The notes under the pieces are model-generated. The model had not been told where the DNA came from. It saw only the letters and a program-made list of their open reading frames with translations, and did not search any database. From NCBI GenBank assembly GCA_977018835.1, contig OZ361257.1:1550001-1614000 (forward strand): DNA of 64,000 nt. The letters are read 5' to 3'. Made by a program: the position numbers and the translations under genes. The stretch is from Minutocellus sp. GHC0000111 (Eukaryota). Shown piece after piece: positions 1-64,000 of the stretch. How positions within the stretch are numbered: position 1 is the stretch's first letter; each line of letters begins with the position of its first letter.

Positions 1-1091
1 CCAACAGAATCACAAAAGGCGTTGGTCTGAGCATCGAGATTCGTCCCCTCGATCAGAGGGACCACGTGCCTCTCATCTGCCACGGTTACATCGACCGCAA
101 TGTGTGCAGCCTCGAGCAGCTCACCGGCGGTGAAGAATGTTGAAGTTGTGGACTTGCTACTTTCCAATACCTCGCCAGTTTCGGGATGAGACAGAGCAGC
201 CTCCAGAGTATGCTTGCCATTGGGAAGGTTCAAGACGAGCGGGGCGGCATAGTTTTCATCACCAAAGATGGTAAAGCAACTAAAGGCGGGTGCCTGGTCG
301 ATGTTGACGCATACAAAGGCATTGGCAAAGTAATGCTGGAAGCTGTCCACGTCGTTGGGTTCGAGGTCAAAGTGGAGAAATACCGAGTGACCAGGGTAGG
401 TGACGAGATTATTTGGAGAGCTCACGCCAACACGTGGATAGTCTACCTGAACCTGCGCCGGGGCTTCCAAAGATTGGTCGGCGGCATCATTACTGACCTC
501 TTCATCCGTGGAATTATCCGCTAGCTTGGCATCGTGCACCGTCTTAAATTTACTGATGGTCTTCGTAGAATGGTCAAGCTTGCCAGCCCGGTAGAGCATC
601 GCTTCGAGCGTATACTCATTCTCCTCGACTTCAGTATAGAAGATCTTGCCAGCCAAAGCAGGCCAACAGTAGAAAGGACCAGCATTGAGGGAAGCACACA
701 CCTTGGATTCCGTTGTATTGAAGTGAGATAGAAATGAATCCCTATCGGGGGCCAGGATGTCGATCTTCACGGCGAACGTCGATCCGAGAATAATGGAACC
801 TTGAGGAGGTTCGGTAATATTGAGCATCACTTTTGGGTGAGATGCTTTTGACTCGGTCTTCAAGGTCTCCGTCGTGCCATCGTGTTTCGTTGGCACTGGC
901 TTCTGCTTGGGTGCTGCCTGCATTGTCCGGGGATTTGCCTGCTGTCCCGCACGCCCAGTCTTTGGCTTCTTCGGCGGAGAGAGACGAATGGCAGAAATGA
1001 CATCTACGGGCTCTGTCACAATACCGAGGCAGAGGTTGGAGCAGACGGCCACGAGAAGAGTAGAAAGAAGGAGTCTGACGACAAGCATCAT
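1..1091 (-). CDS. Secreted or membrane hypothetical protein, runs off the left edge of the window
   Basis: Hand translation from ATG 1091 gives MMLVVRLLLSTLLVAVCSNLCLG (signal peptide), and the frame stays open to position 3. It has two similar units (KVCASLNAGPFYCW...YTLEAML and FVCVNIDQAPAFSCF...HTLEAAL). It is absent from the ORF track because there is no stop in the window. Confidence 0.75.
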   Translation of the reverse strand, partial: MMLVVRLLLSTLLVAVCSNLCLGIVTEPVDVISAIRLSPPKKPKTGRAGQQANPRTMQAAPKQKPVPTKHDGTTETLKTESKASHPKVMLNITEPPQGSIILGSTFAVKIDILAPDRDSFLSHFNTTESKVCASLNAGPFYCWPALAGKIFYTEVEENEYTLEAMLYRAGKLDHSTKTISKFKTVHDAKLADNSTDEEVSNDAADQSLEAPAQVQVDYPRVGVSSPNNLVTYPGHSVFLHFDLEPNDVDSFQHYFANAFVCVNIDQAPAFSCFTIFGDENYAAPLVLNLPNGKHTLEAALSHPETGEVLESSKSTTSTFFTAGELLEAAHIAVDVTVADERHVVPLIEGTNLDAQTNAFCDSV

Positions 1092-1481
1092 TATCTTCTT
1101 CGTATCTCTAGCTAGCTAGGAGAGAATGTCGAACAAACGACCCGAGACTGGGAGAATCCTCCCTGAAGCCTGAAGTCTCACCTAGCCACGTATCAGTGTA
1201 TTATGAAGAATTTTTTCTTTTGAAAAATTAATTCAATTCAACGCAAGCACCTTTTCAAAGTCTTAAAATGAATAGTTAATACTTGCTTACTATGCATGTA
1301 CAATACATTCTAATAGGCTGTAATCTTCCTCTTCTTGTTGCTTTATTAATGCACAATTGTATAAGTTCCCTCCCATCCACCTCGCCCGTAGCCGTCCGAC
1401 ATCGCGACGGTATCATCTTCAAGCCACCACTCGCCGCCCCGCCGCATACCGCACCCTCTCCAAATACTAACTCCCCGATCA

Positions 1482-2252
1482 TTACCGCCAGGCACCGGCC
1501 GAATCCTTGCCGCCGCTGCCACTCCGGGCCTTGCCACCTCGCATCTCGTCCCGATCGCCCCACGAACCGGACCGGCGCACGTCCCTCCTGGGGTTGCCGG
1601 TGCCGCCGGTGTCGCGGCTGCTGCCGCCGCGGTCGCCGTCGCTGCCGCTCTCCCTCGAGCGACTGCCGCGCCAAACCTGCGTATTCCGGAACGAGCTCTT
1701 GTCGGCCAAACTGGCCTGGTGGGGCTTGTACTCCATGTGCACATGTCCGGGCAACCTCAGGACCTTCTTGATGGCATCCCGAAGCCGATCGGTGGTGTCC
1801 CTGTCGGAGCTGGTCTTGTTCCAGATGGAGATGATGTCCTCGGAGTAGCGGATGGAGATGACGGCGCCGCAGACCTCCCCGTCGGGGGCGGGGAACTGCT
1901 GGCCGAGGATGGCCAGGACGATCTCCTCCCAGTACCGGGAGGCCAGGCCCTTCCGCAGCCTCACAATCCACTTGCCACCCTTGGCGTTGGAGGGGTCCTC
2001 CCACGTCGGCTTGATGCCCTCACGGAAGAAGTGGTAGTCGGTGGTGGTCGGGAGGTCGTTGGGACGGACCAGGTGGTTGTATACCTCCCAGAATTCCTCG
2101 ACGGTGTTGACGGTGGCAATGGTTTTGATGGACGATTCGTACGGCACACCGGGTTGGGCCTTGTCGGCGGCCGGAGCGGCGGCGGCGTTTTCACCGCCCT
2201 CGGCATTCTTGGCCGCGTCGGCTGCGGCCTTGTCCTTGGCCGCGCCCGTATC
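1482..2252 (-). CDS. EIF4E2: eIF4E-family cap-binding protein, most like class II / 4EHP; 5' end missing
   Basis: Motifs TVEEFW..YNHL.RP, YHFFREGIKPTWED.SN.KGGKW, WEEIVLAILG and VCGAVISIRYSEDIISIWN. The frame is closed by TAA at 2265-2267, with no ATG and no N-terminal HPL...W motif. Confidence 0.85.
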   Translation of the reverse strand, partial: DTGAAKDKAAADAAKNAEGGENAAAAPAADKAQPGVPYESSIKTIATVNTVEEFWEVYNHLVRPNDLPTTTDYHFFREGIKPTWEDPSNAKGGKWIVRLRKGLASRYWEEIVLAILGQQFPAPDGEVCGAVISIRYSEDIISIWNKTSSDRDTTDRLRDAIKKVLRLPGHVHMEYKPHQASLADKSSFRNTQVWRGSRSRESGSDGDRGGSSRDTGGTGNPRRDVRRSGSWGDRDEMRGGKARSGSGGKDSAGAWR

Positions 2253-2797
2253 TGCCCGACAGCATTACATCGGCCATTGTCCCGGTCGATGGATTTAGAA
2301 ATTGCGACATGGTTCCAATCATCACCATGCTGGGCCTGGGTCAAGAGGTGTTCATCACAAAAGGATGCACGATGGTGTACAAATTTGGCTTCGGTTGCCT
2401 TCGAGAGCTCTTCCCAATGATTTCCCTTGTTGTTGCGCCAATATTGATTGGTTGTGCCGATTCCACCATCCTCGAACGGCATCCCAGAATTTGTTTGCAT
2501 GTTATTGCCGGTCTATTTGTGGAGGCAGTAACGCAGCTCATGTTGGATCATATGACTTCCCGTCCTTATCGGGCTGTTCGGCCGTGTATAGTGCCTCTTT
2601 GGGCTTTCACGGCTCTCATTTGGTTTGGTCTCATCGTGCCGCAGATGGCCGATGAGCTCTTGGTTTCCTACCAAATGTTCTTGGTGGTCCACCTGTACAT
2701 GAAGTTTAGTGTTATCATTCACGAAATATGTGATTTGCTACAAATTTGGTGCTTTGACATCGTAACGCCCTATCCCAAAAAGAAGAAGAGCGCATAA
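2252..2797 (+). CDS. C-terminal part of a choline/ethanolamine phosphotransferase (CEPT/AAPT family); 5' half missing
   Basis: Hydrophobic helices and the family-typical C-terminus IIHEICDLLQIWCFDIVTPYPKKKKSA (ER di-lysine-like tail). The CDP-alcohol DG..AR catalytic region is absent. Confidence 0.65.
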   Translation: MPDSITSAIVPVDGFRNCDMVPIITMLGLGQEVFITKGCTMVYKFGFGCLRELFPMISLVVAPILIGCADSTILERHPRICLHVIAGLFVEAVTQLMLDHMTSRPYRAVRPCIVPLWAFTALIWFGLIVPQMADELLVSYQMFLVVHLYMKFSVIIHEICDLLQIWCFDIVTPYPKKKKSA

Positions 2798-2928
2798 GGA
2801 GCATTGCTAAAAATAGCTAGGCCTAGCTAGTGGCTTGGAGTAAGATTGCTGAGACTTGGAGTAGGAATGTGAGATCTCTGGCAAATCTTAGGCTGATATT
2901 CAAACGCTACTTAAAAAATGTCATTCTG

Positions 2929-5900
2929 CTACCATGTACCCCCCTGCAGCTTAGATCCATTGTCAAGCGTTGGCATACGATTGAAAGCAAGCTGCTTAAG
3001 GCACAATGCCTTGATAGTGTCCATCGATCTCACCATACTCCTCATGTAAATGTCAAGCTTTTTATCCCGTGTAATTCCCATTCTCTCTTTGTCAGAAAGA
3101 GACTTTGGTTCCACAAAAAGTTGAGAATAGAAATCACCAAATGTCTTGGAGTCGGTCCATCCGAAAAGGCGACCAAGATCTTGAACGCCACCGTTTAATC
3201 CCTCGTCGGATTCCCAACATGCCACCAAGCGTTCGGGATGTGATAGCATTTGTCCCTGAACAATCTTGAGCATACTATTTAGAGTCTGAAGCTGGATGTG
3301 TCTTGACGAAAACTGACGATTCATGGACGTAGATTTGAGTACTCGGTACGGATCTCGGTACGACACTGCGTGTTGACATCGAACACCAGCGGCACTACAC
3401 GCCTCATAAATAATATCCAGGTCAGGATATTGCAAGGCCCTTGCCGGACCAAATAGTAGAGGATAGCTGAGGTAGGGTGACACCTTATTTCTGGTACCGA
3501 TGGACCCCGAATTGATTGCAATAACTAGATCCGTCCCAGGTGCTATGGGTTTGTCGGATTGGAGCCCACGGAGTGCCTTGTGCTCAATTCGCTTCAAATG
3601 ACCAACAAGATTATCAAAAAGTCTTTCCCCGTCAACATGGGTGTCCTCCTGAAGCCACCATTCGTCTTTGTTGTTCTCAGATGTAGCAGACATTGCCGAG
3701 AACAATCCATCCAAGGGCTGCTTTCTGTTCCACAGTGAAAGCGTTAGACGCATCATGTCAGGCTCAAGCCCATATTCATTCAGGCGTTTGTGCATGGGGC
3801 TTTGCTTGTAAATATCCCGATGCAAATGGTGGCCAGTTCCCTCGACCCCCATTAAAAATTGAAAAACAATAGGCGACTTCTCATTGTTGTGAGCTATAGT
3901 CTCTGGCTCTTCCCCAAGCTCAATCTCATCGTCGTTGTAAGAACTACAATCCTCAGCATTCCGGAATTTTTGCACAAGAAGGGCACAGGTCCTACTGGGA
4001 AGTTTCCCCCCAACATGTTTTACTGCAGTGGTGACCCCTGATCCATCTTCTTCGACAAATACGTCGCAGGCATTTGCCCAGATATGGCGCAAGCCGCGGA
4101 ATGTATTATCAACATTAGTCCTCGCATATGCACAGTTCCCATCGCTGTCACCCTCGAACCATTTCTTGTCATTCCCAAGGTGAAATGTAACCTTGAGCTC
4201 GTCAGATGCAAATGTTGTATATCGATCGGCAAGATGCTCAATTTGAGCCAACAACATTTTCCCAAATGGTGGGTAGCCAAGAGAGATATTTCCCATCTCG
4301 AGCTGGTCAAATATGCTTCTTTTCATGACAAAGCAGTCGCTGCCGGGATGAATATCTCCGGTACTTTTGTAGATCATGTCAAGGTCATTGGCAGTGTATG
4401 GCGTGAAGATTCCCCCATCCTCGTCGTTAGCGTTATCGCCATTCGTATAGGTTCCCTTATCAATTGTTTGTCGATTAATCGTGAAGGCATCATAACCTTG
4501 CTGTATGGCAATGGAAATCACATCGTAGAAATCGTCTCGTACAATAATGTCGGCATTTGTGTAGATGACATAATCAAAAGGTTCTATCAGCTCATCTTCC
4601 GACGCTGCCGCATTTCTCAGGTTGGAAAATACATCATCCACAAAGGGGAGGTTCTTCTGCGGTACCAGACTTGGATATTCCGTTGTGGTGGATCGTTCAA
4701 GATCAGGAAGACGTAGGAAGTCATCTGGAACGGCCTTGTGGTCGTCAGCGAAAACAGAAGTCGCAAGCACAACAGATGCGGGCGCCTTGGATGCCGTCTT
4801 TGCTCTCTGCATGCTGGCTACTGCCACACTCTGGTCCTGACCATAGGGACAGAATTTTTCCTCACAGTCCTCAACACTGTACAAGGACATCAGATGAACA
4901 AGGCGCAAGGTACTCGGATCAATAGTCTTTGTGGAGTCTAGGCCTTGCTCGCCACCCCCTTCTCCCTCTTGTTTCTCATCGCGATTGCGATGTCCTCCGT
5001 GAATACCAAAACGACGCTCGTGATCGTCGAATGGCAAATCAATCATATCCTTGGTAACTTCTTCCATTGCTTTGACACGGCGGACAGCCCTATCAATATC
5101 CATCTCCGCATCTTGCAACAAATCGAATTTCTGTGTCATTTCGTCTCTGACCTTGCCAACAACCTCGGCAATGCGCTTCGTTGCTACATCTTCATCTGTT
5201 GAAGCCTCATAAACAAAGTCATCATAATCCAGACAAATGACATTGGGATATGTGCAATATTTCTCTTCAACTTCCAATCCCTTGGCAGATCGAGTAGAGG
5301 CAACATACAAACTTGTTTCGAACCAATTGCCAAAGCTTCCTTGTAGATCATCGACGTCGACAGAATGTACCTTGGTCACTTTCGTTGCATTGAGAGATTT
5401 GGGTGTAGCTTTCCTGAATGTCCATCGTGTAAAACGACTGGATGTGTATACATTGAATAATGCTCTCCTTTGGCTTTGACATTGTGATCTGTGCCATCAT
5501 CGGCAATAACAATATCTCCAGCCTTGGCATCTCGCAGAAATGCATATCCAGTATCCAATGATTCCTCCAGCAATCCCTGCAGAATGCAATTGAGCAAGGT
5601 TGAGCCCGAGTGCGGCCGTGATATCTGAAATATGTGGATATCATCACTAGGCTGTGACTTTTGTGCAGTGAATGGAACTGAGTTGGAATGAGATTGTTTG
5701 GTCGACCCCAGTCGTCTTCGTTGATATCGATCGCTGGAACCAAATCTCAAATTAGCGCCAGGATGTGCATAGTGCCGTTCGGCAGAGCTGTGAAAAGATG
5801 CTGAAGGATCAGCAGAATGACTGGCTGCGAGGATATCATCGGCCATACGCATCATGGTGGCAATGTTTAGGGAACAAAAGAGGACGGGAGCACCGACCAT

Positions 5901-6038
5901 GGCAATCGCTAGATGCTTGCGGCCAAGTTGGAGTCGCCGAGGATGACGCCTCAGCTGCTGCTTCTTTTGGATGCCAATGACTCGCCTGTTGCCGTCACAG
6001 CTAGCACATCTTGTGCTGTATCGGTGCCCACCACTCAT
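2929..6038 (-). CDS. Type II membrane multidomain protein: sulfotransferase-like, glycosyltransferase-like and a second sulfotransferase-like domain; probably 2 exons
   Basis: N-terminal TM segment, FQISRPHSGSTLL (PAPS-loop-like), DYVIYTNADIIV (GT-A DxD-like) and FLMGVEGTGHHL. ORFs 5376..6038 and 2929..5379 join in frame if 5379..5467 is removed as an intron. Confidence 0.6.
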
Positions 6039-6289
6039 AATGCAAATAGAGATGGCGCTCTACTAGAACTGATCAATAAGAAGGTAGGGCAAGGTGGTCA
6101 GGCGGCTCTACTAGTAGCTATTCGACGGCCGAAGCAGACGCCGGGCCTGGTCTACCCTGGCGGGTGCGCCAAGAGAGTGAGTGGAGCTTTGCGCTGGGCT
6201 GGCATAGTTTCTGTGACGTAGGTGCGCCCGCCTTTCGAATTTTCTTCTGCCTGCCTACCGTGCCTGCTCATTTTCTCATTTTCCGTCAC

Positions 6290-8002
6290 ATGAGACGCCC
6301 GAAGAAGCTGATCGGCGCCGTCGCCACCGCGTATTTGGCATGCTCATCCTGCCATGCCGCCGAGGTAGCCGATCGTTCGTTGCGGAAAAAGCCGGCGAAT
6401 TATCCCAACGGTGGAAGGAACGTCATTATTAAGTACAGGGCGGATACTGGTCGACATGAGGCGGAACACAAGCATAATCACGACGGCGAACGTCCTCACA
6501 GGCTCAAGAAGATCAAGGCTTTGGCGGGATACTACACCGAGGATGAGATAGCTGAGTTCGCTGCTCGACCAGATATTGAATACATTGAAGACGATTCTCC
6601 AGTCCGGCAGCCGGAGAGAGTTCAGTCCAATCAACAATTTCGGAGACGTAGACTTCGCCGTCGCAGCCGGAATCTCTTGACTGACTTCATCCCCCAACCT
6701 ATCCCCTACGGCATCAACATGACCCAAGCTGATAAGATTGCAGCCAAGACGGATCAGAATGGCGATCCCATAATGTCCGTTTGTATCATTGATTCGGGAT
6801 TGGACGACCATCACGAAGACCTGCAGAAGCGGCATGTCATTGGTGCCTCGTTCGGGAAGAAGATTGGTGAGTGGAATGAATCTTCTGATCCGCATGGAAC
6901 CCACGTGGCCGGCACATTGGCAGCGATTGGCGGTAATCGGTTTGGTGTTGTCGGCGTTGAGTCGGCGGGAAATCTCCGTCTGCTCATAGCAAGGGTATTT
7001 GATGATGTTGGAAGCGAGGCGAAGACGTCCTTCATCGTCGAGGCGGCCGAGTGGTGTGCAGAGAATGGCGCCAACGTGATCAACCTTTCTCTCGGCAATC
7101 TTAGCAAGGTCAAGGCTGAGGGCGAGACCATGGCTGAGCTGTGGGATGAGGGAATCCTACTCGTCGCAGCTGCTGGTAACGATGGTATTGAGTACCAGAA
7201 GAAAAATTACCCAGCGTCTTTCAGAGAAGTGATCTCAGTTGGTATGGTCGGCGAAAATGGCGAGGTCGCTGCTGACTCGCAGCAAAATGATGAGGTGGAA
7301 ATCGTCGCGCCAGGCGTGACTGTTCTATCGACAACCATCACTGGAACTGGAGAGCTTGGTTCTTATGTGGTCAACGGCACGCAGGAAGATGGCATCCCGA
7401 TGGAATTTTCGGTGCCAACCACTGACAAGCCCGATGGAGTATCAGGTGTCCTCATTGATTGCGACTATGGAGAAGACACCTGCCCATCTTCTGCAACCGG
7501 TGAACCGCATATCTGTCTAATCAAGCGCGGAGCGCCAAATCCAGAGGATACCATTACATTTGTGGAAAAGTTAGAGAAGTGCGAGGGAGGCGGAGGGATC
7601 GCTGCCATTATTTACAATCACCTTGACGAAGGTCCAGTAAAGGGCACACTCACTGATGACAAACATGGAATCACAATACCCGCCGTCGGAATTTCTAAGG
7701 GTAAGGGGGAATGGCTCAAGGCGACTTTCCTGAACCAACGTATTACTGTTGTAGTTCGCGATGATACCAACTATACATACATGACAGGGACGTCCATGGC
7801 CTCGCCTTTGGTTGCAGGTGCGGCTGCTGTCATTTGGAGACATCATCCTCATTGTTCAAATTCTCAAATACGAAAAGTTCTACAGATAACTACAGACAAG
7901 AAACGGGTCGACGGAGATAGAGATGAGTCCTACGGCTTTGGATTATTACAAGCGAAGGATGCTCTTGACTACCTGGACAAACATGGTTGTCCGGATGTGT
8001 GA
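6290..8002 (+). CDS. Secreted subtilisin-like S8 serine protease with I9 propeptide and PA domain
   Basis: Signal peptide; catalytic-triad motifs IIDSG, HGTHVAG and GTSMASP; oxyanion motif AAAGN; PA insert ICLIKRG...TFVEK. Confidence 0.93.
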   Translation: MRRPKKLIGAVATAYLACSSCHAAEVADRSLRKKPANYPNGGRNVIIKYRADTGRHEAEHKHNHDGERPHRLKKIKALAGYYTEDEIAEFAARPDIEYIEDDSPVRQPERVQSNQQFRRRRLRRRSRNLLTDFIPQPIPYGINMTQADKIAAKTDQNGDPIMSVCIIDSGLDDHHEDLQKRHVIGASFGKKIGEWNESSDPHGTHVAGTLAAIGGNRFGVVGVESAGNLRLLIARVFDDVGSEAKTSFIVEAAEWCAENGANVINLSLGNLSKVKAEGETMAELWDEGILLVAAAGNDGIEYQKKNYPASFREVISVGMVGENGEVAADSQQNDEVEIVAPGVTVLSTTITGTGELGSYVVNGTQEDGIPMEFSVPTTDKPDGVSGVLIDCDYGEDTCPSSATGEPHICLIKRGAPNPEDTITFVEKLEKCEGGGGIAAIIYNHLDEGPVKGTLTDDKHGITIPAVGISKGKGEWLKATFLNQRITVVVRDDTNYTYMTGTSMASPLVAGAAAVIWRHHPHCSNSQIRKVLQITTDKKRVDGDRDESYGFGLLQAKDALDYLDKHGCPDV

Positions 8003-8114
8003 TACCACGTACGAGTTCGTAGTCATTTTACTACGTAGTGGGAAAATTTAGTGGGAAAGCATTAATTTAAAATTGTGTTCACGCGTGAACGAACTTTATC
8101 AAGTCCATTCTTTG

Positions 8115-9787
8115 TTAACGATAAGCCTGCTGAGTTGTCATTTCACCAGTGTAGACATCCATAATCTTTACCGTCGCGGTCCTCCTTTCGACTTCGTTGA
8201 AATCCAGCTGACTTGGGGTCTTGTTAATACTACTGACGCCCCCGCCAGCATTGCCTTTTGTCGCCATTGCCGCCTTCCATTTTGCATCATGCCCATTCAG
8301 AGGGACGCCAGCAAGACGCAGTATACTTTTGAGAATGTAGGTAGTCTCATCAGGTGAAGTGATCCACACACACGGAGAAGTTTCACGTGCAGCGAAATCG
8401 TTACCTGTATTCAAAAATTGATCACCCACATGCAGCGTCTTTTCATTGGGAACTCCCAGGTAACTCTGAAGAATGGCTACTCCAACCCGTTTGTTGCCAC
8501 AGTCCACCCAGGCATCACTGCCTCCATTGAATGCGCAAAAGGGCAGAGAAATTTTGGGGTGACGCTGTAGCTCCGCCTGAACTCGGAGGATACTCTCATC
8601 CAATGCCTCACGAGGTATCTGTTCATCTGGCTTGGGAATTAGTCCCACCGCCCTTTTCTTTCGAATGAGACGAGCACGGAGATTCTGCTCGTCGATGCTT
8701 TGTTTCATGCATGTCTCGGCCGTGTCCAGAAGCATTTTGATCTCATCTTCGCACCAATTGCCAGGGGCCTCCTCCATGTATTTGGTCGACGTCAACCAGC
8801 CACCCGCGCCGTGCTCCCGTACCGGATGCAATTTATAGTCCGATCCAAGACGAAGCAAGTAGTTGCATTCACCACCAAAGAGATAGAATCGTTCGCTGTC
8901 CTCTGGGGGTAGCTTCCGATCGCTAAAGTAGGCCAATAGACCTGACAATCTCAGCTCGTACTTCTCACTCTGATATTCATATCCAGCAGCCGTCACAACG
9001 GCAACAGTGACGCCATTGCGCAAAAGCAGGTACAGATAGAGTGCCAACTTGGGATTAGACTCGAAATTGGCACCATCAGAATAAAGCGTCTGGTCACCAT
9101 CGAACGTGATCATCGAGGGACCACGAAAGGGCGGTGCGTCCGTGGCGCTCTCTTCATCGTCCTCGGTCGTCTTTCCAGCGGAACCATCACTACCGCCGTC
9201 AAGATTCAAATCCAACTTCGGTGGAGACGGCGGACCAGAACAACCGCTATTGGCCGATCTCAAAACGGGAGTGTTGAGCAGATCCAAATCCTCACCGAGC
9301 TGTGACTCCCACCGCTGAAGGGCCCGACGTTCGTCCTCATCCTGGGCGGCGGCAAACGATCCGAGTTGAATCAGACTGCCGGTACTTCCTCCGTTTCGTA
9401 ACCAGGACCACACCGAAGGGCCATAATCTGTGCAAGATTCAGTATGTGGCGGAGTTCATTGAAGGAAATGCATATGTGCTTGCGCTTCGTCAAACCATAT
9501 TTCCCGTTGTATGCCTCAAAGGCTCTGCGAAGTGGCAAGTGGGTATGGAATTTTCCAACAGTTGGCACGAGCTGCTTGAGGCGGGAGGGCTTGGCATCTC
9601 CATCGTCGGCATCCCACTGGCGGTGTTCGTCGATCAGCATCTCGAAGTGGCTGAACGTATCCGCTCCCGTCGTTTCGAGTGCGTCAAGCACGAAGGAATG
9701 CATCAGCATAGACTTCATCCACTCGATCAATCCATCCCTCCGATGAGGCGTCAGGAGATAGTTGCGGCGGCGGCTGGAGAAGCTCAT
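8115..9787 (-). CDS. ISN1: IMP-specific 5'-nucleotidase (HAD superfamily)
   Basis: N-terminus SRRRNYLLTPHRRDGLIEWMKSMLMHSFVL; HAD motifs ITFDGDQTLY, VVTAAGY, CAFNGGSDAWVDCGNK and LHVGDQF..GNDF. The frame change near 9342-9410 is either a 1-nt error or a 44-nt GT-AG intron. Confidence 0.88.
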
Positions 9788-9833
9788 GGTGGGTGGCTGA
9801 ATAATGCTGATTGAAGTGAAAAGAATGATTGAA

Positions 9834-10060
9834 GCGCAGGCGAGCAATTGACGTGCCGGAATTGCAGATTCTTCTGAAGAGCGAGAGCCACTGACGATGA
9901 CGTCCTCTGGATTCTAGCTACGTAGCTAGCGCAGGCGAGCAATTGACGTGCCGGAGTTGCAGATTCTGAAGCGCCGCGAGAGCCACTGATGATGAGGCGA
10001 GAAATGCCGGAATTGCAGATTCTGAAGAGCCAGACTGACGCGTGCTCTGGATTCTAGCTA
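9834..10060. repeat. Imperfect ~95-bp tandem repeat (2 full copies, 1 partial) between divergent genes
   Basis: gcgcaggcgagcaattgacgtgccgga(a/g)ttgcagattc occurs at 9834 and 9929; tgccggaattgcagattctgaagag...ctctggattctagcta recurs at ~10004-10060. Confidence 0.85.
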
Positions 10061-10308
10061 GGCCTACTACTGCACTACGTAGCTACCGTACGTAGCTAGT
10101 AGAATCGTTTTGTTGAAAAGGGATTCTTTGGAAATATCCTGGAAAGCGAAATAACATTTTAGACGTCTACGATCGTATGTTGCGATGTTCGGAAGAAAAT
10201 CTTTTGTTTTTTGAAGGTTTCAACTTACCTCTTTCAGAGATGAGCCAGGATCGATGAGAAAGCAAGCACAAAGCTGTGAATCCAGCCCTTGCTTGGTTAT
10301 TGACGGAA

Positions 10309-11571
10309 ATGACCAACAAACCAAGCGAAAGTTCGACGCTCAGCGCTGACGGCGACATCAATAATGGCCCCTCGGGTGGCGGGCAATCGACGGAGCGAAC
10401 TGCCGGTACCAACGGTATTAGCTGGGGAGAGTCGACAGAGATTGCGCCCGAAGAACAAGCGGCACCAGCTCAGGCGAGTGCTTCTGGTGCAAGCAGTGGC
10501 GATGCTAATGAAGACGATGGCTCCCCGTTCTATCCCTTCCCAAACGTGCTAATTTATCTGGGATTCGCGGGCCTCTTTCTCTACTTGGCAATTGGCATTA
10601 TCATTGAATATGTTGAGTCCCGACGCAATCCACCGGCGGTGGTTGAATTTTTGACCGACGAAGCGCAATTGTTGCCGGGATTTGTGCTTTGCAATTACGA
10701 TCCTTCGGTCCCACTCTCGGCGTCTGTTTTTACCTCGCTCATTTCCGAACAAATAACCGGTGGAAATTTGACCTATTATGGAACTGATGGAACTACATCA
10801 GCTTTCCCGATACCCTTTGAGAGACATCTGGAATGTCCTGGAATTGGGACCATTGATTTGTGCTTGGTCTTTGATGTTCCTCTGGATGCATTTCTTGAAA
10901 CCGACCTGTGTGTCGAACGCATCGCATTGAACATTGCAATGGATCTCAATACCTCCGCCTATTCTCCCTTCGCGCCTGGGTTGGGCACATATGGATATCT
11001 GTTTGCTTCTGAACCGTACGCTGACATTGGAGGGGTACCCCAAGAACTGCTTTGTGCCGAACAGGTATTTGCCTCGTGCGCAGGAACTGGGTCAAATAAC
11101 GACGCCGACAGCATCAGTTGCAATTTACCTACGCAAACTGAGGTCGCTGCACCTGCTGGATCTATCACTTATTTGGCGCTTACTCGAATGGAAACGAAAA
11201 ACACCCAATGCAACAAATATGAAACAACTTGGAGTTCCTCGGCGACGAGCGCGAAGCTGAATCCCAAATTTTTGTCCATGCTTGGGTGGGAAAACGATCC
11301 GGGAGAATATGCCTTTTTGTATTTGGATCTGTCTAGCTCTACCTTTCGACAGATCTCGTATCGATCTATCAGTTGGAAGGCCATGTTTGGTAGTATCGCT
11401 GGTTGGTTTGGCGCGTTGAGTGACGGTTGGGGCATAATTACTCTTATTTTGATGCTGCAGGCCACATTTTTGCAGAGAAAACAGCTGTCGCAAGCGGCAA
11501 TCAACATTGCCAAGAATCCAGTCGAGATCGTACGGTGTTTGGGTCCGTCAGGGGCGAAAGGGCAGAAGTAA
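10309..11571 (+). CDS. Two-TM protein resembling the DEG/ENaC/ASIC-PAC trimeric ion channel superfamily
   Basis: TM1 is followed by LPGFVLCN (cf. FPAVT.CN), then a Cys-containing ectodomain, then TM2 MFGSIAGWFGALSDGWGIITL (cf. LL.DIGG.LGL..G.SI.T). Confidence 0.5.
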   Translation: MTNKPSESSTLSADGDINNGPSGGGQSTERTAGTNGISWGESTEIAPEEQAAPAQASASGASSGDANEDDGSPFYPFPNVLIYLGFAGLFLYLAIGIIIEYVESRRNPPAVVEFLTDEAQLLPGFVLCNYDPSVPLSASVFTSLISEQITGGNLTYYGTDGTTSAFPIPFERHLECPGIGTIDLCLVFDVPLDAFLETDLCVERIALNIAMDLNTSAYSPFAPGLGTYGYLFASEPYADIGGVPQELLCAEQVFASCAGTGSNNDADSISCNLPTQTEVAAPAGSITYLALTRMETKNTQCNKYETTWSSSATSAKLNPKFLSMLGWENDPGEYAFLYLDLSSSTFRQISYRSISWKAMFGSIAGWFGALSDGWGIITLILMLQATFLQRKQLSQAAINIAKNPVEIVRCLGPSGAKGQK

Positions 11572-12136
11572 GTGAATGCAAGGTCGAGCTCTGACAAATA
11601 CGTCAGCAGCAGCAGCAGCAGCAATTCCTCGCCTATACTATTGTTACAAAAGGCCTTTGTCTAGATACCGCCCTACAGTTTGCTCACAAACTGATTTACC
11701 AAATTGAATTGGTAGTTTTGTCGTAAAGAAGAAAATTGATTATTTTGAAAATAGGGAACATGTAGTAGAAGCTCTCACACCTACCTGTACAGCTGTAACG
11801 AGAGCACAGTCGCCCCCCCCCCCCCCCAGTTGCTGCTGCTATTAAGTAAAGAAATGACGAGTGGTGCTCCCGCGTCGGGGTGGTTTTGGTGAGGAAATGT
11901 GCGCGGCACCAGGGGGGACCATCTGGTGCTTGTCGTGCGTACATGTACATGTATTCTGCGAGTTGTTATCGCTCTTGGGTTGGGTTCTTGCGTTTATCAT
12001 GTTGTTGGTGCAGATGTCCCGGGCGGCCTCTAATGTGATGATCGCAGTGATTTATCTTTGTTGTTAGTTAGTTTATACGGAGCGTTGCCCCGGCACTTCG
12101 TGCTATTAGCTTTGGTGTGTTTGTGTGCCATCCTTT

Positions 12137-13027
12137 ATGCGTAGGTCGAGCATCTCCAGTCAGGGCTCATCCTCTTCAACGGGGGCGAGCATTGAGCTTT
12201 CTCGGTTCGTTAACGGGCCATCATTTATTGGGCGTGAGCTGGCTCGGCGCATCGTGTTGATGTCCACTATACTTGGTCCTGGTAGTGACGGCGCTGCTGA
12301 GAATGACGCTTGGTCTGGCGTGGTTATGTCCCTTCTCGGTCATTCTTGTACAGTCCGATTTTTTCGTTGGGTGGAGAGCACTTATGTTCCTCAGTATTTA
12401 TCATCAGCGTATTCCGGTCTCAGGAGCAGTCAATTGGAAGCCGATGGCACGATGAGGAGTATGATGTCCATGTCTTCTTTGTCGGCTGCTTGTAGGGATT
12501 TATTCTACATTCGCCAGCTTCTTTGTGAAATATTTGTTCTTTTCTTTCGCGTCTCCGAGCGTGGCAGGGTCGTCGAGCGGTATGCTGATGACATCCAGTG
12601 GGGCATGGTGTCAGCTCTTGTGTCCTCGTCGAGATATCATCGGTACTTGTTTGATCACCGCCTCATGGAGTACGTTGGTTGTCTTCACTTTCGTAGTGAT
12701 CCATTCGGATCTCGAGTTTTACTGCGAGGAAGCACATTCTTGCATTTTATCTGTCGCCAGAATCATGAGTATCTTCCTCGTGTAATATCAGAATATCACC
12801 GTTTTAATGTTCAATTTGGTGGTGATATTCACGCTCGGCAGAGGCATCACAAGTATGGTTCTCCTGCTCATCATTTTCGTAGATTCCATGATATTCACAC
12901 TCATGGGAATCACAGCGACATGTTTGCATCTGGATCATCGACCTTCGAACTGTTGCGGGAATTATTCAGGGGCGGTGAGGCTTTTAATAGGTCTATATAT
13001 GACGGGGATGATTATGGTCAGGTTTAG
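12137..13027 (+). CDS. Hypothetical cargo protein (~296 aa)
   Basis: Long ORF with T-rich codon usage unlike the host genes. RGSTFLHFIC weakly resembles an ankyrin TPLH motif. No family recognised. Confidence 0.5.
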   Translation: MRRSSISSQGSSSSTGASIELSRFVNGPSFIGRELARRIVLMSTILGPGSDGAAENDAWSGVVMSLLGHSCTVRFFRWVESTYVPQYLSSAYSGLRSSQLEADGTMRSMMSMSSLSAACRDLFYIRQLLCEIFVLFFRVSERGRVVERYADDIQWGMVSALVSSSRYHRYLFDHRLMEYVGCLHFRSDPFGSRVLLRGSTFLHFICRQNHEYLPRVISEYHRFNVQFGGDIHARQRHHKYGSPAHHFRRFHDIHTHGNHSDMFASGSSTFELLRELFRGGEAFNRSIYDGDDYGQV

Positions 13028-13155
13028 CATGCTGCATAAGTGAGTGTGGTCTTCATCTCTCCGTTTTATGTGCACGTGCTATGTTCATCTTAGGGTGGTA
13101 TTTTATTGGGCACGTGCTCATATATAATATATATAATTATTTCTCTAATATGTAA

Positions 13156-16100
13156 TCATATACCTGAAGGACTATCTTCATCACCATTGGATTTTGCCTC
13201 TTCATTGTTCAGATCATTTCCAAGATTTCGATTTTGTACAGGGGAAGCATGATCTCCATTTTGATCTTGGACAGCAATATCACTAGTCCCAGCTGAAGTT
13301 GGTGTTTGGGACGAGTCCTGCGTTTCATACATTCCTAGCTCCGAGAAGGAGTGGGGAGTCACCATTTTGACTCTGGGCGACTTGATCCTTTTTGCTGTGG
13401 CGTTGAGGTCCTCTGCCAACGCTCTTCTCCATTTGTTTAGGTGGGTGAGGATTGTCACCACGTCGTTGGGATTTTCTTGGACTAACTTTTTCAGGTCGCT
13501 CTTACTAAGTTTCCTGAACGGATCATGTCTCAGTTCCTCGGCAGCAGCGGTCATCACCCCGACGGTCACGTCTTTGATCGTATCCTTTTCTTCCATTTTC
13601 CTACGGTTGCTGTGGGGATTTGCATCACCATCACGGAGTGCTTTGGCGTACCTTATAACTTGTTGCATTTTGGGACTATGGCTAGTATCACGGGCCGGTG
13701 GCGACTCTTGAGCGGCATCACCTGCGACTACTTCCTCATTTTGTCGCGGTGATGACTTCATTCTTTTTGCTCGTCTTGACTGGTCTTGGCCCCCGACTTG
13801 TTCCTCGGAATTATCTTGATTCTCATTCGCGTCGTCAGCATTTTGCCTTGCACTGTTATCTGCATTGGTTGGTTTTGTTGTTAATTTTGACGTTGGTGTA
13901 GGCGATCGTCGTCGTTTGGCTGCTGTCGATTGGAAAATAGAAATATTAAATTTGAGTAAGGGATACCAGGAAAGAGCAATTATCGAAGAATACCACGGGG
14001 TATTCAAAAGGAAGAGGCGAGCTTCAATTATTCATATCGTACCTTTTGACCCTGGATCTTTGGCTTTCCATAATCGTTGAGCTAGATTGGGATCATTCTT
14101 GTCCTCCTCAGCGGGCTCGTCAATTAGCAGTCTCACCATGGCTGCGAATCGGAATTCTTTCCTGAGGTACAATATCTCGTCACTTGTTGACTTGAATCCA
14201 ACAATGCAAGTTTTATCGTCGAGGTCGGTGTCCGTTGGAATCTGATCTCGTCTCATCGTTGACGACGAGAAGAGGAACCAATCGTCTTCGTTCTTGAGAT
14301 CCTTGATTCTCTTCTTCATTGCGTCGCTCTGCAGATATCCTGCGTCTAGTGCTTCCCTCAGCACGGAGACGTATGTAGCCATTGCTAATGATAGCACGTC
14401 CGTTGGGGGAGAATTCGATCTGGACGTCCACTCTGTCCTGTTCTTGTAGGCTGTGGCAAGGATCGTATCTGTCATGTGATCTCTTTTCTCGGCCGATGCT
14501 TCGTTGTGACGATCATTCTGATAAGCTCGATATCCCTGCACTAGCATCGATTTCTCTGCCGACCAGTTTGAGACCTCAACCGTCGTGAATCCTTTGGTCG
14601 CCAGGGCAACTTCGGTGAATTCCTTGGTTATTTCTGACAGAGCATTGTAGAAGATGTGATTCCTGATGGCCTCCAATTTATATGTCGGCAGATTATCGAG
14701 GGTGCTGTCGATCACTCCCTTGAGCTTCTTTGTTCCTCTTGCGCCTTTGCTCTGTTTCCCGGCGATAGTTGATGCCACGTTCCGCAGAAACGCCCATATA
14801 AGTTCAAGCTTGTTGTACGAAGCCATCTTTGGATCCTGAGAAAGTGCCATTTGGAAGGTGATGAGGGCGGAGGGGTTGAGGGCCATCATCGATGCAAGAT
14901 CAAGTGTTCCTCTGATTTCTTTGGTCAGCGTGAAGGTGCTCTTTTGCTTCGGGGCCTCGAATTTGTGAACTCCATACGATATTCTGTGACCAATTGCGTT
15001 ATGGAATTTGGCGTCGTCATCACAGTCGGGATCCTTTTGATATCCTCGAGCCAGAAGCTTGATCTGCGCTACCACCATTTCGAGTTTCTTTTCTGGCGTT
15101 ACTTCATCGCCATTTGTCTTTACCTTCGAGATTTCTTCTCTTCCCCAGAGCGAGGTCGCAGTTAGATTCTTTGCGAGGGCGAAAGCCGCTGCCCCCCTAA
15201 CGGACATGAGTGTTCCTTCGAGAGTACCACCACTCTCCATGAGACATGATTCTACGGTGTGATGCTTAATTTCCTTGGCCTGGCTGGCAGCATTGAGATC
15301 TTTGAGCATGTTGCTGAGTTGCGAGAAATTGGTTTGTCCCGATGATTGCTGAGCAGCACGAGCATTAAGGTCACTGACTGCTCTGAGGTGGTCTACATCT
15401 CGTGTGAAATGAAGAACCGTGACATTGACCTTGTCGAGGATCTGTGAATCAGCGTGCAACACGTTGGATCCTTGATTATGGTAGCATTCCATTTGCTTCC
15501 GCAGCGTCGGGTTGGTCACGTCAAAGGAGCGATTGCTATCATCACCATATGGCAAAACGAATGTTTTCATCCACGATGCGAGACCACGGTGCTGGCCATC
15601 AATGTTGCAACAAATTAAATTGTAACTCATTGACGTTGGAAAGGTTGATCCGAGACGACGGCGAGACAAGTAAATCACCATGTCATACCGCGCCCGCAAG
15701 ACATAGTGAGTTCTTTTCATCCCTGTATATCGGTCCAAGTCTCGAAGAAGAGGTTCCCTATGCGCAAAGAGAGGAAATATTCGTGAGTGTTCAAATTCTG
15801 TTTGAATACCTCTTGGTATTTAACCAGAAAATAAAAATCAGCACTTACCCTTCGATCTCACTATTCTTGTCCTTCTCTATGAATGATTCGATGCTCGCAA
15901 TGTCTTTTGCCAAGCCTTCGGCAATTTTTGAGCACTCGTCATGATAATCCTGGTTCCAATTCTCCTCTATTCTTCCCTTTTCAATAGTTTCCTGGATGTA
16001 TTTATCGGCTTCTTCATAGCTTCCTGCTGACAGCATGACATAATACAGTACCTTGGGTCCTGAACACTCGACCACGTGCCGCTTTACTGTTGACTCGCCA

Positions 16101-18987
16101 CTCGCGACGCCGTATTCTGCATCGAACACAAGATCCTCCTCATCATTATCTGCTTCATTGCCAACGGCTCCGATCATCAGCGTTGCAGGTTGGAATGTAA
16201 GCTGCTCCTTCGCCTCATTTCTGCTCCGGAACATGTCCACTGCGATGTCTTCGGCCTTGGCCCGCTGCACTAGTTGCTGATTACAGCCTCTGAGTTTCAA
16301 TCGCTGCGAGGAAGTCTTCGGGAAAGGTAACGACACATAGGCCAACAGGACAATTGGCCAATCCCCTCTCGAAGCAATGCTTGTTTTTAAATCAACTTTC
16401 GTCGTGCTTGCGGTTATGTTTGCGAGATGATCGACATCTTTAAATTCATCTTCATCGTCACTATCATTGTCACTCTTGCCGCTGCCCTCACTACTCTGCT
16501 CGTCTCTATCGCTGCCACTCGAGTCGTCGTTATTGGATGCCTCGCTGTTGGCTTCTTCGGCTTCATCGTCAGCGTTATCGATATTATCAATAGAGTCGTC
16601 GTTAACTGGAGGTGCATTGAAGTCCTCTTCTTCCATCGGTAGGGCTTCCTGATCATTGGTGTTTCCTTCGGTACTAACCTCGGCGTTATCGACGGCACCA
16701 TGAGGCCTGTCAGTTTCCAGAAGTAGCGTTTCTCGGCTGGCCATTTTTCGACTCTCCCGCCTTGGTGTAGCAGCGTCGACGAATAGCCTCGAGCGTTCAG
16801 TCTCGCTCATTTCTTTATCTGAGGCGTCATCGCTGAGTTCGTCAAGATTTAGAAAGGTATCCTTTTCGAGCGTATCAAGATGGGCTTTTGTTTCCTCACC
16901 CACCCTCGCGAAATGGGCTTGTAGATAGTCATTAAGGATGGCCGCCCCATTAGGAGCCACACGGTCAATTTCATCCAATACTTTGGCCACTTTCATCAAC
17001 TCTGTCTTTGCGACAAATCCTTTACTTTCCCAGAGGGGCGTAATATTCTGCCATCTGCCCAATCCAACTTCATACCATATGTCATACTTCAAGAGACATT
17101 TGACAGCAGGTCTCGAGCGCTTGGCAAAGAGTAGTTTCATTACTCCGATAATATAGCTCTGGGTGTTCATGTTCACCTCTTTATTCCTAATCAGTTGGAC
17201 ATTGTCTTTCAAGAACTGGCCCAGGTAATAGGGAGTCATGGCATTATATCCGACCCAACTAACAGTTGATTTTGTGTTCGGACCGATCGTTGGAAGAAAT
17301 TCATGAGATCGAAAGAGGTCGTGGATGGATTGCCGCTCTTCTCCGCTTGTCGCAAATCGTAAGTCAAGATCATTTGAAATAGGGCCCTCTGTCAATTCTC
17401 CAAGAGCAAGAGTCGCCAATAGCCCTTGTACAAGGAAAAGATAGACGAGATATCTCTTTTCCTTATTTTCCGCGAAAACATCAGGACCAACATGATCGTC
17501 CTCACTGAGAAGTGTTGGTACCGTAGCCCTGAGATGGTCAATTGCGTTAGTCAGAAATAAATCTATCAACTGAGGAAGCGAATCTCGATGAATGCAAACA
17601 AAGAATTCCGCTCCGCGTCTTTTGAGTTCTCCGCCAATGAAAGGATGGTAACTGGCAAAAAGTTTATCGATAACGTCATCGTCACCGTCCCTATTGATGT
17701 AGTCTGGCACGATGCCAGAGTCAATTATGTCCATGCATTTCAGGATACGTTCGATGTTATTATTGGAAACGAATGGATAAAATGCAAGCGCGGCAGAGGG
17801 GTCTTCTATCCACAGGTTGTCGAGGTTCTCCACTTTCCCCCCTGGTCGCCGATCACGGACGAGTTCACATTCTAACAGGGTCTTTGTTGGTTCGCTGACG
17901 TCTCGCTTTCTAAGCAACGTCTTCATTATCCCGAAGAGAAAGCTCTGCACGTAATTTGCGTCACGACGATAAGTCTGATATTGAGAGTTTGTGTCACCAT
18001 GATGAGAAGGGAGCACTCCATAGTAAAATCCCCACCATTCATGATTGAGATCCTCGGTGAATTTTCCGAGCGTCAGTTCACCGGCGAAACCCTCGTTATC
18101 CATTATCTTCATCATTATTCTAACGTCTTCGCTGCGCATGATGAGACTACGTCGATACGGATTTAGGTCATCCAAGTTGTCATCTACCTCGCCGTAAGTG
18201 CGATAGGCATGAATGCCCTGCGAGACGAGTGAATACACCAGCATTTTGAAAGCTCCAGTGCTCCCAAATCCTTCAGTGTTCAATCTGATACAAGCGCCCC
18301 TATCGTTTCCATCACCAGCGGCACCAATATCTTCACCATTAATTGCAGGGTCAGTGGCCCCGAAGTACTTCAAAAGAGCACGAAGAAAAAGGACCGAGAG
18401 CTTGACCGTTGAAGCCTCGCCAATGCATACACATATCTTTCCATTATGATTGAGAAACGTTGCTTCGATACCGGCAGCAGTCAACAGTTGCTTAATTCCT
18501 TCATCTGGGAGTTGGATTTGGATTTGCTATGTCACGTAAATAAAACAATGTATAAGTCAAAGGAGAGTTAGATCTCGTTTTGGGTCTTCCGAATGAATAC
18601 TGGGGGGTATTCAAAAGGAAGAACGTCATATAATCATCATGATTACGTCATGGAAATAAATCAGCACGAAAAAAAAAGAAAAATTGTTCTCCTTGAAGGG
18701 AAATATTGCTACCGCTGGATGATTTTGATTGCAACTCAAAATCACACACCAATGGACAATGATTGTCGACGTTCCCTTTCATGTGTCATCAGTGCGGGGA
18801 ATTCCCTTTCGCTCTTGGTCAGTCGAAAATATGTGTGGATCTGATATCAATCGCATGCTCATTCACCGAAATGAATACAGAAATAGTTGATACTTACATC
18901 GTTGCTCCCAGCCTTCGCCGCACGCCGAGAGTTGCCGCTGTCACCAGCATCCTCGCTTCCATCTGGGGGATCGCCAACCGTGGCCAT
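13156..18987 (-). CDS. Large spliced cargo protein (~1772 aa) with a duplicated N-terminal domain, an acidic linker and a DGQHR (ParB/DndB-like) motif
   Basis: Exons 18898-18987, 18750-18840, 15849-18504, 14043-15757 and 13156-13922. All four GT-AG introns were phase-checked by hand and are in frame. NIDGQHRGLA has DGQHR at 15586-15600. The start codon is uncertain. Confidence 0.75.
13979..14014. promoter_or_regulatory. Intronic palindrome, copy 1
   Basis: cgaa GAATAC cacggg GTATTC aaaa GGAAG, inside intron 13923-14042; the left outer arm is degenerate. Confidence 0.8.
15795..15830. promoter_or_regulatory. Intronic palindrome, copy 2
   Basis: ATTCT gttt GAATAC ctcttg GTATTt aacc AGAAA, inside intron 15758-15848. 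Confidence 0.8.
18586..18621. promoter_or_regulatory. Intronic palindrome, copy 3
   Basis: CTTCC gaat GAATAC tggggg GTATTC aaaa GGAAG, inside intron 18505-18749. Confidence 0.85.
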
Positions 18988-19025
18988 GGTCACTTCTTTG
19001 TTACGAGGCGGATGATGAGTGGACG

Positions 19026-19683
19026 TCAATATGAGCGATGTATCGTTCGTTGTACGAAGAAGCACCTTACTTTGCGATCGGTATCAGATTTTTTTTTCCA
19101 AGTTTTGTGTGCGAATGGTCCGGTATTTTCTCGGAATTCGCAGAAATCTTGATTCGTTCGACCGGATGTCAGAATAGAAAAGCCCTTTGGTGTCGCCGTA
19201 TCTTCATGTTCATTCTCGCACGTGTATTCATCTTTCATTATTTGAGAAAAGTGATAAGTGCCAGTCCATCTCAACGATTCGACCAACGCTCTTGGCAAGA
19301 GCGTCCCATCGAAAGAAAACATTGCTCCGAGGTCGCCATATTCCACGGAAGATGAGCGTAAGTGCCCTTCGCGTTTGCGTCACTCAGTCGTGGCGCCGCT
19401 TTTATTCAGTGCGACTTGTACATTTATTGCTCGGGATCGTCGCCGCGTCTCGGTTTCGTTCCAATGAATCGTATGATCATGTCAAGTTGATTACTCTGTT
19501 CATTTGTAATGCTGGAAACGAGTCGCCCATTGCGCTTGAATGGTCACGCAGTGCAGGTGATCGATCTTTACCATCGGGTCCCAAGCTTTCATCACCATCG
19601 TTGTCGGCGATGGGCAGGAGCGGCATGCATGGGCGGCATACCGATGGCGCATCGCATGGCGCGTGGCATGGTGGCGGTTCCAT
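19026..19683 (-). CDS. Possible extra 5' exons of the large cargo gene, or a small separate gene
   Basis: ORFs 19026..19346 and 19477..19683 end near donor-like sites (aaa|gtaagg at ~19070). I could not phase them cleanly to the next exon. Confidence 0.25.
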
Positions 19684-19848
19684 ATTTTTGACGCACGAAG
19701 GAAAGACATTATTTTGGGAGTATTTTCCCCTTGAAATACCTGTTCATTCGGAATGCCCGAAAAGTCCACACATCTGCACGTGCAACTGAGATTTTACACC
19801 TTTCTAGTTCTTATGATGTTAGTTGTTACTATGTTTCTTCCAGCTGCT

Positions 19849-21476
19849 ATGTCAAGCACTGGCTCTCCTAGCAGGAACCTGCGCAGCAGCAAAAGCTCTG
19901 GTGCTGCTGCTGCTGTGGCTGTGTCGCTGCTCTGCTGGTGGTAGCGCGGTGACGACAGCAAGAAGAGCAGCTGTTCTTCAGCAAAAAAGAAGAACAAGAG
20001 TGACAGTGTTTCTGCTCTTGTGGTCTCTAAGAAGAGAGCTGTTGCTGATGATCAGCGTGGTGAGTCAAGCCCTGTTGCCAAGAAGAAAACAGGTGATGAT
20101 TCTGCTCTCTCTACTACCACCTCACCTGTGCCGAGCTTGGTGGACTTATTTAACAAGCAAGAAGAAGCTAGCTGCTGTCATAGCCTTCGAAAATGGCGTT
20201 GACGTCAGCTACTTTGGCAATTGGCATAGTGCTTGTCAGATTAGCACTGGCAGCAGGGTTCCTGTGCAGGAGCTAAAGGATGAAAGCAACCCTGCCCGTG
20301 TGTTCAATGCCATTGACGATGCTGGCAGAGGCAAGCGGTTCATTCACTCTTGATGCTTGCTTGCCATGACTTGGTGCATGGCGTGGCCACTGCCTGGGCT
20401 CTTGAAGCTCGGTCCAAGGGCAGCAAGGACTGGGAGAACATTTCTGTGGTTCTTCACAGCAGTTACCCTGAGGCAATGAGTGCCATTCAGGAGAGTGGAG
20501 CTACTACAGTGTTTGTTCCTTGTGTTTGGCAAAGACGATGCTGTGAGCACGAGTGCCAGTGGTGCTCTTGAAACCCCCAAGCGCACCCCCAAAGCTGAAG
20601 GAGGTGGCGCTAGTGCTGGGAAAGTTGCTGCTGCTCTTGCTCCTCCTGCTGCTGTTGCCAGTCAGAGCACTGTTGCCATCAGTTCACCTTCAAAGTCACC
20701 ATCAAAACAGCTCAACCTGGACAGTCTTGACATCAAGGTGACCAAGGACGTTGGTCCAGAAGTACAAGAGTGCCAAGGAGGCCCGTGGTGGTGGAGCCAG
20801 TGGCTACAAGCTCACAGTGAACCTCTCTGGTGTGGTCACAACCTCAGGCAGAGCCAAAGTTGTGGGTGTCGTCAACCTCGTAGACAGGCGCAATGCCCCT
20901 TACTGGATTCTTAAGCCTGCTGTTCTCATTGACACTCTTCAAGCTTTGACCGAGAACCCCCATCTTGCGTGCCTCTCTGACCTTGCAAAGAGTGCCAAAG
21001 AGGTTCCTTTGCGCGGCATTCCTTGCGGTGCTGATGTTGGGAAGCTGTCCTGCTCCAAGACTGGGTCAGCTTTTCCAATCACAACCACCATGTTTTCCCT
21101 GGACGTGTCAGAGAAGATTCGCCCTCCTGCCGAGGAGGCTGTTTGCCTGGAGCAAATGTTGCACGAAGTTGTGACATCCAAAGTGTTCAAGGAGGCCTAC
21201 ACTGACATGATGGTGAACGGCGGTGGGCGGTGGGCCAAGCTTGGCTCTCAGATTGAGCAGGACAACCACTCCTGTTGGGTCATTTTCAAGGGGTGCAACC
21301 TGGAGGTTGTTGATCCTTCACCCCTGAACACAGTTTTGATGGACAAAGACATCAAGGAAGCCATGTCCTTCTTGACTGACGGCGTTCCCCCTGGACGCTG
21401 GGCTGCCGATGCTTCGTTGCGGAAGATTGCTTACAAGGATGGGAGCATTCCAGCTGGTACGTTTGCGGAGGAGTGA
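19849..21476 (+). pseudogene. Degenerate cargo gene (~540 codons, several frameshifts), function unknown
   Basis: Overlapping ORF pieces (19753, 20020, 19823, 20350, 20480, 20751) read as one Ser/Ala/Lys-rich protein with a globular C-terminus (VNLVDRRNAPYWILKP). The DNA is CpG- and TpA-depleted. Confidence 0.6.
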
Positions 21477-22920
21477 GGAAGTGAAACTTTGTTCTCAGGG
21501 TGGCTGCTTTCTGGTGGATTAAAAAACTTTGCATTGTCTTAGGTAAGGGCTTGATCACACTTCAACCATAAAAAAAACACCAAACACACAAACACAAACC
21601 ACTGTCAAAAAAATGAAAAACGTTAAGCGCAAAAGTCATGAAGGAGGTCAAACACTCAGTCACAAATTCAGTCAGACCCCATTTTGCAATCAAAAAATCA
21701 AAAACTGTAATCAAACTACATAGTGATCAAAAAAGCCTCTCTTGTTTGCACCTTGCTCCTCACTGTGTGCTTCAACTTCTGCTAGTGCACCTCTCACTCA
21801 TTTTTGTGTTCTTCACCTCCAGCTTTGGCACACATGGCATCTCTATCAGTGATGCCAGACAGGAGAAGTCTGTTCTCCCCCCCCCCTTTCAGGCCTCAAA
21901 AAGCAATTGCTGTGTCAACTCCCTGTGCTCGTGCACTCGCCTAGTAGTGTTGACGAGGTGTCAATCAATGGCTTGCAGCTCAACCAGCGTGTTCCAGCAA
22001 CACAGGAGGCTCTTCAAGATGATGAGAAGCTGCATTGTTTCCTTAAATGTTGCCGAGATTGGGAGCACAGTGGAGCTGAGCAACACAGGGAACACTGTTG
22101 CAAAGCCCTCAGTTTTTGTGACAGCCCCATCTTGGTGCTTGGTGCTTGAAGTCAGCCCTCTTGGTGTGCCATCAAAGGGGTTTAGCTACTTTTTCATGGA
22201 CAAGAAGGTAAAGGAGAAGATGAGCTTTGCTCTTTTGCACCAGACGCTAAAGCGTGGGCTGGCAAGGGCTTCCCTCAGGATGAAGCTGATGCCAGCAGCG
22301 CACAGCCCATGCCTGGTGAGGCTGTCTGCCAGCTTGGTTGCCGGCCCCAAAGAAGTTTGGTCAATCAAGGTCCGGTCACCCTTTGGATCGCCATTTGAGG
22401 TCAAGGTGAAAAGGACCTGCAGTGGGCGGAACTTGTGGCTTCAAGTTGTGCTTGCCACTGAGAAGCTAGCAGGACGGGGCACAGTGGACATTGACTCTCT
22501 TTATGATGGGAACCGATACGACTGTCCCCTGCCACTCTGCTGCTTGGGGTTGAGCAATGGATGCACAGTGGACGCAATTGAAAAAAAAGACCAAGAGTGG
22601 GTGATCTTCATTAAGTGCCCTGATGGCTCAGTCATCGCCACGCCGGCTAGCAAGGAGGAAGAAAGTTGCATTGATTTACATCGCGCAGAGTGGCAGCAAT
22701 GCTGGCAACTCAACTGCCGGTGTCGCCATCTGACGTGTACACGACGTTTGGGTCAAAGCTACTAGAGCACACAAAGGCAAAGTTGTGGAAGACAGGAATG
22801 CACAATGGATCAACTGTGATGGCAAACATTCGTCTTCGCGGTGGCGTCTGCGTTCCACACACCGGCAATCTCAAGCGGAGGCAAAATCAGGTAAATACCA
22901 ATCACCCGATTCATGGCTTG

Positions 22921-22956
22921 GTTCCGAAAGAATACCCCCTGGTATTCAAAAAGAAC
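22921..22956. promoter_or_regulatory. Intronic palindrome, copy 4
   Basis: GTTCC gaaa GAATAC cccctg GTATTC aaaa AGAAC, inside RepHel intron 22891-23037. Confidence 0.85.
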
Positions 22957-25843
22957 CTACACTAGCTGATGATCACAGCCCCTTTCTGCTAGCACGCTAA
23001 CTTTCAATTAAAAAAATTTTTTTTTCACAATGAACAGGTATCAAAACAAGAAAAGCAGCGACTGAAAAATGCTAGACGACACTTAGAACAAATTAAAAGG
23101 AAGGAGAGCATACCCAGGATGAACATAAAGCCACCGCATCATGACCGTCTTCGCGACTATGATGCTCTTCATGTGCAGCAGCTATGGGAAGACGCAATAG
23201 AGTTGGACGTTGATTTGAGTGCTTGCGATCCATATCGTGCACTGAACAATGACAAGTACAAAATCGCCATTGGGCAAGCCACCAAGGTAATATCGGCAGC
23301 GAGGAGGAAAAGAGACGCCCACTTCAGGAAGGAAGATATGTACGCAATTAATCGCCAAGCATTCCGAGCATCAACCTATGCCGAACAGAAGGTACTCGAA
23401 TCGCTCATGCGATTTGAATCGAGAATGATGCAACTTCACCATGATGTTTGCTCTTTGTGCAATGAGTGCAGCATTGATATGACTGTAAACAAGAATAATG
23501 TCTGTCGAAGGTGTGCAAATAAACGGACGAAAAATGATTATACGAAAGAAAATGCCATGATCCCACTGTGGATTGATGATGAGGGTAAGGAGCATCTAGA
23601 GGTTCCTCCGGAACTAGAATGCCTCACTATTGCCGAGAAATTATTGATCCAGCGCGTCTCACCGCTCGTGCCAATACATCACATTAAAAATGGCAATCTT
23701 GGAATAAAGGGGCACGTTTGCTCCTTTATGCAAAATATCGAAGATCTAGCTTCGTCGCTCCCAAAATTACCTCACCAAGTCAAAGCAATACGGATGATTC
23801 GAACTCACGAAAATAGCGACGGTCTTCCGGTCACGACAATGTACACTGTGAATCGTCGTCGCGTCATGAATGCTCTCCTCTGGCTCGTAAAGCACCACTC
23901 TGATTATAGGCAAGCCTACGAGAACGGTGAATTGACTATTGATGAAACAAATCTTGACTGGATGCCCGCCGGGATAGATGAGGCTGATCTCTTATCCGTT
24001 ACTGACATAGTGCACACCGAAAAAAAATGATAGTCTCGCTGATACCGAGGAGACTGGGGTGTCCAATTCCCAATGTATCGATCCCCTGATGATTGATAAT
24101 GATGAAGAGGAATGCTCAGGTTTCTCGTGTAAAGAGGCAACATCGCTCACCAACGAAAATCAAGAAGCAATGATAAATGCTTTGAAGGAGGCAGCAGGCG
24201 AGCAGAGCGACGTATCAAAGCTTGATTGGCCACAGACCAGCTATCCCGATGCCATTTCGGAATATTCCAATGTACGCATCTTCACGAATGCATTCCCTTG
24301 GCTTTTCCCGGGAGGAACAGGTGATTTCCGCGATCTTGACCGTGAATCAGACATAGACGTAGCAAATTGGGCACAACATCTTCTACGGCAGGCCGATGGA
24401 AGATTTCAGCGAGACAAGCTCTGGGGATTTTTTGTGTATAACTACTGCCAAAGACATCGTAACAATTCTAGCGGAGGATACTTCATCAACAATCACATCA
24501 GCGATCCGCCCAAATCTCTCGATGAATTGAAGGAACAGCTAAGGAAGGGCGACTCTTCCTTTGTTAGCAAACTCATTTTCTACAGCAAGCGAGTTCGTGG
24601 ATCAGATTCATACTGGCGGTCAGAACGCTCAAAATTATACACATGGATTTCTCACCACATAGAAGCCAATCACGGAGCGCCAGACATATTCATGACCCTC
24701 TCCTGTGCGGAATATTTTTGGCCGGATGCAATACGGCTCCTAGAAGAACGCATATGGATCGCGGAAGGGAGGAAAATCGTAAACGGAAATCGATGCTTTC
24801 GCGACGGACGGAAGATTGACCTCAGCAATAATAGGGTCGATCGAAACAGAGCCGTCAATGACTATGCCCTCGTAATTCAACAATATTTCATCAAACGTGC
24901 AGAGAATTTCTTGAACACCGTCGGAAAGGAATTACTCGGCATAAAATATTATTGGGGCCGAATGGAATTTGCCAAAGGACGGGGGCAGATACACATCCAT
25001 CTTCTTGGTATATTGGACAAGACCATGACAAGAGACCTCCAGGACCAGCTAAATGACGGAGGCAGAATTCACGCCGATCAGGCCAAACTCGTTGGGGACT
25101 GGGCAGAACGGGTCTTCGGCATGACTTCATCCATCGACAGGAATAGCGAGTGAGTATATGTGCAAATTGAATCAAAAACCAACATGATCAGACGCGACAA
25201 GGTCTCATGATCCCTCTTCCTCCTTTCTCGACAGGCCTGCTGACGAAAGCGGTAACATGGGAGCAAGCAAACAACGTCTCGGCGAGGTTTCCGACTATCG
25301 TAAGGACGAGGCTCGACTCTGTTTTGAATGCCAACATCATAAATGCGGGAGCTACTGCATGCGAAACCATCGTGCGAAGAAAAATAAAGAATCAGCAAAT
25401 TCCCCTCCCAGCACACACGAGACGAATTCAAGCACCGCAAAACCAGATAAACGACGATATTGCCGTGCCGGAACAGGATACGAGAAGACCCCAAATGCTT
25501 GCGATACACCAGGATTCCAATTACGTTCAGACCATGCCATCACCCGTGATGATCGTGATTTCCTGAAGCTCGAAATGAAGCGGAACAATCTTCGCATGAT
25601 TCAGACCCCACTCAACGTTCTGAGAGGATGGCGTGGCAATTGTGATATCAACGTGTTATTATACGACTGTCACGACAGCGAACCAACGCCAGAGGACATA
25701 GCCGAAGTTACCGATTATGTTGTCGCTTACGAGCTCGTACGCATGCAAAGGAAACGAGACACTGGCCACCGAACGCGACACTATTACAGCCATCGTCAAT
25801 CGGTGAGTGCTGCGTTGGATGCAAATGTGCCAAAACGGGACCA

Positions 25844-25879
25844 ATTCCATTTGAATACCCGCGAGTATTCAAAAAGAAT
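25844..25879. promoter_or_regulatory. Intronic palindrome, copy 5
   Basis: ATTCC attt GAATAC ccgcga GTATTC aaaa AGAAT, inside RepHel intron 25803-25961. Confidence 0.85.
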
Positions 25880-28017
25880 CTGATCCCGCGTCTATTTCCG
25901 TTCATTGTGTCATTTTCACGCTGTAACGCGCGCATGCTCAATCCCCTGATTCGACTTCCAGTGCTGAGGAGGTATCAGGAAATATTGATGATGTAATCAC
26001 ATTGGCCAGGAAGCTGCTCAACAGAGCCGTGGTCAGTAGACTTGTGCCAAAACAAGAGTGCATGGTGGAGCTAGACAAGCTTCCCTTGATCCTGTGCACG
26101 GAGACCATCGAGTCAATTAGTTTGTCCGGTAGCTACAAGCTCACATCAGACACCCACAATGGACTGGTTGCCAAATACAGAAAAATAGCTGCCAAGAACC
26201 CTAACCTTTCGCTCAGTGACCTGTTCCAACAACAAATTGGCAGCAAGAACACTGAGAAAGCTGTCATTCCACATTGGATAGGAGGGAGAGGGGGCAACCA
26301 ACATTCCCAGTCGTCACTACTAAGGAAGGACTATGCCACAGAATGACGCTGCTAGTGCACAGGCCATGGAGAGCATCAACACCTCCCCGGCTAAGCAAAG
26401 AGCAATGGATCAAAGAGTTCAACAACTCTCTTTCTGACTCGTGCTGCCCCCAGTCAGTCAAGATTGCGTACGCCAGGGTGAGAGAGCGCAAAGTGAAGAA
26501 ACGCCACAGTGTGAGCCAACAGCAGAAGATGAAGAATGCTATGACTACGAGGCTCACGGAGACATGGATGATGAAACCAGAGACATTCTCAACTTGGTCA
26601 AAACCAATGCAGTCAGCAACGACCCAGGAGTGACCATTGGGGACTTCAAGTTTGACAGAGGGCTAAACTATGACTGGTCTCAGAGAATGTTCCCTGCAAG
26701 AGACGCCATGCTTGAAGGGGGTCCTGGCTAGAAGAAGCAGTCAGCTCAAAAGATGCAACAGAATGGACACCTTTTACCACTGAAGTAGATGGAAAGCCCA
26801 TGGCAATTGATGCGTCAATGGTGAAAAATGACCAGCAGGAGTTGCTTCTGACAGTGATGAGCAAGGTCAAGGAGTGGGTGGAGTGCGCCACTTCAAGTGA
26901 TGTCAACAAAGCCAGGTCTTTCAAGCCACTCTACTTGACGGTGCAAGGCTGCGCAGGATCAGGCAAGAGCTTCTTCATTAAATGCTTGGTGAACACAGTG
27001 AGGGAGGTTTTAGGAGAGAGAAACGTCATCCATGTGGTTGGCCCCACCGGTGCAGCAGCATGGTCAGTGGGAGGACAGACAATGCACAGAAAAATTGGAA
27101 TAAACCCTCACTCTCCATCGTCTTTCCCTTCAGAAAAAAGCAAAGAGAGACAATGATGAAAGACAACAGAGTGGCAGTTGTTTACGTGCTTGATGAAAGG
27201 AGCATGTGTACACAGCAGACAACCTTGGGGCTGCTGAGAGGAATCTTGCAGCAACTGCTCATGGAGGAGGCCACGAAGGAGAGCTGTTCGGGGGGGTGCC
27301 CATCTTTCTGCTTGTGGGGGATGACTACCAGCTGCCCCCACCAACAAACACACAAAAGGGAGCATTTGACACAGTTGGAGGGCAGCCTTCACACTCACAA
27401 AGGCAAACTGGAGTTGCTGCATCAGGAGCACAGCTTTTTCTCGACACATCTGAAAAGTGCATGGAACTCAAGACAATCAAGCGTCAAAAGTCAGATCAGG
27501 TTGAACTCGTCAGCATGCTGGGAAGGCTTTGGTCAGGACACCCAACACCAGCAGATGCAGACAAGCTAATGCAGCACCACCTCACCAACTTTGGAAATGC
27601 AGAAGTGGAAGCCATCACAAGCACAGGAACAACCATGCATCTTTTTGCAAAAAAGGCGCCAAGGGATGAGTTCAACTACCAGAAGCTACAAAAGGTGTCC
27701 AGTTCAAGCAACCCAGTGGCCCTGGTGAAAACCAAGTGGGAGTCCACATCAGGGAAGGCAGCTGTCCGCAAGGCACACTTTCCAAACCCACCAGCAAATG
27801 CAACAGTTCTTAGCAGAGGCGCCATGGTCTGCCTGGCAGACCGAAACTTTGAACCAGAGTGGGGACTCTTCAACAACAGCGTGGGAGAGGTAGAAGAAAT
27901 TATTTTCGAAGAAGGAAGAAATCCAAACACAGGAGACCAACCATGCTACGTGGCAGTGAAGTTCCCTCAGCACAGCGGTCCGGTCTGGGACCCCCTGAAG
28001 CCAAAGGCAAGAACTAG

Positions 28018-28053
28018 ATTCTTGATGAATGCCGAGGGGTGTTCTTTTGGAAG
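28018..28053. promoter_or_regulatory. Intronic palindrome, copy 6 (TA>TG mutated)
   Basis: ATTCT tgat GAATgC cgaggg GTgTTC tttt GGAAG, inside RepHel intron 28007-28145. Confidence 0.75.
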
Positions 28054-29039
28054 CGCCAAGCCGTGAGTCAGGTCATTGGTTGTTTAACTGCACCAGTTTA
28101 ACTCACACCCAACAACCTCCTGCCTTTCCCCCCTCATGTGAAAAGGTCGTTCCAATTCCAATGACAGACAGAGCCATGATGTGCAAAAAAAAACAAGTGC
28201 TGCAAAGCCACTTGCTGCCCACTCACACTGTCATTTGCAAAAACGTGCCACCACACATTCCAAGGACAGTCAGCAGGACCAGTGAGCCATGGCCAGCAAC
28301 CAAATGCGGTGGACCGGGTGATTGTGGACCCAGGAGACAAAGGAATGGAGAGGGAAAGAACCCAGGGCTGCTGCTCTACATGGCGGCAGTGTCGTCAAGA
28401 GCAACCACCATTGGCGATGCTAGCAACAACAGCAGTGAGCAGAGAGGGAGACGGCAAGCCTCAGCAATCTACTTCACTGGGCACAACATGACTCGAAACA
28501 GAGTGCTGAATCTGACACTTAAAAAAGATGGGTCAGAGCACCAAAGAGTGCAGTTGAGACGAGAAAGTGGGGGCATCCCGAGTGGAAGAAAACACAGTGG
28601 GGATGCAGCTGGCTGAAGGAGAAACACCAGAGACAGTGCTGAGCTGGTGCAGGAACTTCCGTGCGAGCAAAGACACCCTTGATGAAGCTGCGAGCAACTG
28701 GAGCTGGCGCAGGAACCTGAACAGAGACCTCAATTTCTAGCAAACCAAGACAAAATTCAATTGAACACCAAATGAACTCAATGAGAAACGAGTGCTATGA
28801 AGTGGTATGGCAGGCTCTTAAACACAAACTACATGCTTACAAGACTTAGTTACTTGTTTAACCCTAATGCTGTGCACCATCCCTCTCAAACAAAGTGGTG
28901 TATCATATGAATATTCATGTCTGTATGTTTTCACTTTCAATTTTCCTACATCGCCCTGAACTAGCGGCTAAATCGGCCCTTAGCGGAACCCGGAGTTGCT
29001 GGGAATTAGAGGCCGCCCGGGCCCATAATCTCAAGCACG

Positions 29040-31035
29040 ATGGACAACGCCGTCACTCTAACGGAGCGCGTCTACCTAGGTACGGGTTGATCCAGGATAA
29101 GGATTGGACCGAAGCTATTGCTCTGCTCTCTGAGCTCCTCGAAGACTCTGGGCCATCCAGCAGAGCCCTAATGTCTCTTCTTGGATTCTGCCAATACTCT
29201 GCAGAGGAATATGACGACGCAGCGTCCACCTACCAGAAGCTATGTAAGCTGTGCCCGGAGTCGTCCGAGTATCAGGTGTACCTCGCTCAAGCCCTAGCAA
29301 AGGCAGGTGCGATGGAGGAAGCCAACCAAGTGGTCGTTGCATTGGAGGAGGACGAAGATGGGTCGGTTTTACGTGAAGATTTGATGCGACTGAAGCTTGT
29401 TATCAAGGCCGACTCGGGTGATCTCGCCATGGCTCGGGAGATGATCGACGGTGTTCAAGAAGATCCTGAAAATCTCGTTTGCGCCAGCTCTATTGCCTTC
29501 CACCAGGGACTGTACGAGGAGGCCTTGTCGGGATACTCCCGTGCACTGGACACGTTCGGCTTTCGTCCGGACTTGGCATACAATATGGCTATCTGCTCCT
29601 ACAAGCTCAAGGACTATGGCAGGGCCATGGAGGTCGTCACAGATGCGATTGGCCATATCTACGAGGCCCCCCAGAACTTTTGTCCGACCACCACCACCAG
29701 TCGCCCGATGGCAACCCCGTCACCGATCCTTCCTACCTGGCCGTCATTCAGCAGTCACGCCTAGTGGAGTGCCTCAACCTCAAGGCCTCCATCGAGTACG
29801 ACTCTGGCGATAAAGTCGCTGCCGCCAAGACTCTCGGGGATATGCCGACAATGCTGGAGGAGGACAAAGATGCAGTCACGTTGCACAACGAAGCCATATT
29901 TTGCGACGTTGAAAGTGGCAATCTGGACGGCTGCTTCAAGAAGCTCCAGCACCTTATCTCCAACGTTTCCTATCCCCCCGAGACATTTGCCAACATTATC
30001 CTGCTATATGTGCAGAACGGCTACGAAGACTTAGCTGCCACGCTTCTGGCGGAGAATGCTGATTTGACGTATGAGCTACTCTCGGAGGAGCTCTATTCCT
30101 TCTTGGATGCCTCCCTCCTCGCTGCAACGAGCCCCGAGGATGCCTTGGTTCAGTTCGACGCCCTTGCCAAGGATATTGCGAAGCGCATTCGAAAGGCATC
30201 CAAGCTGGTAAGTGAGGCCGAGAACGAGGGCGACGATGATGCTCTCGCATCTGCCCACTCCAAGCTTGACGATGCCATGAAAAGCTACCCTCCCGTGCTG
30301 ATGGCCATGGCCAGGATCCACTGGGAGAAGAAGGACTACGAGGCCGTCGAGCGTCTCCTTCGAGAGTCCGCCGAGTTCTGTCCCGATGGGAAGGCTTGTG
30401 CTACTAATCTTGCTCACGCGTACTTTATGCAGGGCAAACATGTGGAGGCGGCCATCTGTTTCGAGCCATTGGTGCAAGGAGCAATGACTGGTGGCGGTGG
30501 GGAAGGCGCCGTTCTGTACATCCCTTCCGTGGTACTAGCAAATCTCTGCGTATCCTTCATTCTTTCTGATCAGAATGACAAGGCAGAAGCCCTCATGGAT
30601 CTTGTGGAGAGGGCGGAAGAGGGGGCAACGGCCCTAAACAGAAATGGTGACCACAAGGATAAGCCCCTTGTACATCTCTCCACCATCAATTTAGTAATTG
30701 GAACACTCTACTACCAGAAGAACAACTTTGATTTTGGCATTGCCACCATCTGCAAAAGCTTCGAACCGTACGAGCAACGGCTGTCGTCCGATACGTGGCA
30801 TTACTGCAAGACCTGCCTCTTGGCATTGCTTGACAAGTTGTCCAAGCAAATGGCGACCGTCGCGGATGAAACTACTTCTCAGATTATCAGCATGCTCGAT
30901 GCCGTGGACAAGCATGGCAAGAATCTCACTTCTTCGGGAGGAGGAGACGAGTATGCGTACGTTCCCTCGTCGTCCAAGAGCACCATTTCGGCGGAGGCCA
31001 GGAAGCTCAAGCTGGCATTCTTGAGATTTGCTTAG
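29040..31035 (+). CDS. IFT70: Intraflagellar transport protein 70 (TTC30/Fleer/DYF-1), with two frame disruptions
   Basis: TPR protein with SRALMSLLGFCQY, L.ECLNLKASIEY, DAVTLHNEA, PPETFANIILLY, VLANLCVSFIL...AE.LM, INLVIGTLY..KNNFDFGI, DTWHYCK.CLL and TISAEARKLK. An 8-bp insertion lies at 29076-29083 and a 1-nt shift in a C-run near 29670. Confidence 0.9.
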
Positions 31036-31172
31036 CTACCCCTATGTAGCTACGAAGTTAGGCCAGTGTACCTAGCTAGGTAGAATCGATAGGCACCAAT
31101 ACTATAACTTGGAGTAGGAATTCCTAGGTCTTTCTTTACCAGATAGCTAGTGCAGTGGTCTTATCATTTGTC

Positions 31173-32839
31173 TCACTCTGGACTCGCAAAAATGCCCAAA
31201 CGGTCAATCCACTTTTTGCCGCGGCCATCTTCTTGACCACGAGCATCGTCGAAAGACGCGGCCACCTCTGCCAGGCACGACGGATTGTCGATGGTGCTGG
31301 ATCCGCAGCTTTCAATATCGATGTCATCTTCAAGGCCGAGAGCTCCCTTGAACGACGCACCGATGGACGATAGAGCAACAGACGCATCAGATTCAAAACG
31401 AGCATTTCTCTGCTGATAGTTGGAAGACGTTTCGCGAGTACGTTTGCCCATGATGCTTCTCCAGAACGTGTCCTCGCTCACGTACGACGCAGCATCTCCA
31501 CCGCCACCGCCACTCCCGCGGGTTGGATACTCGTATTGAGAAGAACCAATGTCGACGTCCTGATGCTCGGGAGGCTGAAGGATTCCTTCCCTATCGGCCT
31601 GAAGAGCACCATGGGGTGGAAGACGTTGTCGATAGCGAAACACGAGGAAGGCGACGGCGACTGATCCCACAAATGCAGATGCTACTGCAATTCCGTACAC
31701 ATAGTTCGGTGGTCTGGGCGATGAAGAAGGGTTTTGGTCTTGACCTTGGACTGCGGCTGAAGGCAAAGCGGGAGCTTGCTGGATCGGCTCACTGACGGTT
31801 GTAGTTGCGCTGAGGTATGTAACGACTGATTTGCCGCTTGGAAGGTTCAAGCTCCCATTCAATGAGCTCGACTCGATACTACTGAGAACTGCATTCCAGT
31901 CGAACTGCTCCAGATCATTGGAGTAAGTGGTCACTGCCCCCTGAACTATGACGCAGTTCCAATTGGCCTTTTCCGCCGTGCAAGTTTCGGTGGTACTTAC
32001 AGCATCCTTGGGAAGAGAATTCACGGCGAGGAGCTCAAATGTTTGTGTGGGGTCGTCTGTCTTTTCGTCTAGCCTTCTATTAACATCGTCAGATGATTGG
32101 AGGCACGGTAAAAATGCATTGGCCACGACCTGAGCAACGGAAGTATCGACATAGCATCGCCTGTGCTGACGCTGGGCTTGAACTCAATCTGGTACTTGAA
32201 TCGAATAATGGCCATTGCGAGTCCTGAAGTTACAATTCCTTGGTCGTCACAAGCAATGGTAGTTTGGACAGTAGATGGTCTACTGGACGGTGCATCCGAC
32301 GGCATTGAGGTTGGGTCTTCTGATGCTTGCTCGCTCGGCCTATTCGAGGGCATTGAAGTCGCTGGCGATGAACTCGGTGCTTTCGACGGACTTGAGGTAG
32401 GATCAGGCGACGACGGCGTAGGACTTGGGCGAAGAGATGGCGCGTTTGTTGTTGGGATTTTGCTTGGATTAGAGCTGGGCTGGACCGTCAAACGGAGCGT
32501 GGGAGATACAGTAGGACTTAAAGACGCGAGACTAGACGACGTAGCTGTAGATGGAGCATTGGTGGAAGGATCGCCGGTGACATGCGTAGCCGTAGTGTTA
32601 TTACTGGACCCATTATTTCTAGCCTCTTGACGTTTCTTTCTCTCCTCTTCCCTCGTTTTAAGACGCTCCTCCTTTCGTAGCCTCTTCCTCTCGATTTGCT
32701 TTTCGGTCAAAAGGACTCGCCGACCTGGACCGACTTTGGGAGCGATGTTGGCGAAGCGACCATGCCCATATTTTGCAGCGAGCAAAATCGTTGCATCTAA
32801 AAGGACAGCAAGGAAGACAAGAAGGAAACGAGACGGCAT
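31173..32839 (-). CDS. Type I membrane protein with a PT/PS-rich stalk (diatom surface protein)
   Basis: Signal peptide MPSRFLLVFLAVLLDATILLAA, PS..PS repeats and TM segment YVYGIAVASAFVGSVAVAFLVF. Frameshift near 32140. Confidence 0.7.
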
Positions 32840-33091
32840 TGTCTACTATGCTCAAGAGGAGCAACCTCGGTCGGGAAATCTTTACGCTTTTACTCAAAAA
32901 GTGCGAATATGGCGTATGTTGCAGTGGTTTCGTGGTGAGCGTGGAATTAAAGGAGAGGCACACCGTGCACTGAGGAGACGTTCAATTTCAGTTCAGATCT
33001 TCACGTCAACGTGGAGCTCACATACCAATCAAATCAGTATTTGGTCTGGAGCAGCCGATGTAGGTGCAACGCAAAGTTGATGTCCAACATA

Positions 33092-34198
33092 TCAGCACTG
33101 CCCCTCAGATTGCTGCCGCTTCACTTCTTCATGCAGGAAGCGACTCTTGACGATGATTAGGCGAGGTAAATCCCAATTCTCGCCCATTACAACATCATCA
33201 CCTGGATTCATCACCCATTCCACGCACTCTACCACATGATCGAGGAGTCGATTGCCATTGATGTCGATGGCAACGACATTTGGATGGCTGCCGACGAGCT
33301 TCTGCTTGCACAAAGCACGCATCTTGGCGGTCCCCTCGTCGGTTAGAGCGTCCTCAATGCTGAAAGTAGTATCGGGGTATCTCTCCTCAGCAATTTCAAT
33401 AGATTCCGGTGACTTGTCAACCCCAAGACAAGCAACTAGATTTCCGCCACTGCCATTATCGTCATTGTCGTCTTCTTTCGCCGTGACAGTTTTGCTGGCA
33501 TCTCCAGCGGCAGTAGCAACCAATGGAACTGCTCCTACCTCACTCAACGCCTTTCTTACTCGGTCGACACACATTCCATAGTCACATCCAATCTCGAGGA
33601 AGGATTCACCCACGCACGTATGAACCACCGACGCTCGACGATACTCCGGAGTTTCGGGAACAACCAGCACGATGCGATCGGAGGTAACGACCCCCGGTTC
33701 CAGAACGGGGAGCAGGAACGATTTGCGTACGTGGTACGTCGAACCCTTCGGGTACCGGACCAGAAGGCGAGGCTCATCGTCGCTTGCTGCATCCTGGCCT
33801 GATGCTCTTGTGGTACCTGCATCGTCCTGGCTGCTCTCAGATGCAACTCGCGCACGTAAAAAGAGCTCTGTTCGGATACCGCTAGCGCTGCTGCTGTCCT
33901 CGTCGCCATTGGCGTTGCTTGCATCGGCGTCGCATCTCTGATCATGCCCTGTGGAACTGGCGCCACCCTGCCTCTTTTTGCGCTTCTTTTTGCGACCCTG
34001 CGACGTTAGTACCCACACGAGCTGGTCCTTTTTCAGCGAGAGACTATTGAAATATCTTTTTGCCACATCCTCTGCCGTCACATATGTGTAGCGGCGGGAT
34101 GCATCGGCGGGTTGCGGTAGCGTCATTGTCGCCTGGTTTTTTGGATGGCGGAGAATGAGGCCAACAGCCGGCATGAGTTTGCTTCTGCTTGACGTCAT
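33092..34198 (-). CDS. Class I SAM-dependent methyltransferase-like protein
   Basis: Motif I FLEIGCDYG, motif II LGVDKS and VAIDINGNR. The start is uncertain. Confidence 0.65.
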   Translation of the reverse strand: MTSSRSKLMPAVGLILRHPKNQATMTLPQPADASRRYTYVTAEDVAKRYFNSLSLKKDQLVWVLTSQGRKKKRKKRQGGASSTGHDQRCDADASNANGDEDSSSASGIRTELFLRARVASESSQDDAGTTRASGQDAASDDEPRLLVRYPKGSTYHVRKSFLLPVLEPGVVTSDRIVLVVPETPEYRRASVVHTCVGESFLEIGCDYGMCVDRVRKALSEVGAVPLVATAAGDASKTVTAKEDDNDDNGSGGNLVACLGVDKSPESIEIAEERYPDTTFSIEDALTDEGTAKMRALCKQKLVGSHPNVVAIDINGNRLLDHVVECVEWVMNPGDDVVMGENWDLPRLIIVKSRFLHEEVKRQQSEGQC

Positions 34199-34553
34199 CA
34201 CGGCCACTGGGCCAACCGACCAGCAGTCAGCCGACGCGCAAAGCAAGCCAAGAGCGAGCAAAGTCAGGAGCGACGATCCAACTGTTTGAGTTTGAAAGAT
34301 AAGAAGCATCATTATTGCCAAGCGCAAGCAAGGCAAATTCAAACAAGAGTGTACTGCTTGACTTGACGTCTGCGTTTCTCGCGTCAATTTATTTTTGGCA
34401 CAAAGCAGGAAGGGTTTGAGGCGAAGCGTGGTCAGCACGTCAGCGCCACTCACTCGTCTGCTCGTCGGAGGGAGCCTCCCTCCAGCAAGTCGGTAACGAG
34501 GAGGCGTGAGCAGCAGCACGAACCGCAACTCAGACCGGCACCGCCCGGGGCAG

Positions 34554-37500
34554 ATGTACAGGGCCATCACGTCGTCATCGGATACCTCGTGCAAACATGG
34601 AATCCCCGCACAGAAGGCGCTCATCTTTGACAAAGGAGATATCCTGGTCTGCAAGCATCCACCTCGTAGTGCCGAGCAGGGTTTCATCTTGGGATACCTC
34701 GAGGGCACCAGACACATGGGTTATGCAGCCGAGGGGCTGTTCCATCCGGATCAGGTAGTGATGATTGAAGATTCTGAATCATCGTCTGTTGGTGCTGGTG
34801 CTGCTGTTACTCGTGGCAGTTCTCACTCGGCATCAGCAGGCAGAGGTGCCAGTGACGCACGTCGAAGGGGAAATGACGGTTCGGCAGCGCCATCGCCAAG
34901 TCAAGGAGGAGGAGGAGGAGGAGGAGGAAGGCAGCAGCTCTACTTGGCCAAAACATCTTCAGCAGAATCCTGGTCCAAATACAAGATCCAGGATCCTCGC
35001 CTGCAATTTGTCGAGGGCGATTATTTGGTATCGGAACGCGTCAGCCGCACGACGGGCGAGCACTTCGGGTACGTTGTCGATACAAAATATCCCGCAAATG
35101 AAAAGAGACCACATCCAAGCAAATCGAAGGGATATTTCCATCCTGAGCAGGTTCAAATTGTGGACGATTCTTCCCCTTCCAATATTTGTGACAGTACTGT
35201 GCGTTCCAGTCCAGGTGAAAAGCATATCGATGCTACAGGAGCAGTAGGAGGAACCACAGGCGGCGGTAATTGTGCTCCAGACAAAGATGCCTTGCTCTCC
35301 CGTGAACTTTCATCAAAGAGAAGAAAGATCGGTAGAGAATCTACAAACAGTGACAGACAACTGAACAGTGCAAGTGTTGAGGCCAAACTCTCACAAAGTC
35401 TTTCAGCTAAGCGCGATGCTGGCAATGAGCAAGACAGGGAAATTTGTACGAGAACATGCACATCTCAAAAACTTTCGGCAAGCAAGAGACCGAGTGACCC
35501 TGGAACTATTTCTGGACCATTGAAAGAAAAAGATACGGAGACCAAGCTCTCGAGGGGGCTTTCTGCAAAGAGGATTAAGAGGAGTGATAGCGCCGCATCA
35601 TCTACTACCGGTAGCGAAAGCAACAATTCCGGCATTAATGCCAAGATATTGGGGAGTAGATTCCAGCCGCCTCAGGGAGAGCAGCCCCCGTCAAATGCTG
35701 CAAAAAGGAAAGTGGAGACAATCAAGCCAGATCAAGCCCGTGCAGCGGTCGCAAGAAAAGATAGTAGCAGATCTATTGGCAATGCGAAAGTTTCAGCAAA
35801 GAGCGACATGGACGAGGCTAAGGAAAAAAGTACTGCATCAGCTTCAAAGGGAGATGAAGGTCAGGGGAAATATCGTATTGATAAATCGAGCAATGATGAA
35901 AGCGCGGGTGTGCCAAGAACATCAAATGGCAAGGAGTCAGCTTTTCACGAAAATATTGGTGCAGCGATGCCAATCGAACCAATACACCAAGTTCTGAACG
36001 AAAGCTGATACAGCTGCTTCGGCAGCCGCAGCATCGGAAGGAAACAATGCTCTCGACGCCCATGACTTGGTGGCACTTCAATCGAAATCTCACGCGTCAA
36101 AGGAACCGTCATCTTCGGAATATGTGCAAGTTCCCACTACGATGGCGATGAAAAGTCGATTTCCGCCGGGATGTGTTGTGATACACACGTCTGACGACGG
36201 ATCTACGGACGCTTATACCATTTGTTCAGTTCATTTGAAGCTCAGTTCTGATAACTCGTTTCTGGCCGATCCAATTTTGATGTTTTGTTCAAAGTTGGAA
36301 CAGGTGAAAATGAAAAGATTCTTTCTGAAGAGAGTTTGGTTTACGCAAGAGATTGCCCTATATTCGTGAAATCTGATGCAGTGCCTCACGTCAAGAGCCA
36401 GAGTGGGTGGGTACCGGCAACCGTGAAATCGAGCATGAAGCTCCCCGGCGCACTAGAGGAAGACTACGTTGTCACCATTGCAAATGGCGGCACAGCGCAT
36501 GTGCCTCGCGATACTATCCATTATCGTGTTCCCACTCTGTTCGAAAACACTGGCGTGTCGACATTGACGACATTGATTGAGCACGCGAAACCACCACCAG
36601 TGGCGATTTCCGTTCCTGACCCCGCTCCTCCTGTCGCTGTTGTTGTGGCGCCCGCTCCAATGTCAACAACAGAGACGGCCTCTACTGAGTCGGTCACCGA
36701 GGATGCCTCAAAGGGCTCGTCGTCTCTTAAAAGAGCTCCGAAGAAGGTGGCAAATGCCTCTGATCCCTCTGCCATGATCGTGTGCCGCATCGATGTGCCC
36801 ATTCGAGTGGCTTTTGGTGCCGTCCAGAAGCTGCTGTCGCCCAAGATGGAGCCGATGAAGAAGAGGTTGACAATAGAAATGTTTGTTGTTGGTTCTGACA
36901 ATGCTCCTCCCATGGATGCGGGGATCGTGCGCTCATTCGGCGATATCTTTCCTCGACCTCTCCCCAGTGGTGTCTTTTCAACGTGCATTTTGATAAGCGG
37001 CCATGCAGAAAATACCGAGAAGGTGAGAAAAGCCGTAATCTTTTTCTTAAAAGAGGGTGTAAACGATGATGAATCTTTGGACAAAGATTTAGAGGCTGGG
37101 TGCAGTAAGGCCAGAGCAATCACGAACAGCGACATAGTGTCGAACAGTACTACCAAAGGCACTGATGCCGCTGCTGCTTCAGCGCATGTACCCTCGGTAC
37201 CCAAGTCGCGAGCTTCTGCCAAGCCTGCGGGGAAGCCTCCACTAGATCGCTTAGATTCAAGTAAGAGCGTGGCATCCAACACCCAGGCAGCTAAAGCCGA
37301 ACAAGTAATGATTCGATTTGAGGTCAAATTGAGTTCTCGAACGAAGCAAGTCGAGAGTCTCTTTGCGGGTGGTGCCAATCGTCTCGTCAACACTGTTGAG
37401 AAAGACACGAATTGTAAGATTTCAATGAGGGAGGGTAGTAGATACTACATCAAAGTGAGCGGTATCGAGGAAAATAGTGTAACTCTTGCTGCCATGGAGC

Positions 37501-39194
37501 TCTTTGACATTCTTCGCGAATCCGGTATCCCGAAGGACTACATTAAGCAAACTAGCGGTCCCAAAATACCAGATACACCAACGAACAAAATTCTCCTGCC
37601 TGGAAAGAAGTCCGAACCTATAATTCCTACCAAGGGTGCTGCTTCAGTGCCACTCAAAGAGACTTTAGCAGTACCGACAAAGTCAAGCCCACCAAAAGCA
37701 AAGGAGGATAGCGAGTCGTCCATTCCTGCGTCAAAGCTAAATCATAGTCCAGATCGTGCAAGTGGCGGTAGCGACAAAAAGTCGCTACCGTCAACGAAGC
37801 AATTTGTTCTGCCAAAATGGCTGAAATACGTAGACATGGATACCTTCTTCGAAAGCTCAAAGAAGGAAACCGAGTCGAAAATATTGTGCAGCATTCGTCT
37901 AGTCAATAGAATTGCGCCGATCAGGCTCGAGTTGTCTAACAACGACCCTGCAAAAGATGATTTTTGGAGCGAATGGTGTACTCTGACGGAAGCGATTGCG
38001 GAATGTTGCCTGGGTGAAAACGAAATGCCAATCTTTTTCTACGAATGTACGCGCCGAAATAGCGGTAAAATATTTTTGGACAAGCATCCCGTCTTGCAAT
38101 ACCACACAGGAAGCAAAACGGCAAGCAAAACGGATTCGGTGGTGCATGCTGTTGCGATACCATTGGACAACGAGCAGCACGCCGCGCATGTAATTGGCGT
38201 TGGAGGAATTAATACTCGGCGTATATTGAAATTGGGCTGCAAGTTCAAGGTTTACAATGTTTCTTTAGCCGGAAAGTATGCTTTCATCGAGAGCAGTAGC
38301 TCAAAAGACGGCGTCAAAAGGGCCAGAAAAATAGTAGAGCATTTGATCGAGGAGATGTCTCCTGGTGAAAAATTTGAGACGACGGCGACATCAAAAATGC
38401 GCACCGAGGCGAATGCAGAGTTTAGAATGCCCGTCTGGATCTCTTACGACGATGTAAGTGACTTTTTTGAAGGCCCTCAGGTCAAGAATTTTGAGCGCCA
38501 ATCTGGAGTAAGCATCAAGATCTCGGACAGACGATCTCCAATGAATATTGTATTGTCATCCTTTCTTTCAAAAGACTTTTGGAATGAATGGGAGTCGCTC
38601 ACTAGCGCTATTTCGTGGACGATTGATGAGGACATGAGACCAAGATTCCTCTACGATGTCATTATGTACAACTACAGTGGCAAAAAGGAGCGAAAGACCT
38701 CGCCTGTCTTTAATTGTCAGTCCCCATTTGATTCCGATGAAAGGCTACTCATGGCAGCGCTTCCCATTCCAACGAGGCCTCAGGGAAGCTATGTAGGATA
38801 TATTGTCGGTACCGGAGGAATGCAAAGAAAGCGCATTGGGAAGATTGATTGTACATTTGATGTGTACGAATTTCCTTCGAGGCAAGACCTTTCGTATGTA
38901 CTAGTGACAGGAGCGGTTCGCAGCAACGTGAAGACTGCTCGAGACATTGTGCAGGAAAGAATTGATGAATGTCGCGAACTGAGAAAAATCGAAATGGGAA
39001 ATGTGGAAGACGATGAAGACGAAGACGAAGACGAAGACGAGGAACCTCAGGTAATATACCAGCCTCCTTCTAATGATATGGAAGACGAGGATGAAGACGA
39101 TGAACCAGAGGTCGTCTTCCGATCTCAACGCCCTCAAGAAGGTAAGAGAACGATCCAAATTCTCAACGTAGGGGTCTTCATCGGCAATGACTGA
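34554..39194 (+). CDS. Large protein with two N-terminal SH3-like repeats and multiple KH domains; frameshifted at ~36000 and ~36285
   Basis: SH3-like LIFDKGDILV...GLFHPDQV and LQFVEGDYLV...GYFHPEQV; KH GxxG loops HVIGVGGINTRRI and YIVGTGGMQRKRI. A further exon may follow the donor at ~39141. Confidence 0.65.
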
Positions 39195-39646
39195 GCACAA
39201 GTCAAAAGGTGGCAGAGCAAATTCGGCAAGCGTGGCGTGAAACTTTCGGTTCGAGTCAGAGAAAGTAAAGCTGATGTGTCTGGTCCGGAGTATGAGCTTG
39301 ATTCGGTAGTTCGGGAGATCAATAGCTGGCAGCAGCGTTCGCAAAGACCGAGCACCCCGCCGAGGAGACAACCACGCCGAACCTCGGATGTCGTCTTTGG
39401 GGGTGTAGTGATGTAGTATTTTCTTCGTGTGTAGTCTCAAGCTAAGCCATAGGAAACATTTCACCTTAAGCCTTGCGCCCTTCCTTATTGAGTACTCTAT
39501 CTAGTAGCTAGCTGACAGTTAGCTAGCTCTAGCTAGGAATTATTATGCCTCTAAAGAGTCTAGCTAGCTACGGTAGCTAGGTACAGAGGCACGCGTTACA
39601 TACCTAGGTAGGAATTTCTACATAATGTTAATCTCCAATTCCCAAT

Positions 39647-41819
39647 TTACTTATCTTGCTCACATTTGTCGGCCTTAAGGGCGGCAATCCACTCCTTCTC
39701 CTTGTCTTTGGAAGACACACGGACCTGCATCTTTCGACTCGTCGTCTTGCCCATCATGAGTGATTGCTGAATCTTCTCGGTGATTTCAAATGAATAGGCA
39801 CCCTTGTCATTCTCCTTGAAAGCCACAGCACAATTGGCGAGAGCAAACGAATCGGATGGGTGGAGGAGTTTGTACCAGTCCTTTCGATGCTTCGCCATGT
39901 TAAGCGTCTTGACGGTGTCTTCTGTTGGGATGTCAACGGAAGGAACCAAAGCATGGAATGCCTCCTTCGCAGAACTGTGTGTCGTTGAAGACAAATCGAA
40001 GAGATGGAGGAAGGAATTCGCAGTTACGACGGCGAGGACGGTCCTCCATTGTTTCATCAAATATGGCGCATATTTGACTTCGAGCAGATCCACTTTGACA
40101 AGGATATCTGACAGAAGCGGCGATTGCAGATCGAAATCCCCCTGCGACTGATCAACGTTTTCGAGGCCGGAACCCAGTTTTTCCGCAATTCCTTCGGCAT
40201 CCTTCTCCTCCTGCTTAATGGCAGCTCGATTGCGAATGATGTCCTGCACCTCGGCCTCAATGTCGGCAGGGACACGAGGCTTTCCTTGCAGATCCTTTAT
40301 CAAGGGAGCTGAAATGGCTGGGAGACTCAACCACAGCTCATCCTGCTTCTCCAGGAACACACTAAGAAGCTCCCGCGTACGGAAGCGACGGCCACACTCC
40401 TCACGCTTGAGCGCCGTGAACACCTTGGTCATCTCTGCAGAACGTTTATTCCAGCACGCCGACAAATATGCCACCGCCATGCGATATTTCATCTCCAAAA
40501 TCCAGACATCTTCGCAATTCTTCACAAAGTCTTCATCACCCGCGGTAACTGTCTCGGCCATCTTGACCCCCCGCAAGCGATCTTTGCTCCTTACAAAGCT
40601 TTCGTCCTTCTCGGCAGCTTCGTGGTAAGATTCTTCGCAGTTATACCATATTGACACATACATGAAAAAAATCAGATAGATGAGTCGAGTTGGTACGCAA
40701 CGCAAATATGTAAAATGGGACTCTCCCATACAAGTATTCAAACTCACCCCAGGCATCCGCCACCTCCTTCTCGGCGGCCTCCATGTTGTCAACAATGGCA
40801 TCGCCAAGCTTCTCAAAAATGTCAACCTGCATCACGAGCGACTCTTTGATCTTGGCAATCTCTGGCACGGCATCTTCCTCAATAAACTTGGAAAATTGAA
40901 CAAACTTCTCCGACATGGCACTCTGCGACGCAAACAGAGAATCCAACACTCCGCCCGTATCAGAATTGTTCTCCCCCGCATCGGCAGAATCTTCCTTGTC
41001 GGCCTTCTCGGCAGCGTCGTCGTGATTATTCTCATCACCGCTGAGCACTTTCTTGCCCTTGCCAGCCGGCGATCGCAGTTCCTCCAACTTCTTCCTTCTG
41101 CGGGCATCCAGTACTGGCATACCACCATCATCCAACATATTATCCGCAGAAGCCTGGAGGAAGGTGGCATACCCATCGTTGAGGTGGACGAATCCCTTGA
41201 ACGTCTGCTCGGCCCGCACAGTCTCGGCGATGGAATCGTGGCACATGTCCCGCACCGACTGCCAGTAGATGCGAGACGACGACAGCTTGGTGGCATACGA
41301 CGCACGGCGGGTGGCCTCGTAGGCGCGCAGCTTGGCGTGGGAGGCAGCCCGAGTTTCGTCCGTGTGGGCAAACGATGAGGAGGGGGTGGAGGGAAGCGCA
41401 TCGGCGGAGGGATCCTCGGTGACGTCGCCATCGTCCTTTTCCTTGGTTTCCTTCGGGGCGGTGGGCGTCGACGGTGCCTCGGCCTCGGGAGTGTAATTGA
41501 CGGATCCAGATCCATGGAACGCCTCGGCAAAGGCAGCAGGTTCGACCAGATCGCTCTCCTTCTTGACGAACATGGATTTCACCTTGTCGGACAGTCCATC
41601 GACGCCACCGCTATTCTCCTCGACGTCCTTGGAAGGCTCCTGCTGCTCCTCGGCGGGAGCAGGTTCCTCCTTCTTATCGGCAATAGCGGCAGAGGCTTTT
41701 CCGTTCTCCTCGGACGAATCTTGAGGGGTCGTCGGCACATCAGCATCAGCCTCTCCCGACTCCTTCTCCTCCTCCACTTTGGACTCTTCCGTGGTCTTCA
41801 CCTCGGTGTCGTCGGTCAT
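39647..41819 (-). CDS. BAR-like coiled-coil plus C-terminal PH domain protein (Slm1-like architecture), 2 exons
   Basis: In-frame intron 40633-40747; PH features QWRTVLAVVTANSFLHLFD...FEIT...EKEWIAALK. Confidence 0.7.
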
Positions 41820-42197
41820 GTTTCTGCTCCGCTTCAAATAAGTAAGTAGTGGGCAGCAGGTAAGAGAGGCGAGGCGGTATCGGTCCGCCTAAAGCGTTCG
41901 AATTGTGAATGAGGGCGCGGCGGGCCATTGCTCGTATCGTGTGCTTCATTCATCAGTGCTGTGCTGTGGCTGGCGGCGCGATGCGGTACGTTTCTGTTAC
42001 ATTAAAATGACGTGTCGGGACCTTCCGCCCCGCTTCCGGGCCCTCGCCTCCATGATGAGCCGCGCCGCTCTCGTGCTATGCTGTGCGCGGCGTGGTTGTT
42101 CTCCCGTTCCAGCTTGACTTGACTAAACGGCGCCTCATCAGCAATACCAATTGGCAGCACTACGTGGTATCCACTCACTCATTAGCTAAAACAAGAA

Positions 42198-43688
42198 ATG
42201 ACCGGCGATCAGGGCACGATCGGCGGTGGCTCGTCCCTCCTGGGAGGGGGGGGCGGACTCAACCTCGGCGGTCTCGGCGGTGGCCAGCCGCAGCAGTTCG
42301 GCGGAGGCGGCACGTCCCTCCTCGGCGGTGGTCTGGGCGGTGCTCCCATCGGTGGTGGGGGGATGCTCATGGACGGCCTCGGCGGGCAGGCCCAGCCGGG
42401 CATGGTCGGTGGACTGCCCCAGCAGGTCGGACTTGGCGGCGCCAAGCAACCGCAGACCGAGGCGGAGAAGATTGAGGCCCTCATGCCCCTCATTGTCAAG
42501 CTTACCGACCCCGACCAGGTGCGTGGGAGTGTGTGTTCTGTGGTGCTGCGGGGCATTTTAGTGCCGGACAGCGGGGAAATGAAACATATCGGCCTCGTGC
42601 TAATGCTACGCACGTGGAATGCGTGTCGGAGCAGCAACTATCACCGCTCCCCATGCGAGTCGGCATGTTGGTCGGGCCTCTCGGCTACGTAGTATTGCCC
42701 CAATGCATCATGTACTTCATCTGATCGTCGACTCACTGTTCCATTGTTCATCCTTTTCTTTCTCACACATGGCATTGCACGCATGCGCACCCGTACCCTC
42801 CATCTCCAACAGCGCGAAAACGTCCTCCTGGAATTGTCGAAAAAGCGGGAAGACTGCGAAGACCTGGCCCCCGTCCTTTGGCATACCTTTGGCACCGTGG
42901 CCGGACTTCTCCAGGAGATCGTTTCCATCTACCCCCTCCTCTCTCCACCGACTCTGACGGCGCACGCCTCGAACCGCGTTTGCAACGCCCTGGCCCTGCT
43001 CCAATGCGTCGCCTCGCACAAGGACACCCGATCCCTCTTCCTCAGTGCCCACATCCCCCTCTACCTCTACCCCTTCCTCAACACCGATTCCAAATCCCGA
43101 CCCTTTGAGTATCTCCGCCTGACGTCCCTGGGTGTTATTGGGGCTCTGGTAAAGATGGACGATCCCGAGGTCATCAACTTCCTCCTCCAGACGGAGATAA
43201 TACCGCTGTGCTTGAGAATAATGGGTTCGGGATCCGAACTTAGCAAGACCGTTGCCACCTTTATTGTGCAGAAGATATTGTTGGACAACAGCGGCCTCGC
43301 TTATGTGTGCACCACATCCGATCGATTTTTCGCCGTCAGCAAGGTCATCAGCGACATGGTCAACAATCTTATCACGGCCCCCTCGGTCCGTCTTTTGAAG
43401 CACTGCGTCCGCTGCTACCTCCGCCTCACGGACAACCCCCGGGCGCGAGAGGCGTTGCGCGATGCCCTTCCTCAAAGTCTGCGCGACGAGACGTTCCTCC
43501 ACCTGCTGAGGGATGATTTGACCGTGCGCAAGTGGCTAACCCAGCTCCTTCAGGCGGTAAACAGCCCGACCACCGGTGTCACCCGTGCTACCGGTGGAAG
43601 CGACGTTTCAGGTCTGGGCGGAGGATCCAACGTCCTTGGCGGTCTCAACGTTGGCGGTGCAGGTGTAGGTCTCGGTGGTGGTGTGTAA
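42198..43688 (+). CDS. CNOT9: CCR4-NOT subunit 9 (Rcd1/Caf40), 2 exons
   Basis: [52 protein letters not shown] and [19 protein letters not shown]; intron 42519-42812. Confidence 0.97.
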
Positions 43689-43921
43689 TCAGGTGGAATT
43701 TCCTGGAATGTGGTCGCTTTTTAGAAGTCGATCGACAACGGGCAATTGGCGAGATGCATTGGCAAACGATTGCTTACAGGGTTTTCGCATAACATATGCA
43801 TTTGATCATCTTTTCTTTCTGGGTTTTCGCTAAATGATATAGGTAGTTAAAATTATTGAGGCGAATTGTAAATAAATATGAAACTATGACGTTTCAGCTA
43901 GACCAATAGCTCAAAATTAAC

Positions 43922-45999
43922 TTAGAAGTCCTCCGATGAATCAGAATCGGACGCATCCATGACAACTAGCTTCTTCTTTTTGGTAGCCTTCAGAGCGGGC
44001 CTCTTCTTGCCTCCACCACCCTGAACAGCAGGAGGCGCGGACCGGACTACCTTCACCTTTTCCTTCCGAGGCGAGGTACGAGTAGGCGTTTGAGGCCCCC
44101 TCTTCCGCTTGCCCCCGACATCATCGTTAGACGGAGCGCTATCAAAACTACTACTGCTTCCACCGCTCAACCTGGCGCGGGTGCGAGATGCTGGAGAATC
44201 AAAAAGTGAGTCGTCGTAGGCGTACCGAGACATTGCGGAATGATTCTTGGTCGGTGTCATCTTCGACGGTGATGATGGACCGTTTTGGATATTTTTGCCC
44301 TTCAGTGCACTTTCCCGCGCATCCAGATCTCTCTCCCGATCATCAAGTTGAAGTTCACGCTGGTCAAGAAGCAGTCGCTGCTGATGAAGAGAATCGCCTG
44401 CCGCGACATCAGTATCACTACCGCTTCCGCCACCTCCAAATCCAATCAATTTCTGCGCCACTGAGTGCCCAATACTTCTCAGGGATTGCTTCTCGGCCAT
44501 TTCTGCCTCAATCTTTCGCCGAATTGCCACCTCCATCTCCCGCTCCCTCCGAGCAAGCTCACGTTCCTTCTTCTGAAGCTGCTCCTTGTGTTTACGAAGC
44601 CTTTTGTTACGGGATTCATAATCCTCCTCCAGACTCTTGAGACGGCCCTCCCGTGCATCGAGCGATTTCTTGAGCTGCTTGCACTTGCCATCGATTTCCC
44701 AAGCTTCCGCATGCATCTGCTTGGCCTCCTGCATCCGTCCTCTCCACCTTTCGAGTTTGGAATTCTTCTTCTCGAGCTCAGTTGCGAGTTTTTCGATCCG
44801 TTCGCTGAGCATCTTTTCCTTCTTCTCGAAGCCGATCTTCTCCTCGGCTCTTTCCCGGTTGACCTGAGCGAACTTTTTGTCGAATTCCTTCGACAAGTTG
44901 TCGTAACCAATCTGATACTGCCGGATCTTGGCCTCGTGCCGTTCCTTGTTTTTAGTATGCTTTCGCTGCCACTTCTGTTGGATGGACTTTTCTCAGCATC
45001 GTGCTCTTCTTGCTTTCGGCGGACTTGCTCGTTGAGCTGATCGAAAAGGCCCTGGATGTGGGCTACATCGGCCGGGGTCCCGGGGTCTGGCGCGGATTCA
45101 TTGCCCGGCGTTCCGGCGGCACACGGTGTGCTTGCCACGCTGTTCAGACTGATGCCGCTATCTGGCATCGGTTGGTGTCCCCTCTTGACCTTGTTCGCTG
45201 GCGTTGCTGTGATATCCTTGGTGGTGGCAATTTCTTCATCGTCAAAACCAACGCTCAGCTTCCTGCGTTTCTTGGCTGCAGACTCCTGTGGATGAGGCGA
45301 ATGAGCTACAGCACCAGGTGGGACCGAAGAAGGAGGAGCCTTCTCGCATTCGATGACCCTCGACCCAACAATCCGCCGCTTCGACTTATTGGGCCGGGAG
45401 GTCTTCTTCTTCTTTGGCGGCTCCTTCTGTTGTTGTTGCTGCTGGCCAGAGTTGGTACGAGTAGCCTTATCACCACCACCATCATCCCCGCTGGCATTCG
45501 TGGCATCGATTGCTGCAACATCTTTGGAATACACCCAAGTGTCGGCGTCGCTGCCTTTCTTTGCCAACTCATTTCCATCCTCCTTACGTGCACCCTCCTT
45601 GCCATTGGTGGTCCCTCCATCATCTTTTGCCATTACAGCTGCGAGAGCATCGGTAACCTGCTTGTCATCGGCTCCACTCTCCTTGCCTTTTTCGGCACCC
45701 TCGTCACCGCTGGACACGGGAGCAGAGCCCGTATCTTCATCGGCACTGGCACTGGCACTTGCCCCACTCTTGCGAACCTTGCGCCTCCGTCTCCGGGAAC
45801 TGGGCCTGGACGTGTTGGTGTTGATGGCGGCCGCTTCTACTGCCTCCTCCTTCTCCTGCTGAGTAGCGGGAGTGGTAGTACTACTGCCAATATCTTGACC
45901 GCTGGAGCCATCCTTGGGAGTCTGTGCAGATACGAACGTCCCATCATGTGCTGCTGGTTCATCGTCATTTGCAGCCTCCACGTTGGTAAGGGCATGCAT
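43922..45999 (-). CDS. Disordered plus coiled-coil nuclear-type protein; frameshift at ~44985
   Basis: ORFs 44479..45999 and 43922..44896 join through IQQKWQRKH...YDNLSKEF. Long heptad region and basic NLS-like clusters. Confidence 0.6.
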
Positions 46000-46071
46000 A
46001 CATCAACATGGCCTCTGAGCCTATCATACTCGTCAAATTCGATTCTCCTTGAAGTTGTGGGACGTCATGCA

Positions 46072-46834
46072 TATGTTAGTCCCAAAATGCGCACTGTCCC
46101 AGTTCGCGAACTGGGATCCCAGTTTGCGAACTGAGATTCATTTATCCCAGTTTGGAAACTGGGGGGATCACAGGCACAATCTCAGTTTGCAAACTGGGAT
46201 CAATCGAGAAGTAATGAATATTTAGCAAGGATGATATCGCCTTTGCTTCTCCTCGCTTCATTTTTTCATAGTGAAGCAACACAGCCCAAACCTGGTCCAG
46301 ACGTCCAGACGACATTAGTGCCGGAGCTGACACTCAATAAATTGGCATTAGCTGACACTAAATACACATAGTGAATAAATAATAATATCTAGCTAGCTGC
46401 TTCTGGCAAATATAAGTCATGAACTGTACATGCATCTGTGCTATGCCGGCATCATGTTGCTACTGTGCCAGCACATGTAGCTTGCAAATTCAAGATATGA
46501 TGCACAGTGCAACTTGTATTGTAGATAGATCTACCACCAGTGCATAGTCATTGTGCATGAGCCAACACCGGCAGTTACCATTCTGACACTTGCCGAGAAT
46601 GCCAGTTTCCAAACTGGTATTCATTTTTGTTCCAGTTCGCGAACTCGTCTGGTTCCCTAATTCGGATTGGCGTGTTTATCTCAGTTTCCATTCTGGTAGT
46701 ATCAGTGCGCAAACTGAGATCCTAGTTTGGGAACTGGGGCCCAGTGCGCAAACTGGGACAAATGAATCTCAGTTCGCAAACTGGGATCCCAGTTCGCGAA
46801 CTGGGACAGTGCGCATTTTGGGACTACTAACATA
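46072..46834. mobile_element. MITE / non-autonomous TIR DNA transposon (~760 bp)
   Basis: ~67-bp terminal inverted repeats (tagtcccaaaatgcgcactgtcccagttcgcgaactgggatcccagtttgcgaactgagattcattt at 46077-46143, reverse complement at 46760-46826). Many subterminal cagttNNNNaactg palindromes; non-coding, CpG-poor interior. Confidence 0.92.
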
Positions 46835-47217
46835 CATATATTATAAACATAATAAAATTACGTAGGATTCCTATCATAGAGAGAATTTGTACCCTTGCCC
46901 TCCCCGTAAGCAAATGGGATCGGGTCGTGGTGTGATGTGCGATGTGCGTGCGTGCTGCTGCTGCACGTGGACTGCGTGCGTGCTGCCTGCTGCGCTGTTG
47001 GTCAAAATCCAAAAGCACTACAGTAATACAGAAGCACTAGATCCAGCTCACGTTCAAGCACCGGCGCGCGGCCGAAGACGTGGCATTTGTGGCATGTATG
47101 TATCGCAATATCGCAATTGGATAAGCAACCGCATTCCAGGGCTCCCTCCACAACTGCAATCCCTCTCAGCTAGCTATTTGATAGAGCGAAGGGTGTTGCG
47201 CAGTCACCCCGGATAAA

Positions 47218-48402
47218 ATGCCGTCAGCGCATCGGCTGGTCACAACGGTTGCGTGTTGTGGGTGCTTCACTGTCCCGCAGCTCGCAACATCTTTCTCACC
47301 ATCAGCATCATTTTGTGCAAGGGGCCCGACCACTATACCGTCCTCCACGCAGCTGCATACGTCAAACATGGGTGGTAGTCGACGTGGGTCTGCTCGGGGA
47401 GAATCGATGGTTGCCAAGGAGCAGGAGAAACGAAAGATTGAAAGCGTGAGTGGAGCCGCCTGCAGCATAGCAGCGAGGATAGCATGCATTATGGCCAGCA
47501 CAAGCCGCTTATTCTGGCTTGACATGGATTAGATTTACTCGCACTGGTATAATTATTCTCTTTTTCCAACCTCACTACTTATGCAATCATCATATTTCTC
47601 CTAAAGATTGAGGCAAGAAGAAAGAAGAAATTGGTGGACGAGGATTCTTCTGTGGAGAATGATGGCGCAGGATCGGCATCAATAAATGCTGGAGAGTGCA
47701 CCATAATTGATGATGAGCTGGAAGAGGAGTTGAAGAAACTTGGTGATCTGGAGCCGCTGGAAAGACAGCTGATTCGACTGGAGGGATTGGAACCCTACGT
47801 CCTTGTTAGCGTCCTGACGGCGACGGCGTCGTACTCAACCATTACATCGGAGGAATTCATTGTTGATGGCGTCGTTGATTGGACCGGAGCTGGGTTGCTG
47901 GCATCGGCACTCGGATCCACCCTCTGTGGTTTATACTCGACCATCATATTTTCTCTATCGATTTTGTACGGCAAGACCGCATTAGGTGAGTTGAACCCGA
48001 ATTGTTTGTTGGCATACACGCACAATGTAACAAGGCTCTTGATGACATTTCCTGGAATCGAATCAAATCAAATCAAGCACAAATTCTCACTTCCGAAATA
48101 ATTGTATGGCATGATACATTTCTTCTTCAGGAATGGATCGGGAGGCAACATACTTCTACTTTCTCGATAAGACCGCCGCGAAACGATTTCGTGGATTCCA
48201 GGCCTACTCCTTGTCGCTGCTCCTTTTCTGCACATCCATTCTTCTGCTCTCGATTGACAAGTTGCCAGAGGAAATTCGTATACCTGCCTGCATAGTATCA
48301 TCTGCATTTGTCTTCTTTGGTTTCAGCGAGTGGAGCGATATTACAGATGCAGCCCAACCAATCTTTACAAATGTAATACCAGCCGATGATGATGAGGAGT
48401 AG
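47218..48402 (+). CDS. Probable plastid-targeted multi-pass membrane protein, 3 exons
   Basis: Presequence ...LATSFSPSASF; introns at ~47446-47608 and ~47987-48131; about 4 hydrophobic segments. Confidence 0.65.
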
Positions 48403-48566
48403 TTCTAAAGAGAGGTGAAATGAGCCCGCCATTCGGAACTTTGACGAATCCTTTTCAGTAAAGAGGTGGCGACTTACATTACAAAGTGATTCAACTAATT
48501 TGAATAAAGTTATTCAATTTAATGAAAAGAATTATTTTGGCGGCTTCTTTGGCTCAATGTACAGTC

Positions 48567-49631
48567 CTACAATTTCGATTCAATATACCGAGCGTACGCA
48601 TTCCTGAATTCATTCAGAGCTGGTTCAAGCTCCTTTTCCAGCAACTTCTGTATACTCTTGCTCCCCTGTCTCTCAAACTTCGCCACATCCACACCGGGCA
48701 GGGCCTTGATGCCCTTCTGCGGAATTTGAATTCGGGTCTCCAATCGAGCTTCCGTCGTGAAGATGATCTTGTCGCAGTCCACACCACCGGCATTGTTGGC
48801 TCGAACCCGAGTAAAGCTCGAGGTCGTATCACGAAACCGTGTGAGCTTGTTGAATAACCAAACCAAAGGTGCTGCTCCCTCGGGGATGAGTTCGGATTCC
48901 AACAACGTAAATTGATATTCTGGAAGACCAGCATCCAGATTGCAGCTGGCTCCATCTCCTTCTTCACCATCTCCCGACTGTTCAAGTATAAGCTTGGCGC
49001 CAACAATGTTTATCGTAAGAATCTTGAGGCCTGGCATAGACAAATCGGTCTTGATACGGATGATACTCTCATTTGGTCCAAGCCCCATGCTGCCATCGAT
49101 ATGATCCAGTTCCACTCCGCCCCCAAGCTTAAGTTCCGATGACCAACGGCACATCATCTCATTTGTGGGGTTCCGTATAGTGCTCACATCATTGCGAAAA
49201 AACAAAAGATTTCGAAACCTCTCTTGAAGGAAGAATTCTTGCACGTCCTTGCTGCGGGTGAATGGTACCGGTGACGTTGTCACCACTTTCTCTCCCAAAA
49301 AGGACATTTGAACCATATCACTTCCACTGGAAACATCGTCGCCGCTCGTGGATGCAGTGGTATTCCTCCTCTTTCTTCGTCGGCTGAAACCGGATCGTCT
49401 TTTACCCTTGACGTCATCGGCGTCAATAACCTCAGCGGGAGAAGATTGCTGCAGTGGTGAAAATCGCCCATGGCATCGAGATGCGCATGTACTAGTGGAT
49501 GCAGATGGCAGCAAGAACGCCTGAGCATGATTGCCGGTCTGACTCAGCGAGATGGAGGTGGCATAGACCAACAAGAGCACGCCGAGGCGCGAAGTTGTCG
49601 GTCTGCAATGATAAGAAAAAGGTGGCGGCAT
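48567..49631 (-). CDS. Probable plastid-targeted hypothetical protein (possibly DUF1997/START-like)
   Basis: Bipartite presequence ...HAQAFLLPSAS; intact 354-aa ORF. Confidence 0.7.
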   Translation of the reverse strand: MPPPFSYHCRPTTSRLGVLLLVYATSISLSQTGNHAQAFLLPSASTSTCASRCHGRFSPLQQSSPAEVIDADDVKGKRRSGFSRRRKRRNTTASTSGDDVSSGSDMVQMSFLGEKVVTTSPVPFTRSKDVQEFFLQERFRNLLFFRNDVSTIRNPTNEMMCRWSSELKLGGGVELDHIDGSMGLGPNESIIRIKTDLSMPGLKILTINIVGAKLILEQSGDGEEGDGASCNLDAGLPEYQFTLLESELIPEGAAPLVWLFNKLTRFRDTTSSFTRVRANNAGGVDCDKIIFTTEARLETRIQIPQKGIKALPGVDVAKFERQGSKSIQKLLEKELEPALNEFRNAYARYIESKL

Positions 49632-49865
49632 CGAATATTATCAGAACGCAACGAAAAAGAGGTTCTTGCGCGGGCTTTATTACTATTATTCTTGGCAAAT
49701 TCGGCACAGTGCAATCAATGCAGTAAAAAAGTGATGGGTGCACGGGTCGCGGTTGTTGCTTGAGTTCGGCTCGGCGAACGACGGACAGAGCGACGACTGA
49801 ACGATACGAAACGAACGACGAAGAATTGCAGAATTCATACCCATCCATTCATAAAGAAGACGACG

Positions 49866-50201
49866 ATGCTACGTTCTCTTGCATCGGAAGCCACCAGGCG
49901 GTGTCGGCCGCTGCCGACTAACCCTCTCGCTGGGGGGATTCGACGAAGTATCGCACAGATTGACGGTGCTGCTGAGCGTGCCCACCTTCTGCATACAGCA
50001 GCAGTGGGCACCATGCGACCGGCCACGACCACGTGGCGTTCACTCCCACTCTCCCACGGAAGTAGTGTCGCAGCCAGTAGTGCTCCCTTCTCCTCGGTAG
50101 CCCTGGAAGAGGAGATGGAACCAGCCGCAGTGGAATCAAATCGAACCAATATCTTGACTTTTCTATTACATGTTGTAGTTCAGATAAAAAAAGAGACTTG
50201 A
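49866..50201 (+). CDS. 5' fragment of a gene with a mitochondrial-type transit peptide, apparently truncated
   Basis: MLRSLASEATRRCRPL...RSLPLSHGSSVAASSAPFSSVALEEE, then an abrupt change to AT-rich sequence at ~50135. Confidence 0.4.
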   Translation: MLRSLASEATRRCRPLPTNPLAGGIRRSIAQIDGAAERAHLLHTAAVGTMRPATTTWRSLPLSHGSSVAASSAPFSSVALEEEMEPAAVESNRTNILTFLLHVVVQIKKET

Positions 50202-50297
50202 GTTTTACAAATGTATCTAGAAATTTCTATTACACATAATTTATTCTCGCTCTACTAGTAGATATTCAATCGCATTCTACACATGCACGCCCAGAAT

Positions 50298-52908
50298 TCA
50301 CTTTCCATACTCAATATTCATCTGCTTCAGATAAGCAACATACTTGGAAGGATGGACTAGATCGAATCTCCTGCTAATCTTTGGCCCATCGGCATCGCAT
50401 TCGATGAGTTCGACATTGTCATTCTTCTCGGGAGATGAATTCAGCTTGCAGACATTCCGAGTGACACAAAGTCCATCCTTGGCAGCCGGTCGAATGGTCC
50501 CGTCATTTTTCAACTGCCAATGCTGTTTGTTTTTGCTTATCATGTCCTCATTGGTGATCAATTTCTTGCCCGCTTTATTCTGCTCGGGCTCGATAAAAAT
50601 GTGAGGATTTTCCACCGATCGCCAGCGCATGCCTTGTTCTTCCCTCTCAAAGGTAAAATGCTCCTCGGCATTGTCAAATTTACAAGTGGAGACGACCATG
50701 TCTTGGAGTTCTAGAGAGTCGTACGCTTTGATGCAGTACTCAGGATCTTCTCTGAGAACAATCATGATGACATCGTCCCTGTCGATACCCTTTCCGTAGT
50801 CTCGTTGCATCCGATAGTCTTTCACAGATGTCGTGTCGAAGCCTTGATCGCTCTCGCCATTGCACTTTCGAAGGCAGAAATCCCCGCAATCGTTACCACC
50901 AGAACATTCGTAGTTCTCACCGAAGGTGCACCTGTCGCGGCAGCTAGATGAGATGCAAAGACCTGGTTTGCTGACTGGAGATATTTCGCCGCTATTCTGA
51001 TCATAAGTCCACTCTTGGTTGAGATTATCTTCGTCACATTCTTGGAACATGTCGATACAGGAGTTCTTGGCCATGTTGTCGTCTTGGACGGCCATGCAAA
51101 CAGATTCATCACTACGATATTTGATGCGCACAGCTCCTTCATTATTTCCACCTACATCATCAAAATAGAATATCTGGGAGTTGAATCGTCTTGGAATTGT
51201 CATGTGGCAGTATCCATTGAGGAGGAGGCCCATGTTCTCGGTAACATCGCGCTCCCAGCATCTGTCGGGATCGTTTCTGCTGACAAACAAAAAGTAATCT
51301 CGCTTGGGATAGGTGACACGGTCCGCTTCGTCCCTGGAACAAACGTCGTTAGGAATGATCGTCCAACCAATCTTTGCAGCCTGGGACTCCGTGCACCCTT
51401 TCTTGAGGATGGTCCATTCGGTATCCTTCTCTCCCACACAGAGCAAGCCATGCTCCTCTTTCCAGAATCCATTTGATATCTCAGAGAACCCCTTCTTGTT
51501 GTACCTCCACGACTGCCGGTTGGAGTAGTCATCACATCGTCCCATCCTTGGGATGAGCCCTCTCTGATCGCCACGATAAGGGCTGACTTGATCTTCGAGA
51601 TCTAAACAGAGAGTGAGATCTTTCTTCGACCTGATCTTGAACATCCCACCAGCTTCTATACCATCGCCGTCGAGAAAGAATAACTCTTCGTCGTCTACCT
51701 CATATTTTTCATCTCTGCACTCCACTAGATCCACTTCTGTCCCACGATCAATAGCGCGAAGGCACAGTGGTTCTGATGAATCGCTCGATGTCAGCCTTAG
51801 CTGAACGTAGTCCTCTGGCTTGATGTCGTCTGGTGCCTGGGGTGTACCTTCTTCGTACTGTTCCACTGGGACCAAAATAAAGCCGGAGCGTAATTCACCT
51901 GACTCGCATCTATCATTGAACGCAAACAATGGCCCGAAGGGTTCACCGTCATACCAGCCCGAACTGTAACTGAGACAGCACCCACCCCTAAATATGCCCT
52001 TGTTGGCATTGTATCCATACACCAATTGCCGAGATGTGGGACTCCAAAGTACGTCGTCGTCTTCTGAATAATACCAAACAAGAGTTTCGTCTTTTTTGTT
52101 GCAATCCTTCAATTCCAAGTCCGGCGTCGACGCAACGCACGTGCTTGGATCGTGCTCCGAAGTGATTATGACGCGCCTCTCGTCTCCGTCGAGGCTGGGC
52201 CGATCTGGCTTCGGTGGATCGCGATAATCTTTCGGCTTGACCACATCCCAATTGGTTCGTAGTGATTCAGCCGCAATCGCGAATTCAAGGCTGTGAGATT
52301 CACTTTCACAATTGAACCACTGTGGAGATAACGCCCGGCCTGCCTCTGTTGCGATGGGACCAGCGGCAGCAGCGCCAGGGTCGGTGCCATCGCCAGGTAC
52401 AGATACCTTCTGATCGTCGAATTCTCCACATTCCTTGAGCTGTGCACTTCGATAACCAGACCCACCGACGAGATTGGTGATGCACATGCCACTCTTCCTT
52501 CTGCTTTCGATTCTCGTGTGCGATTTGGATGGACTGGATATAATCCACTGCTGTTCCCTGTCGTTAACATCGCAGGGTCTGGTCCGTAGGCCGAGGATTT
52601 CCACATCGGGCTTGTCGGGGCTTTTGATCCAACCTGTTACCTCATATGCGAGGCAGTAGTTGGTGTGAGGATCGCCAAGATCATCGTCAGAGGTGCTGGG
52701 GCGCATCACAAACATGCTCACCATTATCGACATTATTGTCCCCAAGCATCCGGCTCTGCTCGAGGCGATGTATGTGATGTCCTCGGATGTGCTGCTGCTG
52801 ATGGCTTCTTGCTGCTGTGATCTTCTGGCTGGCAGTGGCGTCATCGCTTCTTCCCGCCCCCGCCACGACCCCAAGTGCCGCGGCTATTGCGACGAATTTC
52901 ACTGCCAT
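50298..52908 (-). CDS. Secreted multi-ricin-B (beta-trefoil) lectin-repeat protein; frameshift at ~52700
   Basis: Signal MAVKFVAIAAALGVVAGA; repeated C...L..C....Q.W units (EQQW, RQSW, NQEW, KQHW). Confidence 0.8.
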
Positions 52909-53587
52909 ATCGACTGCGTTGTGTGATAATATCATTCGTTTTCCTCATCTCTCTTTTGTGCCATGTTGTTGCATCCGATTCGGTTTGTTATTCGTGCCAA
53001 ATCATCCTCATGCCCTTGCAATCGCAAGCCAAAGCAATAAAGGCATCCAACTTGAGGTATCGGCATCGGCGCGGGGGCGGCGCTTCGCATCACAATGTTG
53101 TTTCTGAGACGTCAAGATGATGAATTTTTGCCTTCGAGCGCGATTTGCTGATTGTCTGATGGTGAGCGAGCGACGATATGCGACGATGCATGCATGCGTC
53201 GAGCCGCGGACCAGTATCGAGGACAAAGCCTACTGTACTGCTGAAGACTGCGAATAAGAGGCACCTTCCCCTAAACTGTAGTTTGAATACGTGAAATCAA
53301 CTCGCGATCGAGGTGAGTGACAACGCGGTGGAATCGATCGGCGGTAGCGGTGGCAGTCGGTCCTTGGTCGCACGTGAGGATACGCTCGCCCCCGCCCAAA
53401 GATTTCGTGTGTCATGTTTTGTTCTCGGAACTGACTGAATGAATCATTTGCTCCTGCACTTCTGCGTTCCATCGGCGGATCGTATATTATCACTTCATTC
53501 AGCTGAATTGAATTGATTCCATCGAAGGATATTTCTGGAGGTGCGCTGGGCTAGGAGGCCAGCAGGCAGGAGCAGGCAGGGACCAGC

Positions 53588-56500
53588 ATGCCCCGCATGA
53601 TCAATCAGGATGCCGCCGCCAGTCGGCGGAGGCCAGGACCGAGTGCCGGCGGAAGCGGGAGGCGTACACCCCAGCCGCAGATGACGAGCAACAATAACAA
53701 TATGCAGCACCCTAACAGCACGGTAGGCGGAGGCGCCGCCGGCGGTGGGGTGTTTGCGAACGGCACGAGTAGTGCGAATACAGCCGGTCCGGCACGGACT
53801 GGCGGGTACGGCTTGGGCCTCAGCGGAGGCAATGCTGCTGCAACAGCAGCGGGAGGGGGTGGAGTACGCGGCATCGTCGATCCGATGGTAGATGCGCATC
53901 CTCGAGAGCAGCAGCAGCGTCAGAACAATGTCATGGTCCAGAATGTTCTACAACAGTACCAGCAGCAGACCGCCTCTGAGCAACTATTGGAGCAGCAGCA
54001 GCATCCCAGTAACGGCAGATCACAAGAGGGACCTCCGTCCGTGGTCGAGTTTGGACGGGGTGGGACCGATGGTTCCACAGATGGATGTTACGACAATCTG
54101 GAATTCACCCAGCTCACGCAGGACAGCACCTTCTCCCTCCTGGGGAGGATGGACGATGCCAATGCCAATGCCGAGGACAATACAGGTACAGGTAGTCAGG
54201 AGGCGAGCGGTCCTACTAATAGTCAAGAGCAGGAACAGGACCAACAGGTACGAGTAGCCCCAAAGATACCGGCGCGGGAAGACGACGATTCCTCAGCAAC
54301 CATGGCCGCCAACAACAATAGCCAGCAAGGGTATGATAAGAATGTGGAGGAGAATGATAACGAGAACGAGGATGATGAAGAAGATGAGGACGAGGATGAG
54401 CTGTCCATTGACCTATTGGCCCCATCTCCTCCCAGCAAACGATCGGTTCCGCAGCAGATTCCAAATGATTCCTCAAACGGGAGGCGGGAAGCAGTCATGG
54501 CGGCGACAACTCCCATGGCCAAGAAGAGCAAGAAGGGGAAGAAGTCGGCGGCAGCTGGGCAGACGAGCACCGCACTTGAGGCTCCGGGGTCAGCCTCGTC
54601 GCAATCGACGGCCATATCGCCAGCTACTCAAACGCTCAATGCCCTCTCTCAGATGGATGCCGTCGGCGGTGGCGACTTGATGATGATGTATGGCAAGTCG
54701 GTGGGTGGCGATGATGATGATGACGGCAGTGCTACTACCGATGATGAGGCCACGTGCAACGACGATGCGGTACCTGTCAATTCCAAGAAGAAGAATGACG
54801 ATGGTAACGCCAAATCCACGGCCAAGGGACGATCCGACAAGCCCACGTCCAAGCCTACCAAGAAGAAGGCAGCCCCAGTCAGTTCTGCTTTGCCGCCTAC
54901 AAAGGAGAAGAACAGTCTTACCCCAACGAAAAAGAAGAAATCAGCAGCGTCCAAGCAAACCAAGAAGAAGGTGCCAGGCTCTACCAAATCGGCCGGTAGG
55001 GGTACTGGTTGGATGTCATCAACGTCGGCTTTTGCCAAGGGGGGTTCTGGTACCAGTAGATCTGACCCAACAGGCGACGGTAAGAAGACGGGTCGGCAGG
55101 CCCCGCCGAAGAACAGCAAGAAGAAACGAAGCAATCCTCAAACCGGTGGTGCTATATCCCGAACCGACCATGGGACGCACATTGATCTTCTTATCACCCT
55201 CTCCGAAGAAGGAATGCTCGGATTCAAAGTCAAGCCGATTACCGGTGTCAGTGCCGATATTGAGAGTATGTTGTCCAAGATTGACGATTCGGATCGTCCG
55301 TGCGTGGTTGGTGCTATCAAAGAAGGATCGCAGGCCGATCGGGCGGGACTGAAAGCTAAGGATGCTCTCTTTCACGTGAGCAAAGATAAGCCCGGAAGTG
55401 CTGGCCGATATGCTACAGCGGATGACGCCAAGGAATGGGCCAAACAGGGAGCGTCGCGTCAAGTCATCTTTATTGCAAGGCGATTCAACACTGAAATGAA
55501 GGATGGGCCTGGACTGGATCTTCTTGGTTTTGGTGGATCCATTACAACGGAAGAGGAGGTGGCTGACGGTACTGGCAGAAAGAATGAACCTCCAAGGAGC
55601 AAGAGTGACAACAACAGCTATGAAGAATCAAAGAAAGCTACTTCGAAAGCTCCAAGAAGAAATGTGGATGAGAATGATATCGGCCAAATCCAGAGCAGCC
55701 CAGAGTCGTCGAAGGAAGAAGAAAAGGTCTACACCTTCCAGGGAAAGACGTACAAGACGTATTCTGATATGGTCAAAGCCAAGCGAGCTCGTAATATGGG
55801 AATTCTTCAGGATATTGGTCTCATAGATGTTGCCGCGACTATTCGTGAGGGTGATGCTGCAAAGAGTAAAGCAAAGAGCGACAAAAAGAGGAAAGCCAAA
55901 TCCAGTGATGAGAATCCTGCCAACCAAGCGAGGAGAAAGTCCAGCAGGCTTGAGAAGAATGATGAAGACTCCGACGACGATGATGAAGGTGGGCTCTTGC
56001 CAGATTGTAACGCATGCAAGAAGGAATGTGCTCATGACAACGAGAGTACTAGCAGTGGAAGCAACGCCCTTGAACACCATCCTCTGTGTCCTGAACGCTC
56101 TGATCACGTATCCTCCGGTGCAAGGGCTCAGCTGAAACAAATTCGCCGCACCTTGAAACGATGCAATTGTCCAGCGTGCAAATGGTACCTCAAACATCGA
56201 AAGGAGGGCACGCATAATGGAAGAGCCCACAATCCCCTTTGTGAGAAAAGCAAATTGTACAACTCAAATGCTTCTGGAAACGCGAAGGGGACTAGCCGGC
56301 GTCTCGTTGTTACCTTTTGCAGGCGTTGCAACGGAGAGAGAGGGGAGGGTGCTCCCCTCGAGCATCACGTCTTCTGCCCATCTCATCCCGACTATGAGCG
56401 ATTTGGCGCCAAGGCAAAGCTTGAAAGGATCCAGCGGAATGCCATCGAGAATGGATGTGAAGCTTGTAGCTTCCGTTTGGAGAATGGTCGTCCAGACAAG

Positions 56501-59500
56501 AGTCTCGCTCATGGAAGCAAATGCGACTACAGTACCGAGGAAAAGACATACGAAGGTGCCAGCGAGAATATCGTGGCCGGGGCCCAATCTGGATCTTCGG
56601 TGCCTGACGCCAACTCAAGAGAATCAATAATTGAGGGGCTTCGCCGAGAGGGAGCAAAGGGAGACTGCAAGAGGTGCAAGGAGGAGCTTCGAACCGGCAA
56701 GAAGGCCTCAGGGGCCCATAGCAAAAGTTGTCCTATGCGCAACGACCAAGGGCTACGTCGTATCGGGGCGGCCGCTGGTTGCCTCAAATGTGTCAATGAA
56801 TTGCGAACAGAAAGGAAGGACAAAACTGCTCACAGTCAACTTTGTCCCCTCTCCAAACAATACGGTAGCAAAGTTGCTACTTTGAGCCAGGGCGCTGACG
56901 CCGGTTGCCAAAAATGTGCTGATGAGATTCGGACCGGGACGAAACAGCCGAAAAAAGTGCATTCAAGGAGTTGTCCCTTTTCGAAACATTACAAGAGCAA
57001 GACTAACCAGGCCGACTCTTCGGCTACCACTGCTGCAGAGATTCTTTTAGACATGCGCGACTCGCCAAACAAGAAGCTACCGGCCACAAAGACGATCGAT
57101 ACCGATTCTCTTTCCTTTCATCCCATCTCCGAAATAAACGAGGCCGAGACCGAAGCGGTACTTCTCGGCAATGAATCTACCAATGGTGTCACCAAAGCTC
57201 GAATCACCCCATCGCCAAAGCCTCAGCAGGATCCGAATCAGGGACCACAGCAAAAGGCAGCTGTGGCATTTCCAGAAACGATGGAGGAGTCAGATTTTGA
57301 AGACGACGAAACTTCTACTCTTTGGGAGCAGTGCGGAAATCCATGGGGCGATATCGGAGTTACCGAGGAGGATCATGTAATCATTACACCGTGCAGCGGA
57401 CTGAATCCTACAGAGGTTACGATCGCAAGCTTGGCCTTGCCAACATTTAGTGCCAACCCCTTCGATGCAAGTTCTCCTTATCGACAAACTCATCAGCTGC
57501 CCGAGGTAGGAGTTAGAGCCTTGAAATTGAAGAGGGATGTCATGGCGATGCAACCTTGGGGACTATCATTCAAGCGACACGAATTTGGAGGGGCATGTTT
57601 GGTGACCTCCGTAGATCCAATTTCCCCAGCCGCCGCTGCTGTAAGTTTTGCTACTGTTATCAAACGTTTTGGAAGATCATGCATTCAATTATTTGTCCAG
57701 CATAACTAATCCTTCTTTCCTATTGAACACATAATATATATTCGCAGGAGGATATCGGAGGAGGACGCAATGGTCGGGGGCTCCAAGTAAATGATATGGT
57801 TCTAATGGTCAACAGCAAGTCAGTCGGTGATATGACAGAAGATGATCTGGAGGTAGAATTAGAAATTTCTGGCGAAAAATTGACCCTTGTCATTTCTCGG
57901 TACAACGGAGGTCCTATGAAGGGACAAGCTCACGACGACGAAAGCGCAAAAGTCGCCGAAAGTTGGCATGAACTGGACAAGGGCGCATTTGATTGGCAGG
58001 AGTTGGGTCCTGGGTCAATGTGCACCCAGCGTGGGTCTGTGGCCACACGAATAGCGCCACAATCATCAGCAACTGACCGATGCTTTGATTCCTCCCCCAA
58101 GGATACTGGAGGCGGAATAGCCCCGGACGCCGACGTGTCAAAATTGAGGCGAGAGACTTTCCGTACGCAGCCGAACCACGATGATCATCCTTCCGCTCAT
58201 CCGCACGAGGAGAAAGCTACACACACAAACGACGAACAGGCAGAGAGTTCCACGAAGTCCAAGCCTCATACGAATGGCCCCATATTGCCAAGAGCCGAAT
58301 CGGAGAAGGATGATGCGTCAAGTCGCAGCAATGAATTTCCTGTCGGTGCTGGTGGAGGCACCAGGGAGGATTCGAGCCAAGCGGAGAAAATCGATACCTC
58401 TCGACCTAGTCCTCAAGGCGATAGAGAAGAGTCGACCGATGGTGGTGCTGAAGCTGCACCTGGTCTTAGTCTGAGTAGGATCATGGCCGACTTTTCTATC
58501 TCTACTACCAGTAAGAAGAAACGGAAACATGAAGAGGGGGGACACAAGGGCCCAAGCGACGAAAAGGGCACTCCCAGTACCACCTCCACGGACATCCGTG
58601 CCAGAGAGGTGATCGCTGAGTGGAACGCCGAAGGAGGTGATGGTGATGACCCCGAACTTGGGTGCATTTGTGGTGATATCCATGAAGAACCGGAGCCAGT
58701 ATTTTGGCTGCATTGCGACACCTGCGAATCCTGGTACAATAATAGTGTCCGATGCCTCGGCTTTGACCAAGAGGCTGCCAATAAGTTGAAGGAATGGACT
58801 TGCGCTTCCTGCGGAGGCAAACCGGCAATTCCACACGAAGGAACGAACAAGAAGGTCTCAGATGAGAATGATGATGAAGACGACGACGACGACGATATTC
58901 TACCAATTGTGTCGCGGGTCAATGTCCTTGTTGGAAAAGATCTTTGGAAGGGCACTATCCATAGAGTAGGAAGGAAGCATGGCGACGTTTACTACCGCGT
59001 CAATCTTGACGGCAATCGCAAATCAACTCTTACCACAGTCTTTTCCCACGATATTCACAGTCTCATTACCGAGCCAGAGGTTGACAAGCAAGACGAACAG
59101 ACCGATCGATGTGATAGCCCTCCCAAGAAAGATGCCGATGATGCCGGAACAAGAAAGCGTCCTTCTGATGTTGCGTTTGGTAATGATTCTGACAGTGAAT
59201 CGGATCAAGAACCCCCACCAAAGAAAAAGAAGGTGGGCAAAACGGAGCCTCCAGCCAATTTATCGAAGTCTAAAAAGACCTCTGTCGGAGATGAAGATTC
59301 TGAAGAAAGCGAATTCGTCATTACAGAATCCGAAGCACTATTCCTATCAGGTAATATTGGCAACCAGAAGGTACACAGTGGCCTCGGTGCTGGGTCGGAA
59401 GAGCAATTCATGGCTTCTGATGACGAGGAAAGTCAGTCTATGAAGGTTGATGCTGTTGGCTCGACTTTCGAAAGTTCCAACGATAAAACTCCCAATGCAA

Positions 59501-60000
59501 AGGCGCAAAGCAAGCCAAAGCCGTTCAAGAAGCCCATCTTTGAAACTATCGAAGAAATTGACGAAGATATCATTGAGTTCAAGGATTGTGGTAAGATTGA
59601 AAGGAGACGAATTGACTGGGATCACACACCAATTTCAGTGAGAGTTGCTGATCGCAGCGCAGGAACAAATAGTGGCAATAAACTGGGCGGCGTGGCTAAA
59701 GTGATGGGTCGCCGGGGAAGCCGATCCGAGAACAATCTCGTTTATGATGTACGTTACGTAATTGGAGCCAATCGAGAATTCGACGTGAGCTGGCGGTATG
59801 TCGTCCTCAATTCGGCTTTTGATAGTGCTTGCAGTGGTGATGGCGGCGACAATGGTCGTAGCAGTTCTCGTCGCTCGAGGAAATCAAAAGGGCCCTTTAC
59901 TGAGCCGTCTGTCTCCAAGAAAGGCAGTGAATCTCCAATCAAGGTGAAAGTGAAGCTCTCGACTCTACCTCTTGACAAGGGCGGTATCCATGGCTACTAG
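53588..60000 (+). CDS. Very large chromatin-type protein with PDZ-like domains, a CxxC...HxxxC repeat array, a PHD finger and a Tudor-like segment; 2 exons
   Basis: Intron 57641-57747; PDZ-like MLGFKV...GSQADRAGLK and PWGLSF...VDPISPAAAA...LQVNDMVLMVN; PHD GCICG...WLHCDTCESWY...C...WTCASC. Confidence 0.8.
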
Positions 60001-60427
60001 ATCTAGCTAACTTTATTCCTAGGAGAGCAACTCAGAGCCGAAGGGACTTCGCCCTACTGTAATCCATACCAAATGGTACAGTACCACCAGCCTGGTCAAA
60101 TCTCCTTGGAGCTCTTTCAACTTTTCTACCGTACGAAAATATTGATAAATTAGCATCAATGGCATCTCAAACTTCAGTCTCTACAATCGAATTATAGCTG
60201 TATCGGTATGAAACTGGGGGTACATGTAAATGATGCAGTTCAATGGAGTGACTGGCCCTGGGCCGTGGGGCCGGCCGCCTGTGAGCAGACGGGATCAAAT
60301 GCTGACGAGACAGAAACCCGCTCCAATTTGCCAAAGTCAAACCGTGACCACTCATATTTCTCTCTCGACTGAGTCATGACATGGTGAGGATGAGGTTCGC
60401 CGTCGCCTGGTCCTATCGGCTTCTCGT

Positions 60428-62782
60428 TTGGCCTCTCCAAACAAATGTTTGCACAGCAATGTAAAGTGCAGCAGTTCTTTATTGCGCCGTTCTTGGGCCG
60501 CTGGCACACCACACACTTATACATGCCAATATCAGCATCGTGCCATTACAACCACAACTGGTGTTTCTTTCGCAGCAGCCACACAATCGCAAGGTGGTGG
60601 TCTCATGGACCCAACAAAAGAAATCGAACGAGTTGCTGGTATCAAGTTTAAAAGAGACGGCGTGCTCATTGACCCCGAAAAGGAAGTGGATCGGCTCGTT
60701 GGGATTCTCGATGTCCTACCATCGAAGTTGCTGCATCCGCCATCTCTCATTGCCAACCAAATCATCGCACTGCTGATGCACCTGGCCACCCACCCACGAA
60801 AAGACAGCGGCCACCTGGCTTCATCTATAATGGATGCGATGCGTGCCAATCAATCTTCAGGCGTGCCACTATCTTTGCAGATATATCATTTGGCAATCGA
60901 ATGCTGGATCAAAAGTGAAGTGGACGATGGAATCGGCCCAGCTTATAGTTTGCTGTTGGAGCTTCTTCTCGACGAGAACCAAAGCAGGGAGTTAATGCAT
61001 CTTGGGATGGATCCAAAAGATATTGATCGCGTCAATAGCAGCTTCGCCCTTGTTGTTCACAATCTTCTTACAAACGTGGATATTCACGGCGAGACGGAGA
61101 AGGAATATTTGGAAAATGCAATGACGCTTATTGAGCACATCCGGCAACTTTACAACGACACGAATTGTGGATTGGTGCCGAATATCACCTCAACAAATGC
61201 CATCTTGAATGTGCTCAGCCATGTTGGAGACGAAACTTCTGCCGAACAAGCCTTGCAGTTGCTGTCGGACGTTGTTCAGCTGCACTCGAATGATTCGACT
61301 GGAAACATTGAGCCAAATACAACGTCATTTGCAATTGTTATCCATCATCTTGCAAAGATTGGAAATGTCAGGGGAGCTGAAGACCTGCTCAATTGGATGC
61401 TACAGTTGCACAGCGAGGGAACAATTTCCGCAAAGCCTGACATATTTTGTTACAACTCGATTTTGGATGGGCTGAGTAAAAGCAACAAACCTAATGCTCC
61501 CCAAGATGCAGAAAATATGCTCAAAAAGATGGAAAGCATTGGTGGTGTTTTGAGCCCTGATACTGTGAGCTATACTTCTTGCATCCATGCGTATGCCCGC
61601 AGAAAGTTGCCAAAGAGAGCTGAGTACATCTTGAGACGCATGATTTGGGCATATGAGGATGGCAACGAACGCGTCAAGCCTGATGTAACGTCCTTTGGTG
61701 CTGTCGCAAATGCTTGGGCACTGGCAGGCGGTCAGAAGGGCGTCGAAAAGGTGGAAGCTTTGGTTGCATGGCAGGAAAAATTGTATCGTGAAGGATCTGA
61801 ACCGGCGATGGCGCCCAACGTTGTTGTTTATAATGCTCTTGCGAATGCTTGGGCTCATGCGAAAACGAAGGTCTCTGGAGACAATGCATTTCGTATTTTG
61901 AAGAGAATGAGAGCGCAAGGTATCGAGCCTAATACAAGAACGATCAACACGATATTGACAGCCATTGCGAGAAGTAATGATGGAAAGCGCGCTGTGATTA
62001 AGGCAGAAAATATTATGAAAGATGCACAGAGCGGGACGCTATCGGCCCCACTGGATATAATCTCGTTCAATGCATATCTGGACTGCTTGGCCCGAAATAG
62101 TGCACCGGATGGATGTCAGAGAGTGACAAAAACATTTGCCCTGATGAAAGAGATCGGTGTGATGCCAACCAGAATTACATTCAATACAGCAATGAACTTA
62201 TTGGCGAAAAGCAAAGATGAAGGTAGCGGCAGAATGGTTCTTCGTATCTTGAAGACGATGGAGACTTCAGATGACCCCAGTATCCATCCCAACGAACGAA
62301 GTTACTCAGCTTGCATCAACGCTGTGGCGAGAAGTTCTGATCCTGATCGAGCCAAGGTGGCACATGAAATATACCAGCGATTGGAAAAGCCCACCACCCA
62401 AGCCATCAATGGAGTACTAAGTGCATGCTCTTTCCTCCCAAAGGACAAGCAACAAAATGGGGTGAGTATTGCAATCAAACTGATTGATGAGTTGAAGCAA
62501 AGAAGTGACATTTACCCTGATCACATCACTTTCTCGACGATGTTTAAAGTCATCGGTACAAGCATGCCGCGGAGTAAGGCGAGAAAAGAAATCGCTCGAT
62601 CTATTTTCCATGAATGCTGCAAAGAGGGGCTTCTGAGTGAACTTGTGATTCGAAATATGAAGAAGTCAGTAACCCAATCTGTTTTTCGAGAATTGGTTCC
62701 TCCTACAAACGATGGGAGTGATGACATTCCAAGCGAGTGGAGGCGGAATGTGAAGAGTGGAAACAGTCGGACGCAGCAGTAA
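60428..62782 (+). CDS. Pentatricopeptide repeat (PPR) protein, probably mitochondrial
   Basis: Repeated PD...YN.IL..., PDTVSYTSCIHAYA and PNVVVYNALANAWA; diatom-type C-terminus IPSEWRRNV. The true ATG is probably near 60390 across a frameshift. Confidence 0.92.
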   Translation: MASPNKCLHSNVKCSSSLLRRSWAAGTPHTYTCQYQHRAITTTTGVSFAAATQSQGGGLMDPTKEIERVAGIKFKRDGVLIDPEKEVDRLVGILDVLPSKLLHPPSLIANQIIALLMHLATHPRKDSGHLASSIMDAMRANQSSGVPLSLQIYHLAIECWIKSEVDDGIGPAYSLLLELLLDENQSRELMHLGMDPKDIDRVNSSFALVVHNLLTNVDIHGETEKEYLENAMTLIEHIRQLYNDTNCGLVPNITSTNAILNVLSHVGDETSAEQALQLLSDVVQLHSNDSTGNIEPNTTSFAIVIHHLAKIGNVRGAEDLLNWMLQLHSEGTISAKPDIFCYNSILDGLSKSNKPNAPQDAENMLKKMESIGGVLSPDTVSYTSCIHAYARRKLPKRAEYILRRMIWAYEDGNERVKPDVTSFGAVANAWALAGGQKGVEKVEALVAWQEKLYREGSEPAMAPNVVVYNALANAWAHAKTKVSGDNAFRILKRMRAQGIEPNTRTINTILTAIARSNDGKRAVIKAENIMKDAQSGTLSAPLDIISFNAYLDCLARNSAPDGCQRVTKTFALMKEIGVMPTRITFNTAMNLLAKSKDEGSGRMVLRILKTMETSDDPSIHPNERSYSACINAVARSSDPDRAKVAHEIYQRLEKPTTQAINGVLSACSFLPKDKQQNGVSIAIKLIDELKQRSDIYPDHITFSTMFKVIGTSMPRSKARKEIARSIFHECCKEGLLSELVIRNMKKSVTQSVFRELVPPTNDGSDDIPSEWRRNVKSGNSRTQQ

Positions 62783-62917
62783 TTGAGTATTATACAATAA
62801 TGCTATTATTTGGTATTGGTATTTGAGACGGTAGCCAGCAGCTTAATTACATATTTTTTGCCAAGTAAGAAATAGTCTCGGCATGTACCATGGTATGTGT
62901 CCATGCATTTTTCACAA

Positions 62918-64000
62918 CTATTTGGCGCTACCCAGAGAGGGAATTTCGCGCGCAATCCGTCTGACCAAAGTAATGTTGGAGAAAATGATGCGAAAGCCTT
63001 CCATCAGATTCGTCCCATCACCTCTATAAGGATCAGAAATCTCTCCCCCTTCGCCATGCTTGATTTCCCGAAGAGTACTTGTACCCTCCTCGATAGCGTC
63101 TCTTGCATGGTCGATAAAGCTCCATATGCCATGTTCAATCGCCTTGTTGCTCTGGTTCAGTGTCTGGTGGACACTCTCGGAGGCACGATTGGCAAAGGCG
63201 TTGAGATCCGAAGCAAACTGTTTGCTTGCCTTGCTCCAGCAATTGCGTTTGGCCTCCCAGAACTTGTTAAAGCTTGAAAATGTTTGCGAGGTGCCGCCCG
63301 CAGCATTGCGAGGTCTAGTAGTAGAGAAAAAAGATGAAGATGAGAATAAGGTTCCGGTCGAGTTGTTGCCATCATGATCTCCATCGTCGTCACTTGCAAA
63401 GGACCAAAACGCTTCTTCGAATTTGCGTGAAAAGCTCTTGAAGCGCTTTCGGATTCTGGAAGATGAATTTTGTAGATTGTCTCTCATCTCGCTGCCACAG
63501 CTACCAAGAGACACTGATGCCTTCGCCTTGATGTAGCAAAGTGAATGGAGTGGCTTCCTCCTCCTTATCGCGATCGCCAAACAGAGGAGGAGCATTTGTT
63601 TGTGCAACACCAGTACGAGTTGCCACATTTGCGTTACGACCTTCCACCTTCTTTAGTTGGCGTAATTCAGCTAGTTCGGCCTCGAGCCGTAGAGCCGATC
63701 TGCGCCACGTGGATGCCAGGACCGTAACTCCCATGAAAAAAACGGCGAAGCTAACGAGCACGATGGTATCACGCTTTCTGTTATGCTTCTGCTGATTGGT
63801 GCTGGAAGCTTGGCGAAACGTCGTTGCATTGACCACACCAACACCTCGGATACTGCGGATGTTGCTAGGGATGGTATCGGGGATGGAAAGATCATCGTTC
63901 TCGCCTGTGACACTGCCAGTCGAAGCTGGATTCGGTCCAGGAAGAAGAAGCCCGTCGATGGCATCATCTTCATCATCGGCGTCAGGACCTAGACTGCTCA
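62918..64000 (-). CDS. Single-TM coiled-coil hypothetical protein, begins beyond the right edge; frameshift at ~63540
   Basis: The frame is open from the window end through TM IVLVSFAVFFMGVTVLA, then continues in the 62918..63628 frame (CYIKAKASVSLGSCG). Confidence 0.6.

Follow-up and report, generated by a model that had tools for sequence, protein, structure and literature searches.

The window, by which is meant the whole 64-kb stretch of DNA that was analysed, contains a complete, multi-copy Helitron of the HLE2 (Helitron2/Helentron) type, the features of which are collected in Table 1. Its limits are given by an empty-site joint running directly from 11853 to 29025, present in three of four DNA runs, and its repeated nature is apparent from the read depth, which lies at 2,400-5,100 within the element as against 170-200 in the flanks (X4/X3), an excess of some 15-25x that should not be taken as a copy number. 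Rep exons 98-99.6% identical were found on at least 12 different long contigs among the matches listed (15 of 30 cluster members). As to the window DNA more generally, it has few short introns, and ISN1 and PPR genes are present; together with a named relative in Chaetoceros tenuissimus (33% identity), these features suggest a diatom-like alga as host, ISN1 not being known from animals.

The element carries, in order, ORF A (+), a large cargo gene (-), ORF B (+) and the RepHel gene (+). In the last of these, profile searches recognise DUF6570 (E 2.5e-21), Helitron_like_N (E 2.2e-21) and PIF1 (E 1.5e-6), preceded by a ubiquitin-like N-terminal region that ends in RLRGG at about 22845. The cargo gene is intact and spliced; the frameshifts in RepHel of the window copy are small duplications that do not occur in the Illumina contigs, and another copy of the element has an open 677-aa exon. 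No Pfam match was found for ORF A, nor any relative of it in the 80 related loci discussed below, while ORF B, for which there are 46 homologous ORFs, has no match in Pfam or PDB. Viral contigs contained no relative of RepHel. Membership of HLE2, as that group is described in PMC11417382, is indicated by a RepHel protein (Rep plus PIF1) with DUF6570, by short (17-bp) terminal inverted repeats, by accessory genes lying upstream of RepHel and by a terminal stem-loop, the position of which outside the left repeat corresponds to the layout termed HLE2-reverse there. A point of difference is the target: HLE2 insertion is stated to occur "generally" between T and T (PMC11417382), whereas the window element lies at AT, as read from the empty site of a single insertion in which two bases are ambiguous.

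Table 1 Features of the Helitron in the window (positions are those of the window; RNA runs were four in number).
Feature	Position	Strand	Remarks
Whole HLE2-type Helitron, 17,171 bp, multi-copy	11854..29024		Empty-site joint and depth
Stem-loop outside left terminal inverted repeat	11906..11929		HLE2-reverse layout
Left 17-bp terminal inverted repeat	12018..12034	+	
ORF A, 305-aa open frame	12110..13027	+	
Cargo gene, 1,749 aa	13156..18987	-	4 exons, 18987-18898, 18526-15849, 15757-14043, 13922-13156; RNA joints, open spliced frame
Site 1	13980..14013		Cargo intron 3 (13923-14042), skipped by RNA contigs of 3/4 runs
DGQHR motif of cargo, aa 976-980	15586..15600	-	Likely ParB/Srx-type nucleotide-binding signature
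Site 2	15796..15829		Cargo intron 2 (15758-15848), skipped by RNA contigs of 3/4 runs
Site 3	18587..18620		Cargo intron 1 (18527-18897), skipped by RNA contigs of 2/4 runs
ORF B, clade-wide accessory gene	19849..21476	+	Frameshifted in window copy; start approximate
CG-, TA- and AT-depleted domain	19850..22700		CG o/e 0.35-0.38
RepHel gene	21800..28800	+	Ubiquitin-like N-terminal region, DUF6570, Rep, PIF1 helicase; ends approximate
CpG-intact island	22720..25960		o/e 1.1; flanked by sites 4 and 5
Site 4	22922..22955		RepHel intron 22891-23037, skipped by RNA contigs of 2/4 runs
Antisense-transcript intron across RepHel, 307 nt	23502..23808	-	3/4 RNA runs; without site
Second antisense intron, 117 nt	24539..24655	-	3/4 RNA runs; without site
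RepHel intron, 85 nt	25150..25234	+	Homology; without site
Site 5	25845..25878		RepHel intron 25803-25961 (intron inferred, splicing not observed); L001 and L013 have variant sites in the homologous intron
CG-, TA- and AT-depleted domain	25980..28800		CG o/e 0.33; contains degenerate site 6
Site 6	28019..28052		GC-AG intron ~28007-28145, skipped in 1/4 RNA runs (depth 3.6, weak); site degenerate, two arm changes, both TA>TG
Right 17-bp terminal inverted repeat	29005..29021	-	

Within this element there are six copies of a palindrome, TTCY-N4-GAATAC-N6-GTATTC-N4-RGAA, and there are no others in the window. A reading of the sequence alone had already noticed these, describing them as three copies in the minus-strand cargo gene and three in the plus-strand RepHel gene, the last of them mutated, and on all of these counts it proved right; the length, however, is 34 bp rather than 36, and the starts had been placed one base early. 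Its further observations, that the motif is missing from host DNA, that the GC-rich 6-bp spacer is unlike in each copy and that the rest of each intron is unrelated, likewise hold good for the window. Scored with a leave-one-out weight matrix the sites reach 28.4-42.2 bits each, while elsewhere in the window the highest score is 7.1 bits; the core with up to two mismatches is matched nine times in the window where 1.75+-1.26 matches would be expected, a number reached in none of 100 shuffles. The six spacers are six different sequences with 3-5 G/C out of 6, and similarity between the site-bearing introns, which are 91-371 nt long, is confined to the 34 bp. Nor is the distance to the splice sites fixed, being 12-277 nt from the 5' and 38-93 nt to the 3' splice site. 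Spacing between sites in the window element is at most about 4 kb, and the matrix scan found none in the promoter region of cargo and ORF B. Outside the window, the exact motif has no match in viral contigs and one in prokaryote genomes.

That every site lies in an intron was also part of the sequence-only reading. Five of the six introns, one of them weakly, are seen spliced in RNA contigs (Table 1), and these five skips are absent from the DNA-run joints, among the joints listed (15 of 19). The exception is the intron of site 5, for which the RNA contigs of four runs contain no spliced form; in this case an intron is required by the RepHel reading frame, and is likewise present in the relatives L001 and L013. 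The accompanying generalisation, that all element introns of 91 nt or more carry a site, is true of the sense strand but not of the antisense strand, on which introns of 307 nt and of 117 nt have no site. As to the shorter introns said to have none, that of 85 nt was recovered with support from homology and indeed has no site, whereas one of 57 nt was not located. Introns are probably used simply as the only non-coding space available within two long genes, which would keep the sites no more than about 4 kb apart.

Of 251 related loci, the 80 best were taken for comparison; these comprise 50 families, 39 of which have a locus of at least 5 kb. The window motif itself does not recur in these 80 loci with up to one core mismatch, and the only approach to it is one weak two-mismatch match, in L004. 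What does recur is the pattern. A dispersed palindrome cluster of the family's own, with a length of about 33 bp (the scan window was 32-33 nt, which favours that length), was found in introns or intergenic DNA of 21 of the 39 families, in each case exceeding in size whatever any of the 20 local shuffles gave; by the same test the cluster was not significant in the other 18, and none of three host stretches run as controls beat its shuffles. A scan for exact arms gave hits in 12 of 58 loci as against 0 of 58 shuffles, adding L006, L014, L018 and L064, while L039 and L045 have a short common core seen by pattern search alone. Of the loci extending as far as the site-5 intron, the closest are L013 (83% Rep identity) and L001 (80%): both have, in the same intron, TTC-N5-arm-N6-arm-N5-GAA, i.e. 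the same 34-bp geometry, with new inner arms (TAGTAC in L013 and CAGTGG/CCACTT in L001, as compared with GAATAC/GTATTC in the window).

Placement is conserved as well. Each of the 21 RepHel sites tested in relatives falls in a gap that has stops in all three frames and is taken out by a GT-AG join, although the ends of these gaps are approximate; other sites in relatives lie in promoter and 3' regions. This stop-gap/GT-AG test was used for intron placement in place of a tblastn coding mask, which puts 66 of 88 sites outside conserved coding sequence and which bleeds across short introns. Related elements carry related sites, as judged from a quick tree, and some relatives (L031, L077) have short tandem clusters of them. 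Both terminal repeats could be located in four elements, and the palindrome sites listed lie inside these elements in L023, L031 and L051, as do the core matches in L039. The expectation that the motif would be conserved in related elements therefore failed for the exact sequence and succeeded for geometry and placement; on these comparisons the palindrome arrangement is to be regarded as real and clade-wide, with a sequence specific to each family.

A palindrome in an intron could of course act either as duplex DNA or as a hairpin. When half-sites from 26 hand-picked loci (not all independent, and collected with a 32-33-nt scan window that favours such a length) are aligned on the dyad, conservation peaks at 4-5 bp (0.85-0.89) and again at 14-15 bp (0.87-0.90), falling to about 0.5 beyond 18 bp, a profile that is read here as two contact patches one helical turn apart. 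If the sites were instead RNA or single-stranded-DNA hairpins, serving as a splicing aid, an RNA-binding site or a priming signal, one would look for signs of pairing between the arms, and it is true that four of the six window sites fold with z below -2.8, and that both changes in site 6 preserve G-U pairs. However, foldability is expected of any palindrome, several families' sites fold weakly (median -2.5 to -3.4 kcal/mol), and the site 6 changes fit the local loss of TA to TG. Moreover, arms pair no better within sites than between them (1573 vs 1615+-13 permuted), double deviations are not compensated (57 vs 80+-7 by permutation), arm mismatches on the sense strand have no wobble bias (30 G-T vs 37 A-C), relatives place sites in promoter and 3' regions, and Rfam gives no match, all of which makes hairpins very improbable. 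Since the conservation peaks are one turn apart and there is neither co-variation between the arms nor a G-U bias, the site is better regarded as double-stranded DNA for a dimer, and it is very probably a duplex site for a protein encoded by the element. The earlier preference for such a site over a splice signal or a copied introner is supported by the varying distance to the splice sites and by the non-intronic sites, in addition to the lack of co-variation.

The length of 34 bp is also that of loxP and FRT, and one site per intron recalls introner patterns, but recombination sites of the lox/dif kind or copied introner/MITE remnants are the least probable of all the explanations considered, and lox/dif-like geometry is unlikely among the possibilities listed earlier, given that tyrosine recombinases require matching spacers whereas all six differ here, that no recombinase domain or family was found among the ORFs scanned, and that the introns, of varied length, have only the 34 bp in common, with the homologous introns of relatives bearing different palindromes.

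Which protein would bind the sites is a separate question, and here the cargo is the most promising candidate. The window cargo has 10 database matches, seven of them at 28-40% identity. A divergent cargo with a G-x-H/T-R motif is found in 18 of the 20 loci that have at least 5 kb upstream of RepHel, using a profile built from these same families (except L040); variants in relatives are DGLHR, GGLHR, EGCHR, EGQTR, EGGHR and NGQHR, and G and R are invariant in 23 aligned rows. The exceptions are L030, which is cut short, and L006, in which sites are present and the cargo motif was not detected. The motif follows a hydrophobic strand and precedes a helix, an order also seen in the predicted model (of low confidence), and in this it resembles the ParB/Srx fold family, for which DGQHR, DGQQR and FGGCHR have been given as signatures of one family (PMC4619093). 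The form GERRxR, found in CTP-clamp ParBs, is absent from the cargo, although KorB likewise departs from it (PMC11790492). An Atlas search placed the cargo with a "DGQHR domain" cluster at 0.93, and hhalign against DndB gave 63.9% over 21 columns; with canonical ParB and AIPR hhalign gave no match, and the positive controls failed likewise. A similar Atlas search with the L039 domain reached AIPR clusters at just 0.80-0.81, which is a lead, AIPR being a member of the ParB clan. Taken together these data suggest that the cargo likely carries a ParB/Srx-type nucleotide-binding signature.

Apart from the motif, support for this assignment is modest. Nothing was found for the cargo by profile scans of Pfam, NCBIfam, PHROGs and PDB or by tblastn against phages, and neither an HTH domain nor a modifying enzyme was identified. 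Two structure predictions gave models of low confidence (mean pLDDT 61-64), which had no clear match in three fold searches (Foldseek, VIA). A homodimer prediction for cargo exon 3, run without an alignment, scored 0.00, and for exon 2 there is no relative outside its own family. Rates were compared in three pairs with Rep identities of 78-83%, using a quick version of the tree: the two cargoes are 80% identical in L039/L045, which have the same site core, 56% in L072/L077, between which the core differs slightly, and 35% between the window and the L013 family, which has another inner arm (cargo P0122 was assigned to the L013 family on the grounds that both contigs are 19,869 long and that P0145 is a 100% match to L013). 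In these three pairs, as judged from the sequences, the cargo diverges fastest where the site changes. It is probably the cargo that would bind the sites, while ORF B remains an alternative candidate. It may be added that ORF B and RepHel are co-inherited with the sites, as the cargo is.

One possible trace of what such binding might achieve is the composition of the element. CG o/e is 1.0-1.1 in the cargo and in the island between sites 4 and 5, whereas in the two depleted domains (Table 1) TA o/e falls to 0.27; the depletion of CG and TA is family-wide, because the Illumina contigs differ by few substitutions there. The TA>TG changes in site 6 match the depletion of the domain around it. Of 27 loci, 20 have a higher CpG o/e close to the sites than away from them (0.81 vs 0.71, p = 0.008 over all 27), a small effect that is confounded by intron composition. 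Good sites also occur within CpG-poor tracts (L061, L035/L036, L031, L051), and in L051, L057 and L031 CpG is retained in the cargo half but lost from ORF B and RepHel, although sites are present. The idea that sites alone protect CpG as a general rule was rejected, given these several families. The evidence from CpG for an anti-silencing role is mixed. When DNMT5a is lost in Phaeodactylum tricornutum, methylation decreases and young transposons are more strongly expressed (PMC9998398).

The reading preferred here, tentatively and at a little under an even chance, is one of self-recognition resembling both parS and VANC. A dimer of the predicted ParB/Srx-like cargo would bind the duplex palindromes of its own family, load there and then spread over a few kilobases, and in so doing would mark the element as self and oppose silencing by the host, so that anti-silencing would be the main outcome of the system. 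A bolder and more speculative version, to be put at about one chance in three, would have a widespread algal clade of rolling-circle transposons operate a eukaryotic module of the parS/ParB type, in which a nucleotide-gated clamp encoded by the element loads at family-specific intronic palindromes of about 33 bp, slides for kilobases and blocks both methylation and hypermutation by the host, with palindrome and protein co-evolving as a private address code in at least 20 families. Anti-silencing is only modestly preferred over the two alternatives that follow, because the CpG signal is confounded and has exceptions.

The first of these is that the same cargo dimer is a long-range regulator of transcription, by which RepHel and ORF B would be held largely inactive and the element would limit itself. 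There is a precedent in KorB, a CTP clamp of the ParB family that represses from a distant operator (PMC11790492), and self-regulation of this kind would agree both with the spliced antisense transcripts that traverse RepHel and with the elements noted above in which the cargo half keeps its CpG while ORF B and RepHel do not. However, sense splicing of RepHel is seen in two of four RNA runs, the cargo/ORF B promoter region of the window element has no site, and the quick, family-specific turnover of sites may suggest an arms race, so that self-regulation is considered unlikely. A role in transposition, in which cargo, ORF B or the RepHel N-terminus would bind the sites and thereby condense the 14-17 kb donor or the circular intermediate, tether it or retain it, in the manner of parS or a transposition enhancer, is given an equally low rating. 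It would fit the position of the sites inside elements with both terminal repeats located (core matches in the case of L039), their close spacing and the clade-wide presence of ORF B, and family specificity would have the advantage of preventing cross-mobilisation. Against it, we know of no other Helitron with a need for internal sites, and in the three close pairs it is cargo divergence that tracks the change of site, at a constant level of Rep identity; ORF B is comparable in only some pairs.

If self-recognition by the cargo is correct, this would extend such recognition to Helitrons and would show how dispersed, non-tandem sites change in concert; were spreading also real, a bacterial clamp mechanism would be at work in eukaryotic chromatin, and targeted work on algal epigenomes would gain orthogonal tools. 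Self-recognition is directly testable by swaps, since in over 20 instances the clade itself combines a long, sharply defined site with a candidate protein, and among these are close relatives that differ in their inner arms.

It is instructive to compare the element with known systems. The sequence-only reading knew of no such system in Helitrons, and the literature surveyed (mostly titles and abstracts, with most subscription papers and the Bostrychia supplements outside it) likewise contains no description of a ParB-type cargo or of intronic palindromes in Helitrons. For HLE2 in particular, neither a ParB-type cargo nor internal palindromes are named in section 22 of PMC11417382, which does not give all 20 domains, or in one supplementary file, which also has no diatom names. 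The nearest precedents are in algal transposons of other kinds: Plavaka PAG3 of Bostrychia has a ParB-like accessory gene with adjacent tandem inverted repeats (bioRxiv 10.1101/2025.02.11.637652), and Sola1-1_Ec32 of Ectocarpus a ParB-like accessory gene (PMC12477816), the role in both cases being put forward as a proposal. These are cut-and-paste DDE transposons whereas the window element is of the rolling-circle type; in them a 2OG oxygenase or a methyltransferase is joined to the ParB domain, whereas no enzyme domain was found here; and the PAG3 repeats form tandem arrays beside the gene, in contrast to sites that are mostly single and dispersed through introns.

Compared with the bacterial systems, parS, at 16 bp, is about half as long as the window site, the cargo motif is G-x-H/T-R rather than GERRxR, and no ParA partner was seen. 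Palindromic sites dispersed over a mobile element are nevertheless shared with ParB/parS and with KorB/OB (PMC11790492), and a G-x-x-R signature following a hydrophobic strand is common to ParB/KorB, DGQHR/DndB and GmrS (PMC11790492, PMC4619093).

Closest in logic are the VANDAL elements of Arabidopsis, the VANC proteins of which bind short motifs, particular to each family, in the non-coding DNA of the element (PMC5735166). Both systems have family-specific motifs concentrated in the element's introns and intergenic regions, together with a fast-evolving accessory protein, and the analogy, already drawn in the sequence-only reading, is strengthened because the sequence of the sites is specific to the family while their geometry and placement are conserved. 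There are differences: the VANC21 motif is 9 bp long and amplified in tandem in one orientation, whereas the window has single, bipartite 34-bp palindromes in unrelated introns, and for VANC both binding and demethylation have been demonstrated (PMC5735166). According to bioRxiv 10.1101/2025.02.11.637652, no transposon system other than VANDAL/VANC is known to bind its own sequence and modify it, and for the algal ParB-like genes this is no more than proposed; against this background, with its precedents in algal cut-and-paste transposons, what is new here is a candidate for transposon self-recognition in Helitrons.

The N-terminal exon of RepHel encodes one or two domains that, as judged by eye, appear ubiquitin-like and end in RLRGG, and ends of a comparable kind (RLKGG, RLLGG, KMRGG and similar) are found upstream of the Rep exon in the related Helitron loci L004, L005, L006, L007, L008, L011 and L034, the residue that follows an ending of this type being mostly V. 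A Pfam search of the N-terminal region of RepHel gave no match. This region suggests that RepHel may be a ubiquitin-fusion transposase, cleaved by a deubiquitinase.

Coordinates (window) of the features discussed
Feature	Position
RepHel N-terminal exon	22350-22850
Antisense spliced transcript	23500-27650
535-nt skip	21387-21921
Depleted domains	19850-22700; 25980-28800
Patches matched by second Helitron family	23771-26516
Helitron insertion beside the TPR gene	29024-29042
Frame change in TPR gene	near 29470-29764
MITE-like element	46077-46826

An antisense spliced transcript spans RepHel in three of the four RNA runs, which come from two studies. Two RNA runs contain a 535-nt skip with non-canonical ends, possibly a deletion derivative. 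Within the depleted domains CG, TA and AT are all under-represented and CA/TG and AG/CT enriched; small tandem duplications of the window copy are concentrated in the same domains, where contigs carry 20-44 gap letters each, as against none in a 6,251-nt cargo contig. Depletion and duplications together could reflect either a local hypermutation process exceeding simple CpG decay or assembly error.

DNA runs X4 and X3 also contain another, diverged family of Helitrons, which has roughly one third of the depth and matches the element in conserved patches. A TPR gene that resembles IFT70/TTC30 has its ATG 15 nt downstream of the insertion point, and it shows a frame change; elsewhere in the window, the MITE-like element has terminal inverted repeats of 87 nt and internal palindromic repeats.

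Turning to known systems, the half-sites TTATCCAC and TGGAT(A/T)ATCCA of related loci L072, L073 and L006 resemble the bacterial DnaA box, probably by coincidence. An ESM Atlas search with the cargo protein placed fungal DUF3723 at rank 3 (score 0.93). DUF3723 is an accessory domain of Starships; none of the papers searched contains both terms. DUF3723 may be another ParB/Srx-like accessory protein of transposons.
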